In this document: one piece after another, positions 1 to 64,000 of the stretch
How positions within the stretch are numbered: the first letter of the stretch is position 1
Layout of the letters: every line of letters begins with the position of its first letter
Assembly (NCBI GenBank): GCA_965222605.1
Contig: OZ244960.1
Location: 4,864,001 to 4,928,000 of the forward strand
Length of the DNA stretch: 64,000 nucleotides
Source of the DNA: Candidatus Latescibacterota bacterium
Lineage (GTDB): Bacteria > Latescibacterota > UBA2968
Reading direction: 5' to 3'
Translations under genes and position numbers: made by a program
The notes under the pieces: model-generated
What the model saw: the letters and a program-made list of their open reading frames with translations, nothing else
Database searches by the model: none
Told to the model about the DNA's origin: nothing

Positions 1-1224
1 GACATCCGATCTGCTGACGGAAGCGAGCAGTTGCTTAGTGTGTCACAATACACCGGGGTCACGCAGCGTAAGCGAGTAGATGGTGGAGATAACCCTGACA
101 CTCGAGCAGAATCATTGATCGGCTACAAGTGTGTCGAACACAATGACCTTGTAGTGAATATCATGCTCGCCTGGAATGGTAGCATGGGCGTTTCACAATT
201 CCGTGGTATTGCGAGTCCTGCTTACTGTGTCTACCGATTTTTGGCTGGTGTAAATCCATGGTTCTTTCACTATCTACTTCGTTCGCCGATTTACAAGGCA
301 TATATCAAAACGGCATCCACTGGTGTAGTGGATAGTAGGCTTCGTTTGTACACTGATGATCTCTATTGTCTTTATGCTTTTGTCCCTCCCCTCGCTGAAC
401 AAACCGCCATCGTCCGTTATCTCGACCAAGCCGATGAACGCATTCGTCGCTACGTCAGCAGCAGGGAGCGGCTTATCGAACTGTTGGAGGAATATCGGCA
501 GGCGGTCATCCACCACGCAGTCACGCGCGGCCTTGCTCCCGATGTGCGCCTCAAGCCCTCGGGTGTGGAGTGGCTTGGTGATGTGCCAGCGCATTGGGAG
601 GTGAGGCGGCTACGCTACTTGGTGAAAGGAAAACTGACATACGGTGCCAATGCTGCGGCTGAATATACAGACCCCGATTGGCCTCGCTATTTGCGGATTA
701 CAGATTTTGATCAGGATGGAGTACTCAAAAGCAATACGTTTCGATCTCTACCTCCACAGGTAGCGAGAGATTACTTAGTTCAACCTGGAGATATTTTATT
801 GGCACGGAGTGGTGCCACAGTGGGAAAAGCATTCTTAGTTCCAGCAGATGCTGGCGAAGCATGTTATGCTGGCTATTTGATCCGTGTCCGTCCTCATCGG
901 TCACTAATCGAACCGCACTTTCTATTCGCTTTCACTCAAAGCACAGGCTTTACTCATTGGAAGAACTCGGCATTTATTTTATCCACAATTCAGAATATCA
1001 GTGCCGAGAAGTATGCTAATTTGCACGTTCCGTGTCCGCCGTTATCGGAACAGTTACAGATTATTCGCTATCTCGACAAGGCGACTGCTGATATTGACGC
1101 CACTATTGACCGCGCCCGGCGAGAAATTGGGTTGCTGGGCGAATACCGCACGCGGCTGATTGCCGATGTGGTTACGGGCAAAGTAGATGTGCGCGAGGCA
1201 GCGGCAGAGTTGTCCGCTGTTTAA
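1..1224 (+). CDS. hsdS: Type I restriction-modification specificity subunit S (5'-truncated by window edge)
   Basis: Frame is open from base 1. Two TRDs are each followed by a conserved PPLxEQxxIxxYLD helix; central GL...LKPSGVEWLGDVPAHWEV; C-terminal EYRTRLIADVVTGKVDVR. Confidence 0.95.
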   Translation, partial: DIRSADGSEQLLSVSQYTGVTQRKRVDGGDNPDTRAESLIGYKCVEHNDLVVNIMLAWNGSMGVSQFRGIASPAYCVYRFLAGVNPWFFHYLLRSPIYKAYIKTASTGVVDSRLRLYTDDLYCLYAFVPPLAEQTAIVRYLDQADERIRRYVSSRERLIELLEEYRQAVIHHAVTRGLAPDVRLKPSGVEWLGDVPAHWEVRRLRYLVKGKLTYGANAAAEYTDPDWPRYLRITDFDQDGVLKSNTFRSLPPQVARDYLVQPGDILLARSGATVGKAFLVPADAGEACYAGYLIRVRPHRSLIEPHFLFAFTQSTGFTHWKNSAFILSTIQNISAEKYANLHVPCPPLSEQLQIIRYLDKATADIDATIDRARREIGLLGEYRTRLIADVVTGKVDVREAAAELSAV

Positions 1225-1859
1225 TGGATAGAAATAGAGGTTATATGGACAATCGAGCAGTTCTTAAGATGACGCCCGGACGCGCCGCGCTGGTGGGGCT
1301 GATGAATTGCTATCTTCGCGGCTTAATGGATCCATTCGTGACGCTGCTGGAAGTGCATAAGCTCATGTATTTTATGCAGGCTGCAGGCGAGCCGTTGAAA
1401 CTGCAATTCGCCAAAGGCACTTATGGCCCTTATGCTGAGAACCTGCGGCATGTGTTGAACGCTGTTGATGGGTATCTGGTATCCGGATATGCCGATGGCG
1501 GCGATGCCCCCGATAAGGAATTGGAATTGGTTCCGGGTGCGCTCGATGATGCCCATGCGTTTCTCGAAACCGCACCTGAAACGCAGGCGTGCTTTGAAAG
1601 GGTTTCCGCGCTTATTGAAGGGTTCGAGTCGTCGTTTGGTCTGGAATTGCTCTCTACGGTGCATTGGATCGCCAGCGAGGAGAAGATATTGGTCTTTGAC
1701 GACATCGTGAATTACGCTTACGCTTGGAACGAAAGAAAGAAACAGTTTTCGCGGCGTCAGATTAAGATCGCATTTGATATTTTGTTGGAGAAGGGATGGA
1801 TTGAGCATCCCGATGTGGGTGAGACAGCGCATCCGGGCAGGACATCTCACAAAAAATAA
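1224..1859 (+). CDS. DarG-like antitoxin C-terminal domain without macrodomain
   Basis: MTPGRAALVGLM..Y...LMDPFVTLLEVHKLMYFMQ.AGEPL.L.F.KG.YGPYAENLRHVL...GFES.FGLELLSTVHW resembles the C-terminal half of DarG proteins. Start overlaps the hsdS stop (TAATG). Confidence 0.75.
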   Translation: MDRNRGYMDNRAVLKMTPGRAALVGLMNCYLRGLMDPFVTLLEVHKLMYFMQAAGEPLKLQFAKGTYGPYAENLRHVLNAVDGYLVSGYADGGDAPDKELELVPGALDDAHAFLETAPETQACFERVSALIEGFESSFGLELLSTVHWIASEEKILVFDDIVNYAYAWNERKKQFSRRQIKIAFDILLEKGWIEHPDVGETAHPGRTSHKK

Positions 1860-2116
1860 GTAAAGAAAACGAGTCTGAAAAAGGATATTATAGAAAAGGA
1901 AAATATATAAATATTTGTTTTAAAAAGACTTGTTCTTTACTAAATTTTAGAATATTTTGAGATTTTAGTAAAGGATTTAGTAAAGAAGCGTTGTTTTTCA
2001 AACTCTTAATCGACTGTGGGCCTGAATCTTTTAACTTTGTTTGATGGTTGTTTGATGGAAAACCCGAAAAATGATTCGGCAAAGCAGGTTCAATTTTTTA
2101 ACTTATTGTTATACAA

Positions 2117-3502
2117 CAATGGTTCGGACAGTTTTAAGCGGCGATATTGCCATAATTGAGTAGATATTGATATTGAGACGATTTTTTTATGCAATTAAGG
2201 TCGAGATCAAACATTGAAAAAATCTTTTCGAGGAAAAATGTGTTGAAATAACAGGCTTTAATGCTTGCCATAGAAAAAGGGTTTGGCAGGGTATCGCAAT
2301 CGGCTTTTATGTGCTCTACTTTGGCTAAATTGAGAGTTGAAAGAGATGCATTGAAATGGAAATCAAGGCGTTTCTTATCTCTTGTCTGAGCGTTGGACAA
2401 GCCTGTAAACTGTTTGGCATCTCGAAAAATAAATTCAATCTGGAAACGCGCTTTGTAATACGTGAGGATTGTTTTTGCATCCAAGTTCTTATCGGTAGAA
2501 AACAAGAGGGCATAATTTTTCTTATCTTTGATCTTCTCAGTGACCAGGACGACGACTTTGACATTGCGTTTGAAGCATTGATGATTCAGCACCAAGCTGT
2601 AAAGCGCGATCCCATCTTGTGTGTGATGATAGGTAAAGCGCGATAAGTCTTGCCAGTCGACTTTTCCATCGTAAGTCTTTTGGTTGCCACTGCCTTTCTC
2701 ACGCTTGGGGCCTGTGTAAAGATAACGCATGTTGGCATCGCATCGCAGTTTGCCGATTTGGTGTAGCTTGAGGTTGGCGACGCCATCAATGAATTTCTTC
2801 TTGCTAAAATAGCCATCCACCGCGAGATATGTTTCATCGGCTTCGAGGCAAGGGTGGACCTCTCGCAGGTGCGCTAAATACTGGTCTATTCGGGTTTCAT
2901 CCTCTGTTTGGGCGTTCTTATTCGTCTTTGTGGCAGTGGTTTTTTTCTGCTTCGCGGTGTCCGTTTTGGGTACGGTTTGACAAACCGATAGGGTAAAGCC
3001 TGTGTTTTTGTCCACATCCACAAGCGCAACCCCCAAGATTTCTAAGCCCTTTTCTCGACGCGACTGGCAGCCATTCCAAAAGTGATCCAGGCCATAGGTC
3101 TTTTTGCCAGCCTTGGGCACAAAGGACGCATCTAAGACCAGAATACGCCCATGTGCTTGGTCTTGGTCTCTGCTTTCATTGATGATGGCACGGTTGAAAT
3201 CCATAAATCGAAAGGGCTTGTCAAACTGACGGGTGTATGTGCGTTCGCAAAGGTGAGAATACCGTGACAGGTTGCGAAAATTGATTTTGCCTCGTGCAAT
3301 CAGTATGGTAGTAAATAGGGTCATGAGAAACTTTTTTTGGGGCTTGGAAATGTTGAGCCGATTGAGTATCTTTTTTGCGATTGCCATTGTGCCGTCTCAC
3401 TCGTTTGGGTTGTCAGTGATCTGGAATATCTTTGACATCCAATCTGCGTGAACGGCACTTTTTTGTCTATTCTTTTTTTACTCAAAACTGTCCGAAGTAT
3501 TG
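2117..3502 (-). mobile_element. Complete insertion sequence, DDE type (IS4/IS701-like)
   Basis: TIRs CAATGGTTCGGACAGTTTT (2117-2135) and AAAACTGTCCGAAGTATTG (3484-3502) match at 17/19. 6-bp TSD ATACAA at 2111-2116 and 3503-3508. Confidence 0.93.
2134..3387 (-). CDS. DDE transposase
   Basis: LVLDASF, LAVDGYF and YYKARFQIEFIFRDAKQFTGL (Y-x2-R-x3-E-x6-K signature). Confidence 0.93.
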   Translation of the reverse strand: MAIAKKILNRLNISKPQKKFLMTLFTTILIARGKINFRNLSRYSHLCERTYTRQFDKPFRFMDFNRAIINESRDQDQAHGRILVLDASFVPKAGKKTYGLDHFWNGCQSRREKGLEILGVALVDVDKNTGFTLSVCQTVPKTDTAKQKKTTATKTNKNAQTEDETRIDQYLAHLREVHPCLEADETYLAVDGYFSKKKFIDGVANLKLHQIGKLRCDANMRYLYTGPKREKGSGNQKTYDGKVDWQDLSRFTYHHTQDGIALYSLVLNHQCFKRNVKVVVLVTEKIKDKKNYALLFSTDKNLDAKTILTYYKARFQIEFIFRDAKQFTGLSNAQTRDKKRLDFHFNASLSTLNLAKVEHIKADCDTLPNPFSMASIKACYFNTFFLEKIFSMFDLDLNCIKKSSQYQYLLNYGNIAA

Positions 3503-3598
3503 ATACAACTGTTTACTGTTTTGTAATTTGTTTGATGGTTGTTTGATGGAAAGCCAAATGACCATTGACACCACCGAGCGCGGTGCGGAGGTTTTGAC

Positions 3599-5077
3599 AT
3601 GAACGGTCAACGTTCCCCCGAGTACCTGGAAGGTCTTCTCCGAGAGCTATGTGCTTTGCCGCACGAGACCGAGTGGTTAGAATTTAAGGAAGGCGACACC
3701 GACCCACAGGAGATCGGCGAGTATCTTTCTGCCCTTGCCAACTCGGCTGCACTTGTGGGCAAAGCCGCGGCTTATCTGGTGTGGGGTGTGCGCGATCAAG
3801 ACCACGCAGTCGTGGGGAGCAACTTCGATCCCAGGTCCGCCAGGAAGGGAAATGAGGAACTGGAAAATTGGCTGTTGCGTTTGCTTGAACCGAAGATTGA
3901 TTTTCATTTTTTTCCCTTGAGTACCGAGAAGGGGTCAGTCATTCTGACGGAAATTAACCGGGCTACGCGGCATCCGGTGCGCTTTGCTGGTCAGGAATAC
4001 ATCCGCGTGGGCAGCTATAAGAAAAAACTCAAGGATCATCCCGAAAAAGAACGGGCACTGTGGCGCATTTTTGACCAGACGCCATTCGAGGAAGGCGTAG
4101 CACTTGAACGGGCAACGGGCGACGATGTTGTTCGCCTGCTGGATTGTCAGGCATATTTCGACCTGCTGGAACTGCCACAGCCGAGGACCCAGCGCGGCCT
4201 TCTTGAGGTACTGGCAAGCGACGAATTGATCCGGCCTTCGGTCGCAGGTGGATGGGACATCACCAATCTCGGGGCGATACTCTTTGCCAAAGATCTCGAC
4301 GATTTTCGAACCTTGCGTCGAAAGGCCGTGCGTGTCATTCATTACAAGGGCAGTGGCCGGTTGGAGACCTTGAAGGAACGCGAAGTGCCCAAGGGCTATG
4401 CCTGTGGATTTGAAGGGCTGAACGAATACATCCACGCGTTATTACCGGAGAACGAGGTTATTGAACAGGCTCTACGTCGAACAGTAGCGACATTCCCAAT
4501 CGTAGCCGTGCGCGAACTGGTCGCCAACGCACTCATCCATCAGGATTTTTCGATTACTGGCGCAGGGCCAATGGTAGAAATATTCGATCGACATCTGGAG
4601 ATTACCAACCCCGGCGTGCCCCTCGTTGATATCGACCGATTGGTGGATGCGGCACCGAAATCGCGCAATGATAAACTGGCATCGCTCATGCGGCGCTTCA
4701 ACTTGTGTGAGGAGCGCGGCAGCGGCATCGACAAGGTGGTATTCCAAGTTGAGTTGTTCCAACTTCCTGCGCCGTTGTTCGAGACACCAGGAGACGCTAC
4801 CCGTGCCACGCTTTTTGCGCCTAAGGCACTGAGAGACATGGGGCGGCAGGAACGGATTCGCGCCTGTTATTTTCACGCCTGTCTGAATTATGTGATGAAC
4901 AAACCTGTCACCAACACCTCAATTCGCAGGCGATTTGGCATCCCGGACCACAATGCTTCGACAGCCTCACGGCTACTGAGTGAAGCCGTCGAAGCGGGTT
5001 TCATCGCCGTTGAGGAGGTCAACAGCGGCACCAGGAATCGCCGCTATGTGCCCTTCTGGGCTGCCCAGGCAGATTGA
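3599..5077 (+). CDS. AlbA_2 (Schlafen-like) + HATPase_c_4 + wHTH protein
   Basis: HETEWLEFKE...LSALAN...LVWGV; RELVANALIHQD...EITNPG...SRN..LA.LMRRFNLCEERGSG; C-terminal HTH. Confidence 0.85.
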   Translation: MNGQRSPEYLEGLLRELCALPHETEWLEFKEGDTDPQEIGEYLSALANSAALVGKAAAYLVWGVRDQDHAVVGSNFDPRSARKGNEELENWLLRLLEPKIDFHFFPLSTEKGSVILTEINRATRHPVRFAGQEYIRVGSYKKKLKDHPEKERALWRIFDQTPFEEGVALERATGDDVVRLLDCQAYFDLLELPQPRTQRGLLEVLASDELIRPSVAGGWDITNLGAILFAKDLDDFRTLRRKAVRVIHYKGSGRLETLKEREVPKGYACGFEGLNEYIHALLPENEVIEQALRRTVATFPIVAVRELVANALIHQDFSITGAGPMVEIFDRHLEITNPGVPLVDIDRLVDAAPKSRNDKLASLMRRFNLCEERGSGIDKVVFQVELFQLPAPLFETPGDATRATLFAPKALRDMGRQERIRACYFHACLNYVMNKPVTNTSIRRRFGIPDHNASTASRLLSEAVEAGFIAVEEVNSGTRNRRYVPFWAAQAD

Positions 5078-5083
5078 CGGCCA

Positions 5084-5259
5084 TTTGTTTGATGGTTGTT
5101 TGACGGTTGCTTGATGGTTGTTTGATAGAAAACCCGAAAAATGACTCAGTAGAGCAGATTCGATTTTTTAAATTATTGTTATTAAAATACTTACTGTTTT
5201 GTAATTTGCTTGATGGTTGTTTGATAGAAACCAAATGATCATCGACATTACCGAGCGCG
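5084..5259 (+). repeat. Spacer element A, copy 2 (intact)
   Basis: About four TTTGATGGTTG-like 11-mers, core TAAATTATTGTTATTAAAATACTTA (5169-5193), two more 11-mers, ending CCGAGCGCG. Confidence 0.9.
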
Positions 5260-5427
5260 TTTGATGTCTATTGCAGAGCGTCCCGATATTGGATATACTC
5301 TCACAGACTGGAATAGGCCCTGATGAGGCCACGCGAAATAATTTGGGGTGGAGGTCTTTGAAGAGGCTATGGAAGAATTGGGTGATGTGAAGATTGTGGT
5401 AGAGGACAACAATAAAGGTTGAAACCC

Positions 5428-6591
5428 ATGAGTAGCCGACGCTTGCAAATAACATTGCAGCCTGCTGTGTTGAGGTGGGCGCGGGAGCGGGCGCGCATTG
5501 ATGCTGAGCAATTGGCGGACAAGATGCAGGTGAAGCCGGAGCGCGTGTTGGATTGGGAGCGCGATGGCAAGATCAGTATAGCCCAGGCAGACAGACTTGC
5601 TCAACGCACGCATACCGCTCTGGGCTTACTATACTTGACAGAGCCGCCCAAAGACCTTTTGCCAATACCCGATTTTCGCGCCCGTGGCAATGAGCAGCAA
5701 CCGAGTGTCAATCTCCTCGAGACTATTTATCTTATGCAGCGTCGTCAAGCCTGGATGCGCGAGGAGTTGATCGGGGAAGGTGCCAGGCCGCTGAATTTTA
5801 TTGAGAGTTATGAGATAGATGGCGATCCCCTGCAAGTCGCCAGTGCGATGCGCGATGCACTCCAACTTGCTGACGATTGGGCAGCATCTGTATCTAACTG
5901 GTCTAATGCACTTGGGCATTTGCGGAGTAGAGCCGAGGATGCCGGTGTGCTGGTGGTTTTCAATGGCGTTGTGGGGAACAATACAAGCCGCAAACTCGAT
6001 CCAGATGAATTTCAGGGCTTTGCTCTCGTAGATGAGTATGCCCCGTTGGTCTTTGTGAACAATGCCGACTTCAAAGCAGCGCAGATGTTCACCCTGGCTC
6101 ACGAACTCGCACATCTTTTTGTGGGAAAGACCGGGGTATCCTGTTTTGAAGATCTCCAGTCCGCATCCAATGACACAGAGAAATTTTGTGATCAGGCAGC
6201 AGCGGAGTTTTTGGTGCCAGAGGCGGAGTTGCGTGATTTTTGGCCTACAGCTAAGCAGGCAAGCAATCCTTATGAGTCTGTTGCACGTCAATTCAAAGTG
6301 AGTTCTCTCGTAGCCGCACGCCGAGCGTGCGACCTCGGCTTGATTGACGCGGATGACTTTTTCGAATTTTATAAAAAATATATGGATAAGGAATGGTACA
6401 GTCAGCAAAGTCAAGCAAGTGGTGGAAATTTCTGGAATACTCAGAAATGGCGCATCGGCACCCGATTTGGCACTGCAATCTTTCGTGCGGTCAAGGAAGG
6501 CCGTCTGCTTTATCGCGAGGCGTACAATCTCACCGGTCTAAAGAGGGAGACTTTTGAAAACATGCCAGAAAAGATGGGGATATCGGTGTGA
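5428..6591 (+). CDS. XRE-HTH + ImmA/IrrE (peptidase M78) protein
   Basis: N-terminal HTH (VLRWARER...LADKM...WE); FTLAHELAH HExxH motif; E..C...AAEFLVP. Confidence 0.9.
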   Translation: MSSRRLQITLQPAVLRWARERARIDAEQLADKMQVKPERVLDWERDGKISIAQADRLAQRTHTALGLLYLTEPPKDLLPIPDFRARGNEQQPSVNLLETIYLMQRRQAWMREELIGEGARPLNFIESYEIDGDPLQVASAMRDALQLADDWAASVSNWSNALGHLRSRAEDAGVLVVFNGVVGNNTSRKLDPDEFQGFALVDEYAPLVFVNNADFKAAQMFTLAHELAHLFVGKTGVSCFEDLQSASNDTEKFCDQAAAEFLVPEAELRDFWPTAKQASNPYESVARQFKVSSLVAARRACDLGLIDADDFFEFYKKYMDKEWYSQQSQASGGNFWNTQKWRIGTRFGTAIFRAVKEGRLLYREAYNLTGLKRETFENMPEKMGISV

Positions 6592-7109
6592 TAAATCAGG
6601 CTCCATCCTTGTTCGTGCTGGATACAAATGTTTTTATAGAGGCGCATCGTCGCTATTACGCGCAAGACCTATGCCCGGGATTCTGGGATTGTCTGACGTA
6701 TTATTGTGGCGAGGGGCGGGTGTTAAGCATTGATCGCGTTCGTGCCGAAATACTCAGTAGTCCAGATCAACTATCTCAGTGGATCAACCAAGCACCGAGC
6801 AATCTATTTGTCTCATCAGCGGAACCATCAGTTGTAAATACTTTTACGAACATGATGAACTGGGTACAGGGGAATAATCAGTTTCTGCCTGCAGCAAAAA
6901 TGGATTTCGCAAATGTAGCTGATGGGTGGCTCGCGGCCTACGCGAGGGTTCACAACGCGGTTGTGGTTACTCAAGAGGTATATAGTCCAGGCGTGAGGAA
7001 AAGGGTACCCCTGCCAAATGTATGTAGGCAGTTTGATGTTGATTATCGAGACACTTTTGCGATGTTGCGCGAACTTGAGGTCAGTTTTGACTGGAGACGT
7101 TCTCCATGA
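6588..7109 (+). CDS. DUF4411-like PIN-domain protein (putative toxin)
   Basis: LDTNVFIEA..YY....PGFW...ADGWL.AYA.....VVT.E...P.VC..F.V; GTGA overlap with the ImmA gene. Confidence 0.8.
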   Translation: MINQAPSLFVLDTNVFIEAHRRYYAQDLCPGFWDCLTYYCGEGRVLSIDRVRAEILSSPDQLSQWINQAPSNLFVSSAEPSVVNTFTNMMNWVQGNNQFLPAAKMDFANVADGWLAAYARVHNAVVVTQEVYSPGVRKRVPLPNVCRQFDVDYRDTFAMLRELEVSFDWRRSP

Positions 7110-7134
7110 CCACTTTGACCTGAGTTGCCATCCA

Positions 7135-7326
7135 GTACTTGATTGGTACTTGACTGGTACTTGACTGACGACCAACGATGCGAGGTCACATTTTCCATAA
7201 GTTATTGAATATACGACGGTTATTTTATTTGACTGGTACTTGACTGACGATCAGGGATATGAGATCGTATTTTTCATAAACTGTTGAATATACGACGGTT
7301 ATTTTTCTTGACTGGTACTTGACTGA
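7135..7326 (+). repeat. Spacer element B: 79-bp tandem duplication with TTGACTGGTAC 11-mers
   Basis: TTGACTGGTACTTGACTGA starts at 7150, 7229 and 7308 (period 79). Cores TAAGTTATTGAATATACGACGGTTA (7198-7222) and TAAACTGTTGAATATACGACGGTTA (7277-7301). Confidence 0.9.
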
Positions 7327-7388
7327 AACCCCATTTCGAACGATATATTTTCGTACTCGAAAAGCAATCCGAAGTGAGAGAGTAAGGT

Positions 7389-10300
7389 ATGAAGGATCGG
7401 GATATTAAACTAACACAAGCTCAGAGAGAAGATTTGGACGCGCTTGCGGCGCTGCCCGATGACGAGATAGATACCTCTGATATTCCCGAGGTTTCCGGGG
7501 GGTCTAATTCTGTACGCGGGCTGTTTCATAAGTCCGCCAGTGAGCGGAGTAAGGCGATGGATGAACTTAGAAGCGGACGTCCGTCGGTTACGGATACCTC
7601 TGAACGCGGTTTGGAAGATCGCATTTGCGAGATGTTGGCTGGTAGGGCGGATGAATCGAGTGCGGGTGATGTCGGGGAACGTCCGGCTACTTATGATGTG
7701 GGTTGGCGTTATGGGGATCGCGAGGATTACGACCGCGAGGATTGCGTGGATCTGGCGCAGTTGACGGCTTTTCTGAAGGCGACGCAGCCGAAGGTTGCTG
7801 ACGCGCTGTCTTTGGAGAGCGATGATCCGACGCGGCGCCGGTTTCTCGCCCGGCTGAAGAGCGAGGTTGGCAGGCGCGGTATTGTCGATGCGCTTCGCAA
7901 AGGCGTCAAGCACGGGCCGTATGATATTACGCTTTTTTACGGCGCGCCGTCGCCGGGCAACCGACGGGCAGCGGAGTTTTACGAACAGAATCGCTTTTCG
8001 GTCACGCGCCAGTTGTCATATAGCAATGCCAATAAGCGGCTTGCGCTTGATCTTGCGCTGTTTATCAATGGCTTGCCGGTGGCGACTTTTGAGTTGAAAA
8101 ATAGTCTCACCAAACAGACGGTGGCAGATGCGGTTGAGCAGTACAAACGCGATCGAGATCCGAGGGAGGAACTTTTTCGCATTGGTCGTTGTTTGGCGCA
8201 CTTTGCCGTAGATGAACACGAGGTGATGTTCTGTACGCATCTCAGGGGCAAGTCGTCCTGGTTCCTGCCTTTCAATAAGGGTTGGGATGACGGCGCTGGC
8301 AATCCGCCTAATCCCAATGGTCTCAAGACCGATTATCTGTGGCAGGAGGTTCTGACCCGGCAGAGTTTGACCGATATTATCGAAAATTACGCTCTGCTGG
8401 TGGAATCTGCCGATGTAAAGACGGGGCGCAAGACGCGGACGCAGATTTGGCCGCGCTATCACCAACTGGATGTGGTGCGAAAATTACTGGCGGATGCTGG
8501 AAAAAACGGAGCGGGGCCGCGCTATCTTATCCAGCATTCGGCGGGTAGCGGGAAGTCCAATTCCATCGCCTGGTTGGCGCACCGGCTCATCGGGCTGGAA
8601 AAGGGTGGTGAGACGGTTTTTGATTCTATGATTGTTGTAACTGATCGGATTATTCTGGACCGGCAGATCAATGATACCATCCGGCAATTCGCGCAAGTGG
8701 GTGCGACGGTTGGGCATGCCGAAAGATCTGGCGACTTGCGGCGCTTTATCGACGAAGGTAAGAAAATTATTATTTCTACCGTGCAGAAGTTTCCGTTTAT
8801 TCTGGATGAGATTGGGACAGATCATCGAGGAAGCCGATTTGCCATCATAATTGACGAAGCGCATTCCAGCCAGGGTGGGCGCACGTCCTCGGCGATGGCG
8901 CAGGCACTGGGCGACCATGAGGACGGGGATGATGACGATACTTTTGAAGATAAGATCAACCGCATCATTGAGCAAAAGCGTCTGTTGACCAATGCCAGTT
9001 ATTTTGCCTTTACCGCTACGCCAAAGAATAAGACGCTGGAGTTATTTGGCACACCGTCGCCGCAGCCCGATGGCGCGACAAAGCATCGGTCGTTCCACAA
9101 CTATGCGATGAAACAGGCGATTGAGGAGGGGTTTATTCTGGATGTGCTGGGTAATTATACGCCGGTAACGAGCTACTACCATCTCGCCAAGACGATAGCA
9201 GATGACCCGGAATTTGATACGAAAAAGGCGAAGAAAAAGCTCATCCACTATGTGGAAACACACAGCCATGCCATCCGACTCAAAGCGGAGATTATGGTTG
9301 ATCACTTCCACGAGCAGGTGCTGGCACCGCGCAAAATCGGCGGACAGGCGCGGGCGATGGTCGTAACCGGTGGTATTCAGATGGCGATTGAATACTATCA
9401 CGCCATCCGCGACTATCTGAACGAGCGCAATAGCCCGCACAAAGCTATTGTCGCCTTCTCCGGTGAGACGGATTACGGCGGTGAGAGGGTGAGTGAAGCG
9501 TCGTTGAACGGTTTTCCGTCATCGCAGATTGCCAACAAGATTCAGGAAGATCCCTATCGGCTTCTGGTCTGCGCGGATAAGTTTCAGACGGGCTACGACG
9601 AGCCTCTGCTGCATGTGATGTACGTAGATAAGGTGCTGTCTGGTATCAAAGCAGTGCAAACTCTCTCGCGTCTCAACCGCGCCCACCCCGATAAGCGCGA
9701 TACGTTTGTGCTGGATTTCTACAATGACACTGACATGATAAAGGACGCTTTTGCTGACTACTACCGCACGACTATTTTGGCGGATGAAACCGATCCCAAC
9801 AAGTTGCACGATCTCAAGGCTGCGCTGGATGGCCGGCAGGTTTATTCCGATGAGCAAGTCCAAAATTTAGTAGAGTCGTATTTGAATGGCGATGACCGCG
9901 GGGCTTTCGATCCAATTCTGGACGTCTGCGTGGCGGTCTATCGAAGTGAGCTGGATGAGGACGGGCAAGTTGAATTTAAGGGCAATGCCAAAGCGTTTGT
10001 CCGTTCCTACACCTTCTTAGCTCAAGTGCTTCCCTATGAGAATGTAGCGTGGGAAAAGCTTTCCATTTTTTTGAATTTTCTCGTTCCGAAGCTGCCGACG
10101 CCCGTTACTGAAGATATGTCGCTGGGTATTGAAGGTGCTATTGATATGGATAGCTATCGCGCCGAGAAACAGGCGACGATGCATATTCTGCTGTCTGATG
10201 AGGATGCCGAAATCGAGCCGGTGCCCACAGGTGGTGGCGGCCATAAGCCAGATCCGGAAATGGACCGGCTTTCCAATATTCTCCAGGCGTTTAACGACCT

Positions 10301-10568
10301 TTTTGGCGATATTCCGTGGACCAATGAAGACCGCATACGCAGAATGATTACCGAGGATGTTCCGAGGATGGTTGATGCTGATAGTGCCTATCGCAATGCG
10401 CGGGAACACTCAGATGATCAGAATACGCGCATTGAACACGATAAGGCATTGGAGAAAGCGATCATGGCCCTGCTCACGGATGATACCGAACTCTACAAGC
10501 AATACTCTCAGAATGAAGCGTTTAAGCGTTGGCTGGAAAATAGCGTGTTCGAACTGACCAATCGCTAA
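7389..10568 (+). CDS. hsdR: Type I restriction endonuclease subunit R with N-terminal extension
   Basis: Nuclease motif DL.LFINGLPVATFELKN; QHSAGSGKS; IIDEAHSSQ; FAFTATP; KFQTGYDEPLL; QTLSRLNR. Confidence 0.96.
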   Translation: MKDRDIKLTQAQREDLDALAALPDDEIDTSDIPEVSGGSNSVRGLFHKSASERSKAMDELRSGRPSVTDTSERGLEDRICEMLAGRADESSAGDVGERPATYDVGWRYGDREDYDREDCVDLAQLTAFLKATQPKVADALSLESDDPTRRRFLARLKSEVGRRGIVDALRKGVKHGPYDITLFYGAPSPGNRRAAEFYEQNRFSVTRQLSYSNANKRLALDLALFINGLPVATFELKNSLTKQTVADAVEQYKRDRDPREELFRIGRCLAHFAVDEHEVMFCTHLRGKSSWFLPFNKGWDDGAGNPPNPNGLKTDYLWQEVLTRQSLTDIIENYALLVESADVKTGRKTRTQIWPRYHQLDVVRKLLADAGKNGAGPRYLIQHSAGSGKSNSIAWLAHRLIGLEKGGETVFDSMIVVTDRIILDRQINDTIRQFAQVGATVGHAERSGDLRRFIDEGKKIIISTVQKFPFILDEIGTDHRGSRFAIIIDEAHSSQGGRTSSAMAQALGDHEDGDDDDTFEDKINRIIEQKRLLTNASYFAFTATPKNKTLELFGTPSPQPDGATKHRSFHNYAMKQAIEEGFILDVLGNYTPVTSYYHLAKTIADDPEFDTKKAKKKLIHYVETHSHAIRLKAEIMVDHFHEQVLAPRKIGGQARAMVVTGGIQMAIEYYHAIRDYLNERNSPHKAIVAFSGETDYGGERVSEASLNGFPSSQIANKIQEDPYRLLVCADKFQTGYDEPLLHVMYVDKVLSGIKAVQTLSRLNRAHPDKRDTFVLDFYNDTDMIKDAFADYYRTTILADETDPNKLHDLKAALDGRQVYSDEQVQNLVESYLNGDDRGAFDPILDVCVAVYRSELDEDGQVEFKGNAKAFVRSYTFLAQVLPYENVAWEKLSIFLNFLVPKLPTPVTEDMSLGIEGAIDMDSYRAEKQATMHILLSDEDAEIEPVPTGGGGHKPDPEMDRLSNILQAFNDLFGDIPWTNEDRIRRMITEDVPRMVDADSAYRNAREHSDDQNTRIEHDKALEKAIMALLTDDTELYKQYSQNEAFKRWLENSVFELTNR

Positions 10569-10575
10569 CGCCAAA

Positions 10576-10630
10576 TACGCCGCGTAGTTTAAAAAACAGC
10601 CCGTCTAAAAAATTGGATGGGTTATTTTTT
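10576..10630 (+). repeat. Direct repeat C, copy 1 (terminator-like hairpin)
   Basis: CCGCGTAGTTTAAAAAACAGCCCGTCTAAAAAATTGGATGGGTTATTTTTT; near-identical to 12847-12900. Confidence 0.85.
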
Positions 10631-10787
10631 TATTCGCAGTCTTGAAGATGCGGGCAAAGTTGACTATACTAAACGCAGCCTTGAATATGCGTTCTTTGAG
10701 TGTCTGGGCGAGAACAGTGTCGCGGACATTCTGACGTTGGTGCGGAGGCAAAGGGCTATTGAGCCAAATTATCGCAGGCGGTTTCTA

Positions 10788-12710
10788 ATGGCAGAACTAC
10801 GATTCGACATCACGCCGTTTCTGAATCAAGACGAAGGTCAGCACTTTGATCGCAAGTCTTTGTATGAAGGGATAGGTGAGGCCAAACGGTCACGTAATCG
10901 CCGCGCCGTGCGGGACCAGGTTGCGGAGTACATCGCTGCTTTCGCTAATGCCGAAGGTGGCGTATTGATCCTGGGCATAGAGGATGACCGCACCATTACT
11001 GGACACCGGCTACCGCAGGATGCCTTGAGCAATATCCTGAATACCCCGGGCACTCGTTTGCAGCCCGCACAACCCGATGGTTTTATTATGCATGTTGAAG
11101 GGCGCGAACTGATTGTTTTTGATGTACCGGCTTCGGATGTTCCCGTTCAAGTAATCGGGGATGGATTCCCGTTGCGAATGGGTGACCAGACAGTGCAATC
11201 CAGCGAGAGCCAAATCAATACGCTCAAGTTTGAAGGTATGGCGGAGAGTTGGGAAAGCCGACGGTCATCAATTACTTTGGCTGATTTGGATGAGCGACTG
11301 TTAGAGCGCGCGCGACAAGGGGCGGGTTTATCCGCTTTGAGTGATGAGGAGTACTTGCTCAAGCGCAAATTGGCCGACCGCCGTGGGCAAGGGATCGTGC
11401 TTCGAAATGCTGCGGAGTTGCTCTTTGCCCGTTATGGACCGGACCATCCCAATGCCGGTGTTCGCCTTTTTCGCGTCATTGGCACCCAGCGACATACTGG
11501 ACCCGAGCACAATGTCGAAGAACGCCCGCGTTGTGAAGGCAACTTGCCTGCGGTCATATCGGAAATTCGCACTGTCATCAGCAGTTTGCTGCGACGTCCT
11601 ATGCGGCTCGTGGGTAGCCGCTTTCAGGAATCCGCCGAATATCCGGATTTTGCGTGGCTGGAGGCATTGCTCAATGCCATCGCGCACCGCGATTATAGAG
11701 TTGAAGGCGCAGGCATTGAGGTCTGGCTATTCGATGACCGCATGGAAGTGGTCAGTCCCGGCGGTCTGGTAGGCAACTTGACTACAGAAGAGTTGCTCAC
11801 GCTCAAGCGCGTTCATCACAGCCGCAATCCTCGCGTTATTCGAGTGCTTGTAGATCTCGGTCTCGCACGCGACCAGGGCGAGGGTATTCCGCGGATGTTT
11901 GCAGAGATGGAAGACGCTTTTTTGCCAAGGCCAGATATAGATGCTACCAACCGAAGTGTTACAGTTACGCTTCGGAATACGCTTACCCTAAATGCTATCG
12001 ATCGAGAATTTATCTCGGCTCTCGGCGACCTTGAGCTTTCTCGCAATGAGTTTCGGACATTGCTTTACACCTATCGTCATGGTCAGATAGACAATGCCAG
12101 GTTGCGTGCTTTATCCGGTCTCGACACTTTAAATGCCAGTTACCTTTTGCGCGGCCTCCGCGACCGGGATTTGTTGGCGCTTCATTCTCACGGTCCCAAC
12201 AGCTACTACACACTGACTTCTGTTCTGACATCGAAAGTTGGAGATTACAAAGCGAAAGGTGAGGAGCTCGGCACGGATGCAGAGGAGTTCAGTACGGATA
12301 TAGAGGAGCTCGGCACGGATGCAGAGGAGTTCAGTACGGATATAGAGGAGCTCGGCACGGATGCAGAGGAGTTCAGTACGGATATAGAGGAGCTCGGCAC
12401 GGATGCAGAGGAGTTCAGTACGGATACGGGTAAGCTTCCCAACGACATCAAAGCAGCTATTGACCAACTTGGCCGGCGACCACGTCGAGAGAATCTACGC
12501 CCCGTCATTCGTGCAATATGCGATCAAGGGAGATGGGTAACTTCCGCTGAACTCGCCCAACTCCTCAACTTCCACCAAAATAACCTGATGTCGGCACACA
12601 TCACTCCGATGATACATAGCGGAGAACTTGAGTCACGCTTTCCAGACAAGCCTAATCATCCTCGCCAAGCTTACCGAGCCGTTGTATCCCAACACCCTGA
12701 AACAAGTTAG
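10788..12710 (+). CDS. AlbA_2 (Schlafen-like) + HATPase_c_4 + wHTH + tandem-repeat linker + C-terminal HTH protein
   Basis: DEGQHFDRKS...IAAFANAEGG.LILGIEDD; EALLNAIAHRDY...SPGGL...SRNP; C-terminal ...PDKPNHPRQAY. ATG 10788 is the likely start (ORF is open from 10617). Confidence 0.85.
   Translation: MAELRFDITPFLNQDEGQHFDRKSLYEGIGEAKRSRNRRAVRDQVAEYIAAFANAEGGVLILGIEDDRTITGHRLPQDALSNILNTPGTRLQPAQPDGFIMHVEGRELIVFDVPASDVPVQVIGDGFPLRMGDQTVQSSESQINTLKFEGMAESWESRRSSITLADLDERLLERARQGAGLSALSDEEYLLKRKLADRRGQGIVLRNAAELLFARYGPDHPNAGVRLFRVIGTQRHTGPEHNVEERPRCEGNLPAVISEIRTVISSLLRRPMRLVGSRFQESAEYPDFAWLEALLNAIAHRDYRVEGAGIEVWLFDDRMEVVSPGGLVGNLTTEELLTLKRVHHSRNPRVIRVLVDLGLARDQGEGIPRMFAEMEDAFLPRPDIDATNRSVTVTLRNTLTLNAIDREFISALGDLELSRNEFRTLLYTYRHGQIDNARLRALSGLDTLNASYLLRGLRDRDLLALHSHGPNSYYTLTSVLTSKVGDYKAKGEELGTDAEEFSTDIEELGTDAEEFSTDIEELGTDAEEFSTDIEELGTDAEEFSTDTGKLPNDIKAAIDQLGRRPRRENLRPVIRAICDQGRWVTSAELAQLLNFHQNNLMSAHITPMIHSGELESRFPDKPNHPRQAYRAVVSQHPETS
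12261..12426 (+). repeat. Intragenic VNTR, 4 x 42 bp (EELGTDAEEFSTDI)
   Basis: GAGGAGCTCGGCACGGATGCAGAGGAGTTCAGTACGGATATA repeated four times; each unit is two related 21-mers. Confidence 0.97.
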
Positions 12711-12756
12711 GCTTTCCCTTCCTTGGCCGACAAATAACGTGTGACCAATCCCTAAT

Positions 12757-12799
12757 TGGTCTATCAAAAAATTTGCTAATATTTTTTTTTGATAGACTG
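12757..12799. terminator. AT-rich hairpin
   Basis: GTCTATCAAAAAA...TTTTTTGATAGAC inverted repeat after the AlbA_2 gene. Confidence 0.55.
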
Positions 12800-12846
12800 G
12801 ATTACGGCTCAACACCATGCCGCAATGACACCCGTTGTTCGTCAGG

Positions 12847-12900
12847 TACTCCGCGTAGTTAAAAAATAGCCCGTCCAAAAAGTTGGATGGGCTGTTTTGT
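12847..12900 (+). repeat. Direct repeat C, copy 2 (bidirectional terminator-like)
   Basis: CCGCGTAGTTAAAAAATAGCCCGTCCAAAAAGTTGGATGGGCTGTTTTG. Confidence 0.85.
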
Positions 12901-12919
12901 TCGTTCGTACACTGAATCG

Positions 12920-13249
12920 TTATTCGGGCCACTTCATGATGGGTTCTTCATCTTCCTTTTCCAAAGATAAAGTTTCCTGAAAAGGTTCGTGGTCGAGGCG
13001 ATCACCCAGGATAACGGTTAGCACGGCACCGCCTACAAATGCGGTTATGAATCGCGCACCTGAAAAGAAGGCGATGGCCGCAGCTATGAGGCTGTTGCTG
13101 ATTACAGCGGTGATTATGAGGTCATCTGGCTCAGAAGTGCTGCGGCGTTTATAGGTTTTATCAAATAGCATGCGGAGGGCATTGCCAGCTACTGTGCCGA
13201 TCAAGGCGAAGATTACGAGCAAAATTATGGAAAATAGTCGAAAGATCAT
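12920..13249 (-). CDS. Small hypothetical membrane protein
   Basis: 109 aa with 2-3 hydrophobic segments; AAGGA RBS. Confidence 0.7.
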   Translation of the reverse strand: MIFRLFSIILLVIFALIGTVAGNALRMLFDKTYKRRSTSEPDDLIITAVISNSLIAAAIAFFSGARFITAFVGGAVLTVILGDRLDHEPFQETLSLEKEDEEPIMKWPE

Positions 13250-13275
13250 GGGGTGTCCTTAGAAATAATGGGTCA

Positions 13276-13677
13276 TTATGGATTATTGTCAAACCCGCCT
13301 TCACGCGCCTGGCGGGTCATTTCTTGGATGAGTTTGGGGGCGGGGTCTTCCCATCCTTCGGGTTTGAGTATTTTGCCGTCTTCTCGGCGAATGACTTTTC
13401 CGTTTACGACTTTTTGCATGTTTGCATTGTGAACGATATCGAACAACGGGTCGAGGTTGATGCCGTTGCGTACGGCAAAATCGCAGATGTAGTAAATCGC
13501 ATCGACGAGCGCGTCAGCCTGTTCTGTGACGGTCTGCGCGGCCATTAGCTCGTCCAGTTCGTCGTTGACCATTTGTCGTATAAATGCGATGCCTTCTGGT
13601 GTCATATTTTGCGGATGCGCTGGCAGGTCGTCGTTACAGGCCATTGTAAATTCGCGCACTTGAGCTGTGTATCCCAT
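13276..13677 (-). CDS. All-alpha NTP pyrophosphohydrolase (MazG/PRA-PH/dUTPase-like)
   Basis: DELDEL...QADALVDAIY...FDIVHNANMQK...REDGKILKPEGW..P; AGGAG RBS before ATG 13677. Confidence 0.85.
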   Translation of the reverse strand: MGYTAQVREFTMACNDDLPAHPQNMTPEGIAFIRQMVNDELDELMAAQTVTEQADALVDAIYYICDFAVRNGINLDPLFDIVHNANMQKVVNGKVIRREDGKILKPEGWEDPAPKLIQEMTRQAREGGFDNNP

Positions 13678-13903
13678 GCGTACTCCTGGTGAAAGGTAAG
13701 GGAGCCTGCCCCTGCATGTTTTAAGCAGGGGTGAGACGTGTGCGTTAGAAATTACTCTGATCGGGGGGGCTATGCAACACAATGTTTATGCGGTTCATTT
13801 TGATTGCGCGTTTTTGGTCTTTGACTTTTGGGCGTTGCGTCTATATTTTTTGGCGCGATATTTTGTTGTCTGGTGAACTATGATGCGAAAGGATTTAGAT
13901 TAC

Positions 13904-15130
13904 ATGGCGAGTATTAATGCAAATTATGACAAATTGGCTGCGGGGTATTTGTTTCCCGAGATTGCGCGGCGGACGCAGATTTTTCTCGATGCCCATCCAG
14001 AAGTTTCCGTGATGCGGTTGGGCATTGGCAATACGACTGAACCGCTGACCAAAAGCGTGATTGCCGGTTTGCACGATGCGGTGGATCAGATGGCGCGTGT
14101 GGAGACGTATCGCGGCTATGCCGATGGTGGAGAAGGCGAGCCTGAGATGCGGGAGGCTCTGGCGAAACGCTATGCAAAATACGGGGTTGAACTCGATGCG
14201 TCTGAGGTTTTTGTGAGTGATGGGGCCAAGTCGGATTCGGCGAATATTCAGTCGATTTTTGGTATGGATAATGTGATTGCTGTGCAGGATCCGGCATATC
14301 CGGTATATGTTGATAGCAATGTGATTTCCGGACGGACGGGCGATGCGGTGAACGATCAGTACGAAGGACTGGTTTATATGCCGTGTAAAGAAGAGAATGG
14401 TTTTATACCCGAGGTGCCAGATCAAAAGGTGGATTTGATCTATATTTGCAGCCCGAATAATCCAACAGGTGCCGTGGCAACCCGAGCGCAGCTTCAGGCG
14501 TTTGTAGATTATGCGATAGAACACAAGGCGGTGATTATTTACGATGCGGCTTATGCCGGGTACATCTCCGATGCGGCTTTGCCGCGGAGTATTTACGAGG
14601 TTGAGGGGGCAAAGTCCTGCGCGATTGAGATCAATAGTTTTTCCAAAGATACCGGGTTTACGGGCGTGCGTCTGGGATGGACGGTTGTGCCGATGGATCT
14701 CATTGTGGAAGATGCAGGGGCGGGCAAATTGAATACGCTGTGGGGCAGGCGCCAAAATACGTTTTTTAACGGTGCTTCGAATATTGTGCAACTGGGTGCT
14801 TTGTCGGTGTTTACAGAAGAAGGCGAGCGAGAATGCCAGGAGATGATTGCGTATTATATGGAAAATGCACGCATTATTCGGGCGGGTCTGAGAAGTATTG
14901 GGCTGACGGTTTTTGGCGGTGTACACGCGCCCTATTTGTGGCTCAAGACGCCGAATAGCATGTCGTCGTGGGACTTTTTTGACAAGTTGTTGTCAGAAGC
15001 CCATGTCGTCGGTACACCGGGGTCGGGTTTTGGACCTGCTGGCGAAGGTTATTTTCGCTTGAGTTCGTTTGGACATCGAGAAGATGTCGAGCGGGCAGTG
15101 GCGAGTATTCAGGCGAATTTGAAGATTTGA
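13904..15130 (+). CDS. dapL: LL-diaminopimelate aminotransferase
   Basis: YLFPEIARR, SDGAKSD, DPAYPVYVD, CSPNNPTG, SFSK.TGFTGVRLG, GEGYFRLSSF. Confidence 0.95.
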   Translation: MASINANYDKLAAGYLFPEIARRTQIFLDAHPEVSVMRLGIGNTTEPLTKSVIAGLHDAVDQMARVETYRGYADGGEGEPEMREALAKRYAKYGVELDASEVFVSDGAKSDSANIQSIFGMDNVIAVQDPAYPVYVDSNVISGRTGDAVNDQYEGLVYMPCKEENGFIPEVPDQKVDLIYICSPNNPTGAVATRAQLQAFVDYAIEHKAVIIYDAAYAGYISDAALPRSIYEVEGAKSCAIEINSFSKDTGFTGVRLGWTVVPMDLIVEDAGAGKLNTLWGRRQNTFFNGASNIVQLGALSVFTEEGERECQEMIAYYMENARIIRAGLRSIGLTVFGGVHAPYLWLKTPNSMSSWDFFDKLLSEAHVVGTPGSGFGPAGEGYFRLSSFGHREDVERAVASIQANLKI

Positions 15131-15139
15131 GGTGAACAG

Positions 15140-16585
15140 ATGACGCAGTCCAATCCGAACATCATTTTTATTCTGGCTGATGATATGGGCTATGGGGATC
15201 TGGCGTGCCAGAATGCGGAGTCTAAAATCCCAACGCCCAATCTGGACCGGCTGGCGTCGCAGGGGGTTCGCTTTACCGATGCCCACGCGCCGTCCAGCGT
15301 TTGCACGCCGTCGCGCTATGCGATTCTTACAGGGCGGTATTCGTGGCGCACCCGGTTGCAAGGCGGCGTGTTGTGGCCCTGGGATCCGCCTTTGATTGAA
15401 CCGGGGCGAACGACGGTGGCGGCATTGCTGCGAGATCAAGGGTATCGCACGGCCTGTATTGGGAAGTGGCATTTGGGATGGAACTGGGAGACGAAGAATG
15501 GACGTGCGGCCTATGAAGGCGCGGAATACGGGGTGCTGGATAGGGATCAGCGGTATGAATTGGGCAAGAATATCGATTTTAGTAAGCCGGTCACTGGCGG
15601 GCCTATAGAATGTGGATTTGATTATTATTTTGGCGATGATGTACCCAATTTCCCACCTTATACATGGTTTGAAAACGATGGGTTGGTGGATGCGCCAGTT
15701 GAAGAGAAGCCCGAGGAGATGTTTGGATCGCCCGGGGCTATGGCGCCGGGCTGGTCTCTCGAAGCGGTGATGCCAACGTTGACCCAACGCGCGGTTCAAT
15801 ATATTGAGGCGGCGGATGAACAACCGTTTTTTTTGTATTTTCCACTGACTGCGCCGCATACGCCGATTGTTCCAATAGATGAGTTTAAGGGTATGAGCGA
15901 GGCTGGTGATTACGGAGATTTTGTGTGTGAGGTGGATTGGACTGTGGGCGAGGTGATGGCGGCACTTGATCGAAAAGGGATTGCCGAGAATACGCTGATT
16001 ATTTTTACCAGCGATAATGGGCCGGAGAGTTTTGCCTATAGACGGGTCCAGGAATACGATCATTACAGTATGGATGGCTTGCGGGGGTTAAAACGCGATG
16101 TGTGGGAAGGCGGGCACCGGGTTCCGTTTATTGCGAGCTGGCCCGATCAGATTGAGGGGGGCAGGGTTTGCGATGAAGTGATTTGCCTGTCCGATTTTAT
16201 GACTACGGCGGCGGCGATAAGCGGCGCGTCTTTGTCGGAAGATATGGGTGAAGATAGTTATGATATATTGCCCGCATTTTTAGATGAGACTTTTGATACG
16301 CCCATCCGAGAGGCGACTGTGCATCACAGCATTCGGGGGAAGTTCGCCATTCGAAAGGGGCGTTGGGTGTTGATTGATGCGCCGAGTGGAGATGATAATG
16401 CAGAACCGGATTGGTTTGTGGAAGAACGCGGGTATGTGCCACACGATCATCCGGGCGAACTTTTTGATCTCGAACGCGATCGGATTGAGCGATTTAATTG
16501 TTATGCAGACTATCCCGAGATTGTTGAAGAACTCAAGACATTGCTCGAGAGGTATAAGCGAGAAGGTCGAAGTGTTTCGCGCTGA
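15140..16585 (+). CDS. Arylsulfatase-family sulfatase
   Basis: PNIIFILADDMGYGD, CTPSR formylglycine motif, GKWHLG, SDNG. Confidence 0.93.
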   Translation: MTQSNPNIIFILADDMGYGDLACQNAESKIPTPNLDRLASQGVRFTDAHAPSSVCTPSRYAILTGRYSWRTRLQGGVLWPWDPPLIEPGRTTVAALLRDQGYRTACIGKWHLGWNWETKNGRAAYEGAEYGVLDRDQRYELGKNIDFSKPVTGGPIECGFDYYFGDDVPNFPPYTWFENDGLVDAPVEEKPEEMFGSPGAMAPGWSLEAVMPTLTQRAVQYIEAADEQPFFLYFPLTAPHTPIVPIDEFKGMSEAGDYGDFVCEVDWTVGEVMAALDRKGIAENTLIIFTSDNGPESFAYRRVQEYDHYSMDGLRGLKRDVWEGGHRVPFIASWPDQIEGGRVCDEVICLSDFMTTAAAISGASLSEDMGEDSYDILPAFLDETFDTPIREATVHHSIRGKFAIRKGRWVLIDAPSGDDNAEPDWFVEERGYVPHDHPGELFDLERDRIERFNCYADYPEIVEELKTLLERYKREGRSVSR

Positions 16586-16606
16586 TCTGAGATGAGGGAT
16601 GATTTT

Positions 16607-17536
16607 ATGAGACGTATTTTTTGCATCCTGATTGTATTTGCATGGGTTGGCATGGCCAAAGCAGAGGTGCAGGTCGCGTTTCGCTTTGAGGCTGTTTTTG
16701 GCGAAATAGGAGGCGGCGATGGGCAGTTTCTCGATCCCGAGGGATTGACTCTGGATACGTCGGGCAATGTGTTTGTGGTGGATACCGGGAATGATCGCGT
16801 CCAAAAATTGTCTCCAACTGGCACCTTTTTGAGGGCAGTGGGGGGACCGGGCTGGGAAGATGGGCAATTTAATAAACCGGGTGGTATTGCCGCGAGCAAG
16901 GGGTTGGAGATTTATGTGGCTGATGGCCGAAATCGCCGCATTCAGGTGTTTAATCTCAATTTGCGTCTCCTATCTGTGATTGGTGGGGCGGATGCTGGTG
17001 GTTCTATGGATCTGGGTACGCTCAGTGGTATTGCCGTGTCGGATGCAGATGAGATTTTGGTGAGCGATATCGATGCCGATCAACTGGTGCAGATCGATAC
17101 GTATAGCCGCCTTGATCGCAGTTTTGGCGGATTTGGGTATGGGGCTGGCAATTTGCGGCGACCTTTGGGGATCGCAATAGAGGGGCGTGAGGTGGTTTAT
17201 GTTTGTGATAGTGAGAATGATAGGATCGCGGTGTTCGACAGGTTTGGCAATTTTAAAAAGACAATGGGTAAAGATATTTTATTGCAGCCCTCGGCGCTGT
17301 GCGTGGGGCCTGAGCGGACGTTGATCGTAGCGGATACAGGCCACCATCGCATTGTGGTGTTTGATCTCGATTCAGGCGGTGTTGCAGGCTCTTTAGGCGG
17401 TCCCGATCCGGGAAAGGGAGCGATGGCATTTCAGTTTCCTCGGGGTGTCGCGCTTGGACGCGCTGGCAGGTTGTTCGTCCTGGATTCGGGCAATGGGCGC
17501 ATTCAGAAGTTGCAATTGCAAGTTTCAAGGCGGTGA
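16607..17536 (+). CDS. Secreted NHL-repeat beta-propeller protein
   Basis: Signal peptide; repeated F..P.G....G.VYV.D.GN.RIQ units. Confidence 0.88.
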   Translation: MRRIFCILIVFAWVGMAKAEVQVAFRFEAVFGEIGGGDGQFLDPEGLTLDTSGNVFVVDTGNDRVQKLSPTGTFLRAVGGPGWEDGQFNKPGGIAASKGLEIYVADGRNRRIQVFNLNLRLLSVIGGADAGGSMDLGTLSGIAVSDADEILVSDIDADQLVQIDTYSRLDRSFGGFGYGAGNLRRPLGIAIEGREVVYVCDSENDRIAVFDRFGNFKKTMGKDILLQPSALCVGPERTLIVADTGHHRIVVFDLDSGGVAGSLGGPDPGKGAMAFQFPRGVALGRAGRLFVLDSGNGRIQKLQLQVSRR

Positions 17537-17583
17537 GTTGGAGGGTAAGAAGTCCGCCCAACTATCCATTAAAACAACAGGCC

Positions 17584-17619
17584 GGGATGTTCCGCGGGGC
17601 GGGATGTCCTATTTTTTTT
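17584..17619 (+). terminator. Intrinsic terminator
   Basis: GGGATGTTCCGC-GGG-GCGGGATGTCCC followed by a T-tract. Confidence 0.55.
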
Positions 17620-17637
17620 AGACGCAAGGGGTGAAAG

Positions 17638-20600
17638 GTGAGACGCGATACGCGAGAGATGAGTTTTAGCACCCTTTGTATCGCTCAGGGTATTGTACAT
17701 TTTTTATTATGTGTTGTGACGGCACACGCGCAGGTTCCCGTGCCAGAGCAGTTTACATTGTTTGATGGGGAACGGGTGTTTCAAGCGGATGGGAGCCGCG
17801 GACCTTTTGCGATTTCTGACCGTGCGATTGAGGTGGGGAGCGAACGGGTTTGGGTGGATGGGGTGTTGTTCATTCGGGACCGGGATTATGTGGTAGATGC
17901 CGATCGCGCGTTGCTGACGCTTTTGCGGGATGTTGCGCGGGGTGTGGAGATTGTGGTGCGTTTTAGACAGCGTCCTCTGGTGGCTGCGCCTGTGGTTCAG
18001 CGTCGCCAGTTTCAACCGGGGGAAGCCGGTGGTGACCAGCCGATTGTGCGTGTGTTTGCTCCACCTGTTGTGCGAGATAGGGATGAGGAGCAGAAATTGA
18101 CGATTGGCGGTCATAAGAGTATTTCTTTAACTGCAGGGTCTCAACACGCGGTTCATCAGGCTTTGCAGTTGCGTATTTCGGGCGAGGTTGCCGAGGGGGT
18201 CAATTTATTGGCCGTGCTGTCCGATCGCAATTTGCCAATAGGTGAGGGGGGTGGATCGAAGAGGTTGCAAGAATTGGATCGCGTGTTTTTTCAGGTTAAT
18301 GCCAATCAGGTGTCGGCTACGCTCGGCGATCTCGATGTGGCGTTTGACGGGACTGTGTTTGGGCGTTATCGAAGGCAGTTGCAGGGCGCGCGCGTGTTGG
18401 CTCATCGGGATAGGGGTCAGGTTGCGGCTTTTGGGGCGGTGTCGCGGGGGCGGTGGGAAACGCGGCGGCTGGTGACGGTTGAGGGGTTTCAGGGGCCTTA
18501 TTCATTGTCGGGTGGTGGGTTGAGGGGGCAAATTGTGCCAGAGTCCGAGCGGGTGTATCTCAATGGGCGGTTGCTCAAACGCGGAGATGGGGCAGATTAT
18601 ACGGTTGATTACGAGCGCGGGCATGTGGCGTTCACGCCTGAAATACCGATTGGGGTAGAGAGCCGCGTTATAGTGGAATATCAGGTGATTGATGCCGGTA
18701 TGAGAAGCCGGCTGATGGGTATAGAGTCCCGCGTGTCCCTCGCTGAGGGGGTGTCTGTGGGGACAACGCTGATTCGAGAGTCTGATCGTCCCGAATTATC
18801 GCCCGGGATAACTTCGGTGCATCGGCAGTTGGGGGTGGTGTACGCGACGTACACGCCGTGGTCAAATGCGCGTATTTCTGGGGAGTTTGCCCTGAGTGAT
18901 CGGGATATGGGAAGTGGGCGCGGGTTTCGCATGGATGGCGCGTGGAAAGCGCGCAATTTTGAAGTCACGGGTCGGTTTCGCCAGGTCGGAGCCAATTTTG
19001 AAGCATTTGAGAGATTGGACAGAGGGCGGGCTGCCGGACGATGGGGGTGGCAAGCCGATACTGCGCGAACCGCCCAACGCGAGGGCGAGATGGCTGTGCG
19101 TTGGGATTTGGGCAAGGCGTTTTTCGTTACCGGGGAATACGGACAGCATTTGGGTGCTGTGCTAACGGATCGGAAAAGTGTGGGGATTCACTCGCCCGTG
19201 GGGATGTACCGCTACGAGTCGCTCGGGCGCGGTAGTGGTGGGATGCGCCGGCACGAGGGGCAAGTCGAAGTGTCGGTGGGGGGTGTTGTGCCGGGGTTTC
19301 GTTTTTCGCTGGAAAATGGGGTGGGTGATGGGGTGGGGAGCAGTTCGCTTTTTTATGCCACACGTCCGCGCGTTTTGCCTCAGGGTATTGACAAACAGGA
19401 GTTGGTGTGGCACATGGGCGTTGGCGAAGGGCGAAATTGGTCGTGGGTATCGGAGTTGAAATATCGGAAGTTCAGGCAGCGAGAAACGGTGTGGCAGGAC
19501 AGTTTGCGCGGGTGGTTGCACACCCACAGGGCACAGATGACAAATTGGAAGGGCTGGATTTTTTCTGGTTCTTATACTCACGGAGAAATCCAGATCGGAC
19601 GCGAACATCAGCAGACGACACATCTGGGGCGCGTGCGGTTGGGGCATAATCGTCCTGGCTCGTCGCATCAGATAACGTATCGCGTTTCGAGTACGCGGGT
19701 CAGTCAGCCCATTTTTGTCGAGGTGGCGTCCGGGCTGGGGGAATATATTTGGAAGGATGCCAATGGCGATGGTTTGCGCGATGTGGAAGAGTTTGTGCCC
19801 GATGTCGATGGCAATTATGTGCGGGTTTATGATTATGGGCAGTTTGCCCCTGCACGCGATGGTGCGCTGGGCATGCGCGTGGAAATCGATTTTCGGCGTT
19901 TGATTGGAGATGAGCACATTTTGTCCGTTGTTGCGCTGGATGCGTCGTTGCGTGCGGAGCGGCAGATTGCGGTTGGGACAAAGCACGCGGCTCCCTGGGA
20001 TCTATTTGGCTTTGATGAAGATGCTGGGATTTTGGGTGCTCGCAGGGATGGACTGGTGCGTCTTTATTTGTTTCGGTATCACAGGCGTGGATCGCTGCGT
20101 TTGACTGCGCGCGTGCGCGATCAGGTCAATCGCGCTCTTTACGGGGGTGCTGCTGAAGTTTTTGTGCAGGGTGGTGCATTGGGAAAATTGAGACCTGTCA
20201 ATCGCCTTGAACTGGAGACGGAATTTGATCTGGGACACAGAGCGCGCGAAGGCGCGGGTGCTTTTGCCTATCGCATTGATGGGGCGAGTGGTGCGCTGCG
20301 CTGTGCGTTCAGGTCCGCGCATAAATGGTATTTGCGTTTGGGCGTTTTGAGCGGGCGAGATTGGGAACGCATCCGGGCGTTGCGCGTGTGGCATATCGGC
20401 GTCCAGCCAGAGGTGATTTACGCTTTGCCCGGTCGCGGGCGATTGCGCGGGCGATTGGATTGGACGCGGGTTTGGGCGACGGATATAACGCCCTTATTTT
20501 TGGGGTTGGCAAGGGGGAATCGCCAGGGGCAGAATTGGGCGTGGCGATTGGGGATGGATTACCGCTTTGGCAAATATGTATCGGCGCGGGTGATGTACGA

Positions 20601-20667
20601 TGGTCGCGTAAGGCCGGCTCGTCAGACCATACATCTCGGACGCGTGGAGATGCGGGCGGTGTTTTGA
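17638..20667 (+). CDS. Large outer-membrane beta-barrel-like hypothetical protein
   Basis: Signal peptide; SERVYLNG...DY.VDY..G motifs; amphipathic beta strands; C-terminal EMRAVF. Start may be ATG 17659. Confidence 0.75.
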   Translation: MRRDTREMSFSTLCIAQGIVHFLLCVVTAHAQVPVPEQFTLFDGERVFQADGSRGPFAISDRAIEVGSERVWVDGVLFIRDRDYVVDADRALLTLLRDVARGVEIVVRFRQRPLVAAPVVQRRQFQPGEAGGDQPIVRVFAPPVVRDRDEEQKLTIGGHKSISLTAGSQHAVHQALQLRISGEVAEGVNLLAVLSDRNLPIGEGGGSKRLQELDRVFFQVNANQVSATLGDLDVAFDGTVFGRYRRQLQGARVLAHRDRGQVAAFGAVSRGRWETRRLVTVEGFQGPYSLSGGGLRGQIVPESERVYLNGRLLKRGDGADYTVDYERGHVAFTPEIPIGVESRVIVEYQVIDAGMRSRLMGIESRVSLAEGVSVGTTLIRESDRPELSPGITSVHRQLGVVYATYTPWSNARISGEFALSDRDMGSGRGFRMDGAWKARNFEVTGRFRQVGANFEAFERLDRGRAAGRWGWQADTARTAQREGEMAVRWDLGKAFFVTGEYGQHLGAVLTDRKSVGIHSPVGMYRYESLGRGSGGMRRHEGQVEVSVGGVVPGFRFSLENGVGDGVGSSSLFYATRPRVLPQGIDKQELVWHMGVGEGRNWSWVSELKYRKFRQRETVWQDSLRGWLHTHRAQMTNWKGWIFSGSYTHGEIQIGREHQQTTHLGRVRLGHNRPGSSHQITYRVSSTRVSQPIFVEVASGLGEYIWKDANGDGLRDVEEFVPDVDGNYVRVYDYGQFAPARDGALGMRVEIDFRRLIGDEHILSVVALDASLRAERQIAVGTKHAAPWDLFGFDEDAGILGARRDGLVRLYLFRYHRRGSLRLTARVRDQVNRALYGGAAEVFVQGGALGKLRPVNRLELETEFDLGHRAREGAGAFAYRIDGASGALRCAFRSAHKWYLRLGVLSGRDWERIRALRVWHIGVQPEVIYALPGRGRLRGRLDWTRVWATDITPLFLGLARGNRQGQNWAWRLGMDYRFGKYVSARVMYDGRVRPARQTIHLGRVEMRAVF

Positions 20668-20718
20668 TAAGTGTGAAGTTTGAAGTGAGAAGGATGAAGG
20701 AGAAAGAAAAAATCAAGT

Positions 20719-20748
20719 GTAGGGGCGGTGCCCCTGTGCCCGCCCGTC
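20719..20748 (+). repeat. REP-like GTAG palindrome
   Basis: GTAGGGGCGGTGCCCCTGTGCCCGCCCGTC; related to the element at 59311-59340 (minus strand). Confidence 0.6.
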
Positions 20749-20765
20749 GTCGTGCAAAGGTGCAG

Positions 20766-22427
20766 ATGAATACAGATGCGTACATAAAAGTGTGGCGATG
20801 CTTGCTTCTTGCGTTGTGGATGATCTGTGTCGTGTCCAACGCAGGGGGAGAGGTGCGTGCGATTGTGAAGCGCGTGCAGGTTGAAGGTGCGCGGTCTGTA
20901 AGTGCGCGCGATGTGCGGGGGTGGTTGGTTACGCGGGCGGGTGTTGCGGTGGATTCGGCGTTGTTGCGAAAGGATGTTCACCGCATTTTGAAGGGGTATC
21001 AGGCGCGTGGATTCTGGCATGTGTCGGTGGCTTTTCCCAGGGTTGCTATACGTGGGGACGACGCTGCGGTGGCTTTTGCAATTGTTGAAGGGGCGCGGAC
21101 GCGGGTCGCGTCTGTGGAGATAAAGGGTGATCTGGTCTTTGATCCATCGGAGGCTTTTGGCCTGGCGCGGGGTATGGTGTTGATCGAAAGCGATTTGGAC
21201 CAGCGGTTGGATCACCTGTTGCGTTTTTATGAAGACCGGGGCTATCCGTTTTGCGCGTTGCGTCCAGATGTGCGATTTGATAGTGATGGCGCGCGCGTGC
21301 AGGTGGTGGTGTCACCTGGTCCTCTGGTGCATGTCGATGTGGTGCGCTTTGAGGGCAATCAAACGACGCGGGAAGATGTTTTGTTGCGGCATATTTCGTT
21401 TGTTGTGGGGGAAGTTTATGACCAGCGGCGCGTGGATGCTTTTGTGAGGCAGTTGCAAAATTTGCCGTTTATTGACCGGGTTTATACGCCTGAACTCGTA
21501 TCTACCGGTGATGAGATGGCGCTTGTGATCGGTGTGGAGGAGTCGCGCCACACGCGTATTGAAGGGGTGTTCGGTGTGGGTTCCGGGCAGGGTTTGACCG
21601 GGGAGATCGCGCTCGATGTTTTGAATTTTTCCGGTGGGGGGCGAGAGGGTTACGCGCTGTGGTCGCGGCGGGGGGTGGGTTTGTCGAATTTGCGGGTTTC
21701 GTATCGCGAGCCTTATGTGTTAAATAGTCCGCTTTCCGGTTGGGGTGAAGTGGAAATGGTTGCGCGCACGGGGTACGTGACGCACAAGTTTGGGGGAGGT
21801 GCTGATGTTTCTGTGGGGGAGGGCACGCGATTTTTTGGCGGTGTTGTACACAGGCGCGTTTTGCCCGATTCCTCGGGGTTGGGATTTTTCGAGGCCGAGA
21901 GGATGTGGTCTCTCGAGTCAGGTGTTCGGTTTGGTCGGCGAGAGGGTGCTATGAGCGGCTGGCAGGCGGAGATCAGGGGAGAGGTTGGCGAGGTTTCAGA
22001 TGGGATCAGGCGCGTGCAGTGGGGTGTTGATGGGCAGGTGTTTTTGCCTGTGGGCAAGCAGTCTGTTATTGCGGGACGGGCGCGCGCTTTTTGGGTGGGG
22101 CAGAAGGGGGATGTGCCGCAGACTGCCGGTATCTGGCTGGGGGGGGCGCAATCGCTGCGGGGCTATCGGGAAGAGATGTTTTGGGGAACGAATGCGGGGT
22201 GGGTCAATGTGGAATGGCGGTGGTTGTTGGATCCGAAGGCGCGGCTTTTTGCATTTGTCGATGCGGGAAGGATTGAGGGGGCAGGGACGCGTTCATGGCC
22301 CGTGTCCTATGGCGTGGGGCTTTTGGCAAATGGACGGATGGGCGCGGTTGGGATAGATTATGGATTGCCACGGGGTGAGAGCCTGGGGCAGGGCATGGTG
22401 CATGTGCGGATGATCAGCGCGTTTTAG
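20766..22427 (+). CDS. Omp85/BamA-TamA family protein with POTRA domains
   Basis: POTRA motifs (Y...GF, FYEDRGYPF, FEGN.TT...LLR); LGG..SLRGY; C-terminal F. Confidence 0.85.
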   Translation: MNTDAYIKVWRCLLLALWMICVVSNAGGEVRAIVKRVQVEGARSVSARDVRGWLVTRAGVAVDSALLRKDVHRILKGYQARGFWHVSVAFPRVAIRGDDAAVAFAIVEGARTRVASVEIKGDLVFDPSEAFGLARGMVLIESDLDQRLDHLLRFYEDRGYPFCALRPDVRFDSDGARVQVVVSPGPLVHVDVVRFEGNQTTREDVLLRHISFVVGEVYDQRRVDAFVRQLQNLPFIDRVYTPELVSTGDEMALVIGVEESRHTRIEGVFGVGSGQGLTGEIALDVLNFSGGGREGYALWSRRGVGLSNLRVSYREPYVLNSPLSGWGEVEMVARTGYVTHKFGGGADVSVGEGTRFFGGVVHRRVLPDSSGLGFFEAERMWSLESGVRFGRREGAMSGWQAEIRGEVGEVSDGIRRVQWGVDGQVFLPVGKQSVIAGRARAFWVGQKGDVPQTAGIWLGGAQSLRGYREEMFWGTNAGWVNVEWRWLLDPKARLFAFVDAGRIEGAGTRSWPVSYGVGLLANGRMGAVGIDYGLPRGESLGQGMVHVRMISAF

Positions 22428-22505
22428 TTTGTGTGACACCTGCGCGCGGAGTATATTCTGAGGCGCAAAAATTCGTATGCAATTATCATTCACGAGGAGA
22501 GTTTT

Positions 22506-23975
22506 ATGTTGAGCAGGATTCGCAGTGTGATGCTGGTCGTTCTCGCCGCGGGTTTCATGTGGGGCTGTGGTGGCGAGCGCGGGATGGAGTCTTCCGAGGT
22601 GGAGGAGCAGATTGGACGCCCGCTGAGCAAAATAGCTGTAGCGGATGGGAGTGTGTCTCAGGCGATGGTGGTAGCGACTATGTCGCAAGATGACGCGCCT
22701 GTAGCGGGTGTAATGGTCGAGTTTGCGCGTTCTATTGCCGGGGAGGCACCCGATTATCAGTGGTCGGAGCTGACGGATGAGATGGGGCGCGTCACGGTGG
22801 AGATATCCGGTCAGGCGAGTGGTTATTATCAGGCGCGCGCGTCTTGGGATGGCTCTGTGATGGGGCGTTGGTCGAGTATCCCGATCAATGGGGGCTATAC
22901 GTCGATGGTTGCGTTGCCCATTGGTGGGAAGGCGCGGGTGACGGGTACATCTGAACTCATATCAGTTGGCATTGTCGTGTCTAAAACAGGACGGTTATCC
23001 GCGATTGGACAGAGGTTTATCAATGGCTTTGAAATGGCTCGCGAAGAGGTGAACTCACAACTGGGCAATGCGAGTTTGAGGTTTATTGTCGAGGATGACC
23101 AGAGCACAATAGAAGGTGCTAAGGCAGCGTACAATAAACTCATTCAAGATGGCGTGCCAGCCATTCTCGGTGTTTATACTTCTACCATGGTGCGCGCGGT
23201 ATTTCCCATTGCGCAGGAAAATGAGATTGTGGCGATTAGTCCTACCTCGGCCGCACGCGGCCTCAGCGCGATTGGCGATTTTGTTTTTCGCGTTAGCCTT
23301 ACCGTTGATGCGTTGATCCCGGGCAGTGTAAAACTGACTCGAGAAAAATTGGGCTATGAGCGCGTGGTCACGATGTTTGATCGCATTGATGTTTTTTCGC
23401 CAAGCAGCGACGCGGTGTTGAAGCAGGCCTTTAGTGAGAATGGGGTCGAGGTTTTGGCCTCGGAGACTTTTGAAACCGGCGAGACGGATTTTTCCGAGCA
23501 ATTTTCTCGGCTTGTGGCGCTGAATCCAGATGCTATTTTTGTTTCAGCTTTGCCAGCAGAGAGGGTCGTGGCTCTGACTGAGGGGCAGCAGTACGGCATT
23601 CCAATTCTGATTCCTCTGCTCACCCTGAGTGAGGTAGAACGCGCTGGGGAGGCTGCTGAAGGGGCAATTAGTTTTACGTCGTGGAGCAGCACGGCCGATA
23701 TACCTGACAACCGCGCCTTTGTTGAGAATTATAGGGCGAAATACGGTGCCGAGCCGAGCCGATACGCGGCCATGTCCTACGCGACGGTTCATATTTTGGC
23801 AAAAGCTATTGCAGATGCCCAGTCCTCCGATCCGCGTGCGATTCGGGACGCGCTGGCTCAAATCGAGAATTTGGATACGATTTTGGGCTCGTTTTCATTT
23901 GACGCCAATGGAGATGCGATTTACGATCCGGCGGTTCTGATTGTTAAGGATGGTAAATTTGAGGTTTTTGAGTGA
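22506..23975 (+). CDS. Lipoprotein: Ig-like N-terminal module + branched-chain amino acid ABC substrate-binding domain
   Basis: Lipobox (MWGC); LivJ-like domain from ISVGIVVSKTG; EDDQST; GDFVFR; G.FSFD.NGD. Confidence 0.85.
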   Translation: MLSRIRSVMLVVLAAGFMWGCGGERGMESSEVEEQIGRPLSKIAVADGSVSQAMVVATMSQDDAPVAGVMVEFARSIAGEAPDYQWSELTDEMGRVTVEISGQASGYYQARASWDGSVMGRWSSIPINGGYTSMVALPIGGKARVTGTSELISVGIVVSKTGRLSAIGQRFINGFEMAREEVNSQLGNASLRFIVEDDQSTIEGAKAAYNKLIQDGVPAILGVYTSTMVRAVFPIAQENEIVAISPTSAARGLSAIGDFVFRVSLTVDALIPGSVKLTREKLGYERVVTMFDRIDVFSPSSDAVLKQAFSENGVEVLASETFETGETDFSEQFSRLVALNPDAIFVSALPAERVVALTEGQQYGIPILIPLLTLSEVERAGEAAEGAISFTSWSSTADIPDNRAFVENYRAKYGAEPSRYAAMSYATVHILAKAIADAQSSDPRAIRDALAQIENLDTILGSFSFDANGDAIYDPAVLIVKDGKFEVFE

Positions 23976-24007
23976 TGTGGGGGAGGCTCGTTTGTGCAGA
24001 TAGCATG

Positions 24008-24043
24008 AAAGAAGGGCGCGTTTTAAACGCGCCCTTTTTATTT
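24008..24043. terminator. Bidirectional intrinsic terminator
   Basis: AAAGAAGGGCGCGTTTTAAACGCGCCCTTTTT between convergent genes. Confidence 0.8.
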
Positions 24044-24057
24044 GTGGTCAGTGGGTT

Positions 24058-24876
24058 TTAAAAAAAGGGAAAAAGTTTTGGGATATTGTCGTCTGTGAGT
24101 GCGCTGCCGTATTCACAGCCTTCATAAGCTTCGGCATATTGGACTTTTGAGCCGCGTTCTTGACCGTAGTATTTGATCAATAGATCGCGATATCGATCGG
24201 CTACGGTGCGAAATTGATTGAGGCGATGCCGCAACCATTCGCGGCGGTTTTGCGGCGATTCGGGTACCTGGTCGAGGTGGCCCGCGTTGAAGGGCAACCA
24301 TTCGTACATTTGCGATGTGTGGCAGTGTAGCATGTCGAGTTTTTTTTCGATGACATCGTCAATAGCTATAACGACATCTGGAGAAAAAGGTTGCGGTTTT
24401 TTGAAGTTGTCGCTCAGGTAGGCGATGACGGGGTTGTACGACAGGGCGGGTGTGTCTGTGCAGATGTTGGGTACGGTGACCATGTATGCCGAGTCCTGTA
24501 CGAGGATGGATGTATAGCGGTGATCGGGGTGGTAGTCATTGGGGCGATGAGTCAGGATGAGGTCCGGCGTATAGTTGCGAATCAGGCGGATGATTTTTTT
24601 CCGATTTTCAAGGGTGGGTTCAAGCTCGCCGTCGTGGTTGTCGAGTACGCGGTATTCAATGCCCGCAACTGCACCTGCTGCCTGGGCTTCGGCGCGGCGA
24701 TGACGGGCGAGTTCAACGCCGCCAATTTCGTGATGGCCCGCGTCGCCATTGGTGACAGAGACAAATTTTACTTCGTGCCCGAGGTTCGCATATTTGATGG
24801 CGATGCCGCCCGCTTTGATATCGCAATCGTCGGGGTGGGCACCAAAGACAATGATTTTTAGTGGTTTGTTATTCAT
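24058..24876 (-). CDS. PIG-L family deacetylase
   Basis: GAHPDD and DYHPDH motifs. Confidence 0.92.
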   Translation of the reverse strand: MNNKPLKIIVFGAHPDDCDIKAGGIAIKYANLGHEVKFVSVTNGDAGHHEIGGVELARHRRAEAQAAGAVAGIEYRVLDNHDGELEPTLENRKKIIRLIRNYTPDLILTHRPNDYHPDHRYTSILVQDSAYMVTVPNICTDTPALSYNPVIAYLSDNFKKPQPFSPDVVIAIDDVIEKKLDMLHCHTSQMYEWLPFNAGHLDQVPESPQNRREWLRHRLNQFRTVADRYRDLLIKYYGQERGSKVQYAEAYEGCEYGSALTDDNIPKLFPFF

Positions 24877-24885
24877 GGTGATTCC

Positions 24886-26070
24886 TCAATTAAATGGGTT
24901 TTCGTTTTTTGCATGCAGGCGATAGAGGCCCACACCACAGGCGAGTGCGCCGAGGCAAAATAATACGGAGATGCCAAAGGGCCAGATGGGACCCCAGTCG
25001 ATGAGCTTTCCTCCACCGAGGCTGCCAGAGAGCATGCCCAGGCTCCAGGCGAGGTGGGCTGCGCCAACGACGCGGCCTTTTTCGTCTTCGCGAGCGATCA
25101 ATTGTATGAGGCCCGGCATGGTGGTCGAAAGAGACCAGGCCGAAGCGGTTGCGAGAATGCCAAAGACGTAGATGCCAGTAAGGGTGTGCGCGGTCAGGGC
25201 GAGGCCGAGGGCACTGATGGCGACGAGCGACGCGGATACGAGGATGGGACGCCAGCGCCCGATGCGGTCGCAAAGCCGACCGGTGAGTACCTGAAAACAA
25301 GCTGCAATGGCCAGGCTGATGGCGCTATAGGTTGTGGCTGCGGTGCTGGTGCCCGCAATGCGAAAAATGAGCAGGGGCAAGAGCAAGGTGACAGCACCCC
25401 AATAGCTGGTGGGCAGGTAGCGAATGCCCAACAGGAAGCACACGTCAAGACGGCGGAACAGTTGAATGAATGCGGACAGGTTGCGACCATTGTCAGCAGT
25501 TTTTGGCGAGGGAATCGCGGGGAGGATCAGGATGCTCATCAGGACGACCACTACCCCTGCAAGTGTGATGCAAAAACCGAGGGTTTGAAATCCAAATGTA
25601 TCGGCGATGGGGCCAGAGAGAAGGTTTCCGGAAGCGGATCCGAGGGTGTTGCCGAGGAAATAACCAGCCGATGCGATGCCGATAACAGACGATGGGGCTG
25701 CGCTGATCAAATAGCTTTGCCCTCCGGCGCTGTTAAATCCAGATGAGATGCCAATGCCGGTACACAGGGCAGTCAGGAGGAACGGATCGCCGCTGAAGAA
25801 AATAACTCCGGCGAGGATAGGTCCCAAAGTACCGAGGACGTAAACGGGTTTGACGCCCCAGGTATCGGCAAGGCGGCCCGCAGGTACGGCAAAGACACCG
25901 CCTAAAATGAGAAATGCCGCGCGCAATCCCCCAGAAAAGAGGGGCGTGCCGAGGAGGTCTGCTTCGACATATACGGGCAAGAGTGTGTTGAGGGGGGCAG
26001 AGACAAAGCTGCTAAAAAAAGAGACAATAAGCAGGGCGATGAAACGGCGATTGAGGAGTTCGGAGTACAT
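24886..26070 (-). CDS. MFS transporter
   Basis: About 12 TM segments; GRLADTWG and GRLCDRIGR motifs. Confidence 0.9.
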   Translation of the reverse strand: MYSELLNRRFIALLIVSFFSSFVSAPLNTLLPVYVEADLLGTPLFSGGLRAAFLILGGVFAVPAGRLADTWGVKPVYVLGTLGPILAGVIFFSGDPFLLTALCTGIGISSGFNSAGGQSYLISAAPSSVIGIASAGYFLGNTLGSASGNLLSGPIADTFGFQTLGFCITLAGVVVVLMSILILPAIPSPKTADNGRNLSAFIQLFRRLDVCFLLGIRYLPTSYWGAVTLLLPLLIFRIAGTSTAATTYSAISLAIAACFQVLTGRLCDRIGRWRPILVSASLVAISALGLALTAHTLTGIYVFGILATASAWSLSTTMPGLIQLIAREDEKGRVVGAAHLAWSLGMLSGSLGGGKLIDWGPIWPFGISVLFCLGALACGVGLYRLHAKNENPFN

Positions 26071-26169
26071 TTTTTTATTTTTTTGTTTTCGCCCTTGACT
26101 CTCCAGTTACTGGAAGGTGTATATTGTCCGTTGAAGGCCTTCAAACATCCGTATCACATGGAGGAATCC

Positions 26170-26973
26170 ATGCTCAAAATAGGAGAATTTTCCAGGCTCG
26201 TTGACGTGCCGGTCAAGACGTTGCGCTACTACGACGAAATCGGTTTGTTCAAATCCGATCACATCGATGAGCAAACCGGCTACCGCTTTTACTCTTTTGA
26301 GCAACTCCCGCGGCTCAATCGCCTGCTGGCTCTCAAAGACCTGGGCCTGTCTCTAAGCCAGATTGATCAAATGCTGCAAGAAAATCTTTCGGCTGATCAA
26401 CTTCGCGGTATGCTTTTGCAGAAACAGGTCGAACTCGAAGATTTGGCGAGAGATATCCAGGAACGTGTTGCCCGCGTGGAAGCCCGATTGGGTCTTATCG
26501 AAATGGAGGATAAAATGCCAGATTATGAAGTTGTCATTAAAACAGTTGAACCGGTTCTGGTTGCTTCCAGGCAAGGAGCCATTCCCCACTTTGCAGCCAT
26601 CGGCTCTGTGATGGATCGTCTGTACAATGCGGTTGTCGCCCATATTGTGAAACACAAGGGACAGTTTGCGGGACCGGGCATTACGGTATGGCATGAAAAT
26701 TTCAAACCCGAGGCAAGCATACCGATTAAAAAAACCATACCAGAAGGTGATGATGTCAAGATCCACGAGTTGCCGGGTGATCAAATGGCGTGCCTGGCGC
26801 ATCACGGAGGCTTTGAAGGTTTTCCGCAGGCCTATCAAGCGGGCCTTCAATGGATTGAGATCAACGGCTATGAGATCACCGGACCGAACCGGGAAGTGTA
26901 TTTGCAATTTAGACCCGATGGCAATCCGAAGGATTATGTGACGGAAATACAGTTTCCCGTGGCAAAAGTATAA
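26170..26973 (+). CDS. MerR-family regulator with GyrI-like effector domain
   Basis: KIGEFSRL..V.VKTLRYYDEIGL...GYRFY; C-terminal W...NGY...GP.REVY...TEIQFPV. Confidence 0.92.
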   Translation: MLKIGEFSRLVDVPVKTLRYYDEIGLFKSDHIDEQTGYRFYSFEQLPRLNRLLALKDLGLSLSQIDQMLQENLSADQLRGMLLQKQVELEDLARDIQERVARVEARLGLIEMEDKMPDYEVVIKTVEPVLVASRQGAIPHFAAIGSVMDRLYNAVVAHIVKHKGQFAGPGITVWHENFKPEASIPIKKTIPEGDDVKIHELPGDQMACLAHHGGFEGFPQAYQAGLQWIEINGYEITGPNREVYLQFRPDGNPKDYVTEIQFPVAKV

Positions 26974-26993
26974 GTTTGAGCGTCTGACAAGGG

Positions 26994-27029
26994 AAATACC
27001 GGGATGGTTTTGTGTCCCGGTATTTTTTT
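26994..27029. terminator. Intrinsic terminator
   Basis: AAATACCGGGA...TCCCGGTATTTTTT. Confidence 0.75.
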
Positions 27030-27756
27030 AATATATGAAATCCGATTTGAATTTTTCAATGCAGTCGTGGCGCGTGCCTTCAAAGAGGTAGATTTTGCCA
27101 CGTATAGTCGCGGTTTCTCCAGGTTCGAGGGCACCTGCGCGAATTGACTGGTGCATGCAGCGCCAGGGGTTGTGACCTTGAACGGAGAGAAAGTCTGCCC
27201 AGGCTATGCCCGCTATCCATGTGCGATCTGTGGATTCGCGCATCAGAATGCCACCTGTGGCATTGGTGGGCGATGTGGGCCATTTGTCAGACCAGACGGT
27301 TTCGGTATCTATTGCGTTGCGATAGGTGTGGTTGTAGTGAATGTCGCGGTGGATGAGGGGGACCAGACCTTCTTCGGCGAGGAACCAGGTGCGCTCGTGG
27401 TCGTCGTCAAAAAATGTTTGGGTTTCGACGACTTCGGGCTGTTTGCCGGGGTTAAAGCAGGGGATGATCGCGGCAACTTCGGGCCAGGTGCGCTCGGTTT
27501 TGTTGGTGATAGAGAGCTGTAGGTTAGCCCCATTTTCACTGCCTGTGACATTGAGACGCAGACCGAGGTCGGGGTGTTCGAGGACACCCGCATTGTCGTC
27601 CAGTATTTTTTGCGGTACATGCGTGCCGCCCGTGTGCTGGCCCGGGTGTACAGCTTCAAACATGTTCCACTCGTAGAACCAGAGGTACATGGTCAAATCA
27701 TTTCGCCCCTCGGGCGAGAATGAAAATCCGCGTCGCCATTTATCTAATGTGATCAT
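27028..27756 (-). CDS. Hypothetical protein (beta-rich)
   Basis: 242-aa ORF filling the gap; no family recognised. Confidence 0.7.
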   Translation of the reverse strand: MITLDKWRRGFSFSPEGRNDLTMYLWFYEWNMFEAVHPGQHTGGTHVPQKILDDNAGVLEHPDLGLRLNVTGSENGANLQLSITNKTERTWPEVAAIIPCFNPGKQPEVVETQTFFDDDHERTWFLAEEGLVPLIHRDIHYNHTYRNAIDTETVWSDKWPTSPTNATGGILMRESTDRTWIAGIAWADFLSVQGHNPWRCMHQSIRAGALEPGETATIRGKIYLFEGTRHDCIEKFKSDFIY

Positions 27757-27863
27757 TCTTTAACTTTCAGCGGTCAGCAGTCAGCGGTTAGTCCCCGCTC
27801 AATTCCTCCGCCCTACGGGTTTCATCCTGCTCATCCTTTCATCCTGCTCATCCTGATCCCGAT

Positions 27864-28631
27864 TCAGATATTTTTCTTCATCCCATTGGGCATGAAAATT
27901 TCGTGGCGTTTGGGGTCGGAGTAGCCTTCGATTTCCATGTGGGTGACGCCGGGGCTTTCGATAGCGGCTTTGACAATGTGTTTGTTAAATGTGCTTACAA
28001 TTTCGCTGGATAGATACTCTGGGACGGGCAACCAGAGGCATTCTTCGATTTCTTCGGCTTGAATGGAAATGTCTTCGCTCAGGGGCGAGAGGCGGCAGAC
28101 AAAGTAGATGTCCGATTTGTCGTAGCGGTAGCCGTGCCAGTGCCGGAAGCAGACCAATTTTTCAAATTTTGTACGTACCCCGGTTTCTTCGAAGACCTCG
28201 CGCTGGACGCAGTCGGCGATGTGTTCGCCCGGGTGCAGGGCACCTCCGGGAAGTTTGTAGTAGGGCCTTGAGGAGCTTCGGTGCAATTCGCTGACGACGA
28301 GGAGTTCTTCGCGTTCGTTGATGGCGACCCCGCCCGCACCTATGTAATGCGTGGCGTATTCGGGTATGAAGGCATTGGATTCGAGTTGTTTGGTGAGTAT
28401 AAGGTAGTCTGTTCCCGAGTGGTGAAATGAAAATCCCGCTTGTGTTGCCACTGGAATGAGCACGGCTCGTTCAATGGGGATGTTGATCCAAATGAGCTTA
28501 AATGCCTCGCGTTTCCATTCGTGGAGAGACGCAGAAAGGCGCGTGCGAAATTCTTCGGGATCGTGCGGCAATGCTGTTGGATCCAGTTCAATACCCTGAA
28601 AGCGGTTTGGCGTAGCTTCGAGTATTTGCAT
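27864..28631 (-). CDS. NUDIX hydrolase (NUDT6-like, with N-terminal domain)
   Basis: KLPGG....GE.I..CVQREVFEETG; GF.FHH; FRHWH. Confidence 0.9.
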   Translation of the reverse strand: MQILEATPNRFQGIELDPTALPHDPEEFRTRLSASLHEWKREAFKLIWINIPIERAVLIPVATQAGFSFHHSGTDYLILTKQLESNAFIPEYATHYIGAGGVAINEREELLVVSELHRSSSRPYYKLPGGALHPGEHIADCVQREVFEETGVRTKFEKLVCFRHWHGYRYDKSDIYFVCRLSPLSEDISIQAEEIEECLWLPVPEYLSSEIVSTFNKHIVKAAIESPGVTHMEIEGYSDPKRHEIFMPNGMKKNI

Positions 28632-28869
28632 AAGTTACCTCATAGATCAGTGCAAACCTGTAAAATTCAAAACAAGTCAATAGTATCGGATAGGATGGTT
28701 GTGAACCGGCACATGGTAAGGAACATCACAAAGGTGAGCAAGGGGTTTGCGGTGGGCAGTTCTACTTGACAGCGGTCATGAGGACAATCATATTGAATGA
28801 AGTAAAAAATGATGCGCGAGATTGAAACAGTTGATGCGTCAGAGGCGTTAAAGGCGAGAGAGGGATAAC

Positions 28870-30066
28870 ATGGTGTCTATTTTTGAACAGTTGGGTGTAC
28901 GCACTATTGTCAATGCTGCCGGGCCTGTCACGCGCTTGAGCGGAGCGCGCATGGATGCAGATGTGATCGATGCCATGTGCGAGGCTGCGCAGGTGTGTGT
29001 GGATATTGCAGAGCTACAGGCGGGAGCAGGGCAGTTGATTGCCGAGGTGACAGGTGCCGAAGCCGGGTATGTGACATCGGGCGCTGCTGCAGGTCTGGTG
29101 CTTGCGACAGCGGCGTGTGTTACGGGTATGGATCCGGGGAAGATGAACCGATTGCCCGATACGTCTGGGATGAAAAATGAGGTGATTATGCCCCGATCTC
29201 ATCGCAATTTTTACGATCACGCGGTGCGTTCGGTGGGTGTGTCACTCATTGAAGTGGGCATTCCAGATCGGTTTAGTGGCGCGGGGGTGCGCGATACAGA
29301 GGCCTGGGAAATTGCTGATGCGATGACCGATCAGACCGCGGCGATTGTTTATGTGGCGCAGTCTTTCGCGCAACCGCCTTTGCCACAGGTGACGGCTGTG
29401 GCGCACAAACACGGGGTGCCCGTCATCATCGATGCTGCTGGGCAGTTGCCGCCAGCGGCAAATTTGAAGCGGTTTATCAGCGAAGGCGCCGATGCAGTTT
29501 GTTTTAGTGGTGGGAAAACCATTGGCGGGCCTCAAGGGGCGGGCATCTTGTGTGGTCGCCGCGATCTGATTTCCGCAGCCGCATTGCAGCATCTCGATCT
29601 GGATGTGTATTATGATTTGTGGGATCCTCCGCCTGCGTTGATCGATAAATCCGCGTTGCCAGGTGCGCCACAGCACGGAATTGGGCGACCGTGCAAGGTG
29701 GGGAAAGAGCAGATTGCGGGTCTGATGGTTGCGCTGCAAAAGTTTGTCGCAGAGAGCGACGAGGCGCGGCAGTCCCGCTGGTCGCAGTGCCTTCAGAATT
29801 TGGCAGACGCGATAGGTAATTTGCCTGGGTGCGATATTCGCATGGAAGCTTATCGCACAATACCCATTTTGCGGCTTGCGCTTTCTTCTGCGGAAAGAGG
29901 CGTGGAGGTGGCGCAACAGTTAATGGAAGGTGATCCGAGTATTCACATTAGCACGTCGAGCGTTTATGATGGCGTGCTGATTTTTAATCCCGTGTGTTTG
30001 TCAGAAGATATGATCAAACCGATTGCCGATCGGTTAAAAGCGTTAATTACGAGTTGCGATTCATGA
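28870..30066 (+). CDS. SelA/DgaE-like PLP-dependent enzyme
   Basis: VNAAG..T.LSG, VTSGAAAGL, IDAAG, FSGGKTIGGPQ, IGRPCKVGKE. Confidence 0.85.
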   Translation: MVSIFEQLGVRTIVNAAGPVTRLSGARMDADVIDAMCEAAQVCVDIAELQAGAGQLIAEVTGAEAGYVTSGAAAGLVLATAACVTGMDPGKMNRLPDTSGMKNEVIMPRSHRNFYDHAVRSVGVSLIEVGIPDRFSGAGVRDTEAWEIADAMTDQTAAIVYVAQSFAQPPLPQVTAVAHKHGVPVIIDAAGQLPPAANLKRFISEGADAVCFSGGKTIGGPQGAGILCGRRDLISAAALQHLDLDVYYDLWDPPPALIDKSALPGAPQHGIGRPCKVGKEQIAGLMVALQKFVAESDEARQSRWSQCLQNLADAIGNLPGCDIRMEAYRTIPILRLALSSAERGVEVAQQLMEGDPSIHISTSSVYDGVLIFNPVCLSEDMIKPIADRLKALITSCDS

Positions 30067-30135
30067 GCTTCCCAACCATTGTACGCAGGCTTTGCCTGAG
30101 CGTTGATTATCCGCATTTTACGAAGGAGGCGTGCC

Positions 30136-30816
30136 ATGGGTGTTATCACTATTTCGAGGGAATACGGCAGTGATGGACGTACTGTTGCTCGGAAGGTTGC
30201 AGAGGCACTGTCCTATCACAATATAGATAAAGAATTGCTTGTCGAGGTGGCGCAAAAAGCCAAAGTGCCCGTGTCAGAAGTTGAACGCTATGACGAAATA
30301 CCCGAACATCCCGCGCTGAGAATTTTGCGAAAATTTCTCACGCCTGGATACGCAGATACCTTGACGGGGTTGTCGGAATACGAGTGGTGGGCAGCGGCGA
30401 CTGTGCCCGAGTTGTCGGAGCACAGGGATCAGGCACTGATAACTATGGATGAAGAGGTGTATGCGAAGTTGACCGCAGAAGTGGAGATACAGTTAGCCGA
30501 TCAGGGCGATGTGGTTTTACTGGGCAGAGGCGGGCAGGCTGTGTTGAAAGATCGCGAAGATACATTGCATGTGCGCGTGGTGGCGACACAAAATTTTAAG
30601 CTGGATGTGGTGAAAGATCGCGATCAATTGACTAATGACGAGGATGCAATAAGGCGGATGAGAGAAGTGGATGAGCGCCGCAGGACGTATATCAAACGCC
30701 ATTATAAGGTGAATTGGGATAATCCACATCTATACTCTGTCATAGTGAATACCGGCTTTCTGGGTGTTGACGGGGCCGTAGATGCGATTGTTTGTGCTGC
30801 GCAGAATGTGCTGTGA
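30136..30816 (+). CDS. Cytidylate kinase-like family protein
   Basis: VITISREYGSDG; VLLGRGG; D..R..Y...HY...W..P..Y. Confidence 0.88.
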   Translation: MGVITISREYGSDGRTVARKVAEALSYHNIDKELLVEVAQKAKVPVSEVERYDEIPEHPALRILRKFLTPGYADTLTGLSEYEWWAAATVPELSEHRDQALITMDEEVYAKLTAEVEIQLADQGDVVLLGRGGQAVLKDREDTLHVRVVATQNFKLDVVKDRDQLTNDEDAIRRMREVDERRRTYIKRHYKVNWDNPHLYSVIVNTGFLGVDGAVDAIVCAAQNVL

Positions 30817-30821
30817 CCCTA

Positions 30822-32234
30822 TCAAAGCCCCATTTCGATATACGCCCGTGCAATTTTTTCTATGGCGATGACAAAAGCAGCTGTGCGTAAATCCGGCACG
30901 TTGTCGCGAGAATTGCGGATTTCACTCATGGTTTGATATGCAGTGCTCATGGTGTCTTCGAGGCCAGAGCGTACGAGGTCCAGTTCATCTGAGCCGTAAG
31001 AGAGCTTTGATTTGAGATGGTCGGGAACGGGTTTGCCAATCATTTCTTCCAGGGCATTGATGATTTGTGCGCCGCGATGTGCTTCGTGGCGTCTGTCGAG
31101 GCGTCCGAAGCGGATGTGTGAGAGGTTCTTTATCCATTCAAAATAAGAAACCGTGACGCCGCCCGCATTGAGGTAGGCGTCGGGTATGATGGTTTTTCCG
31201 GCTTCGCGCAATACGTTGTCAGCCATGTAAGTGACAGGGCCGTTGGCCGCTTCTGCAATTACGGGCGCTTTGATGCGTCTGGCATTTTCAAGTGTGATCT
31301 GACCTTCAATGGCGGCTGGTATGAGCACATCGCATTCTGCTTCGAGCAGGCTTTTGCCATTTGCGATATAGGTGGCTCCCGGAAAGTGTTTTAATGATCC
31401 GCGTTCCGCGCGATAAGCAGCGACTTCTTCAACTGAGAATCCCTTCTCTGACAGGATTGCTCCTTCGCGTTCAATAATGCCGATGATGCGCGCACCACCT
31501 TCTTCTTCGAGAAATTTGGTCGCGTGAAAACCCACATTGCCCAATCCTTGCACGATAATGCGTTTGTCTTCCAAATTGCCTTCCAGTCCCGCGTTTTTGA
31601 CGTCTTCTGAGTTATTAAAAAATTCTTTGATGCCGTAAAATACACCCCGCCCTGTTGCTTCAACGCGCCCCTGAATACCGCCCTGGGAAAAGGGTTTGCC
31701 CGTTGTGCAGGCAATGGCGTTGATGTCTTCGGGGTGCAGGGTGCTATAGGTGTCTGAGATCCAGGCCATTTCTCGTTCTCCGGTTCCCATGTCGGGTGCT
31801 GGGACGTTGAGGGCTGGATTGATATATCCCTTTTTGATCAATTCTTGTGCAAAACGTCGGGTAATGCGTTCGAGTTCATGCTCGTTGTATTCGCGGGGAT
31901 CAATGCATAGGCCACCTTTGGCACCGCCAAAGGGCACATCGACGATCGCGCATTTGTACGTCATGAGCGCGGCGAGTGCTTCCACGTCGTCCTGGCTGAC
32001 TGTGGGCGCGTAACGGATGCCTCCTTTAACGGGTAAGCGATGTTCGCTGTGAACCGAGCGCCATCCCGTGAAGATGCGGTAGCTGTCGCGGAATTTGACA
32101 AAAAAGCGCACCATGTAAATGTTGTTGTTGGTTTTGATCTGGGCGGCCAGTCCCAGAGGCAAATTGAGCGTTGCCGCTGCGCGGTCAAACATGAGGTCAA
32201 CGCTTTCTTTAAAGGTGGGTTCATGTGAGGCCAT
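30822..32234 (-). CDS. gdhA: Glu/Leu/Phe/Val (glutamate) dehydrogenase
   Basis: KGGIRY, VPFGGAKGG, PAPDMGT, QGLGNVG, EAANGP, NAGGVTVSYFEW. Confidence 0.93.
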   Translation of the reverse strand: MASHEPTFKESVDLMFDRAAATLNLPLGLAAQIKTNNNIYMVRFFVKFRDSYRIFTGWRSVHSEHRLPVKGGIRYAPTVSQDDVEALAALMTYKCAIVDVPFGGAKGGLCIDPREYNEHELERITRRFAQELIKKGYINPALNVPAPDMGTGEREMAWISDTYSTLHPEDINAIACTTGKPFSQGGIQGRVEATGRGVFYGIKEFFNNSEDVKNAGLEGNLEDKRIIVQGLGNVGFHATKFLEEEGGARIIGIIEREGAILSEKGFSVEEVAAYRAERGSLKHFPGATYIANGKSLLEAECDVLIPAAIEGQITLENARRIKAPVIAEAANGPVTYMADNVLREAGKTIIPDAYLNAGGVTVSYFEWIKNLSHIRFGRLDRRHEAHRGAQIINALEEMIGKPVPDHLKSKLSYGSDELDLVRSGLEDTMSTAYQTMSEIRNSRDNVPDLRTAAFVIAIEKIARAYIEMGL

Positions 32235-32276
32235 AAGTATTTCTCCGGAAAAGGTGGGATGTGGGATGAAGTTCTT

Positions 32277-33176
32277 TTACTCGCTTTTTAGCAGATGGCG
32301 CAGGGCAGGCTCAAGGTGGGGATGGGCAAAGGAAAAATTGGTGTTTTCGAGGCGCGAGGAGGTAACGCGGGTGCTTGCGAGCAGGAGGGCATCGGCCATT
32401 TCGCCCAGCGCGAGTTTGGCGGCAAATGCGGGTAGCGGAAAAATTGTTGGGCGAGATAAAACGCGACCGAGGGTTTTGGTAAATTCGCGGTTGGTGACAG
32501 GCGTTGGAGATACGGCGTTGATTGCACCACTGATGGATTCGTCGTCTATTGCAAAGAGGAATAGAGAGACCAGATCGTCAAGGGTGATCCAACTCATGTA
32601 CTGATTGCCCGATCCGATGATGCCGCCCAATCCCAATTTGAAGGGTACGAGCATTTTGCCAAGTGCTCCACCTGCGGGGGACAGAACGATGCCAATGCGC
32701 GGGTGAACGGTTCGTATGCCGGCTGCTGCTGCGGGTTTTGCGGCGTTTTCCCAGGCGATGGATACGTCGGGGAGAAAGCCTGATCCGGGCTGGCTATCTT
32801 CGGTGAGGATTTCGTCGTCGCGATTGCCGTAATAACCGATGGCGGAAGCGGAGATAAAGACTTTTGGCGGTGGAGATATAGTCGCGAGTGTCTGGGCGAG
32901 CAATGTGGTACCCTGCACGCGGCTGTCGCGGATGCGCGCCTTTTGTGCTGAGGTCCAGCGTCGAGAGGCGATGTTTTCTCCCGCGAGGTGTATGACCCCA
33001 TCTATATTGGTGAGGTGCGCGGAGTCAAGGGTATTAGAAGATGGGTCCCAGGTAATTTCACTGTTGTTGCGGGCATTGCGCCGGGTGAGAGATAAGACGC
33101 GATCCCCGCGCGTGCTCAGTGCGGTTTTAAGTGCCGAGCCGATGAGGCCAGAAGCACCGGATATCAGGATTTTCAT
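32277..33176 (-). CDS. TIGR01777-family NAD-dependent epimerase/oxidoreductase
   Basis: GASGLIG, HLAGENIA..RW, SASAIGYYG, GSG.QYMSWI. Confidence 0.92.
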   Translation of the reverse strand: MKILISGASGLIGSALKTALSTRGDRVLSLTRRNARNNSEITWDPSSNTLDSAHLTNIDGVIHLAGENIASRRWTSAQKARIRDSRVQGTTLLAQTLATISPPPKVFISASAIGYYGNRDDEILTEDSQPGSGFLPDVSIAWENAAKPAAAAGIRTVHPRIGIVLSPAGGALGKMLVPFKLGLGGIIGSGNQYMSWITLDDLVSLFLFAIDDESISGAINAVSPTPVTNREFTKTLGRVLSRPTIFPLPAFAAKLALGEMADALLLASTRVTSSRLENTNFSFAHPHLEPALRHLLKSE

Positions 33177-33182
33177 GACTGG

Positions 33183-33214
33183 GTACGGGCGGGTTTGAAA
33201 CCCGCCCCTCCTAT
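33183..33214 (-). repeat. REP-like palindrome
   Basis: Minus strand GGAGGGGCGGGTTTCAAACCCGCCCGTAC, a typical RAYT-associated REP shape. Confidence 0.65.
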
Positions 33215-33227
33215 TTTTCGAAACGGA

Positions 33228-33641
33228 TTACTGTTTATAGAGCATGAGATAGATGATGACGCCTGTAATTGAGACAAAAATCCAACTGGGCCAAACCCAC
33301 CGGGCCAGGCGGCGGTGGCGATCAAATTCGCCTTTGTAGGCTCGCCAGACAAGCGCGATGATAAAGGGCACATTGACGGCGGCGAGGATGATGTGCGGGA
33401 TGAGTATGGCAAAGTAGATCGGACGGGTCCAATCGCGGTGTGGATAGGGCACAGAGCCGACCTGACTGTGGTATATGAGATATGAGATCAGAAAGAGAGC
33501 CGATAAGGTCAACGCTGTGACCATGCATTTCTGATGCGTTTTGATGTCGCCGCGTTTGATATAGATGAATCCCAACAGAAGAAAGATGGTGCAAAATCCG
33601 TTGAGGATGGCGTTTGTCGCGGGCAAGTCTGTGATGGACAT
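33228..33641 (-). CDS. DUF420 membrane protein
   Basis: LP..NA.LN, H..CM, FL.SYL.YH, H..LARW..P.W..VS.TG. Confidence 0.9.
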   Translation of the reverse strand: MSITDLPATNAILNGFCTIFLLLGFIYIKRGDIKTHQKCMVTALTLSALFLISYLIYHSQVGSVPYPHRDWTRPIYFAILIPHIILAAVNVPFIIALVWRAYKGEFDRHRRLARWVWPSWIFVSITGVIIYLMLYKQ

Positions 33642-33649
33642 ATTTTGGT

Positions 33650-36223
33650 CTAACGTTTATCCAGTGCTTGTTCGATCAAGTGGAGGATATAGCCGGTGTG
33701 AGATTCGGTGCTTGCATCGGTTGTTTTTTTAGTTTTGAGCATGTTTTGTATGGCTTTGAGGTTGTGCAGTGCGATGGCGCGAGATGCATAGATCCGCTTG
33801 CTTTCGGGGGCGATGATTTTGGTGAGGCGATTGACGTATTCAGCCTGCAAGTTCTGACGGAAAGAATTGACCGGGCCTTCGGCTTCTGCCGCAAAAACGG
33901 CATCGGTCAAGTCGGCCATCATATCGGATAATGCGTATTCGTTGCCGTAGAGCGCGGTGTCGAGCAGGCGGACCTGGACCGTGGGGTGTAAGAGATGGCT
34001 GAAGACGCGTTGTTGAATGCCGATCACGCGGTCGTGAATTTTGGGGTCTTCTGGAGCGCGGGAGAAGTCGAATCCGCGTCGTTGTTCCTGCAAATGGTTA
34101 TAGAGGTCAGGCGGCATATCAAACGCATTGGGCGAGAGGACGTATTTGGCAAGTGCGTCCATCGCGCGTTTCTGATCTGCAAGGGCAACTGGCGTGAATG
34201 GCCGGGTTGCGCCGGGTTGGTCGATGACTGCGCGGTCAACGTAAATGCCGCCGATATAACGGGAGAGTACGGTTGCGGCATTGCGATGCTGGGCTGTGAG
34301 AATAAGATAGGCTGTTTTTAGTTCGTGATAGGTGTTGCCCGGCGTGTTGTACTTTGTGAGGATTTTGTTTTTGACGTCGTTTATCAGTTCAATCCGCCCC
34401 GTGGCATGGGCAATGGCATCGCTGCTGAGGTCGAAGATCATCACGCGCGGGTCAATGCCGCGATTCGACGAGCGCATGTCGTCGGCGTCATTGCCAAACA
34501 TGAGTTCTGGTTCTGTGGAGCGCGCGAGAATTTTTTCGAGGCGTTTTTGTTCATCTTTGACATTGTCTTGTCCCGGTGAATACCCAAATTCAATGGCCCA
34601 AATATCATAGGGACCAGGGCGTGTGGTGTAGTAATGGCCCTGTTTTTGCCCGGGCAATGCGAGGTTGACGGCTGGATAGTCCATGACCGAAGCTAAAAGG
34701 CCCATTTTGCCGGTTCGGTTTTTGTCGTGAAGTTGTGCCGGGGTGTGAAGTTGACTGGATTTCATGTTGTGGTTGAGACCGATCGTGTGGCCGATTTCGT
34801 GCAGGATGAGATAGTAGATGCTTTCTTTGAGCAGTGCTTCAACTTCAATTTTGGACGCGCCAGAAACGCGCAGGGCGTGGGTGCCAAAGAGGTTGGATGC
34901 GTGTAGCTCGTGGCCCATGGAACAGTATTGTGGCATGTCTGAGTCGGCATTGGGTGTCGCGTTGTCAAAGAGCTTGTCATAGCGCACGCGACTCGTGAGA
35001 AATGCAAATTCGAGCATGACGTCAGCACCCAATATTTGCCCGGTTCGCGGGTTGACAAAGCTCGGCCCATATCCGCCAAATGGTGGATTGGGCGATGAGG
35101 TCCAGCGCAGGACATTGTATCGGATATCGCCGGCTTCCCAATCGGCATCATCGGGCTGTTCTTTGACATGCACGGCATTTTTGAATCCAGCGGCTTCAAA
35201 GGCGATATTCCAGGCGAGAGCCGCTTTTTTGATGGTTGGACGCAATTCTTTCGGGGTGGTGTTTTCGATCCACCAGGTGATTGGTACGACTGGTTCGGAG
35301 CGTTTGGCTTTGGGCTCCCTTTTTTTCAAGTGCCAGCGGTGGATCAAATCGCGATAAGGCGTTGCGCTCCTGGAGGTCAGGTCGGTCACTTGCGTGCTGA
35401 AGTAACCGACGCGCGGGTCGTCAAATCGCGGTTGATAATCGTTTTTGGGCATTTCGATCAGCGTGTGTTGCAGGGTAATCGTCACATTGCGGGCATCGGT
35501 TATGCCGTCTCCACCGCCTTTGGGATTGGGATTTTCATAGGTGTAGGCGATAACGAAATCTGTGTTTTTGGGATAATTTTTGATAGATAGACATTTGGTT
35601 TTGATTTTGCTGAGTTTGCCCAGAGAGAAATTTTTGTTGTTCTGCGTTCGGTTGACGCGATGGAGGGCTTCAGAGAGGAAAATATCGTCGGCTTTGATGA
35701 GGATGTTGCCCGTGGAGTCATTGCGTGCCGCAATTTTTTCCGATACGAGAATAGAAGGGCTGATGTTGGCTTTTGCTGCGCGACTCAGGGCGTTTTTAGG
35801 GTCGAAATAATACGCGGTGTTTTCTGAGATAATTTCGATTTTGTCAAAGTGCTTTTGAATGGAAAGCACGCGACTGCCGCGATAGTTGCCCCTGTATGTT
35901 CTCGCTGATACGGGGGCGTTAACGGTGTGGGTGAAGTAGATGTATTCTTTGCCGATTTGCGATTCGCGGATTTGCAGTTGCAACGCACCTGTGGTCGTGT
36001 CTTCATAAACGGTGAAGAGACCGGGATACTTGCGGCTGGATTTGGTGAGGTCGGCAATGGTTTTCTTTTTTCCGTCCTTTTTTGGAGTTTCTCCTTTTGG
36101 AGTTTTTGTGGAATCTCGTTTGGCGACCTTTGTCGAATCCGCAGGTTGTTTTTCCTGCGCTTGAACAGAGAATGCGATTCCAAAGACAAGTGCGACTGCG
36201 ATTAGTAGGCGTTGAACATTCAC
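33650..36223 (-). CDS. Secreted zinc metalloprotease (DUF5117/DUF4953, EcxA-like)
   Basis: Signal peptide; PRFDDPRVGYF; HEIGHTIGLNHN; SVMDY Met-turn; GPYD.WAI..GY. Confidence 0.92.
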   Translation of the reverse strand: MNVQRLLIAVALVFGIAFSVQAQEKQPADSTKVAKRDSTKTPKGETPKKDGKKKTIADLTKSSRKYPGLFTVYEDTTTGALQLQIRESQIGKEYIYFTHTVNAPVSARTYRGNYRGSRVLSIQKHFDKIEIISENTAYYFDPKNALSRAAKANISPSILVSEKIAARNDSTGNILIKADDIFLSEALHRVNRTQNNKNFSLGKLSKIKTKCLSIKNYPKNTDFVIAYTYENPNPKGGGDGITDARNVTITLQHTLIEMPKNDYQPRFDDPRVGYFSTQVTDLTSRSATPYRDLIHRWHLKKREPKAKRSEPVVPITWWIENTTPKELRPTIKKAALAWNIAFEAAGFKNAVHVKEQPDDADWEAGDIRYNVLRWTSSPNPPFGGYGPSFVNPRTGQILGADVMLEFAFLTSRVRYDKLFDNATPNADSDMPQYCSMGHELHASNLFGTHALRVSGASKIEVEALLKESIYYLILHEIGHTIGLNHNMKSSQLHTPAQLHDKNRTGKMGLLASVMDYPAVNLALPGQKQGHYYTTRPGPYDIWAIEFGYSPGQDNVKDEQKRLEKILARSTEPELMFGNDADDMRSSNRGIDPRVMIFDLSSDAIAHATGRIELINDVKNKILTKYNTPGNTYHELKTAYLILTAQHRNAATVLSRYIGGIYVDRAVIDQPGATRPFTPVALADQKRAMDALAKYVLSPNAFDMPPDLYNHLQEQRRGFDFSRAPEDPKIHDRVIGIQQRVFSHLLHPTVQVRLLDTALYGNEYALSDMMADLTDAVFAAEAEGPVNSFRQNLQAEYVNRLTKIIAPESKRIYASRAIALHNLKAIQNMLKTKKTTDASTESHTGYILHLIEQALDKR

Positions 36224-36404
36224 GACCGTGTCTCCTTTTGGTTTTGTTCATTATGGATATCTTCGCTATACGAAATTACCTAATTGTTTTAAAAATTTCA
36301 AGTGTGTATATCGGCTATATGAGCTATCAATTGACATTATGTTTTTTTTACTTATCTTTTTCGTCCAAATTTTTGAAGGGTTTAAACCAATATTAGTACG
36401 AGGT

Positions 36405-36605
36405 ATGGCAATGGCAGAGGCGGGAAGCACCTGGTTGACGTCTAAGGAGATCGCGGATCGGTTGAGTAGTCGAAAAGCGAGAGAAGTGCAGGAAGATTTG
36501 CTCTATGGACGCCGAACGCGGCGTGAGATATTGGATCTGGTGATGGAAGCTGTGGGCTGCAATGAATATTCGGCAGAAGATTTTTTGCGTGAAATTGTGA
36601 AGTGA
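36405..36605 (+). CDS. Small hypothetical protein (66 aa)
   Basis: GAGG RBS before ATG 36405; helical, protein-like composition. Confidence 0.65.
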   Translation: MAMAEAGSTWLTSKEIADRLSSRKAREVQEDLLYGRRTRREILDLVMEAVGCNEYSAEDFLREIVK

Positions 36606-36690
36606 GTAAAGCTGACCGCTATTTGTGTTTGCCGCGTATCGAATCGTCAATACGCGGCACGATATTTTTTGACCTGTAGGGTACAACGCC

Positions 36691-38379
36691 ATGTCTGAGA
36701 TTTTTCAAGCGGTGGAAAACTGCGCCAGCAGTTCATCTGATTATCTGGTCATTGGCAGTGGCATTGCGGGCCTTTCTTTTGCGCTTAAAGCGGCAGAGAC
36801 GGGGTCTGTCACTTTGATTACTAAAAAAGAGTTTCAAGAATCCAATACCAATTACGCACAGGGCGGTATTGCTTCTGTTTTGCATCCAGACGATTCGTTT
36901 GAGCTTCACAGGGAAGATACGATTCAGGCTGGCGCGGGTTTGTGCCGCGAAAATGTGGTAGATATGGTGGTGCGGGCTGGTCCCGATATGGTCAAGTCAC
37001 TCATCGCATGGGGGGCTGAGTTTACGCGAGAGAGCGAGCGGCGTACAACTGAGTCAGCCGTTCAAAATCTCGCACTCGGGCGCGAGGGCGGGCATTCAAA
37101 GAATCGCATTGTGTATGCCGCCGATCTGACCGGGCGAGAGATTGAGCGGGCGTTGTCCGAAGCGGCGATAGCCCATCCCAATATCGCGTTGTACGAGTAT
37201 CACATGGCGATTGATCTGATCACGGAACACCATGTGTATGGTTCGAAAATTTCAACGCCGGGGAAGATTCAGTGTTGGGGTGTTTACGCATTGGATGCCG
37301 TGCATGGACAGGTGAAGACTTTTTTGGCAAAATTTACGCTGCTGTGTAGCGGCGGGTGTGGTCAGATTTATTTGCATTCGACCAATCCGGCTATTGCAAC
37401 GGGCGATGGTATTGCCATGGCATATCGCGCGGGTGCAAGTGTGGGCAATTTGGAGTTTATGCAGTTTCATCCCACGACGCTTTATCACCGAGATGCCGAT
37501 TCATTTTTGATTTCTGAAGCAGTGCGCGGGCATGGTGGCATTCTGGTGGATCGAGCGGGGCGGGCGTTTATGGTCGATTATCACGAGATGGGGCCGCTTG
37601 CACCTCGAGATGTGGTTGCGCGGGCGATTGATAGCGAGTTAAAAAAGAGCGGTGATCCCTGTGTGTTTCTCGATATCACGCATTGTCCAGGCGCAGAGCT
37701 TCAGGAGCGTTTTCCCACGATTTATGAACGGTGCTTGCAATTTGGCATTGATATAACGCAGCAGCCCATTCCAGTTGTGCCAGCCGCGCATTATATGTGC
37801 GGTGGCGTGTTCACGGATACGCAGGGGCGCACGGATATCGAAAGGCTTTACGCTTCGGGTGAGGTCGCTTGTACGGGGTTACACGGCGCGAATCGCCTGG
37901 CGAGCAATTCGCTGTTAGAAGCGCTGGTTTTTTCAGATCGCGCGTTTTCCGATATCCAGCAGCACATAGATGCGAGGCTCGATTTTCCGGATGTACCGGC
38001 CTGGCAAGACGACGATGTGTTTAATACAGAAGAATGGGTGTTGTTATCACACGACCGGCAGGAAGTACAGCGTTTGATGTGGGATTATGTGGGGATTGTG
38101 CGGTCGGATTTTCGATTGAAGCGCGCAGCCCGTCGTATTGGTGTGATTGTGCAGGAGGTCGAAGAATTTTATAAGCGCACGCAAGTTACTGAGGCACTGC
38201 TGGAGTTGCGCAATATGACGACTGTTGCCGCGCTGACTGTGCGCTGTGCATTATCCCGACGCGAAAGCCGGGGGTTGCATTACACACTCGATTGTCCTGC
38301 GCCATTCAAATCTGCAAAAGATACGGTGGTGTCCGCCTGGGAAACGTGGGGCATAGGTTTGCCGGTGATTGATGTGTGA
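36691..38379 (+). CDS. nadB: L-aspartate oxidase
   Basis: IGSGIAGL, AQGGIA, EGGHS..RI, QFHPT, LAPRD.VARAI, HGANRLASNSLLE, ESRGLHY. Confidence 0.96.
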   Translation: MSEIFQAVENCASSSSDYLVIGSGIAGLSFALKAAETGSVTLITKKEFQESNTNYAQGGIASVLHPDDSFELHREDTIQAGAGLCRENVVDMVVRAGPDMVKSLIAWGAEFTRESERRTTESAVQNLALGREGGHSKNRIVYAADLTGREIERALSEAAIAHPNIALYEYHMAIDLITEHHVYGSKISTPGKIQCWGVYALDAVHGQVKTFLAKFTLLCSGGCGQIYLHSTNPAIATGDGIAMAYRAGASVGNLEFMQFHPTTLYHRDADSFLISEAVRGHGGILVDRAGRAFMVDYHEMGPLAPRDVVARAIDSELKKSGDPCVFLDITHCPGAELQERFPTIYERCLQFGIDITQQPIPVVPAAHYMCGGVFTDTQGRTDIERLYASGEVACTGLHGANRLASNSLLEALVFSDRAFSDIQQHIDARLDFPDVPAWQDDDVFNTEEWVLLSHDRQEVQRLMWDYVGIVRSDFRLKRAARRIGVIVQEVEEFYKRTQVTEALLELRNMTTVAALTVRCALSRRESRGLHYTLDCPAPFKSAKDTVVSAWETWGIGLPVIDV

Positions 38380-38488
38380 TCCGCAGAATGAAGGCGAGTA
38401 ATTCGAGCATGAACGCAGATGAACGCAGATGAAAAAGAGGGGCTGGGGGCTGGTTGAACTGACTGCTGACAACTTTTCAGGAGTTCTT

Positions 38489-40312
38489 ATGCGCAACGGC
38501 ATTGCTGTGATTGATTTTGGTGGACAATATGCTCACTTGATTGCGAATCGGATTCGCAGGTTGCGGGTTTATTCCGAAATTTTTCCGCCGGATGTTGATC
38601 CTGCGGCATTGTGTGGCGTGTCGGGCATGGTTTTTTCGGGTGGTCCATCCAGTGTATATGATCCCGATCCACCCGCGTTTAATCCCAAATTGCTGGATAC
38701 CGATTTGCCCGTGCTCGGCCTGTGTTATGGGCATCAGTTGTTGTGCATGCATTTGGGAGGCAAGGTTGTTGCTGGTGAGGTGAGAGAATACGGTTCTGCC
38801 AGATTGAATATTGCAGGTGGGTCAGATTTGTTTGCCGGGCTTGGAGATTCCCAGGAGGTGTGGATGAGCCACGGCGATGTGGTTGCAACTTTGCCCGAGG
38901 GTTTTGAAATTTTGGGTACGACCGAGGATTGTCCTTCTGCAGCAGTTGGCGATGTCAAACGCGGGATTTATGGCTTGCAATTTCATCCCGAGGTGGCACA
39001 CACGCCGCGTGGATTGGATATTCTCGATAATTTTTTGACGATATGCGATGCGCCTCGAACCTGGACAATGGGCAATTATGCCGAAGTGGTTATGGAAGAG
39101 ATGCGGGAGAAGGTGGGGGACCGCAATGTGTTTTTGCTCGTTTCAGGTGGGGTTGATTCTTCGGTGGCTTTTGTGCTGTTTAACAAGGCGCTGGGCGCAG
39201 ATCGGGTGTTGGGGTTGCACATTGACAATGGTTTTATGCGAAAGGGTGAGACGGCTGCGGTGGAGGTTTTTCTAAAAAAAGAGGGGTTTGACAACCTGAT
39301 GGTCAAGGATGCCAGTGACGATTTTTTGTTGGGTGTGGAAGGTCTGATCGATCCAGAAGCAAAACGCGAGGCGATTGGACAAACATTTTTAGAGGTGAAG
39401 GACGAGGTGATGGCGCACTTGCATCTGAATGCAGATCAATGGGTGTTGGGGCAGGGGACACTTTATCCCGATACCATAGAATCGGGAGGGACAGAGCACG
39501 CTGCGTTGATTAAGACGCACCACAATCGCATTGATTTGATCGATGAGTTGATTGCACAGGGCAAGGTTGTCGAGCCTTTGGCACAGTTGTACAAGGATGA
39601 GGTGCGCGAGTTGGGGGGCGAGTTGGGGTTGCCCGATCATCTGGTGTGGCGACATCCGTTTCCGGGTCCTGGTCTGGCGGTGCGCTGTTTGTGCTCAGAT
39701 GGTGAGGTGGAGGGGAGTGATATTGCAGCAGCGGAGAGGGTCGCTTCTGAGATCGCTTCTGAGGCGGGTTTGCAATTGCGTGTTTTACCCGTTAAGAGTG
39801 TGGGGGTTCAGGGTGATTTTCGCACGTACTCGCATCCCGCGATTGTTTCGGGTTTCGACCTGAATACGGCCGAGAGCAATGACGATTGGCGCGTGCTCGA
39901 AGATATGTCAACGCGGATTACCAATAGCGTGCCGGGTATTAACCGCGTGGTTTGTCTTATTGCGCCAGACGAGTTGCCCAGGTTGCGTCTCAAGCGCGCA
40001 TTTTTGACCTATCAGAGGCTCGATGTTTTGCGGGAGGCCGATGCGATTGCTATGCGGGCACTCGACCGCGCGGGTCTTATGTCTGCAGTGTCTCAGATGC
40101 CGACTGTTTTGGCACCGCTGACGACAGATGGACAGAACGAGGTTGTGATTTTGCGCCCGATTACGACCCCAGATTTTATGACTGCGCGATTTGCCGAATT
40201 GCCTCACAACCTGGTGCGCGATATAGCAGACGAGATACTGAGTCTGCCCGGTGTCGCTGCCGTGGGTTATGATGTAACCCACAAACCGCCGGGGACAGTG
40301 GAATGGGAGTGA
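38489..40312 (+). CDS. guaA: GMP synthase (glutamine-hydrolysing), long form
   Basis: DFGGQY, GLCYGHQ, QFHPEV, SGGVDS, IKTHHN, RHPFPGPGL, KPPGTVEWE. Confidence 0.96.
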   Translation: MRNGIAVIDFGGQYAHLIANRIRRLRVYSEIFPPDVDPAALCGVSGMVFSGGPSSVYDPDPPAFNPKLLDTDLPVLGLCYGHQLLCMHLGGKVVAGEVREYGSARLNIAGGSDLFAGLGDSQEVWMSHGDVVATLPEGFEILGTTEDCPSAAVGDVKRGIYGLQFHPEVAHTPRGLDILDNFLTICDAPRTWTMGNYAEVVMEEMREKVGDRNVFLLVSGGVDSSVAFVLFNKALGADRVLGLHIDNGFMRKGETAAVEVFLKKEGFDNLMVKDASDDFLLGVEGLIDPEAKREAIGQTFLEVKDEVMAHLHLNADQWVLGQGTLYPDTIESGGTEHAALIKTHHNRIDLIDELIAQGKVVEPLAQLYKDEVRELGGELGLPDHLVWRHPFPGPGLAVRCLCSDGEVEGSDIAAAERVASEIASEAGLQLRVLPVKSVGVQGDFRTYSHPAIVSGFDLNTAESNDDWRVLEDMSTRITNSVPGINRVVCLIAPDELPRLRLKRAFLTYQRLDVLREADAIAMRALDRAGLMSAVSQMPTVLAPLTTDGQNEVVILRPITTPDFMTARFAELPHNLVRDIADEILSLPGVAAVGYDVTHKPPGTVEWE

Positions 40313-40529
40313 TGATGGAGGATGGAGCACTACTGCGCCAGCAGTTCATTAACAAAACGAACAAAGCCGGACAGAGTTATTTTTTTACTTTTTAGAATTG
40401 CAATGGAACAAAATGTACACCTTTCCTGTAGATAGTTAGCGAGCGTGGGTCTGCTAACGCCAATTATATATCCTTGTTTTATCGTGCCTTAGAATATTCT
40501 GAGGCACTTTTTTTTGGTTTTTTTCAAAA

Positions 40530-40546
40530 TGGGCACGGCTTTTGCA
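40530..40546 (+). promoter_or_regulatory. Sigma-54 (-24/-12) promoter
   Basis: TGGGCACGGCTTTTGCA: GG (40532-33)-N10-GC (40544-45), close to consensus TGGCACG-N4-TTGCW, about 75 bp before the first GT gene. Confidence 0.7.
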
Positions 40547-40620
40547 AGATATGCTGTGTGCAAATCGCGTGAATGGGATTGAGGCGGACGAGATGTCCGC
40601 GATGCCAGAGGGTTGAAGTT

Positions 40621-41895
40621 TTGAAAAATACTACAGTTGCGTTTTATAGCCAGCATCTCATTGGCGTTGGGCACCATTTTCGCAATCGACAGATTGTCAA
40701 TGCGTTGGTTAAGACTTGCGATGTGTTTTTCATCGATGGCGGGCGCCCGATTCCCGAGGCCGATCTCGATGAACGGGTGACGCGTATTTCCCTACCGCCT
40801 CTTCGCACGGGCGCACAGGGCATTGAGTCTGTTGATAAGGAGCGCGATTTGCAGGCTGTGATGTGCGAACGTCAGGTCAGGCTTTCCGAAGCGATGGAAC
40901 AGATTCGACCGGATGTGTTTTGTGTTGAATTTTTTCCTTTTTCCCGGTGGTCGCTCAAGGGCGAAATCCTCAATACCATTGTCAGGCTCAATCAGGTCAA
41001 TCCCGACGCGAAGGTGCTGTGTTCACTGCGCGATGTTCCCACGCGGGCAAAAAGCGATGAGTTGCAACCGGCTATTGCGCCTACAGAACGGCGCGATGGG
41101 GATGCGATGCGGTTTTATTCGGTGCCTTTTGGCGGGATACATCACGAGTATTTGTCTTTTAATCGGCGGTATTACGAGGAGGTTGTGCCCGTGTTGAATC
41201 AGTATTTCGATGCGGTGCTGGTGCATGGCGATTCCCAACTATCGCGGTTGGAAGATCACTTTCCATGGGTTGCTGATATCGGGATTCCCGTGGTTTATAC
41301 GGGATTTGTTTCTGAGAAACTCGAGGATGTCTCTCGGCCTGACAGTGCGTCCGATCAGTATGTTTTGGTCAGTGCTGGCGGTGGTGCTGAGGGGCTTGCG
41401 CTTGTCGCGCCGTGTATTGAAGCGTGGAAAAAATTGGAACAGGACGATGTGCACGATGGACGCGAGATGGTGATTTTTGCAGGTGCGTTTATCGATGAAA
41501 CGCATTTTGACGCTTTGCGCGAGTTGTGCGGCGATGGTCCGTTTCGTATTGAACGCTTTACGTCCAATTTTTTGGCCTGGATGAAATACACAGATTTGTC
41601 GATTAGCCGCGCGGGCTACAATACCTGTATGAATGTACTTGAGACGCAAGTTCCAACGATTTTGGTGCCGAGTATTGCGATGGATGATCAGGAGTTTCGC
41701 GCACAGAAGTTGATGGCGTTGGGCCTCGCACGGGTGATACATCCCGACCACTTATCCGTGGCAAAGATGGCAAAATCCATTGCCGAAATGCTCGAAAGTT
41801 CTGTGCCTGAACACCATCTATCCCTGGGTGGTGCCGAGCAAACGCGAAAGTTTATAGAATTAGCGGTACAAGGTAAAAAACGAGGTGAAAGATGA
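40621..41895 (+). CDS. GT-B glycosyltransferase, COG4671/GT28 C-terminal-like
   Basis: FYSQHL.G.GH..R; VE.FPF.R; SLRD; VLVHGD; VSAGGG..G; SISRAGYNT; DQ..RA. TTG start assumed. Confidence 0.85.
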   Translation: MKNTTVAFYSQHLIGVGHHFRNRQIVNALVKTCDVFFIDGGRPIPEADLDERVTRISLPPLRTGAQGIESVDKERDLQAVMCERQVRLSEAMEQIRPDVFCVEFFPFSRWSLKGEILNTIVRLNQVNPDAKVLCSLRDVPTRAKSDELQPAIAPTERRDGDAMRFYSVPFGGIHHEYLSFNRRYYEEVVPVLNQYFDAVLVHGDSQLSRLEDHFPWVADIGIPVVYTGFVSEKLEDVSRPDSASDQYVLVSAGGGAEGLALVAPCIEAWKKLEQDDVHDGREMVIFAGAFIDETHFDALRELCGDGPFRIERFTSNFLAWMKYTDLSISRAGYNTCMNVLETQVPTILVPSIAMDDQEFRAQKLMALGLARVIHPDHLSVAKMAKSIAEMLESSVPEHHLSLGGAEQTRKFIELAVQGKKRGER

Positions 41896-43295
41896 AAATT
41901 TATGTGTCACATCCGTATCACGACCGCGAGAAAGTGATAGAGTCGAATATCGGGGCATCCCTTTCGGGTTTTAACCATGTGCAGGCGTTATCGCAGTATT
42001 GCGATGTGTATATGCCAGCGTCTGAAGCGGTGGATTATGGTCCGAATTTGCACGGTACTCGGGTTGCATTTGAGACGATTGATTCGTCTCGACAATGGTT
42101 TGAGCGGCAGGGATATGACGGTGTGCTGATGTTTGAACCCAAGGTAGATGACATAGCGTTTTTCCGCCATGTGTGTTCCGCGCCCATTGTGATTCGGCTG
42201 TCGTGCTCTTTTGGACACAATCGCGATTTTATAGACAAGGTGCTGAATTGTTATTCGCTGTTGCGGCCTTATGATGCCCTGTCACCCAAGTCGGCATATG
42301 TCGCTGACGAAATCGGCAAGCTGGTGTTTGACCGATCGTATTTGCAGGCGATTACCAATGGAGTAGATGCCGAGGTGTTCAAGCCGATGGATAAGTTACA
42401 GGCGCGAAAAGATGTCGCGGATAAGACGGGTGATCAACGCTTTTTGGAGATGCCAGTGGTGGGTTTTTGCGGGCGGTTTGAACCGAGCAAGGGCGCGTAT
42501 CCATTTTTGCGAATGGCCGATCTGAATCCCAATATGTTGTTTGCGGTGATTGGCAAGCAGTTCGCACCCGTGACCCATCCGCCCAATGTGATCTTTTTGG
42601 GTGCGCAACCCTATACGCAGATGCCGCTGTATTACAATATACTCGATGTGTTGTGCGCGCTGTCGGTGTATTCGTATGAGTCGTGTCCTTCAACTGTGCT
42701 GGAGGGGATGGCGTGTGGCCTTCCGGTTGTGGCGACAAATTTTGCGGGCGCGCCAGAGTTGTTGGGCAGTTGTGGGCGGTTGATTGAGATTGAGCGGTTT
42801 GAAGATGAGCCATTGAATGTGACGGGTTATATCGCCCCTGAGGTGATTTCAGATGCTGTGCGCGATTTGTTGAATAGCAAAACGGAGCGCTTGGAAATGG
42901 GAGAAGGTGCTCGCAAACGTTCGCTCGAATTTTCCTGGGATCATACGGCGCAGCAGCACATGGCATTGTTTGAAGATCTGCTGGCCAAACGCGATGCACC
43001 CGCCTGCCCGATTCCAATAACCGTGAATTTTACACAGAGTTGTGATGCGTCTGGTAACCCGAAAAGTGTGTCCAAAGGATTTAACTATCTGGGCAGCAGA
43101 CAAGGTCCTTTCCCACGCATCTCGTTTTTTGGGCAGGATATGTCCCTTATTGAGGGCCTGGGTCTTCATTTGATGCAACATTTACACCCAAACGAAGTCG
43201 AAGCCGCTCTGTTGGGCTTATGCGAGACGCGCGCTACAGCCTACAAAACGCTTCGCAAAATCCGACACTTCAGCGATATGCTCACGGCTCCCTGA
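41892..43295 (+). CDS. GT4-family glycosyltransferase with ~90-aa C-terminal extension
   Basis: ITNGVD...F.P; GRFEPSKG; S..YESCPSTVLEGMACGLPVVAT (EX7E); FSWD; ATGA overlap with the upstream GT. Confidence 0.9.
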   Translation: MKIYVSHPYHDREKVIESNIGASLSGFNHVQALSQYCDVYMPASEAVDYGPNLHGTRVAFETIDSSRQWFERQGYDGVLMFEPKVDDIAFFRHVCSAPIVIRLSCSFGHNRDFIDKVLNCYSLLRPYDALSPKSAYVADEIGKLVFDRSYLQAITNGVDAEVFKPMDKLQARKDVADKTGDQRFLEMPVVGFCGRFEPSKGAYPFLRMADLNPNMLFAVIGKQFAPVTHPPNVIFLGAQPYTQMPLYYNILDVLCALSVYSYESCPSTVLEGMACGLPVVATNFAGAPELLGSCGRLIEIERFEDEPLNVTGYIAPEVISDAVRDLLNSKTERLEMGEGARKRSLEFSWDHTAQQHMALFEDLLAKRDAPACPIPITVNFTQSCDASGNPKSVSKGFNYLGSRQGPFPRISFFGQDMSLIEGLGLHLMQHLHPNEVEAALLGLCETRATAYKTLRKIRHFSDMLTAP

Positions 43296-43347
43296 TCGGC
43301 AAAGGGAGACAGCTTGCGCTGAGGTAGTGAAGAAAGGAGGTGAAAAA

Positions 43348-43566
43348 ATGACTGAGCGCATTACGTCGATGCCAGCACAAGTTTCTGTGACCTGTGTTCA
43401 ACTTCCCGGTCGAGAAATCGAACTGGCGCGTGGTGAGATGGCGAATACATCAGGAGGGTGCATTTTACCAGGAGAAGACATGTTTGAGCATGACCCACTT
43501 GAGCCTCTTGAAGATATTATTGATGATATCTGCGATACGGTGAGTGAATGGTGGGCTTCCTGGTAG
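43348..43566 (+). CDS. Putative RiPP precursor 1 (double-glycine leader, 35-aa acidic core)
   Basis: Strong RBS AAGGAGGTG; ...ELARGEMANTSGG|CILPGEDMFEHDPLEPLEDIIDDICDTVSEWWASW; upstream of a C39 transporter. Confidence 0.8.
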   Translation: MTERITSMPAQVSVTCVQLPGREIELARGEMANTSGGCILPGEDMFEHDPLEPLEDIIDDICDTVSEWWASW

Positions 43567-43677
43567 CAATCGCGCCACGATCCATAAAACGCTATTTCTG
43601 GTATTTAAGTACTGGATGAAAACTATCTTTTTTTAGTACTTGACGAGTCTTACCATTTATTACTTTTGGAGGATATC

Positions 43678-44073
43678 ATGTCCGCTATTGTATTAAATAA
43701 TCGCGTAACTTCAGATTCAGACGCTGCTTTTGCCTCTTGCACGGCACTGCCCATCCATCAAACAACGCTCAATGCTGAAGAAATGGCGGGTATTGATGGT
43801 TTGGGGAGTTGGGGCGATGCTATTGATAAGGTTGGAGATTATGTTTCGGATGTTGTTGATTCAGTAGGAGATTATGTTTCGGATGCTGCTACTACTGCTT
43901 CGATAGCTATTTTCGGTGGGGCTGTTTATGCAGACTTAGATCCTGATCCATTTGGTTTCCCATCACCACCTGATACACTGATTATTATCACTCGGGAACC
44001 ACATGTGTGCAACGGCCCGATTGTGTACACATCTTATGGGTCTTGTTTGTGTCCGATGCCAGGCCGCCCGTAG
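43678..44073 (+). CDS. Putative RiPP precursor 2 (GG-type leader variant, repeated core)
   Basis: RBS GGAGGA; leader ...CTALPIHQTTLNAEEMAGIDG aligns without gaps to precursor 1; core has VGDYVSD twice and a Pro/Cys-rich tail. Confidence 0.75.
   Translation: MSAIVLNNRVTSDSDAAFASCTALPIHQTTLNAEEMAGIDGLGSWGDAIDKVGDYVSDVVDSVGDYVSDAATTASIAIFGGAVYADLDPDPFGFPSPPDTLIIITREPHVCNGPIVYTSYGSCLCPMPGRP
43831..43885 (+). repeat. 33-bp intragenic duplication in precursor 2
   Basis: GTxGGAGATTATGTTTCGGATG at 43831 and 43864. Confidence 0.9.
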
Positions 44074-44231
44074 GTTCGCTGTGCATCAACCCGTCATTCC
44101 CGCACACGCGCACAATGTAGTCACACGTAGAAAAATGCCATTAATCTCGCAGCCCTTTTTGGAGTTGCCTGAGGCAAATGCCTACGGCGTGTGCAGGAGT
44201 GACGGCAATCTATATGAGGCATGATAAAAAA

Positions 44232-47200
44232 ATGAATCTTTCGGTTTTTTTCGCAAAAAACTCAGTTCGGTCACAACCCGCTCGTTATTCCTTTGGAGGT
44301 ATTGTTTGTCAACGGGGACAAGCGGGTGAGGCGTTTTACATTGTGCAATCTGGACGGTTGCGGGTGATCAAACAAGATGCGAATGGCAATTCGGCCACTG
44401 TGGGCTATTTGTATGCGGGCGATCATTTTGGCGAAGGGGCATTGTTGAACCGGCAGGGACATCGGGCGACGGTGCGGGCGGTTGAGGATGCGGATGTGTT
44501 GCAGGTGCCGAAGGATGAATTTTTTAAGGCTGTGAGAAAACATTCTGACCTGAAAGCCTATCTTAAGGAGCAGGTCGCCTGTATTGCGTATCGGGATTTT
44601 ACGCGATTTTTGAAAGGAGATGTTCCGAGCGAGGCGATGCGGGTGTTGTTCGCACGGTTGAAGCGCGAGGCGGTTGAGAAGGGTGTGACGGTTGTTGATC
44701 GCGGTCAGTTAGGACAGCGATTTTATTTGATTGGCAGCGGTCAGTTGGAGGCTGTGTCAGAAAATGGGGACACGGTGATTTTGAGCCAGGGTGATTATTT
44801 TGGAGATGAGAATTTATCAGGTGATAAAAGGGTGATTCGCAGTCGGTGTGATAGTGTGCTCTTTTATATAGATAAAAGCGATTTTAATAAATTAAAAGCT
44901 ATGATGCCGGGATTCGAGAAGGCGTTGGAGAGAGGCCGCATATTGCGTGGAGATCAGGCATCGAATGGGGCATTGTTGCGACAAGTGCGACAAGTACCTG
45001 AGCCACTTACTGCGCGATCTGATGAAAAACTGGCATCCAATACAACATCCAATGTGGTCAATATCAGAATAGACGGCGCAAAACCGCTTGTACCCACATT
45101 GTTGCGTTTTCCGTTTTTGAAGCAACACGATCAATCGGATTGTGGCGCGGCGTGTTTGGGCATGATTTGTAAGTATTACAAGATGCCGATTGGGTTGAAC
45201 AGGCTACGCGATATGTCCAATGTGTCGCGGTATGGCACGTCGGTGGCGGCATTGGCCGAGGCTGCGGAAACACTGGGTTTTGTCACGCGCGGCGTGCGCA
45301 CGGGGTATGAAGCCCTGATGCGAACAGACCTGCCAGCCATTCTCCACTGGGAAGGCAACCACTTTGTGGTTTTGTATCAGATTACAAAAAAGGAGGTGAA
45401 GATAGCAGATCCCGGCGTGGGTATTCGCAAGCTGTCGCGGGCAGAGTTCGAGAAGGGCTGGACAAATATGGCGCTGTTGTTGGAATACACAGATCAGGTG
45501 GCAGAGAACGAACCGTCTCGGTCTTCTTTTAAGCGGTTTTTCCCATTGATCAGACCCTATACAGGCATATTGATTGAGGTGCTATTAGCGTCTTTGGTGC
45601 TCAGTTTGTTTGGCCTGGCGTCGCCCATTTTTATGCAGACCATTGTCGATCAGGTGCTGGTGCATCACGACGCGGATTTGTTGAACTTGATGCTGGTGGG
45701 CATGATTGTTGTCGCGTTGTTCCAAATGGGTACATCGACGTTGCGCGTCTATTTAATCGGGTATGTGAGTGCGCGGTTGAGCATTGCGATGTTATCGCGT
45801 TTTTATCGGCATTTGCTGGCGCTGTCCATGCGGTTTTTTGCCCTGCGGCGCACGGGCGATTTGACCACGCGGTTTAGGGAGAATGCGACGATTCAGCGTT
45901 TGTTGACGGGTACGACGGTTTCTGCGATTCTGGATTTTATCATGCTTTTTGTCTATCTGGGTCTGATGTTTTATTACAATGCTGAACTGACGCTGATCAT
46001 GCTGATTTTTGTGCCGCTCTCTGTGGGTCTCACGCTGATTTACACGCCCATTTTGAAGTCTTTCAGCCAGCGCGCTTTTTTGGCGCGTGCCGAACAATCA
46101 TCGGTTTTAATCGATTCGCTGCACGGCATTGATGTGGTCAAAGCCGAGGCTGTGGAGCGCGCGACGCGGTGGCATTGGGAAGGTAAGTTCACAAAGGAAA
46201 TTCAGATTGGATTTCAGCGGTTAAAAATGCAGATGTTGTTTGGGGGGATCGGAAGAGTGTTCAATTTGTTGAGCAGTACGGTGATTTTGTGGTATGGTGC
46301 CTCATTAGTGATTGCGGGTGACCTGTCGGTGGGGCAGTTGATGGCGTTTAACGCGCTGATTGGCAATGTGATGGGACCGATTATGGGGTTGATTGGGATA
46401 TGGCCTCAGGTGCAAGAAGCGCGTATTGCATTGGATCGGCTGAATGATGTGTATGACACGCAGATGGAAGATGCGCGGCAACAGGGTCAGGGTTTGATCT
46501 TAAAGCATTTGGAAGGTCGGGTGGTGTTTGATGAGGTGTTTTTTAGATATGGTGTCGGTTCTGATGAACCTTATGTGTTGAATAACATAGACCTGATTCT
46601 CGAACCGGGTCAAAAAGTTGCGATTGTGGGACGCAGTGGCGCGGGCAAGACCACATTGGTAAAGCTGGTACCCCGTTTGTTTGATCCGTCAGAAGGGCGG
46701 GTGATGCTGGATGGTATGGATGTGCGAGACCTGGATCCCCATTGGTTGCGGCGGCAGGTGGGTATGGTGATGCAAGAGCCGTTTTTGTTTTCTGGCACGA
46801 TTGCAGAAAATATCGCCATTGGTCGAAAAGATGCCGACATGGATCGCATTTTGGAAGTGGCAAAACTATCGTGTGTACACGATTTTGTAAGCGATATGCC
46901 TTTGGGATATGAGACAAAGGTCGGTGAGCAGGGTGTAGGACTATCTGGTGGACAGCGACAGCGGATTGCAATTGCGCGGGCACTGTATTGCGATCCCAAA
47001 ATTTTGATTTTTGATGAGGCCACCAATGCGCTGGATACGGATTCAGAACAGGCGATGCAGGCGAATTTAGATATGTTTTTGGATGATCGCACGGCGTTGA
47101 TTATTGCCCATCGGTTGAGTACGGTGCGCGATGCGGATGCGATTGTGGTGCTGGATAAGGGTCATATTGTGGAGATGGGCACGCACGATGAGTTGATGGT

Positions 47201-47252
47201 GCAACAGGGTTTGTATTATCACCTGTGCAGTCAACAGTTGCAGGTGGTGTAA
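44232..47252 (+). CDS. Peptidase-containing ABC transporter (2 x cNMP-binding + C39 + TMD + NBD)
   Basis: Two cNMP domains (FYIVQSG...GDHFGEGAL; FYLIGSG...GDYFGD); QHDQSDCGAACL, HWEGNHFVV, IADP (intact C-H-D); GRSGAGKTT, LSGGQRQR, FDEAT. Start uncertain (44178 or 44232). Confidence 0.95.
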   Translation: MNLSVFFAKNSVRSQPARYSFGGIVCQRGQAGEAFYIVQSGRLRVIKQDANGNSATVGYLYAGDHFGEGALLNRQGHRATVRAVEDADVLQVPKDEFFKAVRKHSDLKAYLKEQVACIAYRDFTRFLKGDVPSEAMRVLFARLKREAVEKGVTVVDRGQLGQRFYLIGSGQLEAVSENGDTVILSQGDYFGDENLSGDKRVIRSRCDSVLFYIDKSDFNKLKAMMPGFEKALERGRILRGDQASNGALLRQVRQVPEPLTARSDEKLASNTTSNVVNIRIDGAKPLVPTLLRFPFLKQHDQSDCGAACLGMICKYYKMPIGLNRLRDMSNVSRYGTSVAALAEAAETLGFVTRGVRTGYEALMRTDLPAILHWEGNHFVVLYQITKKEVKIADPGVGIRKLSRAEFEKGWTNMALLLEYTDQVAENEPSRSSFKRFFPLIRPYTGILIEVLLASLVLSLFGLASPIFMQTIVDQVLVHHDADLLNLMLVGMIVVALFQMGTSTLRVYLIGYVSARLSIAMLSRFYRHLLALSMRFFALRRTGDLTTRFRENATIQRLLTGTTVSAILDFIMLFVYLGLMFYYNAELTLIMLIFVPLSVGLTLIYTPILKSFSQRAFLARAEQSSVLIDSLHGIDVVKAEAVERATRWHWEGKFTKEIQIGFQRLKMQMLFGGIGRVFNLLSSTVILWYGASLVIAGDLSVGQLMAFNALIGNVMGPIMGLIGIWPQVQEARIALDRLNDVYDTQMEDARQQGQGLILKHLEGRVVFDEVFFRYGVGSDEPYVLNNIDLILEPGQKVAIVGRSGAGKTTLVKLVPRLFDPSEGRVMLDGMDVRDLDPHWLRRQVGMVMQEPFLFSGTIAENIAIGRKDADMDRILEVAKLSCVHDFVSDMPLGYETKVGEQGVGLSGGQRQRIAIARALYCDPKILIFDEATNALDTDSEQAMQANLDMFLDDRTALIIAHRLSTVRDADAIVVLDKGHIVEMGTHDELMVQQGLYYHLCSQQLQVV

Positions 47253-48635
47253 ATGGCAGAATCGCTTTTGGAGACATCGGCTGAGACAGTAGTTCCCGGT
47301 ATAGTTCAGGAGCAAGATGACGCGGCAGAAGAGGTGCATGCGTTTATGGGGTCTTTGCGGCCCTTTTGGGGACGTGCAATGCTCTATATTGTCCTGCTGT
47401 TTGTGATCATTGCCATTACCTGGGCATGGTGGGGTGAGGTGGATATGGTGACATCAGCCCCTTTTCGACTGGTGCCTCTGGGGCAGGTGAAGACGATGCA
47501 GGCACAGCGAGGTGGTGAAATTGAGTTGATTGGTGTTAAAGAAGGGGATCATATTGAGAAAGGGCAGGTGTTATTTAAGCTCAAATCGTGGGAGACCTGG
47601 GGAGATTTGCGGGAATGGGAACAGGCAAAGATGGCTTTTCAGAAGGCGGAGTACGATCTCAAAAGGGTGTTGCCTCAAAGGGCAAAATTAAATCGAGAGA
47701 CGATAGGCGCGCTGGAACAACGCCTTTCTGTTTTGCAGCGGTTTATGGTGGCACACCAGAATGCGTTGAAAGATTATCAAAGCGATGTAGGCGATGTTGT
47801 GGGATCGAAAACCAAAGTATCTGACGCGGGATTGCAAGCGCAGATCGGTTTTCGGCAAGCTGAGATTGACCTTATGAAACAGGAATTTTTACAGCAAAAG
47901 GCGTTGTTTGAGCGCGAATTGATCAGCCGGACAGATATGAATCGCGCGCGTGTGCAGTATTTGAGTGCTCTGTCCGCACTTCCGTCGCGTATGTCAGAGA
48001 TATACAAGAATGAAATGGCGGTGCAGGATCTCAAGCGTCAAATTCTGGAAGCGCGTATTGCACACGAGCGCGAGGCATCGCAGATGCAACACGCTTATGA
48101 GATCGTACAATTGCGATTGGAACAGGCTCGCAAACGCATTGATCGTACCCTGGAAGCCGAGTCAGATCTGATTCTGGCACCTGAATCGGGCATTGTAACA
48201 CAGGTGATGGTGAATGCGATAGGACAGGTGATCAGCAAGGGGGCGCCTCTAATTACACTGGCACCGGCTTTGGCACCGATGGTTGCGGAACTGATGGTGT
48301 TGAATAAAGATGTGGGCTTGCTCAAACCCGGGCAATTGGTCAAACTGAAATACGGCGCTTATGCCTTTCAGGATTTTGGCATCAAACGCGGGTGGCTCAA
48401 ATACATCTCGCCCGATGCGATGATTGATAAAAGTATTGGACCGATATTTAAGTGTGTTGTCGAGTTGGAAGAAAATACCATGCATGTGCAAGGATACGAC
48501 AAACCGCTGATGTTCGGGATGAAGGGTACGGCAGAGATTATGACAGATCGCCAATCAGTCTTACTGATGTTGCTGAGTCCCTTGCGACAGCTTTACGAGT
48601 CGGCAAGGTACGATGTTCAAGAGGGTGCGTTGTGA
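47253..48635 (+). CDS. HlyD-family membrane fusion protein
   Basis: N-terminal TM segment, VKEGD..EKG..L, coiled coil, APESG.V, DVG....GQ.VKLK..AY.FQ.FG, GM.G.AEI. Confidence 0.93.
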   Translation: MAESLLETSAETVVPGIVQEQDDAAEEVHAFMGSLRPFWGRAMLYIVLLFVIIAITWAWWGEVDMVTSAPFRLVPLGQVKTMQAQRGGEIELIGVKEGDHIEKGQVLFKLKSWETWGDLREWEQAKMAFQKAEYDLKRVLPQRAKLNRETIGALEQRLSVLQRFMVAHQNALKDYQSDVGDVVGSKTKVSDAGLQAQIGFRQAEIDLMKQEFLQQKALFERELISRTDMNRARVQYLSALSALPSRMSEIYKNEMAVQDLKRQILEARIAHEREASQMQHAYEIVQLRLEQARKRIDRTLEAESDLILAPESGIVTQVMVNAIGQVISKGAPLITLAPALAPMVAELMVLNKDVGLLKPGQLVKLKYGAYAFQDFGIKRGWLKYISPDAMIDKSIGPIFKCVVELEENTMHVQGYDKPLMFGMKGTAEIMTDRQSVLLMLLSPLRQLYESARYDVQEGAL

Positions 48636-49411
48636 TGTCAGAGGATGCCACACTGATTCGGGTCAATGGTATTGCAGTGTCATTGCGCCATGTCGTGCGG
48701 CAACTGGGCGTTGCTGGTAATCTGCGTTTTTTTGATGGATTTACGCGCAGGGAATTGGTCCGACAACTCGCGCTGCGCGAGGGTGTTTGCGCAACGCGTG
48801 AAGATATTCAGCGCAAGGTAGATGAATGGCGGTATCAACACCGTTTGGAGCGGGTGGAAGATACAGAGGCATGGCTTGTAAAGCGGAGTATTACGCTTCA
48901 GGATGTGACAGAAGATGCCGAGGTGAGGCAGTTGGAATATTTGCTGTCTGAGAAGATTGCCGAGGGACAGGTTGAACCCTATTTCGTGCAACACATGCTG
49001 GAGTTTGACGAGGCGGAGATTTGCTGGATTTTTCACGCGGATAAGGGTGTGATCGACGAGATTGATTTGCAGATCCGAGAAGATAGTGCAGATTTTTACG
49101 CGATGGCGCGTCGATTTTCTCAAGATGCACGCACGCGATCAGGTAGTGGTTTTTTAGGCAGGGTGCGGCGCAAGCAGTTGCCCAAGGGGATTGCTGCGCG
49201 CGTTTTTGCCGCTTCCTCAGGTGAAATTTTTGGTCCGGAAAAAGTGTCGGGCGGGTTTGCGCTGTACCTGGTGCAGCAACTCTATCCGGCAACACTGGAC
49301 GAGCGGATTGCAAAGGAGATCCGCAAACACCTGTTTAATCAGTGGTTGCAACGAGAGATGCAGCGAGCAGATATACGGTATCCGATTTGGCAGATGGAAA
49401 TAACAAAATAA
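48635..49411 (+). CDS. Parvulin/PpiC-like (rotamase-fold) maturation protein
   Basis: F...ARRFS.D......GG/SG-FLG...R..LP....A.VF....G...GP; TGATG coupling to hlyD. Such proteins commonly accompany cNMP-C39 transporters. Confidence 0.85.
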   Translation: MSEDATLIRVNGIAVSLRHVVRQLGVAGNLRFFDGFTRRELVRQLALREGVCATREDIQRKVDEWRYQHRLERVEDTEAWLVKRSITLQDVTEDAEVRQLEYLLSEKIAEGQVEPYFVQHMLEFDEAEICWIFHADKGVIDEIDLQIREDSADFYAMARRFSQDARTRSGSGFLGRVRRKQLPKGIAARVFAASSGEIFGPEKVSGGFALYLVQQLYPATLDERIAKEIRKHLFNQWLQREMQRADIRYPIWQMEITK

Positions 49412-49453
49412 ATTCTGAAAAAAAAGTTAAAAAATCAAAAGAACAGGTCCGCA

Positions 49454-50305
49454 CTATGGCATTACGGCTTTTTCGCCCTGATATTTGCTGATCCAGCTTT
49501 TCAAAGGAACATCTCCTTCTTTTGGCGATGTGTAGCCGTGAATGCCCGAAGGAGAATGCCGGCACATTTGCTTTCGGATTGGACTCAGTTGATCCCAGAA
49601 ATTTTCCACGTTGCATTCGCCGCGCGCTTGAAGCCAGCGGTAAGCGTATCCGTAGAAGATCACCTTGCGGGGTTGCGTCCAATAATTTGCACTCGCTGAA
49701 TGCCACAACCGACGGTCAAAAATAACGGCTGAACCCCGGGGAGCGAGGACGGGTATAGAGCCCTTTACCATCTGATTGCGATTTCCGTTCGGCCACTTCA
49801 TCGTATTTTTTAACTGGCTTCCCGGAATGATGTGAAAATTGCCGCGTTCCGGTTCGCTTGTATCCGATAGAAAGTAAGCTACTTTGACCGATAAGCGCGG
49901 CCTCGGGCTTGTCTCCATTTCCTGATTCACGCGCCCGGTATCTTGATGCCAACTGAGTCCCAAACCGCGTTTGCTATCTGGTGGTTCGGGAGGCGTTACG
50001 TCCATGTGTGCCAGATAGATTTGTATATTCCATCCCAAGATCCCCCAAACTTTTGGGAATGTCGTATAGTGATCTATCAAGTCAATAAATGCACGATCTC
50101 GCCCCATAAAGTCGATTTCGTGAACCCGCTTATGTGGGTCAATTTTTTGTTTTTCGCGTTCCTCGGCATTGATGCGATCAACTGCTTTGGTCAGTTGTCT
50201 TCTTTTCGCATCGCTCAGTGCGTTTTCAATGATTAGATAACCCCGGTCCTCAAATTCGAGGCGTTCGTCTTCAGTCAGGCAATGGTTTAGCCAGCGTTTG
50301 TTCAT
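49454..50305 (-). CDS. Phytanoyl-CoA dioxygenase (PhyH)-family Fe/2OG enzyme
   Basis: F...GYL.IEN; WHQD; IPGS; G.AVIFD.RLWH. Confidence 0.9.
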   Translation of the reverse strand: MNKRWLNHCLTEDERLEFEDRGYLIIENALSDAKRRQLTKAVDRINAEEREKQKIDPHKRVHEIDFMGRDRAFIDLIDHYTTFPKVWGILGWNIQIYLAHMDVTPPEPPDSKRGLGLSWHQDTGRVNQEMETSPRPRLSVKVAYFLSDTSEPERGNFHIIPGSQLKNTMKWPNGNRNQMVKGSIPVLAPRGSAVIFDRRLWHSASANYWTQPRKVIFYGYAYRWLQARGECNVENFWDQLSPIRKQMCRHSPSGIHGYTSPKEGDVPLKSWISKYQGEKAVMP

Positions 50306-50318
50306 AGCGCATCTCCTT

Positions 50319-50786
50319 TCATGAAAAGAGGTTGGCCTTCTTTTTTCGTCGATCCAGAATATAGAATTTGATAAGCCCTATCCCGCCGATCAGACTACAG
50401 GGTATCACAATGAAGCGGTACATTGAGACTTCGTCATATCGAAGCGATGCACCGGTCGCGCCTATTGTCACGACCACAAATGATATGTGAATGAGTTTTT
50501 GAGATAGGTATTTATTGACAAAGGTAGAGATTAGAATCAACGCGAGCGCCGTGTGGAAAATGACAAATCCCGCATAACCGTTTCGCACGGCGAGATCAAA
50601 ATGCCAATCATAGCGATAAAGCCATACCATGAGCACATGTGTCAGAATGATCAGCGCGACAGCACGCCACAGCGCGATCGGGTGTTGTTCTCGCAGCGTG
50701 AGCACAACCACAGTGGTCAATCCCACATATCCTGTGATCGCCAATAAAAAAGTGATGAAAATTTCCGTTGTTCCCGTTCCAACCAT
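50319..50786 (-). CDS. Hypothetical membrane protein
   Basis: About 5 hydrophobic segments; start uncertain. Confidence 0.7.
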   Translation of the reverse strand: MVGTGTTEIFITFLLAITGYVGLTTVVVLTLREQHPIALWRAVALIILTHVLMVWLYRYDWHFDLAVRNGYAGFVIFHTALALILISTFVNKYLSQKLIHISFVVVTIGATGASLRYDEVSMYRFIVIPCSLIGGIGLIKFYILDRRKKKANLFS

Positions 50787-50915
50787 CGACAGATTCTCCC
50801 TTCTCATAGCTCTGTGTCGCGTTTGATATGCAATATATCGCATGATATTCTAAGAACAAGAGCGTTTCACAGGTGCTGACATGTCTCTATTTGGTGTAGG
50901 CGATTCATTACATGC

Positions 50916-50950
50916 AAAACGGGTTACGACGTATTGCCATAACCCGTTGT
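50916..50950 (-). terminator. Terminator downstream of tRNA-Thr
   Basis: Minus strand AACGGGTTATGGC-AATAC-GTCGTAACCCGTT followed by TT. Confidence 0.7.
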
Positions 50951-50956
50951 TTTTTG

Positions 50957-51032
50957 TGGAGCCGCCCAGCGGACTCGAACCGCTGACCGCCTGATTACAA
51001 ATCAGGTGCTCTACCAGCTGAGCTAGGGCGGC
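50957..51032 (-). tRNA. tRNA-Thr (UGU)
   Basis: GCCGCCCTAGCTCAGCTGGTAGAGCACCTGATTTGTAATCAGGCGGTCAGCGGTTCGAGTCCGCTGGGCGGCTCCA: full cloverleaf, anticodon TGT, encoded CCA. Confidence 0.98.
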
Positions 51033-51134
51033 TGGTCCGTCAAAGATATAAAAGCACGCGATTTTTGGCAACCTCAAAGAGGGGTTTAACTGCTATCGCA
51101 GTTGTACACTTCTTGGGGACTGGGGGCTGGTAGG

Positions 51135-52217
51135 TTAGAAAAACGATGTCGTGCGTTTTTGATCGCGTTCGTAGCGTTCAATGCCCAGTTGAATGAGGCG
51201 ATCAATCAATTCTTGATAAGAAATTCCACTGGCCTCCCACAGCTTGGGATACATACTGATCCGCGTAAAGCCGGGAATGGTATTGATTTCATTTACCACA
51301 AAGGTGCCGTCATTTTTTAGAAAGAAATCCGCGCGTGCCATGCCCTCACAGCACAAGACTTGAAATGTGTGAATGGCAAGGGTTTGCACCCGTTTTACAG
51401 CTTCTTCCGATAAATCTGCGGGGATGTGCAATACCGCGCCTTTTTCATCCAGATATTTCGCTTCATAAGAATAAAACTCGTGCTGCGGCAAGATTTCACC
51501 GGGTATTGAGACAATGGGCGTCTCATTGCCCAATACCGAACATTCAATTTCTCGACCCTCAACAAAAGCCTCGATCAGTACCTTTTTGTCGTAGCGAAAT
51601 GCTTCTTTCAACGCGGGGATTAGCGCGCTTTTGTCGTGTACTTTACTCACGCCGACCGATGAACCCAAATTTGCAGGCTTTACAAATAGGGGCAATCCCA
51701 GTTCTGAAATCACATCATCCACATCCAGATTTTCCAATTGGAACTGAAGCACTGTTCGCCACGCGGCAATGGGAATATTGGCATCGCGCAGCAGGCGTTT
51801 CATCACGTCTTTGTCCATCCCCACAGCCGAGCCGAGCACATCTGCGCCTACATAGGGGACATCGGCCAATCTCAAGAATCCCTGTACTGTGCCGTCTTCT
51901 CCCAGCGGTCCGTGCAAGACGGGAAAAACCACATCGACCGAATCGGACGCAGACTGTCCCACGAGTTCACCGCGCCCTTCTGGCATCAACGTAATCAGCG
52001 CGTTTTGGTCTGCATCAGAGAGTCCCTCTGTATTGGCTTCGGGCAATAGTTGTTCGGCTTCGTTCAAGAACCATTGACCCGATTTGTCGATTCCTATTGG
52101 CACGACTTCGTATTTGGTTTTGTCAATCGCGTCAATAATATTGCGCGCAGACTGCAATGACACTTCGTGCTCTGCCGATTTCCCACCAAATAGTATTCCA
52201 ACGCGGATTTTTTTCAT
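51135..52217 (-). CDS. ddl: D-alanine--D-alanine ligase
   Basis: FGGKSAEHEVS, HGPLGEDG, KPANLGSSVG, FYSYEAKY, NEINTIPGFT..SMYP. Confidence 0.96.
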   Translation of the reverse strand: MKKIRVGILFGGKSAEHEVSLQSARNIIDAIDKTKYEVVPIGIDKSGQWFLNEAEQLLPEANTEGLSDADQNALITLMPEGRGELVGQSASDSVDVVFPVLHGPLGEDGTVQGFLRLADVPYVGADVLGSAVGMDKDVMKRLLRDANIPIAAWRTVLQFQLENLDVDDVISELGLPLFVKPANLGSSVGVSKVHDKSALIPALKEAFRYDKKVLIEAFVEGREIECSVLGNETPIVSIPGEILPQHEFYSYEAKYLDEKGAVLHIPADLSEEAVKRVQTLAIHTFQVLCCEGMARADFFLKNDGTFVVNEINTIPGFTRISMYPKLWEASGISYQELIDRLIQLGIERYERDQKRTTSFF

Positions 52218-52840
52218 TTTCCCCTCTGATTTTTTTTCCGTCGCCACCACCAGAATCCGATTATACCCACAGCCATTAAAATTGCCAGTACTCGGTTATA
52301 AGTTTTTAGTACAGCGACTACGATTTCCCAGTTTTCGCCGACCATCAGCCCAAAGTAAACCAGCAGACTATTCCACAACAATGTGCCAAATATCACGTAA
52401 AGCGTCATGCGCAGGGGATGCATCTGGCTGATGCCGGCCACAATGCCGACAAATATCCGTACGGTGGGCAAAAATCGGTTGAAAATGACGATTTTGTCGC
52501 CATAGCGATTGAACCATGTTTCAGTGCGATCCAGATTTTCTTCATTCAAGAACTTTATATTTAACCGCAAGAAGAAGGACCGCCCTTTCACAAAAGCTAT
52601 GCTATAAAGTAGCAAACAGCCCACTGCGCTGCCTATCCACATGGCAAAATACGCAGGCCAAAGAGCGATTACACCAATGCCGGCCAAATACGCGCCGAAT
52701 ACAATCAGGGTATCGCCCGGAATTGGAGGTACCACGTTCTCTAAAAAAGCACCCAGAAATAAAAAAAAGTAAATCCATCCTGGCGGTTGGTCATTCAAAT
52801 AGGCGAGAAAAGAATTCCAAAGTTCAGTAAAGTACTCCAA
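52214..52840 (-). CDS. DedA family membrane protein
   Basis: ENVVPPIPGD; F.RYG......RF.P..R. Confidence 0.92.
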   Translation of the reverse strand: MEYFTELWNSFLAYLNDQPPGWIYFFLFLGAFLENVVPPIPGDTLIVFGAYLAGIGVIALWPAYFAMWIGSAVGCLLLYSIAFVKGRSFFLRLNIKFLNEENLDRTETWFNRYGDKIVIFNRFLPTVRIFVGIVAGISQMHPLRMTLYVIFGTLLWNSLLVYFGLMVGENWEIVVAVLKTYNRVLAILMAVGIIGFWWWRRKKNQRGK

Positions 52841-52859
52841 TTGTGTATCCTTTCACACT

Positions 52860-54026
52860 TCATCCGATTTTTACCAACGCCACCGCTTGTGCTGCTATGC
52901 CTTCTTCGCGTCCGACAAAACCCATGTATTCGGTGGTCGTGGCTTTTACCGATATAAGAGCCACAGGCACTCCCAATGTCTGTGCCATATTTTCGCGCAT
53001 TTGTGCAATATACGGCGATAGCTTTGGGCGTTGCGCCATGACAGTTGCATCCACATTGAGCACCTGTGCGTGCGATTCTTTCAGAACATGGACCACGCGC
53101 GCCAGCAGTGTGAGACTTGAAATATCTTTGTAAGTGGCATCCGTATCGGGAAAAAGCTGACCAATGTCGCCGGCACCCAGCGCACCCAATAGGGCATCGA
53201 TGACGACGTGGGTCAATACATCTGCGTCTGAGTGGCCCAGCAGTCCTTTTTCATAGGGAATGTGTACGCCGCCCAGGATCAACGCACGGTCTTCCACGAG
53301 TTGATGCGCGTCATAGCCCTGACCAATTCGCAATGTCGGTGTCACGTCACCTCGTTTGTCTAAAATGTACAAACCCAGGTCGAGGTCTTCTGGCGATGTG
53401 ATTTTGATATTGTCCGCTCGCCCTGGCACAATGGTTACAGCCTCGCCCAAACGCTCTACCAGAGCCGTATCATCTGTGCCCAGATATCCCGATTCGCACG
53501 CGGCACGATGGGCGCGAAAGATTACTTCGCGGCGAAATGCTTGAGGCGTTTGTACGGCTCGCAATGTCGATCTGTCCAGGGTTGCAATGACTTGATCGTC
53601 CTGCACGCGCTTTACCGTATCTGTTACAGGTATGCCCAAAACAGCGGCACCGCGTTCGGCTGCTGCCAAAACCACAGCATTGATGTCCTCGGGCGTTATA
53701 TAAGCCCGCGCGCCGTCGTGGATGGCAACTACGTCGGCATTTTGCGGTATCACCCGTAGTCCACACGCCACGGAGTCCTGCCGTTCTGCACCGCCGCCGA
53801 CCACATCGACAACTTTGGAAAATTTTTTATTTCCAAATTGTTCTCGGCAAGTATCGATGTCCTCCTGCCCCACGACCAGCACAACGCGGTCAATGCGGTC
53901 TGCGCTTTCAAATGCAGCAAGTGTCCAGGCCAATACGGGACGCCCGGCAAGGTCGAGAAATTGCTTTGGGATATGCGTTCCCATTCGCTTTCCCGACCCA
54001 GCAGCGAGAATGATGGCGTAGTTCAT
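52860..54026 (-). CDS. ispDF: Bifunctional IspD/IspF
   Basis: AAGSGKRMG..PKQF, HDGAR, QTPQAF, KIT..ED, then RIGQGYDAH, GHSDADV, DIG..FPD, VKATTTE. Confidence 0.96.
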   Translation of the reverse strand: MNYAIILAAGSGKRMGTHIPKQFLDLAGRPVLAWTLAAFESADRIDRVVLVVGQEDIDTCREQFGNKKFSKVVDVVGGGAERQDSVACGLRVIPQNADVVAIHDGARAYITPEDINAVVLAAAERGAAVLGIPVTDTVKRVQDDQVIATLDRSTLRAVQTPQAFRREVIFRAHRAACESGYLGTDDTALVERLGEAVTIVPGRADNIKITSPEDLDLGLYILDKRGDVTPTLRIGQGYDAHQLVEDRALILGGVHIPYEKGLLGHSDADVLTHVVIDALLGALGAGDIGQLFPDTDATYKDISSLTLLARVVHVLKESHAQVLNVDATVMAQRPKLSPYIAQMRENMAQTLGVPVALISVKATTTEYMGFVGREEGIAAQAVALVKIG

Positions 54027-55210
54027 GGTGAAGTCTCATACTGATCCTGTTCCCGTTTGGCCCAGTCGGCGTTGACAAACATGTTCAGGCCGGGATCGGC
54101 GTATATGCCGTCTATTTTTTCGCCGTCGTGCCGTCGCAAGAAATCGATGTCCATCTCTACACCCCAGCCCGGGCCACCGGGCAAATCGAAATGACCATCT
54201 ATAACTTCGGGATAAGGCGTTCCCGCGCATTTGACGTGTTCATCTGCAAAATCATTAAAATGTTCGAGCACTTTGCCATTGCGGAGGGTTGCCATCAGGT
54301 GCAGGGTTGCAACGGTGGTGATAATTCCGCCCACATTGTGCGGGGCGACCATCACGTTGTAGGTTTCAGCCGTTGAGGCGATTTTCTTGGTTTCCAGCAG
54401 GCCGCCACACTGGTTCAAATCCGGCTGGATGATATCCACAACCCGCATGGGAAACAGGTCTCTAAATTCCGCCGCTTTGTAAAGCCGTTCTCCGGTTGCA
54501 ATTGGGATAGATGTGTGTTGCGCCACTTTGGTCAATGCACCCAAATCTTCCGGGCGCGTCGGTTCTTCAATCCACCCCGGGCGCAAGTGCTCAATCGCTT
54601 TGGCGATTTCGATGGCCTGATGCGCTGCAAACCGACCGTGCATTTCCACAAAAATTTGCACGCGATCACCCACGACGGAATGCACGGCTTCGATCAGTGC
54701 AATGGATTTGAAAAATTCGTCGCGCGTCAGTTCCAGATTGCCATTGCCAAATGGGTCGAATTTGAGACCGATATATCCGCGGTCGATTACTTTTTGAGCT
54801 GTTCTGGCATATTCTTCTGGCGACCGCTCCACTGTGTACCAGCCATTTGCATAAGCGGGCACGCGTTCAATCGTTTTGCCGCCGATTAGATTGTACACAG
54901 GCTGATTGGTCAATTTTCCAATGCAATCCCAACACGCCATCTCTACGAGCGCCAGTCCAGTCATCACAACTTCACCCGGCACACCGAAATCGCGGAGCGT
55001 AAATCGGCTATACAGGTCCTCAATATCGTACACATTGTGCCCGATAAAATGACGCCTGGTGTCCTTCAAAAATTCCAGCACCGTATGTGTTTTGCCCAGG
55101 ACGCGCGCTTCGCCAACCCCGCGCGTGCCGTCTTCCAATTCGATAAACAAATACGTCAAATTGCGCCAGGGTGTTCCCAGCACATAAGTTTCGTAATTTT
55201 TGATTTTCAA
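54023..55210 (-). CDS. Mandelate racemase/enolase superfamily (galactonate dehydratase-like)
   Basis: YANGW, KFDPFG, EMHGR, WIEEP, ATGER, QPD, APHN. Confidence 0.88.
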   Translation of the reverse strand: MKIKNYETYVLGTPWRNLTYLFIELEDGTRGVGEARVLGKTHTVLEFLKDTRRHFIGHNVYDIEDLYSRFTLRDFGVPGEVVMTGLALVEMACWDCIGKLTNQPVYNLIGGKTIERVPAYANGWYTVERSPEEYARTAQKVIDRGYIGLKFDPFGNGNLELTRDEFFKSIALIEAVHSVVGDRVQIFVEMHGRFAAHQAIEIAKAIEHLRPGWIEEPTRPEDLGALTKVAQHTSIPIATGERLYKAAEFRDLFPMRVVDIIQPDLNQCGGLLETKKIASTAETYNVMVAPHNVGGIITTVATLHLMATLRNGKVLEHFNDFADEHVKCAGTPYPEVIDGHFDLPGGPGWGVEMDIDFLRRHDGEKIDGIYADPGLNMFVNADWAKREQDQYETSP

Positions 55211-55226
55211 GGGGTACCCCTTTTTT

Positions 55227-56300
55227 TTATACTACCATCATGGCATCGCCATAACTGTAAAACCGATAGGCTTCGCGCACGGCTTCTCGGTATGCTCGCA
55301 TCGCAAAATCTCGTCCCATGAATGCGGCAACGAGCATGAGCAAAGTGGATTCTGGCAGATGGAAATTGGTGATCAGACCATCTACCAATCGAAAATCGTA
55401 GGGCGGATAGATAAAGATATGGGTCCAGCCAGAACCGGATTTTAGTTGCCAATTCGATCCGATTTTTACTGCTGCGGACTCAAGTGTGCGCACCGATGTC
55501 GTTCCCACTGCGATGACGCGCCCGCCATTTGCGCGACATTGATTGACAGTTTCCGCCGCGTCTTCATCGATTTTCCAAAATTCCGCATCCATTTTGTGAG
55601 CGCGCACATCATCTGCTTTCACAGGTTGAAATGTACCCGGCCCTACATGAAGCAAAATTCGCGCCAATCTCACGCCCAATGCTTCAATTTTTGCCAATAG
55701 GTCGGGGGTAAAATGAAGCCCTGCGGTGGGGGCGGCAACAGACCCGCGCACGCGCGCGTAAACCGTCTGATACCGCTCTTTATCAGATGTGTGATCTTCT
55801 CGCCGAATATAGGGTGGCAATGGCACATGTCCATGCGTTTTTAGCAGTTCGTCCAGTGATCCTTTACCCTTAAATCGCACGCGACGGTTGCCCGAATCCA
55901 GTACATCTTCGACAATGGCAATCAGGTCTGATCCTTCAAAGGCAATTTCAGCCCCAATTTGCAATCGCCGCCCGGGCCGTGCCATTATTTCCCAACTATC
56001 GCCATTGGGACGCAGGAGCAAAATTTCTACCGCGCCTCGGGTGATTGGTCGATATCCTTTTAATCGCGCGGGAAATACCCGCGTTTCGTTCAATACCAGA
56101 CAATCGCCTGCGCGCAAAAAGTTGGGCAGTTCTCGAAATATTCGATGTGCAATCTCGCGGCGCGTGCGATTCACCACCATCAAACGCGACCCATCGCGCC
56201 TGGTCGTTGGGTATTGTGCGATCAGGTGGTTGGGCAATTCGTAATAAAAATCAGAGCGCTTCACAGGACGAGTTTTTGAAAAAGTGAGAATGTGTTGCAA
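55227..56300 (-). CDS. queA: SAM:tRNA ribosyltransferase-isomerase
   Basis: DF.YELP..LIAQ.P, PLPPYI, AAPTAGLHFT, NFHLPES, YRFYSYGD. True start may be GTG near 56264. Confidence 0.96.
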   Translation of the reverse strand: MQHILTFSKTRPVKRSDFYYELPNHLIAQYPTTRRDGSRLMVVNRTRREIAHRIFRELPNFLRAGDCLVLNETRVFPARLKGYRPITRGAVEILLLRPNGDSWEIMARPGRRLQIGAEIAFEGSDLIAIVEDVLDSGNRRVRFKGKGSLDELLKTHGHVPLPPYIRREDHTSDKERYQTVYARVRGSVAAPTAGLHFTPDLLAKIEALGVRLARILLHVGPGTFQPVKADDVRAHKMDAEFWKIDEDAAETVNQCRANGGRVIAVGTTSVRTLESAAVKIGSNWQLKSGSGWTHIFIYPPYDFRLVDGLITNFHLPESTLLMLVAAFMGRDFAMRAYREAVREAYRFYSYGDAMMVV

Positions 56301-56327
56301 TCGCGCGGATTGCAGTACGGCGTCATT

Positions 56328-57107
56328 TCATTCAAAGAGCGAAGGGAAGTGGCGATGGGGTTCTGCTGGCTCTCGGAAGAGAATCTGCTGGCGTGGTGTC
56401 AGTTCTATGTTGGTCGGCGGTTGTACGCGATTGGGCCTCCAGGCGGTGTGCGCTACGCAGTATTTATAGAGGAGAGAGCGTCGTTCGTGCTTGCCGTACC
56501 AGGCTGAGGTCCCGTGCGTTAGAGCTTCGGTAAATAAAATAGCGGATCCGGCGGGTGCATGCGGAATGATTACTTGGGGCGATTTTTCGGGTGCATCGAA
56601 TATCTTTTGGGGCAATCGGTAGTTGCTTTTGTGACTGCCGGGAATGCAGCAGAATCCTCCGTGGTCTGGTCCTGCGTCTGTGAGGCTCCACGCAACAACC
56701 ATGAATCCGTCGGTTATCTCGTGTTTGGGGAAATGAAAGTATTTGCCCTGCACCGATCCCGAAATGGGCGACATGGCGCCGTAGTCGGCGTGCAGACGCC
56801 CTCTTTCCATGCCTGCTTTCATGTACATGCCATAGAGGCGATCAAGGCGAAAGCAGTCGCCTAATCGGAAGCGCAATATGGGCATAATTTGAGGGTGATC
56901 AAGGAGGTCGCAAAAGGGTTTTCCCCATTGCAGAAAGCCCGGCCCTTCTGGCGCGCTGCCAAATCGCTGCGTTTTGCCCGGTGGGGGCAGTTTTTGTCGG
57001 TCAAATAGTTCATTGAGTGTTGCTACTTCGTCTGCGTTTAAGGCATTTTCAACCACGAGGTAGCCCTGCAAGTCGAACAGATACTGTTGTATTTCAAGGT
57101 CTTCCAT
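56328..57107 (-). CDS. PhyH-family protein
   Basis: YLFDLQGYLVV; IPGSHKSN; FTEALTHG. Confidence 0.88.
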   Translation of the reverse strand: MEDLEIQQYLFDLQGYLVVENALNADEVATLNELFDRQKLPPPGKTQRFGSAPEGPGFLQWGKPFCDLLDHPQIMPILRFRLGDCFRLDRLYGMYMKAGMERGRLHADYGAMSPISGSVQGKYFHFPKHEITDGFMVVAWSLTDAGPDHGGFCCIPGSHKSNYRLPQKIFDAPEKSPQVIIPHAPAGSAILFTEALTHGTSAWYGKHERRSLLYKYCVAHTAWRPNRVQPPTNIELTPRQQILFREPAEPHRHFPSLFE

Positions 57108-57371
57108 AATATCCTCCTGTTATTTTTTGATGATGCGGTGTATTAAAATCCCGATTGTGGATTGATCCTCAGCGTATTCTGTAGTATCATATTGGATTTT
57201 CGACTTTGGACTATATTAGATTTCGACTTTGGACGCAAGGAGAAAGACCAGCAAATGGTCGGTTGCAAAATCAGGTGGAACGCATTATATTTCTCCGCGC
57301 TTTATTATTTTACGCAAAAGAAACGGTGTATATCACGCCGTTTCTTTTTTTCCAAATAACAGGAGTGGGCT

Positions 57372-58412
57372 ATGGCAGTTAAAACATGTCTTATGGTGGG
57401 CGGCGGTGGTATGGCAGGGGGCTGGATCAATCGCATGACGCAAAAATTTGAAGATCGCATCAAAATCATCGGTCTCGTCGATGTCAATCGGGATGTGCTG
57501 GACCAGCAGGCGCGGGCACTTGGCCTATCCAAAGATCAACTTTTTACCTCACACAAAGATGCTATGTCCGCTGTCAAAGCCGATTTTTGTGGTGTGGCAA
57601 CACCGCCGCCGTTTCACGCGCCGGCAACGGTTGCCGCGCTTGAGGCGGGCATGCCTGTGATATCTGAAAAGCCGATTGCAGACACCCTCGATGCGGCCAA
57701 AGACATGGTTCGCGCTGCTCAAAAGACGGGTTTGCCCTGCGCCATTATTCAAAATTATCGCTATGCCCGAAACAAACAGGAACTCGTTCGCATTCGCAAT
57801 GAGGAGCGCCTCGGTCGGCTCCAGCATATTATTGGACGCTATGCCTGCAATTATCGAGAATTTGAGTCATGGGGCAAAGCCTGGCGGCATACGATGGAAT
57901 TTGGTCTTCTCTTTGAAGGCTCAGTGCATCATTTTGACATGCTGCGCTTTCTTTCGGGCGGCGATCCCGATACACTTATGGGATTTGGCTGGAATCCCGA
58001 ATGGTCGAGTTTTGATCACCATTCGAGCGGGATGTATCTCGTGAATATGGACAATGGCACGCATACGTTTTATGAGGGGAACAGCTCAGCGGCGGGTATT
58101 ACCAACTGCTGGCATCGGGAACACTATCGCGCTGAATTTGAAGAAGGTACGGTTGAGATCGCCGAAGGTGCTACCGTGACTATTCACCGTGTTGGAGAAG
58201 AGCCAGAAGTTTATGAAGCACCTGAAATTGAATGGGAAGGTCACGATCATCTCTTCGATGAATTTCTCAATTGGCTCGACGGGGGACCGCCTTCAGAGAC
58301 GCGTATTGAAAAAAATATTATCTCGTATGCTATGGTTATCGCCGCGATGGAGACGACGCTGGATGGGCAGCCGAAGAAAATCGCAGATTATGTTGCAGAT
58401 CTCGATTTGTAG
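57372..58412 (+). CDS. Gfo/Idh/MocA oxidoreductase
   Basis: GGGGM; EKPIA; QNYRY; HHFD. Confidence 0.9.
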   Translation: MAVKTCLMVGGGGMAGGWINRMTQKFEDRIKIIGLVDVNRDVLDQQARALGLSKDQLFTSHKDAMSAVKADFCGVATPPPFHAPATVAALEAGMPVISEKPIADTLDAAKDMVRAAQKTGLPCAIIQNYRYARNKQELVRIRNEERLGRLQHIIGRYACNYREFESWGKAWRHTMEFGLLFEGSVHHFDMLRFLSGGDPDTLMGFGWNPEWSSFDHHSSGMYLVNMDNGTHTFYEGNSSAAGITNCWHREHYRAEFEEGTVEIAEGATVTIHRVGEEPEVYEAPEIEWEGHDHLFDEFLNWLDGGPPSETRIEKNIISYAMVIAAMETTLDGQPKKIADYVADLDL

Positions 58413-58427
58413 TGACTTACCAAATCG

Positions 58428-58465
58428 CAAAAAAGCCCCCCGTATTACTGCTGCGGGGGGCTTTG
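58428..58465. terminator. Bidirectional terminator
   Basis: AAAGCCCCCCG...CGGGGGGCTTT between convergent genes. Confidence 0.75.
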
Positions 58466-58486
58466 TATAAGCGAATGGTGAATTGG

Positions 58487-59287
58487 TTATATTCCAGACA
58501 AGATTCCCTTGATATATCCCAGCGTAAAGGCGAGGTCGCGGTCTATACCCTCAGGCGTTTTGGAGCCGACACATTCTACGTAGAGGGGTCCTGTGAATCC
58601 CCCGCCGATTAGTCCGGATAAGATGCGGTGAAAATCGACTTCGCCATCTCCCGCTGTGGTCTGCACATTGGGGTTGTTCTCGGAATCCAGGGCGCAATCT
58701 TTTATAATGGCAGTTGAGGTGTATCTTGCAATATCATCCACTTCCTGCTCTGGACGCACTTCGCCGCGCGTATAGTGAATGATGTTGCCCGGGTCGTAGC
58801 TTACCGCAAATGCCGGGCGATTGATCTGGTGATACAGGTCGATCAATTCTTTCGCGGTCAGGCTGATGCCCCCGTGTGGCTTGAGGGAGATGCCCAGGTC
58901 TAAGGTTTCCGCGTGTTCGGCTGCACGGCGCATGACTTCGGGATATATGCCGTAATATTCTTTTTTCCCCGTTCCCAATTCCAATATCCACTTTGCGCCG
59001 AGTTCGGCTGCGTTATCCAGCAATTGTTTATAGGCATCCACTGCGCCATCCACCCCGTGTTCCAACATCGCTCTGCCGAGCAACATGGATGGATTGACAC
59101 CTGCTTGTGCTGCGGCATTTTTTGTGGCTGCGATTTGCGCTGCACTGCTTTCTGTATTTACGGGTATAACCCCATCGTGTGCAAATACAGCTACGTCTGT
59201 ATATCCCGCGCTTGCGATGTGTTCACATGCCTCTGCAAATGACGGGGCATTAAGAGGTCGCGTTGTGCTGCCAATGACCAGTTCCAT
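58487..59287 (-). CDS. Sugar-phosphate isomerase/epimerase (xylose isomerase-like TIM barrel)
   Basis: KPHGG, YDPGN, IKD, GDG.VDF, GF.GPLYVE. Confidence 0.85.
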   Translation of the reverse strand: MELVIGSTTRPLNAPSFAEACEHIASAGYTDVAVFAHDGVIPVNTESSAAQIAATKNAAAQAGVNPSMLLGRAMLEHGVDGAVDAYKQLLDNAAELGAKWILELGTGKKEYYGIYPEVMRRAAEHAETLDLGISLKPHGGISLTAKELIDLYHQINRPAFAVSYDPGNIIHYTRGEVRPEQEVDDIARYTSTAIIKDCALDSENNPNVQTTAGDGEVDFHRILSGLIGGGFTGPLYVECVGSKTPEGIDRDLAFTLGYIKGILSGI

Positions 59288-59310
59288 TATTTACTCCTTC
59301 CTCATTTTAT

Positions 59311-59340
59311 GACGGACAGGCACAGGGACCTGCCTCTATA
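59311..59340 (-). repeat. REP-like element
   Basis: Minus strand TATAGAGGCAGGTCCCTGTGCCTGTCCGTC; related to the element at 20719. Confidence 0.55.
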
Positions 59341-59354
59341 TTTGTGGATTGCGT

Positions 59355-60155
59355 TCACCCGTGGGTACTAATATCTTTCCCGCAATGCGGGCATTTATCG
59401 CCGCGATGAGATTCCTGCATGGCTTCGACAAATCCGGAACTCAAAATGCCAGCGGGCAAGGCAAACATCCCAACGCCGAGCACGGCAATTAATGCCCCGA
59501 AGAATTTGCCCAATGGCGTTATGGGAAAGACATCGCCGTAGCCCACGGTTGTCAACGTTACAATTCCCCACCACATGGTTGTTGGAATACTCGCAAATGC
59601 CTCGGGTTGTGCGTGGTGTTCGACAAAATACATCAAGCTGGATACAATGACCAATAAGAGCGTCAATGCAAATGCCACGATATAAAGCTCATGGCGTTTT
59701 TGCCATATTACCCGGCCAAACATTTGCATCGAATGCGAATAGCGGCCCACTTTGAGCAGGCGAAACAACCGCAACAAGCGCAGGGGCAGCGTGTAATTGG
59801 GCGGTACTGTTGTTAGAAAGAAAACGTAATAGGGAAAAATGGCAATGAGATCGATCAATGCCAGAGGCGTTAGCATAAATGCCAACCGCCCCTTCAGGGG
59901 GCGCGCGAATCTTGTATCTGCCGTGCAACACCAGATGCGCAGCATGTATTCAACGGTGAAGATCAGCACGCATACAGTTTCAAAAAGCTCGATAAATTCG
60001 CCATAAGTCTCATTAATTCCCTCGACAGTTTCGAGTATGACCATTGTCACATTCAGGACGATGAGTGTGATGATAAAAAGATCAACTATGCGGCTCAGCA
60101 GATCCCCTTCTTCGGCTTTTTCCAAGATTGCATACAAGTGTGTCTTTGCGGTCAT
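59355..60155 (-). CDS. Voltage-gated potassium channel (ion transporter)
   Basis: S4 segment LRLLRLFRLLK; selectivity filter TTVGYGD; C-terminal CPHCG. Confidence 0.93.
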   Translation of the reverse strand: MTAKTHLYAILEKAEEGDLLSRIVDLFIITLIVLNVTMVILETVEGINETYGEFIELFETVCVLIFTVEYMLRIWCCTADTRFARPLKGRLAFMLTPLALIDLIAIFPYYVFFLTTVPPNYTLPLRLLRLFRLLKVGRYSHSMQMFGRVIWQKRHELYIVAFALTLLLVIVSSLMYFVEHHAQPEAFASIPTTMWWGIVTLTTVGYGDVFPITPLGKFFGALIAVLGVGMFALPAGILSSGFVEAMQESHRGDKCPHCGKDISTHG

Positions 60156-60332
60156 CGCGTTTACCTCCCGCTCCAAAATAGAATTGTTTTGCGATCTTTA
60201 CAAGTGAATATTAAGGGAAGGTGAGAGGGTCTCACACAAAGACACAAAGACACAAGGATACAAGAGGTGAGGGGGCGCCCTTACCGAGTCGAGGCAGGGA
60301 TGCCTTTCTTACAAATCTATGGGAGATTTGAT

Positions 60333-62276
60333 TTGTCCGATTTTTTAAAAAATTCAATTGTCAGGGTGATTTTTGCGATTATTCTTGCGGTGGTTCTGGT
60401 AGGTGTTTTGCCGGGGAATCGGGAGCGCGTTTTACACGAACAAATGTTGACAGCGATTCCCAAATTGGCGGAACAGTTTGGCGATTATCCGTGGGTGCTT
60501 TCGCCAGATGCGGATCGCATGTTGCAAAATGTCTTTGCCGAAGCACAAGGTCGTCGGCCTGATGTGTCTGGTGAGGGTGAAGGTATTGTATTTCGCGGCG
60601 GGGCAACTTCCGCGGGTTACCACCTCGTTGCTGTGCGGGGTTCTGATGAACGTGGGGAAGTCCTATCGCCCGTTACAGCCTGGAGTCTTTTTCCACCTGT
60701 TGCTGCGATTCTGGTGGCTATTATCAGCGGTCGTCTTATTCTGGGGCTTTCGCTGGCTATTTTCGCGGGGGGATTTCTCGCGTCGCTGGGGGAACCTCTT
60801 TATTATTTGCCGATTATTGCGCTGCAAAAATCCCTGATTGGCTATGTTTGGACGCCTTTGGAAAGTTCGTTTCAGCTCTATATTCTCGCGTTTACCGCAG
60901 GGCTTATCGGTATGGTGCGCGTTACCACGCTTTCGGGTGGCAATCTCGGTATTGCCAATGTTCTCTCTCGACGCGCCGAGGGCGCGCGTTCAACGCGGCT
61001 GGCGGCATTTTTTATGGGTCTTGCCATTTTTTTTGACGACTATGCCAATTCTATTGTGGTTGGCTCTACGTTGCGCCCGATAGCGGATCGGTTCAGGGTG
61101 TCGCGCGAAAAGCTCGCGTATATTGTCGATTCGACCGCCGCCCCTATTGCGGGTATTGCGATTATCAGTACGTGGATTGGATACGAAGTCAGCCTTTTTC
61201 AGGATTTGATGGTTGATCTCAAGACCGGGCTGTCGGGATACCAGCTTTTTTTTAATGCCCTGCCCTTGCGTTTTTATTGTTTGCTTACGCTTACTTTTGT
61301 GTTGCTTTCGGCTTATCTTCGCCGTGATTACGGACCTATGCTCGCCGCTGAACGCCGCGCACAAACAACGGGTCAGGTGATGCGTCCCGGCGCGACGCCA
61401 ATGACGGGGCGCGCACAAGATGAGATTGGTCCTGTTGAGAGCGTCCATCCCGTGTGGTGGGCGGCTGTTTTGCCCGTGGTTCTCGTTATTGTGTGCGTTA
61501 TTGGGGGGATGGCTTTTGATACGTGGGATCACGAGAGGGTTCTGGCTGCGCGGCGGGATTATGGTTTGATGAGTAGCGCGTTTTGGAGTGCATGTTTTTC
61601 AAATGCCAATACCGCACAGGTGCTTTTTATTGCCGCAATGCTCGGTTCTGCGCTCGCGATTGTGATAGCTATTACGCGCAGGCATGGTGAAACGGGTGCG
61701 CGGGTTATTTCTGTGGGGGATGCTGTCTCGACATGGGCGCGCGGTATTGTCGGCGTGTGGTATGCGATTGTTATTCTGATTCTCGCATGGGCGATCAAAG
61801 AGGTCTGCGCGGATGCGGGTACGTCAACTTATCTTACCGCGGCACTGTCTCCGCTTATTACCCCGGGTCTGCTGCCTCTGCTAATTTTTCTTCTCGCTGC
61901 TCTTGTTGCCTTTTCAATTGGCACGTCCTGGACGACTATGGCGATTCTCATTCCTACGGTTGTCCCGCTCGCACATGCATTGGGGGGGCTGCCGCTGACG
62001 ATCCTGGCAGCCGCGGCTGTGCTCGATGGGGCGATTTTTGGCGACCATTGCTCGCCTATTAGCGATACCACCGTGATGGCGAGTATCGCATCGTCTTGTG
62101 ACCACCTTGATCACGTTAAGACACAACTCCCCTACGCGCTGACGACGATGAGTGTCGCGGGCATTTTTGGCTATCTGGGGACGGCGGTGATTTATCCGGG
62201 TTGGGTTGGTCTCATCCTGGGCCTGATTGCCATTCCAATAATTCTTCTCACTATAGGTAAAAATCCGGATGAATAG
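60333..62276 (+). CDS. NhaC-family Na+/H+ antiporter-like transporter
   Basis: FFDDYAN, SREKLAYIVDSTAAP, GTSW.T.AI, FGDHCSPISDTT, HV.TQLPYA. TTG start after GGGAG assumed. Confidence 0.9.
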   Translation: MSDFLKNSIVRVIFAIILAVVLVGVLPGNRERVLHEQMLTAIPKLAEQFGDYPWVLSPDADRMLQNVFAEAQGRRPDVSGEGEGIVFRGGATSAGYHLVAVRGSDERGEVLSPVTAWSLFPPVAAILVAIISGRLILGLSLAIFAGGFLASLGEPLYYLPIIALQKSLIGYVWTPLESSFQLYILAFTAGLIGMVRVTTLSGGNLGIANVLSRRAEGARSTRLAAFFMGLAIFFDDYANSIVVGSTLRPIADRFRVSREKLAYIVDSTAAPIAGIAIISTWIGYEVSLFQDLMVDLKTGLSGYQLFFNALPLRFYCLLTLTFVLLSAYLRRDYGPMLAAERRAQTTGQVMRPGATPMTGRAQDEIGPVESVHPVWWAAVLPVVLVIVCVIGGMAFDTWDHERVLAARRDYGLMSSAFWSACFSNANTAQVLFIAAMLGSALAIVIAITRRHGETGARVISVGDAVSTWARGIVGVWYAIVILILAWAIKEVCADAGTSTYLTAALSPLITPGLLPLLIFLLAALVAFSIGTSWTTMAILIPTVVPLAHALGGLPLTILAAAAVLDGAIFGDHCSPISDTTVMASIASSCDHLDHVKTQLPYALTTMSVAGIFGYLGTAVIYPGWVGLILGLIAIPIILLTIGKNPDE

Positions 62277-62419
62277 TTATTAGCGGTTAGCCCGTCCAGC
62301 CAGCTTTTGCCGGTTTTTTCTTTCAGCGCTCTATTGTTTTCTTGACTTCTATTTGCAAGTGATTCATGTATGCCCTGTCGTCTGTTTTTTATGGGTTTGA
62401 GATTTTGAAGGAGTTTGCT

Positions 62420-63361
62420 ATGACTATTCAGGAGCAATTGCACCACGAGCAGTTGAACGATGAATCGCTGAGTTTTCTCAAAGCAATTGGCGTTGACTAT
62501 CTGACGATCAATCCGTCGATGGATATGCGCGATGGCAAAGACCGCCGTGCGTACTGGGAAGAGATACGGGATAGGGCTGCTGATCACGGCCTGATTTTGC
62601 GGAACGCCGCCAGCTATGGTTGGGATGAATTTACTCTGGATTTGGAAGATCGCGATGAAAAAATAGATGCATGGTGTATGTTCATCCGCAACCTGGGTGA
62701 GGCAGGGATACCCACTCTGGGATACAATTTTAAGCCGATTGGCAATTTTCGCACAGAATCGGCGACGGGGCGCGGCGGCGTCAAATACAGCACGTTTGAT
62801 TATGACGAATGGGCGCGCGAGCGCGTGTATGTTCCCGATAAAGTAATCTCAGAAGCTGGCATGTGGGAAAATATCGAATACTTTTTGAAGCGCGTGGTGC
62901 CCGTGGCTGAGGAATACGGCGTGAGGATGGCATTGCATCCGGATGATCCACCCATTCCCGAACCAATGGGTGGGGCCGCGCGCATTGTATCGACATTGGA
63001 GCAATATCACCGTATCTTTGACCTTGCCCCCAGTTCGAGCAATGCCATGCTATTTTGCCAGGGTTGTGTCGCCGAAATGGGCGAAGACGTTTGCGAAGCG
63101 ATCCGAGATATTGGCGGTAGGGACAAAATTGTGTACGTGCATTTTCGAGATATTCAGGGTACGCCGAGAAGTTTTCGAGAAGTGTTTATCGATGAAGGGC
63201 AAAACGATATGCACAAAGCGATGCAGACCTACAAGGAGGTGGGTTTTAATGGTCCGTTTATGATGGACCATACCCCCAGGTTTTGGCAATCGGGGACTGA
63301 GTGGGCAGGGCGCGCCTTTGCCGTGGGGTACATGCGCGCGTTGATTCAGGTGGTTTATTAA
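62420..63361 (+). CDS. uxuA: Mannonate dehydratase family protein
   Basis: GYNF, VPVAEE.GV.MALHPDDPP, HFRD, DEG..DM, DHTP, A.GY..AL. Confidence 0.85.
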   Translation: MTIQEQLHHEQLNDESLSFLKAIGVDYLTINPSMDMRDGKDRRAYWEEIRDRAADHGLILRNAASYGWDEFTLDLEDRDEKIDAWCMFIRNLGEAGIPTLGYNFKPIGNFRTESATGRGGVKYSTFDYDEWARERVYVPDKVISEAGMWENIEYFLKRVVPVAEEYGVRMALHPDDPPIPEPMGGAARIVSTLEQYHRIFDLAPSSSNAMLFCQGCVAEMGEDVCEAIRDIGGRDKIVYVHFRDIQGTPRSFREVFIDEGQNDMHKAMQTYKEVGFNGPFMMDHTPRFWQSGTEWAGRAFAVGYMRALIQVVY

Positions 63362-63375
63362 GAGAGGAGAGCAAT

Positions 63376-64000
63376 ATGGAAAAGAATACAGCAAGTTCTC
63401 AGCAGGTCGTCAAGGTAGCCATGATCGGTGCGGGTGGGCGGTCGCGCAGTGTACACTATCCCTCGCTAAGAGATATGGAAGATGTCAAAATGGTGGCCGT
63501 ATGTGAGTTGAATGAAGTGCGCATGATGGAGGTGTCGGGAGAGTACGATATTCCCGCGCGATACACCAATTATGTGACGATGATCGAACGGGAAAAACCC
63601 GATGTGGTTTATGCGATTATGCCACCGCATCACGTGTACGATCTGGCAGCAAATATTATGGATATGGGCGTCAATATCATCATTGAAAAACCGCCTTCGG
63701 TGACGACCGAGCAGGCCAAACAGATGGCGTTGCTGGCGAAAAAGAACAATGTGATTACAGGGGTGACGTTCCAGAGGCGGTTTGCGCCGGTGATCCGCAT
63801 GGGAAAAGAAATATGCGAAAAAAATGGGCCGATTCACAGCGCGGCGGCGTATTTTTACAAAAATGAAGTTGGCGGACGACCCATTTACAAGGGCGCGATG
63901 GAGAAACTGACCTGCGATGGCATTCACGCAGTGGATACCCTGCGGTATTTGTGTGGGGGAGAAGTAGAAGCGGTGGCGAGCGATGTGCGGCGATTGGATA
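63376..64000 (+). CDS. Gfo/Idh/MocA oxidoreductase (3'-truncated by window edge)
   Basis: Not in the ORF track. MEKN...VAMIGAGGRS..VHYPSL...IEKPP...FQRRF...DGIHAVD, open to the end; GAGGAG RBS. Confidence 0.88.
   Translation, partial: MEKNTASSQQVVKVAMIGAGGRSRSVHYPSLRDMEDVKMVAVCELNEVRMMEVSGEYDIPARYTNYVTMIEREKPDVVYAIMPPHHVYDLAANIMDMGVNIIIEKPPSVTTEQAKQMALLAKKNNVITGVTFQRRFAPVIRMGKEICEKNGPIHSAAAYFYKNEVGGRPIYKGAMEKLTCDGIHAVDTLRYLCGGEVEAVASDVRRLD

Follow-up and report, generated by a model that had tools for sequence, protein, structure and literature searches.

Gene content of the cassette

The window analysed here, a 64,000-nucleotide stretch of a Candidatus Latescibacterota bacterium genome, carries at positions 40573-49411 of its forward strand seven co-directional genes in the order GT1-GT4-P1-P2-ABC exporter-HlyD-PpiC, where the preliminary description had placed them. 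The features are:

40484..40507, + strand: terminator-like hairpin of 10 pairs followed by a T run, between guaA and GT1
40573 (or TTG 40615)..41895, + strand: GT1, a GT-B glycosyltransferase with a GT28-type C-terminal domain (Glyco_tran_28_C)
41892..43295, + strand: GT4, a GT4-family glycosyltransferase (PF00534, Glycos_transf_1)
42987..43292, + strand: family-specific C-terminal domain of GT4 (residues 366-467)
43348..43566, + strand: precursor P1, 72 aa (ATG 43348; GGAGG at 43336-43340, 7 nt upstream)
43678..44073, + strand: precursor P2, 131 aa (ATG 43678; GGAGG at 43668-43672, 5 nt upstream)
44232 (ORF from 44178)..47252, + strand: peptidase-containing ABC exporter (cNMP x2, C39, ABC_membrane, ABC_tran)
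47253..48635, + strand: HlyD-family periplasmic adaptor (HlyD_3) with one N-terminal membrane segment
48635 (ATG)..49411, + strand: PpiC/parvulin-type protein (Rotamase, PF00639)

The hairpin upstream of GT1 sets the cassette off as a separate transcription unit. Within it, the GT1 and GT4 reading frames overlap by 4 nt, the exporter and HlyD genes abut (47252/47253), and the HlyD and PpiC genes overlap by 1 nt, which bears out the earlier statement that the glycosyltransferase (GT) pair and the export genes are coupled or abutting. As a weak hint, contigs from a relative's RNA library, a source that can contain DNA, reach 29 of 30 bins and span the junction of GT4 and P1. The absence of lanthipeptide, YcaO and radical SAM enzymes was likewise claimed correctly, as none of these families matched any of the seven genes in Pfam or NCBIfam. 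The same two databases yielded no sugar-nucleotide gene and no thioredoxin-fold gene in the cassette, and neither ORFs nor Pfam matches disclosed a recognisable immunity gene within 40573-49411.

GT1 scores 51.7 bits against Glyco_tran_28_C (cut-off 22), has no membrane segment and carries an invariant G-V-G-H-H-F-R-N loop in its N-terminal part. Its start is ATG 40573, or TTG 40615 as homologues suggest. Membership in the MurG family (GT28) was rejected, as the model TIGR01133 gives 44.8 bits against a cut-off of 250.25 and matches only the C-terminal 86 residues. GT4 scores 66.7 bits against PF00534 (cut-off 26.4) and its catalytic motifs are intact, with E263 and E271 of the E-x7-E motif invariant in 14 sequences. 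Its conserved C-terminal domain of about 100 aa has no match in Pfam, none in the PDB by Foldseek at E <= 0.001, and no homologue was found outside the GT4 family of these cassettes. A RiPP recognition element (RRE, a PqqD-like winged helix) could be made out in neither GT. The last 50 residues of this domain are confidently predicted as three helices, and the preceding 50 have a pLDDT below 50.

The two precursors match no Pfam or NCBIfam family and are related to each other (BLASTP E = 9e-05). A single leader HMM matches both with E of about 1e-20, and across the genome of the window it finds only these two (2 of 119,400 frames at E < 0.1). The P1 leader of 37 aa contains the motifs R4-I-T-S, C-x-x-L-P and L-x3-E-M-x4-G-G and fits the double-glycine pattern (L at -12, E at -8, M at -7, then G-G). 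It is followed by a core of 35 aa that begins with Cys and has a net charge of about -11. P2 reads I-D-G-L at the aligned cleavage position, and its acidic core contains a G-D-Y-V-S-D unit repeated twice and a Cys-containing tail. The two core cysteines of P1 lie 24 residues apart, and the three of P2 are in the tail. Counted on the translations, the P1 core holds 11 acidic residues and no basic ones, and the P2 core 12 acidic against 3 basic. Strong ribosome-binding sites and strongly anionic cores, both proposed earlier, are confirmed for the pair; of the two homologous GG-type leaders, the homology stands and the GG itself is present in P1 and missing from P2.

The exporter combines two cNMP_binding stretches, a Peptidase_C39 domain (about 45108-45488, 137.7 bits), a six-helix membrane domain and an ATPase, and exceeds the cut-off of NCBIfam TIGR01193, 'peptide cleavage/export ABC transporter' (533.6 vs 523.85). 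The Q/C, H and D motifs of the C39 triad are readable in the translation, in agreement with the intact triad described beforehand. HlyD scores 46.5 bits against HlyD_3 (cut-off 22.2) and falls slightly under the cut-off of TIGR01843 (203.1 vs 208.65). The PpiC-type protein matches Rotamase PF00639 with 46.2 bits (cut-off 21.7). It is related to, and not a member of, TIGR04500 (PpiC-related putative peptide maturation system protein), for which it reaches 92.6 bits against a cut-off of 180. Since it has no hydrophobic segment, it is probably cytoplasmic. Its gene is the last one in every export trio (exporter, HlyD, PpiC) examined. These Latescibacterota have up to five such trios per genome, and two GT-less trios elsewhere in the genome of the window carry M16 pairs.

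Conservation of the gene neighbourhood

Forty loci around GT1 homologues were compared in fetched stretches of 20 kb. A C39 exporter is present in 27 of them and a GT4 orthologue in 26 of these 27, the exception being locus L059. Twenty-three of the exporter loci are complete within the 20 kb, and three run past the edge of the stretch, beyond which their PpiC gene was located. Locus L064, not among the 27, is a contig of 5.6 kb that breaks off shortly after a leader peptide, and the remaining 12 of the 40 are distant GT1 paralogues with 33-45% identity. Some GT1 paralogues (43-45% identity) lie in other loci with S8 or C39-like peptidase, ABC and HlyD genes. The concern raised at the outset, that homologous GT pairs would occur mostly without precursors or transporter, was not borne out.

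Between GT1 and the exporter lies a gap of 0.8-9.4 kb that always contains 1-5 short ORFs with AGGAGG-type ribosome-binding sites, one leader family and hypervariable cores. The cassette is restricted to one order of Latescibacterota, in which it also occurs in genera g5 and g9, and in g6 the GT1 gene is present on a short contig. Paralogous cassettes occupy other genome positions (49-51% identity in GT1, 50-68% in GT4, about 65% in ABC). In 18 of 29 cassettes a third GT4-like domain is fused to GT1, which indicates that the GTs act as one module; the two-GT set of the window is a reduced form of it.

Conservation of this kind bears on the idea that the adjacency has no functional meaning, the GTs being polysaccharide or glycolipid enzymes that happen to move along with a mobile bacteriocin island. 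Envelope glycan loci commonly hold GT4 and GT28-like genes, related GT sets adjoin ABC-2-type transporter, sulfotransferase/GT2 and heparinase-like genes (L033, L046), and GT-X::GT1 + GT4 sets without the trio also exist (L033, L037). Against this, every sufficiently long locus whose GT1 reaches at least 49% identity has the exporter (27 of 27), and these loci span several genome positions and deep divergence. The gene order GT-peptides-exporter is fixed, with only about 50 nt from GT4 to the first peptide, and the GT4 C-terminal domain is confined to these cassettes. We consider such a chance association very improbable; the synteny supports a link between the GTs and the exported peptides.

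Leaders with and without glycosyltransferases

The GTs are less widespread than the export trio and the leader family. In genus g7 both of the latter are present, with ABC 72-76% identical, and GT1 and GT4 are absent from all 11 g7 loci. Genome-wide, GT1 is found in none of 15 g7 genomes at E <= 1e-15, with 4 of the 15 showing only weak matches of 27-29%. In the ABC tree, obtained by a quick search and rooted at the midpoint, the g7 clade (10 rows) falls within a 29-row clade (SH-aLRT 100) whose remaining 19 rows are GT-bearing, and more GT-bearing clades lie outside it. Given this nesting, the GTs were probably lost in g7. Since sister cassettes do without GTs and use the same leaders, the GTs form an accessory module and not the system's core, and the g7 cassettes show that this peptide family can be exported in their absence.

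The leader motif co-varies with GT presence. Counted on distinct leaders (55 GT-bearing and 34 GT-less, kin among them not being independent), column 4 is Arg in 55/55 vs 17/34, column 6 is Thr in 35/55 vs 1/34, and column 7 is Ser or Thr in 54/55 vs 26/34. Leu19 and Gly36 are invariant in both groups. The N-terminal R-x-T-S/T motif is relaxed in g7, where one leader type, M-N/K-R-R-I-A-S, retains Arg4 and Ser7. The cores differ as well: Cys is the first core residue in 18 of 58 GT-bearing peptides and in 0 of 34 GT-less ones, and the median net charge is -8 in the former and -2 in the latter. The co-variation rests on about two informative losses, g7 with its relaxed motif and locus L133, whose peptides fail to match the leader model. 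In L125, which has only a C-terminal remnant of GT4 beside IS transposases, a third and recent loss has occurred with the motif still kept (R-I-T-T).

Taken with the synteny, these data favour reading the seven genes as an operon for glycosylated, exported double-glycine peptides, to which we give a probability of roughly 55%, the peptides being the presumed acceptors. The motif could have another meaning if the sugar were placed on Thr6/Ser7 of the leader (R-x-T-S/T) and removed with it, acting in the cytoplasm as a tag for protection, for timing or for export competence while the exported peptides stay unglycosylated. The leader is the sole element common to the hypervariable cargos of one cassette, and the GT-linked columns 6 and 7 include hydroxyl residues. 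A docking site explains the motif equally well, however, and in the other 20 of the 55 GT-bearing leaders column 6 is Ile, Val, Leu, Lys or Ala. A leader that is discarded also seems a wasteful target for two or three GT domains, and we know of no precedent for a sugar in such a place. Altogether we regard this as improbable.

Somewhat less improbable, and still unlikely, is that the GT module acts on another acceptor within the same system and not directly on the peptide. The acceptor could be a small molecule or lipid later joined to the peptide, like the glucosylated enterobactin of class IIb microcins, or the producer's envelope (lipid II or a glycolipid) altered for self-protection. Enzymes of the GT28-like and GT4 kinds usually act on lipid-linked or small molecules, and one tailoring enzyme of class IIb microcins is a GT-B glucosyltransferase. 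The best NCBIfam and PDB matches agree with this, being MurG and macrolide/aglycone GT1 enzymes for GT1 and MshA-type enzymes with small acceptors for GT4. The cassette of the window has no recognisable immunity gene, and larger sister cassettes carry Rce1-like/CPBP genes and small membrane proteins. In addition, class IIb microcins are described as needing enzymes that link an enterobactin derivative to a C-terminal Ser (PMC10233263). Another acceptor would nevertheless leave unexplained why the leader motif is invariant only with the GTs and why Cys occupies core position 1 in GT-bearing cassettes alone. Moreover, Pfam and NCBIfam found no siderophore, lipid-carrier or MceIJ-like attachment genes in the cassette, and the GTs are kept even in cassettes that have CPBP genes.

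Relation to known systems

A close parallel is offered by the glycocins (sublancin, glycocin F, pallidocin), which also have a double-glycine leader and a C39-ABC transporter and are glycosylated in the cytoplasm before cleavage and export, the order proposed here. Glycocins are made with a single SunS-type enzyme (GT2, GT-A fold), and their hallmark is a core with two nested disulfides together with thiol-disulfide oxidoreductase genes. The cassette instead has two or three GT-B domains, with Glycos_transf_2 (PF00535) absent from all seven genes in Pfam, and lacks both the helix-loop-helix core with nested disulfides and the oxidoreductase gene. It further differs in its Gram-negative-type producer, its HlyD, cNMP domains and PpiC protein, and its strongly anionic cores of up to about 115 aa. 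Another parallel, likened here by description, is the GtfA/GtfB O-GlcNAc transferase pair, adjacent cytoplasmic GT-B proteins, one of them GT4, that glycosylate serine-rich-repeat adhesins ahead of dedicated export; those substrates are huge Ser-rich adhesins that use accessory Sec export, unlike the peptides here. S-linked sugars on Cys are common in glycocins according to the accounts in PMC6405829 and PMC12457901, and many P1-type cores begin with Cys.

The export side has been described before. Wang et al. reported in 2011 a cyanobacterial cNMP-C39-ABC/HlyD/rotamase trio with double-glycine peptides (PMC3140520), and the group I/II/VI bacteriocin clusters presented there share the long-type C39 ABC, HlyD, SurA-like rotamase and double-glycine precursors, and in some cases M16 peptidases as well. 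The main text of that paper never uses the term 'glycosyl', which implies that no glycosyltransferase was reported there for those clusters. The present cassette differs in phylum and leader family. HetC of Nostoc needs its N-terminal cNMP domain in vivo, and in vitro this domain binds ppGpp (PMC10986499). Class II microcins, as reviewed in PMC10233263, have in common with the cassette a Gram-negative double-glycine pre-peptide and a PCAT with a membrane fusion protein; they use an unlinked TolC and one export set for several peptides, and class IIb needs extra tailoring genes. The Gly/Ala-rich hydrophobic cores of sister cassettes resemble class II microcin cores. In that account, however, tailoring places a siderophore on a C-terminal Gly/Ser-rich tail, an immunity gene lies by each peptide, and cNMP domains, a PpiC protein and a GT pair are not part of the systems.

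There is precedent, too, for GT-B enzymes in RiPP clusters, as the cacaoidin cluster is described with several GTs, including the GT4 Cao24, for which disaccharide assembly was proposed (PMC8068269). Cacaoidin is an actinobacterial lanthidin with lanthionine and AviMeCys, and its cluster as presented there has GT2 partners and its own sugar-nucleotide genes, none of which occur here, and a different protease and exporter that are absent from the cassette. The proposal of a distinct class of (di)glycosylated exported peptides therefore stands in part: synteny and leader co-variation speak for it, and two of its elements, the export trio (PMC3140520) and a GT4 in a RiPP cluster (PMC8068269), are already known from these sources.

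Discussion

Our most likely mechanism is leader-guided glycosylation followed by C39 cleavage and export. P1 and P2 would be produced in the cytoplasm, where the two soluble GT-B enzymes may recognise the N-terminal part of the leader (M-x-x-R-hydrophobic-T/I/V-S/T) and put one or two sugars on the precursor, the GT28-like GT1 acting before GT4 or the reverse. Candidate sugar sites are the Cys at core position 1 in P1-type peptides or the Thr/Ser of the leader motif. The C39 domain would then cleave P1 behind its double glycine (T-S-G-G|C) and P2 at the aligned place (I-D-G-L|), and the ABC/HlyD pair with an unlinked outer-membrane channel would export the anionic product. The cNMP domains probably gate export through a nucleotide signal, and the Leu-Pro that is invariant in the leader is probably what the PpiC-like protein acts on. 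The conserved GT-peptide-exporter layout thus probably makes secreted, sugar-decorated peptides of an undescribed kind.

A wider reading, which we put forward tentatively, is a new RiPP-like class in which two or three GT-B domains read a dedicated leader motif and glycosylate diverse cargos. Its module would combine a GT28-like enzyme with a GT4 whose C-terminal domain is exclusive to it, often joined by a fused third GT4. The glycan would be placed where leader and core meet or directly beside that point, in P1-type peptides through an S-link to Cys+1. Cargos might be as small as acidic peptides of 30 aa or as large as proteins of about 115 aa, and all would leave through a nucleotide-gated PCAT. 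Glycosylation would then be a general decoration, addressed by the leader, of everything in the secreted peptide repertoire of invertebrate-associated Latescibacterota.

To our knowledge, few families of glycosylated ribosomal peptides have been found, and most use one GT-A enzyme. If the glycosylation proposed here is true, this conserved cassette, present in multiple copies, would broaden what is known of the enzymology of peptide glycosylation, with GT-B enzymes that appear to be leader-addressed to many unrelated cores. The leader/enzyme pair would then be usable for adding sugars to designed peptides, and genus g7, as a natural GT-loss clade, is a ready comparison for experiments. For the uncultured phylum Latescibacterota itself, the cassette would provide a first handle on the secreted peptide repertoire.

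Results

Seven genes between guaA and PhyH encode glycosyltransferases, peptides and an exporter

The gene run reported in the preliminary description is confirmed here with corrected starts: seven co-directional genes occupy the interval between guaA and a divergently oriented PhyH gene. They encode GT1 (a GT28_C-type GT-B enzyme), GT4 (a Glycos_transf_1 enzyme), the short precursor peptides P1 and P2, and an export trio composed of a cNMP-C39-ABC exporter, HlyD and a PpiC-type protein. The features of the region are as follows (window positions).

38429-40312: guaA, upstream neighbour of the cassette
40484-40507: terminator-like hairpin and T-run, 3' of guaA
40573 or 40615 to 41895, + strand: GT1, Pfam GT28 C-terminal domain (51.7 bits)
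41892-43295, + strand: GT4, Glycos_transf_1 protein
ATG at 43348, + strand: P1, 72 aa, GGAGG 7 nt upstream
ATG at 43678, + strand: P2, 131 aa, GGAGG 5 nt upstream
downstream of P2, + strand: exporter with two cNMP-binding stretches, C39 peptidase (~residues 300-440), membrane and ATPase domains
50957-51032, - strand: tRNA-Thr (TGT), an ordinary backbone gene between a 174-aa membrane protein gene and ddl

The exporter scores above the NCBI cut-off for 'peptide cleavage/export ABC transporter' and is followed by the HlyD and PpiC-type genes, with stops and starts that abut or overlap. P1 and P2 match no Pfam or NCBIfam family, and both products are strongly acidic. Their description as double-glycine precursors holds for P1, which has G-G at the cleavage site, but not to the letter for P2, where the aligned position reads I-D-G-L. 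A sigma-70 promoter scan yielded 7 sites, fewer than in shuffled sequence (mean 11), and no promoter was obtained. Rfam and tRNA scans of window 36000-54000 returned the tRNA-Thr as their sole result. P1 and P2 are separated by 111 nt (window 43567-43677), in which an inverted A-G-T-A-C-T pair flanks a T-run; this repeat is a putative partial terminator and could set the ratio of P1 to the downstream genes. PhyH (49454-50305, opposite strand) was considered as a tailoring enzyme and rejected: it is part of a PhyH/membrane-protein/Ddl backbone that adjoins only the guaA-adjacent cassettes, the lineage including the window's, and is absent beside paralogous cassettes at other genome positions.

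A weak hint of expression comes from one RNA-library run labelled as coral metagenome, weak because its contigs (~88-92% identical) come from a relative and DNA carry-over is possible. These contigs cover 29/30 bins, the uncovered one (43811-44111) being the variable P2 core, and one piece spans the end of GT4 into P1.

GT1 is linked to the exporter across a restricted set of genomes

The link between GTs, precursors and transporter would be contradicted if homologous GT pairs occurred mostly without the other two. That pattern is absent: when 20 kb around each of 40 GT1 matches were fetched and the window's proteins mapped onto them, 27/40 loci combined GT1 (49-89% identical) with the C39 exporter, separated by a gap, and these include cassettes of genus g9 from the other family. 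All five large genes are present in 23 of these 27; three others run off the fetched stretch, with PpiC genes located further along, and only one (L059) lacks a GT4 orthologue. On a 5.6-kb contig (L064), a third GT4-like domain (GT-X), GT1, GT4 and a leader peptide precede the contig end. Distant GT1 paralogues (33-45%) without a GT4 orthologue or intact trio account for 12/40 loci. Two GT1 paralogues (43-45% identity; L038 in G007, L044 in G002) lie within other export loci that contain an S8 subtilase (once fused to DUF1611), an ABC exporter without C39, HlyD, a TPR protein with a C39-like domain, an acyl-carrier-type protein, Yip1-domain proteins and a MacB-type pump; these loci may represent a second, unrelated tailoring-and-export system using the same GT family.

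Several genomes carry multiple cassettes at unrelated positions (four in G002, three each in G007 and G017). GT1 relatives occur in 30/61 close genomes (E <= 1e-5), including 20/20 genus-mates, and in 26/168 genomes of the phylum (E <= 1e-15), where they fall into 4/49 genera of two families and one order. Several public GT1-family records carry the source label Gemmatimonadetes/Gemmatimonadota, with genome-level records labelled Latescibacterota; the Gemmatimonadetes/Gemmatimonadota labels probably reflect errors of binning or classification. The PpiC protein is broader, being found in 41/61 genomes including 15/15 of genus g7, a genus in which GT1 was not found (15 genomes, E <= 1e-15).

The window's genome, a single contig of 6.34 Mb, has three cNMP-C39-ABC/HlyD/PpiC trios. 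The two outside the window (G000:C1 ~407600-417200 and ~746700-758300) are mutual paralogues without GT genes, and each is accompanied by two M16-type peptidase genes and a Cys-rich 124-199-aa protein. They also encode a 190-210-aa protein whose double-glycine leader is of another kind (...E-E-M-S-M-A-R-G-G).

The GT domains probably act as a module

The GT28 C-terminal domain is the sole Pfam match of GT1, which falls far under all NCBIfam cut-offs (MurG: 44.8 vs 250) and shows weak likeness among solved structures to UDP-glycosyltransferases of the GT1 family and MurG (best E = 0.002). The closest solved relatives of GT4 are MshA-type enzymes, and its E-x7-E glutamates are invariant. Neither GT1 nor GT4 has membrane segments.

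GT4 ends in a conserved C-terminal domain of ~100 aa. A word-based search with this domain gave 32 clusters, all of them GT4 proteins and 30/32 of them 467-468 aa long, and a HMMER profile gave 6 matches among 1.84 billion representatives, two of which were dismissed as low-complexity repeat proteins. By these sequence searches the domain is limited to its GT4 family, low-complexity matches aside. The domain was examined by structure modelling as a candidate RiPP recognition element (RRE). The AF2 model of full-length GT4 was poor (mean pLDDT 56.5). Modelled alone, the domain has three helices in its last 50 residues (pLDDT ~85) and low confidence elsewhere; the model matched nothing in the PDB at E <= 0.001 with Foldseek, and the ESM Atlas gave no usable match. 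Complex prediction of GT1, GT4 and P1, each given as an alignment, returned a score of 0.03 (mark 0.32), which is counted neither for nor against an interaction.

In 18/29 cassettes GT1 is fused to the third GT4-like domain, which is N-terminal in 15 and C-terminal in 3; this domain has been lost in the guaA-adjacent lineage, including the window's cassette. Since the GT domains are fused to one another, they are taken to act as one unit, and their joint task would most simply be the building of a short glycan.

Hypervariable peptides share a leader

The gap between GT4 and the exporter holds 1-5 short ORFs with AGGAGG-type sites, which encode a common leader of ~37-45 aa followed by hypervariable cores. 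The core types include acidic cores with Trp-rich ends, Gly/Ala-rich hydrophobic cores resembling class II bacteriocins or microcins, cores with Cys-rich tails, and Gly/Ser- or Lys/Gly/Thr-rich repeats. An iterated leader HMM recovered 94 peptides from 10,878 ORFs in 63 stretches, and only P1 and P2 across the window's whole genome. Bigger gaps also contain small membrane proteins, DUF3267, an S41 peptidase, M16 pairs, IS elements and Rce1-like/CPBP membrane proteases, the last being the usual bacteriocin-immunity type. Some cassettes have a gene for an AraC-domain response regulator upstream of them. Two expanded cassettes (L053 in G018, L058 in G016) have gaps of 5.8-9.4 kb with duplicated peptide/CPBP units, a peptide with a terminal 7-Cys run then D-D, an S41 peptidase and DUF3267 proteins; L058 also has transposase-like repeats and an interrupted ABC gene.

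Probable loss of the GTs is accompanied by changes in leader and core

Twenty loci around PpiC matches remote from GT1 matches were fetched, 11 of them from genus g7, and GT1 was present in 0/20. Peptides of the shared leader family persist in the g7 loci alongside CPBP genes. The trio proteins of these loci are 72-76% (ABC), 71-75% (HlyD) and 63-73% (PpiC) identical to the window's; their ABC is thus nearer to the window's than that of GT-bearing paralogous cassettes (~65%). A tree of 42 ABC proteins (quick search, midpoint root) places the g7 clade within a strongly supported clade of GT-bearing cassettes; additional GT-bearing clades lie outside the latter, and M16-type trios fall across the root. 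These relationships are most simply read as a loss of the GTs in g7. Another locus, L125 (G052, locus ~9468-10956), appears to have lost its GT module recently: of GT4 only the last 90 residues remain (60% identical), adjoining IS-type transposases and immediately followed by a leader peptide in which R-I-T-T is retained.

Other glycosyltransferases near g7 cassettes were considered as replacements for the GT-B pair. In g7 loci L118-L124, L134 and L135, the opposite strand carries genes for a TMEM260-like protein O-mannosyltransferase (GT-C) and a GtrA-family protein at 1.7-2 kb from the nearest end of the peptide series, its first gene, with a GT2 and a methyltransferase farther out. This adjacency is probably chance, since the window's genome has the orthologous GT-C/GtrA pair (72-80% identity) at ~1.07 Mb, far from any cassette, and the replacement candidates were rejected.

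Leader columns were counted on distinct leaders, 55 from GT-bearing cassettes and 34 from GT-less g7.

Table. Leader residues with and without GTs; the comparison draws in the main on a single large loss clade, with two individual loci besides, and relatives are non-independent.
Arg, column 4: GT-bearing 55/55; g7 17/34
Thr, column 6: GT-bearing 35/55; g7 1/34
Ser/Thr, column 7: GT-bearing 54/55; g7 26/34

For example, one orthologous peptide type reads L-A-N-R-M-T-T with GTs and L-A-N-P-M-A-T in g7. One g7 leader type retains Arg4 and Ser7 despite the absence of GTs. The Leu of the L-P pair, Leu -12 and the first cleavage-site Gly are conserved in both groups. The cores differ as well: median net charge is -8 with GTs vs -2 in g7, and Cys is core residue 1 in 18/58 peptides from GT-bearing cassettes vs 0/34 in g7. 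In P1-type cores, G-G is followed by C-I-L-P-G with GTs and by F, I or L without them.

Discussion

The known kinds akin to this cassette are double-glycine export by peptidase-containing ABC exporters (PCATs) and glycosylated RiPPs. Glycocins share its double-glycine/C39 logic and carry S-linked sugars. They rely on one SunS-type enzyme and have disulfide-stapled cores, neither of which was found in the cassette. Cyanobacterial bacteriocin groups I, II and VI have the same export trio, double-glycine peptides, a rotamase and sometimes M16 peptidases, and the main text of that study mentions no glycosyltransferase (PMC3140520). Cacaoidin offers a case of a GT4 within a RiPP cluster (PMC8068269), and class II microcins, of which class IIb has added tailoring genes, are described as a Gram-negative PCAT/MFP/TolC analogue (PMC10233263). 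Our literature search found no description of a PCAT trio linked to a GT28-like/GT4 (GT-B) module, and none of this cassette in Latescibacterota; antiSMASH 'RiPP-like' calls are mentioned without detail for sponge Latescibacterota MAGs in the text of PMC12993501, whose supplements may list such clusters.

The best explanation, to which we assign a probability of about 0.55, is that the leader guides glycosylation of the precursors, which are then cleaved and exported; it is preferred because the observations agree with the way ribosomal peptides are commonly tailored. The GT module would be addressed by the N-terminal portion of the leader and the C39 exporter by its C-terminal portion (L-x3-E-M-x4-G-G), leaving the cores free to vary. 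Comparisons suggest two candidate acceptors, Cys as the first core residue of P1-type peptides or the hydroxyl residues in the leader motif. The PpiC protein lacks any hydrophobic segment and is present in every trio, with or without GTs, as is the invariant leader Leu-Pro; this protein may handle the leader proline. By analogy with HetC, whose cNMP domain binds ppGpp (PMC10986499), export may be gated by the cNMP domains. No immunity-type gene is present in the window's cassette, so the products of P1 and P2 may not be classical membrane-active bacteriocins.

The interpretation of the locus as a glycosylated-peptide system is upheld in part: a conserved cassette with precursors and exporter is found, and glycosylation is predicted. 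The cassette is lineage-restricted and multi-copy, and it most likely makes glycosylated exported peptides via a leader-addressed GT-B module.

Follow-up and report, generated by a model that had tools for sequence, protein, structure and literature searches.

The window, i.e., the whole stretch of 64,000 nucleotides of a Candidatus Latescibacterota bacterium that was analysed, contains a seven-gene operon in the order GT28-like glycosyltransferase (GT), GT4 GT, precursor P1, precursor P2, cNMP-C39-ABC exporter, HlyD adaptor and PpiC-like protein. A guaA-like ORF ends at 40312, upstream of the cluster, and a hairpin in the gap between them is likely the start boundary of the operon. The features are listed below in the numbering of the window.

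40484..40507, + strand: terminator-like hairpin in the guaA-to-cluster gap, 10-bp stem followed by a T run
40573..41895, + strand: GT28_C/MGT(GT1)-like GT-B glycosyltransferase, 440 aa (Pfam PF04101, E 1.3e-13)
41892..43295, + strand: GT4-family glycosyltransferase, 467 aa (Pfam PF00534, E 2.4e-18)
43348..43566, + strand: precursor P1, 72 aa (ORF with Shine-Dalgarno site; 80 homologues)
43678..44073, + strand: precursor P2, 131 aa (ORF with Shine-Dalgarno site; 50 homologues)
43816..43881, + strand: 33-nt tandem duplication within P2 that doubles the Ser motif (2 copies, 82% identity, spacing 33)
44178..47252, + strand: PCAT (peptide cleavage/export ABC transporter), 1024 aa (PF03412 E 2.8e-40, PF00664, PF00005, PF00027 twice)
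47253..48635, + strand: HlyD-family periplasmic adaptor, 460 aa (Pfam HlyD_3/HlyD_D23)
48635..49411, + strand: PpiC-type PPIase-like protein, 258 aa, ATG at 48635 (Pfam Rotamase, E 5.4e-12)

The stop codon of the GT28-like gene and the start codon of the GT4 gene overlap by 4 nt. Strong Shine-Dalgarno sites, AGGAGG for P1 and GGAGG for P2, lie 6-7 nt 5' of the ATG; the ATG of P2 is at 43678, and a longer TTG frame runs from 43666. The position of the precursors between GT4 and exporter is kept in many genomes, and one genome carries three complete copies of the cluster (L023, L029, L031). The genes of a PhyH-like dioxygenase (49454-50305) and of a 174-aa membrane protein (50319-50843) were left out of the cluster because they lie on the opposite strand and are conserved in patches: they are kept beside the main locus of the genus alone, and several loci lack them. 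In a metatranscriptome run of a relative (n=1), contigs of 85-95% likeness cover GT4, the P1 leader and a P2-type leader; such RNA-library contigs are no proof of transcription.

The two precursors

P1 consists of a leader of 37 aa with a G-G end (43348-43458) and a core of 35 aa (43459-43563) that starts with Cys. After G-G the core contains 11 D/E residues, no K/R, two Cys and a Trp-rich end, as originally described. The leader of P2 has 42 aa and a G-L end (43678-43803), and its C-terminal part contains three Cys. The Ser motif, [DE]-x-[VIA]-S-[DE], is found in P1 at 43534-43548 (aa 63-67, Ser66) and in P2 at 43837-43851 (aa 54-58, Ser57) and 43870-43884 (aa 65-69, Ser68). P1 has one copy of the longer acidic motif of 12 residues, D-x-[IV]-D-x-[IV]-x-D-x-V-S-[DE], and P2 has two, and the claim that it was doubled by a 33-nt duplication held, the copies lying in tandem at 43816-43848 and 43849-43881. 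The periodicity of 11 residues that had been claimed for both cores is present in P2 only; it is absent from P1, in whose orthologues the acidic tract differs through indels of about 4-7 residues.

Among 31 P1 sequences S66 and E67 are invariant and W68 and W69 are conserved at 90% or more. C38 is likewise kept at 90% or more in P1 orthologues, and the second core Cys is not conserved. The leader of P2 is nearly invariant (24 sequences), and D54, S57, G64 and D65 are kept at 90% or more in its orthologues; the double motif is thus conserved, and the duplication is old and no recent event.

P1 and P2 had been described as dissimilar. BLASTP between them gives an E value of 9e-5, and comparing the profiles of the two orthologue families with hhalign gives a probability of 94.6% (E 7e-8, 65 columns), with the leaders in register and the P1 motif aligned to the second copy in P2. 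By this comparison they are remote homologues, i.e., paralogous precursors. A natural chimera (P0115, n=1) joins a P2-type N-terminal leader to the remainder of P1. In the genome of the window no further paralogues were found beyond P1 and P2. That the shared motifs are chance or leftover likeness in non-coding or spurious small ORFs can practically be dismissed: neither peptide matches a model of Pfam or NCBIfam (leader models of NCBIfam to E 0.1), as such a reading would have it, but it is refuted by the 80 and 50 conserved homologues, the strong ribosome-binding sites, the profile-profile E value and the conserved position.

Leader family and export module

Stretches of 22 residues of the P1 and P2 leaders align without a gap to give C-x2-L-P-x5-L-x3-E-M-A-x3-G, just as had been read from the two translations. 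Across 41 leaders, aligned almost gap-free, L19 and G36 never vary and L26 is kept at 90% or more. The C-terminal half has Leu at -12, Glu/Gln at -8, Met/Ile at -7 and an invariant Gly at -2, with the consensus E-M-A-x-x-S-G-G; P1 has Thr at -4 and P2 has Ile. Double-glycine leaders have Leu at -12, Glu at -8, Leu/Met at -7 and a hydrophobic residue at -4, and the Leu/Glu/Met pattern fits this consensus (L26 = Leu -12). All 132 distinct precursors harvested have Gly as the second-last leader residue. G-G ends are found in 41/70 precursors adjacent to the GT pair and in 48/50 of genus g6, which has neither GT28 nor GT4; G-L ends as in P2 are found in 19/70 and 2/50, respectively. All PCATs characterised so far are reported (PMC12457901) to cleave behind GG, GA or GS, apart from a single Gly-Lys site, which speaks against processing at the G-L of P2.

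The proposed scan for more precursors showed the leader superfamily in 41 of the 168 genomes of the phylum, all in two families of one Ca. Latescibacterota order, and in none of the 115 genomes of the other 12 families. The C-x2-L-P box, once suggested as the element recognised by the modifying enzyme, also occurs in 30/50 leaders of genus g6 and is therefore ruled out as a recognition element specific to the GTs. Sibling precursors with P2-type leaders match Pfam Bacteriocin_IIc (PF10439) from L-N-x-E-E-M onward, below the threshold (best E 2.6e-5; 24.5 vs 27.1 bits), and neither P1 nor P2 matches PF10439 or the Nif11/NHLP models.

The exporter scores above the cut-off of TIGR01193, 'peptide cleavage/export ABC transporter' (533.6 vs 523.85 bits). 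Two cNMP-binding domains are N-terminal, and the C39 peptidase domain lies at about 45108-45488. Judged by its Cys, His and Asp motifs (D-C-G at aa 321, N-H-F at 394, A-D-P at 410), this domain is catalytically complete. The HlyD adaptor falls below the cut-off of TIGR01843 (203.1 vs 208.65 bits), as does the PpiC-like protein for TIGR04500 (92.6 vs 180 bits). The latter has no evident signal peptide and may serve as a chaperone or as a partner in maturation; its gene accompanies ABC-HlyD whether or not a locus has the GT pair. Leader-bearing genes accompany ABC-HlyD-PpiC in every wide-flank locus reaching that far, and leader and export module occur in g6 without the GT pair. As far as sequence goes, the leaders of P1 and P2 are double-glycine-type signals for export by the adjacent cNMP-C39-ABC exporter with HlyD and the PpiC-like protein. 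The C39 domain would remove the leader during export; P1 would be cut after G-G and P2, by the boundary of conservation, probably after the unusual G-L.

Glycosyltransferases and candidate acceptor residues

The GT28-like protein scores far under the cut-offs of the NCBIfam murG/MGT models. In relatives its gene lies directly upstream of GT4, and orthologues of both are missing from 15/15 g6 genomes. Residues 1-368 of GT4 form the GT-B catalytic part (AF2, mean pLDDT 89.5), and in a fold search residues 1-369 match GT4 enzymes (Z 29.3). The best structural matches are GT4 enzymes acting on small molecules or lipids (Z 26-29); protein Ser-O-glycosyltransferases are matched as well, namely Gtf3 (3rhz, Z 21.1), SdgB (7ec1, Z 19.5) and GtfA (4pqg, Z 19.3). 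A conserved C-terminal extension (residues ~370-467, 42999-43292) is modelled with strands at 376-384, 390-398 and 415-418, followed by helices at 419-428, 433-443 and 447-465. A PqqD-like recognition element (RRE) of RiPP enzymes has three strands followed by three helices, and the extension is at most a candidate for one. No sequence match of the extension was found in Pfam, PDB (profile) or the ESM Atlas, and the matches in Foldseek/VIA fold searches with the whole GT4 model were filled by the GT-B part. A seemingly stand-alone copy of the extension in genome G080 was rejected: it is what remains of the 3' end of a GT4 gene, directly preceded by transposase-like ORFs, and so gives no support for the extension as an independent domain.

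GT4 orthologues number 36 genes in 24 of the 53 genomes of the order, and a leader-bearing ORF follows 35 of the 36 at a distance of 24-660 nt, including paralogues just 50-68% identical at separate sites in the genome. In the genome with three copies of the cluster, GT pair, precursors and exporter move as a unit. Outside the phylum 43 representatives were found at E 1e-30 or below, about 27-38% identical, many of which span the extension. When metagenomes were scanned with the GT4 alignment, nothing but generic GT4 relatives came back, 21-33% identical in the conserved C-domain, and the scan is uninformative on neighbours of the subfamily outside the phylum. A complex prediction of GT28-like protein, GT4 and P1 scored 0.02, which is no evidence either way.

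On balance, P1 and P2 are taken to be precursors of secreted peptides whose leader would be cut off by the C39 domain of the exporter and whose core would be glycosylated by the GT pair, with the Ser motif as the best candidate acceptor. The two GT-B enzymes would act in the cytoplasm with nucleotide sugars and before export, as gene linkage and residue-level covariation suggest. The best candidate acceptors would be Ser66 in P1 and Ser57 and Ser68 in P2, i.e., the Ser of the portable pentamer, and the core +1 Cys of P1 would come second. The duplication in P2 may provide two sites; that P2 orthologues conserve the double motif agrees with the earlier suggestion of sites multiplied by duplication. 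The PpiC-like protein may be a maturation partner by analogy with MirC (see below).

The earlier link between the invariant Ser and glycosylation gains indirect support from the distribution of the motif. The strict pentamer is present in 46/70 distinct GT-adjacent cores and in 0/50 g6 cores, a contrast that is largely one split, genus g1 vs genus g6. In 1000 shuffles of the GT-adjacent cores the motif occurred in 1.9 cores on average and in 9 at most; since the sequences are related, this test overstates the significance of the excess. The pentamer stands in 24 different contexts, its Thr version occurs in 1/70 GT-adjacent cores, and even the loose Ser motif is missing from 13/70.

In five core families the homologous columns of g6 cores hold Ala, Arg, Lys, Met or Asn in place of Ser, or the segment is deleted. 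Ser is present in 6/6 GT-adjacent vs 1/14 g6 cores of the F-G-I-D-L-P family, 4/4 vs 0/6 of the W-Y-x-D-R family (at the homologous column) and 3/3 vs 0/4 of the poly-Cys family. The Ser/Trp tail of the P1-type family is found in 15/15 vs 0/18 cores, and in the W-D-W family a Ser segment of four residues is deleted in 2/2 g6 cores. In 4/6 g6 cores of the W-Y-x-D-R family N-[FY]-V-S-D follows a few residues downstream, a V-S-D string without GT pair. The Ser motif is missing from both cores of g8 (n=2), in which the GT pair is present. A core with D-R-I-S-E-G was found in g4 (genome 82% complete), with neither GT4 nor GT28 found in that genome or on its 6.4-kb contig. The g6 clusters are flanked in 5/6 wide loci by a GtrA-like gene and a gene of a TMEM260-like protein O-mannosyltransferase, so that g6 may glycosylate by another route and 'GT-less' stands only for the lack of GT28 and GT4.

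Several of these observations would suit export of unmodified peptides, class II bacteriocin-like or signalling, with the GTs serving envelope glycan, glycolipid or another substrate and Ser having a structural role in short acidic helices, e.g., as a helix cap. Leader and export module apparently work without the GT pair in g6, V-S-D strings occur in g6 cores, the cores of g8 lack the motif beside the GT pair, and the enzymes closest to GT4 in structure use small molecules or lipids as substrates. Predicted helices of P2 at 49-59 and 67-79 overlap the motif copies with Ser57 and Ser68; the AF2 model is of low confidence (mean pLDDT 46.8), and the amphipathic acidic helix originally proposed for the motif found no firm footing in it. 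Such export is nonetheless considered unlikely, given the leader-bearing ORF directly after nearly all GT4 orthologue genes, old paralogues elsewhere included, the joint movement of GT pair, precursors and exporter, the loss of Ser at homologous columns of five core families in g6, and the near absence of Thr in its place.

A Cys of P1 had been named as an alternative site, and this too gains some support. Cys is at core +1 in 25/70 GT-adjacent vs 0/50 g6 cores and within +1 to +3 in 31/70 vs 0/50, and C38 of P1 is well conserved. The GTs might modify the first Cys of the core (S-glycosylation as in glycocins) or Ser/Thr/Gly-rich tracts, leaving the acidic Ser motif for folding or target binding. 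Long tracts of this kind are found in precursors near diverged GT4 paralogues and in g8, and glycocin enzymes are reported to put GlcNAc on both Ser and Cys (PMC12457901). P2 and many GT-adjacent cores, however, start with Gly, Trp or Asn and nevertheless have the Ser motif, which is also the more widespread GT-linked feature (46-57/70 vs 25-31/70). Modification of Cys or tracts in place of the Ser motif is thus regarded as rather improbable; since two GTs are present, both sites might be in use, and this reading partly overlaps with glycosylation at the Ser motif.

Extended to the order, glycosylation at the Ser motif leads to a more tentative proposal: the portable sequon [DE]-x-[VIA]-S-[DE] and the core +1 Cys, in at least nine unrelated cores behind a lineage-specific double-glycine leader, could be read by a dedicated GT-B pair before PCAT export. 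As part of this proposal, and held just as tentatively, the loss of the GT pair in g6, the interruption of GT4 by an insertion sequence in g10 and the parallel loss of Ser could be considered to be a natural loss series.

Relation to known systems and significance

Glycocins are described as ribosomally made peptides from which a PCAT cuts the leader with its C39 domain, and to whose Ser and/or Cys a GT encoded beside the precursor attaches sugars (PMC12457901; PMC6405829). Sublancin, glycocin F, thurandacin, pallidocin and thermoglycocin/orniglycocin share the C39-PCAT leader and precursor-adjacent GT with P1 and P2, and non-canonical Gly-X cleavage sites, comparable to the probable G-L site of P2, are reported for glycocins too, as are nested disulfides (PMC12457901). 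The differences lie in enzyme, core, candidate site and host. The enzymes here are both GT-B, GT4 (PF00534) and GT28/GT1-like (PF04101), whereas those of glycocins are SunS-like and of the GT-A/GT2 type. Glycocin cores are disulfide-stapled helix-loop-helix structures of Firmicutes, whereas the P1 core is acidic, free of Lys/Arg and lacks their arrangement of Cys. The site proposed here lies in an acidic pentamer with Ser, and the organism belongs to Ca. Latescibacterota.

Class II bacteriocins (PF10439) share the logic of the leader and a PCAT/HlyD-type exporter with P1 and P2, and sibling precursors with P2-type leaders have glycine-zipper cores. Their leaders are about half as long as those of P1 and P2, in which the N-terminal half is conserved (R-[IV]-x-S, L-P box). 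Immunity of the CPBP/Abi type has a counterpart in Rce1-like CPBP genes of many related clusters, whereas a search of the 64-kb window showed no CPBP gene. Interbacterial competition is the most likely setting of the peptides, because related clusters hold the glycine-zipper bacteriocin-like cores and the CPBP immunity-like genes. The NHLP/Nif11 families likewise combine one long conserved leader on many unrelated cores with several precursors per cluster and a Gly-Gly-cutting PCAT; the exporter here scores 579 bits with their exporter model TIGR03796, under the cut-off of 853.3.

SdgB, GtfA/GtfB and Gtf3 have the GT-B/GT4 fold in common with GT4 here, a likeness that shows no membership in a subfamily. 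They modify Ser beside Asp or within Ser-rich tracts, and GtfA/GtfB is a pair from two adjacent GT-B genes, which the GT28-like/GT4 pair resembles. Their substrates are large wall-anchored adhesins, unlike the leader-bearing exported peptides here. EbfG of Synechococcus elongatus, exported by PteB, is described as a group of small secreted GG-motif proteins that enable biofilm formation and are not antibiotic (PMC4997328); the likeness is one of description, and no GT is known there. MirC, a PpiC/SurA-like cytoplasmic protein of TIGR04500 encoded with precursor and PCAT, is reported as an essential partner in the maturation of rosaritide (PMC13097080). The PpiC-like protein here stays below the TIGR04500 cut-off, as given above, and the cluster has no ATP-grasp enzyme.

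A literature search, outside which most subscription journals lay, returned nothing describing this system. The sequence data suggest that P1 and P2 are glycosylated PCAT-exported peptides with a previously undescribed glycosylation site. Few glycosylated ribosomal peptides are known, and the characterised ones use SunS-like enzymes in Firmicutes. If the proposal is true, the cluster would represent a second route to such peptides, mechanistically independent of the GT-A glycocins. The Gly-Leu junction would widen the known cleavage sites of C39 peptidases. A GT-B system with a short, sequence-defined Ser acceptor would be a new enzyme/sequon pair for peptide glyco-engineering, in which the sequon could be transplanted, and a new leader family could be mined in a phylum known only from metagenomes.

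Gene row and relationship of the precursors

The small leader-bearing peptide precursor genes P1 and P2 lie in a tightly packed row of genes on one strand.

Features of the gene row.
40484-40507, terminator-like hairpin that parts the row from guaA
40573-41895 (+), GT28_C/MGT-like GT-B glycosyltransferase (GT), first gene of the row
41892-43295 (+), GT4 glycosyltransferase, its start overlapping the stop of the GT28-like gene by 4 nt
43348-43566 (+), P1, 72 aa, strong ribosome-binding site
43678-44073 (+), P2, 131 aa, ATG at 43678, strong ribosome-binding site
44178-47252 (+), ABC exporter, 1024 aa, two cNMP-binding domains and a C39 peptidase domain
47253-48635 (+), HlyD adaptor, after the exporter
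48635-49411 (+), PpiC-type PPIase-like protein, after HlyD

Two - strand genes just 3' of this cluster (49454-50843) encode a PhyH-family dioxygenase and a multi-pass membrane protein of 174 aa that matches no family; several relatives, but not all, keep them. The stretch 14000-23000 of the window has an unusually high GC skew (about 0.3), raised G+C (0.54-0.58) and several long + strand ORFs. In one metatranscriptome library, from a relative and 85-95% alike, contigs cover 43140-43478 (GT4 end and P1 leader) and 43667-43803 (P2-type leader) and run on past the leaders into different cores.

As the original prediction had claimed, P1 and P2 have in common a gapless leader pattern, C-x2-L-P-x5-L-x3-E-M-A-x3-G, and a 12-residue acidic pattern, D-x-[IV]-D-x-[IV]-x-D-x-V-S-[DE], of which P1 has one copy and P2 two. 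The composition given for the P1 core (11 Asp or Glu in 35 residues, no Lys or Arg, two Cys, a W-W-A-S-W end) also holds, as does the 33-nt tandem repeat in P2 (43816-43848 and 43849-43881, 82% identity). The 11-residue period applies to P2 but not to P1, in whose orthologues the acidic tract varies by indels of about 4-7 residues. P1 and P2 match in BLASTP (E 9e-5), and profile-profile alignment of their orthologue families (31 and 24 sequences) gave 94.6% probability and E 7e-8 over 65 columns, with the leaders in register and the P1 motif aligned to the second P2 copy. By these alignments the likeness is beyond chance, so the precursors, previously called dissimilar, are distant paralogues and did not arrive at their likeness by convergence. 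Homologues numbered 80 for P1 and 50 for P2, and both families are well conserved; two of the homologue protein clusters are labelled Gemmatimonadetes in another source. In one natural chimeric precursor (P0115) the N-terminal half of the leader is of P2 type and the rest, leader end and core, of P1 type, which suggests recombination within the leader. The proposed amphipathic acidic helix is weakly supported by a poor P2 model (mean pLDDT 46.8), with helices only at residues 49-59 and 67-79.

Leader and exporter

P1, P2 and the leader (the part before the predicted C39 cut) matched no curated family. Leader-bearing ORFs were harvested from relatives, and 41 leaders were aligned over 37 positions, almost gap-free. 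Two residues never vary, Leu19 in the L-P box and Gly36 at position -2; Leu26 (position -12) is conserved in at least 90%, and the consensus ends in E-M-A-x-x-S-G-G. With the double-glycine leader consensus as reference, the aligned residues give the P1/P2 superfamily the pattern of double-glycine leaders, and the system shows four of the five tested features of such systems. The adjoining exporter passes the NCBIfam 'peptide cleavage/export ABC transporter' (PCAT) model, and the Cys, His and Asp motifs of its C39 domain are in place. Among sibling precursors, those with a glycine-zipper core give sub-threshold matches to Pfam Bacteriocin_IIc through the same part of the leader. P2-type leaders hardly vary and are borne by at least three further core types, the core being the part after the predicted cut.

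Within the phylum, 41 of 168 genomes carry the leader superfamily, all in two families of one order; the other 12 families, with 115 genomes, gave none. The scan for further precursors proposed earlier gave a collection of 136 (132 with distinct cores) and found only P1 and P2 in the window's own genome.

Glycosyltransferase linkage and core serine

The order GT28-like, GT4, P1, P2-type precursors, ABC, HlyD, PpiC-like is conserved across the genus, and one genome has three copies of the whole. GT4 orthologues (36 genes) occur in 24 of 53 genomes of the order. A leader-bearing ORF follows 24-660 nt after GT4 in 35 of the 36, the single exception being in G008; these include paralogues only 50-68% identical, elsewhere in the genome, beside very different Ser/Gly/Thr-rich cores. 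At the loci examined, GT4 is immediately preceded by a GT28-like gene. The window's GT28-like enzyme stands alone (440 aa); in relatives it is often within an open frame of about 850-880 aa (e.g. G017:C1:2809382-2810623, G005:C11:16713-17960, L029 5527-7521, L031 5371-7419), which in loci L029, L031 and L044 starts with a distant GT4-like domain.

The GT4 model (pLDDT 89.5) has a GT4 GT-B fold over residues 1-369, with Z 29.3 to sucrose-phosphate synthase, 26-28.5 to BshA, PimA and GlgM, and 19-21 to the protein Ser-glycosyltransferases Gtf3, SdgB and GtfA. Residues 370-467, modelled as three strands followed by three helices, are conserved in orthologues, and many GT4 representatives from elsewhere (27-38% identical) also align over them. 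Their arrangement is reminiscent of a PqqD-like RiPP recognition element, a tentative comparison.

Genus g6 of the same order has the leaders, exporter, HlyD and PpiC-like gene, and no GT4 or GT28-like orthologue was found in its 15 genomes; its clusters have Rce1-like CPBP genes and a DUF3267 gene instead. It follows that the leader and export module works without the GTs. The C-x2-L-P box, earlier proposed as the enzyme-recognition element, is kept in 30 of 50 g6 leaders and so is not GT-specific. In G080 (genus g10; L175:10204-11695) the GT4 orthologue is reduced to its last 78 codons, directly downstream of two transposase-like ORFs. It looks like an insertion-sequence disruption and suggests repeated loss of an ancestral GT pair. 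GtrA-like and TMEM260-like genes flank the clusters in 5 of 6 g6 loci, and none were seen in loci with the GT pair; they might provide an alternative glycosylation route. At L034-L038 (e.g. L035:11930-14451) GtrA-like and TMEM260-like/PMT_2 protein O-mannosyltransferase-like genes lie 1-2 kb from the precursors, divergently oriented.

Cores were classed as GT-adjacent (within 6 kb of a GT4 orthologue, n=70), g6 (n=50) or remaining (n=12). The strict motif [DE]-x-[VIA]-S-[DE] occurs in 46/70 GT-adjacent cores (shuffled mean 1.9, maximum 9 in 1000 shuffles), 0/50 g6 cores (mean 0.2) and 6/12 remaining cores (mean 0.2), a contrast between related sequences that owes most to a single phylogenetic split. 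If the middle position is relaxed, the motif is in 57/70 GT-adjacent versus 0/50 g6 cores. The Thr version was found in 1/70 GT-adjacent cores. The Ser motif occurs in 24 pentamer contexts and, by reading of the core list, in nine or more unrelated types of core. The core begins with Cys in 25/70 GT-adjacent versus 0/50 g6 cores. Core families found in both groups show the same covariation when compared at the homologous alignment column.

Homologous core families, GT-adjacent versus g6.
F-G-I-D-L-P: Ser 6/6; Ser 1/14, others Arg, Lys or Ala
W-Y-x-D-R: Ser 4/4; Ser 0/6 (Lys, Arg, Met or Asn)
Poly-Cys: Ser 3/3; Ala 4/4
W-D-W glycine-zipper: Ser segment present; 4-residue Ser segment missing in 2/2
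P1-type: Ser/Trp tail 15/15; tail 0/18

The motif split and the change at homologous columns are what would be expected if the linked enzymes use Ser, perhaps also Cys, as their acceptor. The argument has limits: N-[FY]-V-S-D is present close to the Ser column in 4/6 g6 W-Y-x-D-R cores; two g8 cores beside the GT pair both lack the Ser motif; and a g4 core carries D-R-I-S-E-G, yet a search of its 82%-complete genome found no GT. Three precursors in relatives (L042:11663-11914 (-), L043:11311-11574 (+), L043:13174-13413 (+)) end in up to seven consecutive Cys, then Asp-Asp; g6 versions end in C-x-C-x-C plus Lys/Arg.

Proposed maturation and role

What the sequences show are the genes, their homology, linkage and covariation, and the pattern of the leader; cleavage, glycosylation and its site, and the peptides' role in biology are inferred. 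The precursors would be synthesised in the cytoplasm, where both GT-B enzymes, which show no signal peptides and belong to nucleotide-sugar-dependent families, may modify the acidic Ser pentamer of the core and perhaps its Cys +1 too. The P1/P2 system would operate like a glycocin cluster, but lacks two traits that define glycocins: a GT-A enzyme of SunS type and a core stapled by disulfides. No description of it was found in the published literature, of which coverage was incomplete. The PpiC-like protein may assist maturation, as MirC is reported to do for a graspetide synthetase (PMC13097080). The C39 domain would then cut off the leader and the ABC-HlyD system export the peptide; the cNMP domains suggest cyclic-nucleotide regulation. 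Relatives with glycine-zipper cores have CPBP genes, whereas the window's cluster has none, so P1 and P2 may be something other than membrane-active toxins. They may have a non-antibiotic role, like that reported for EbfG proteins (PMC4997328).

Related leaders end in G-G; the Gly-Leu end of P2 (junction at 43798-43806) is found in 19/70 GT-adjacent and 2/50 g6 leaders. G-L ends also occur at loci L030, L031, L044 and L045. Because this end differs from the GG, GA or GS after which characterised PCATs are reported to cut (PMC12457901), cleavage of P2 after G-L is put forward as a prediction; the same source records a Gly-Lys PCAT site, demonstrated in 2025. A cut by the C39 domain at Gly-Leu would make this another non-canonical PCAT site.
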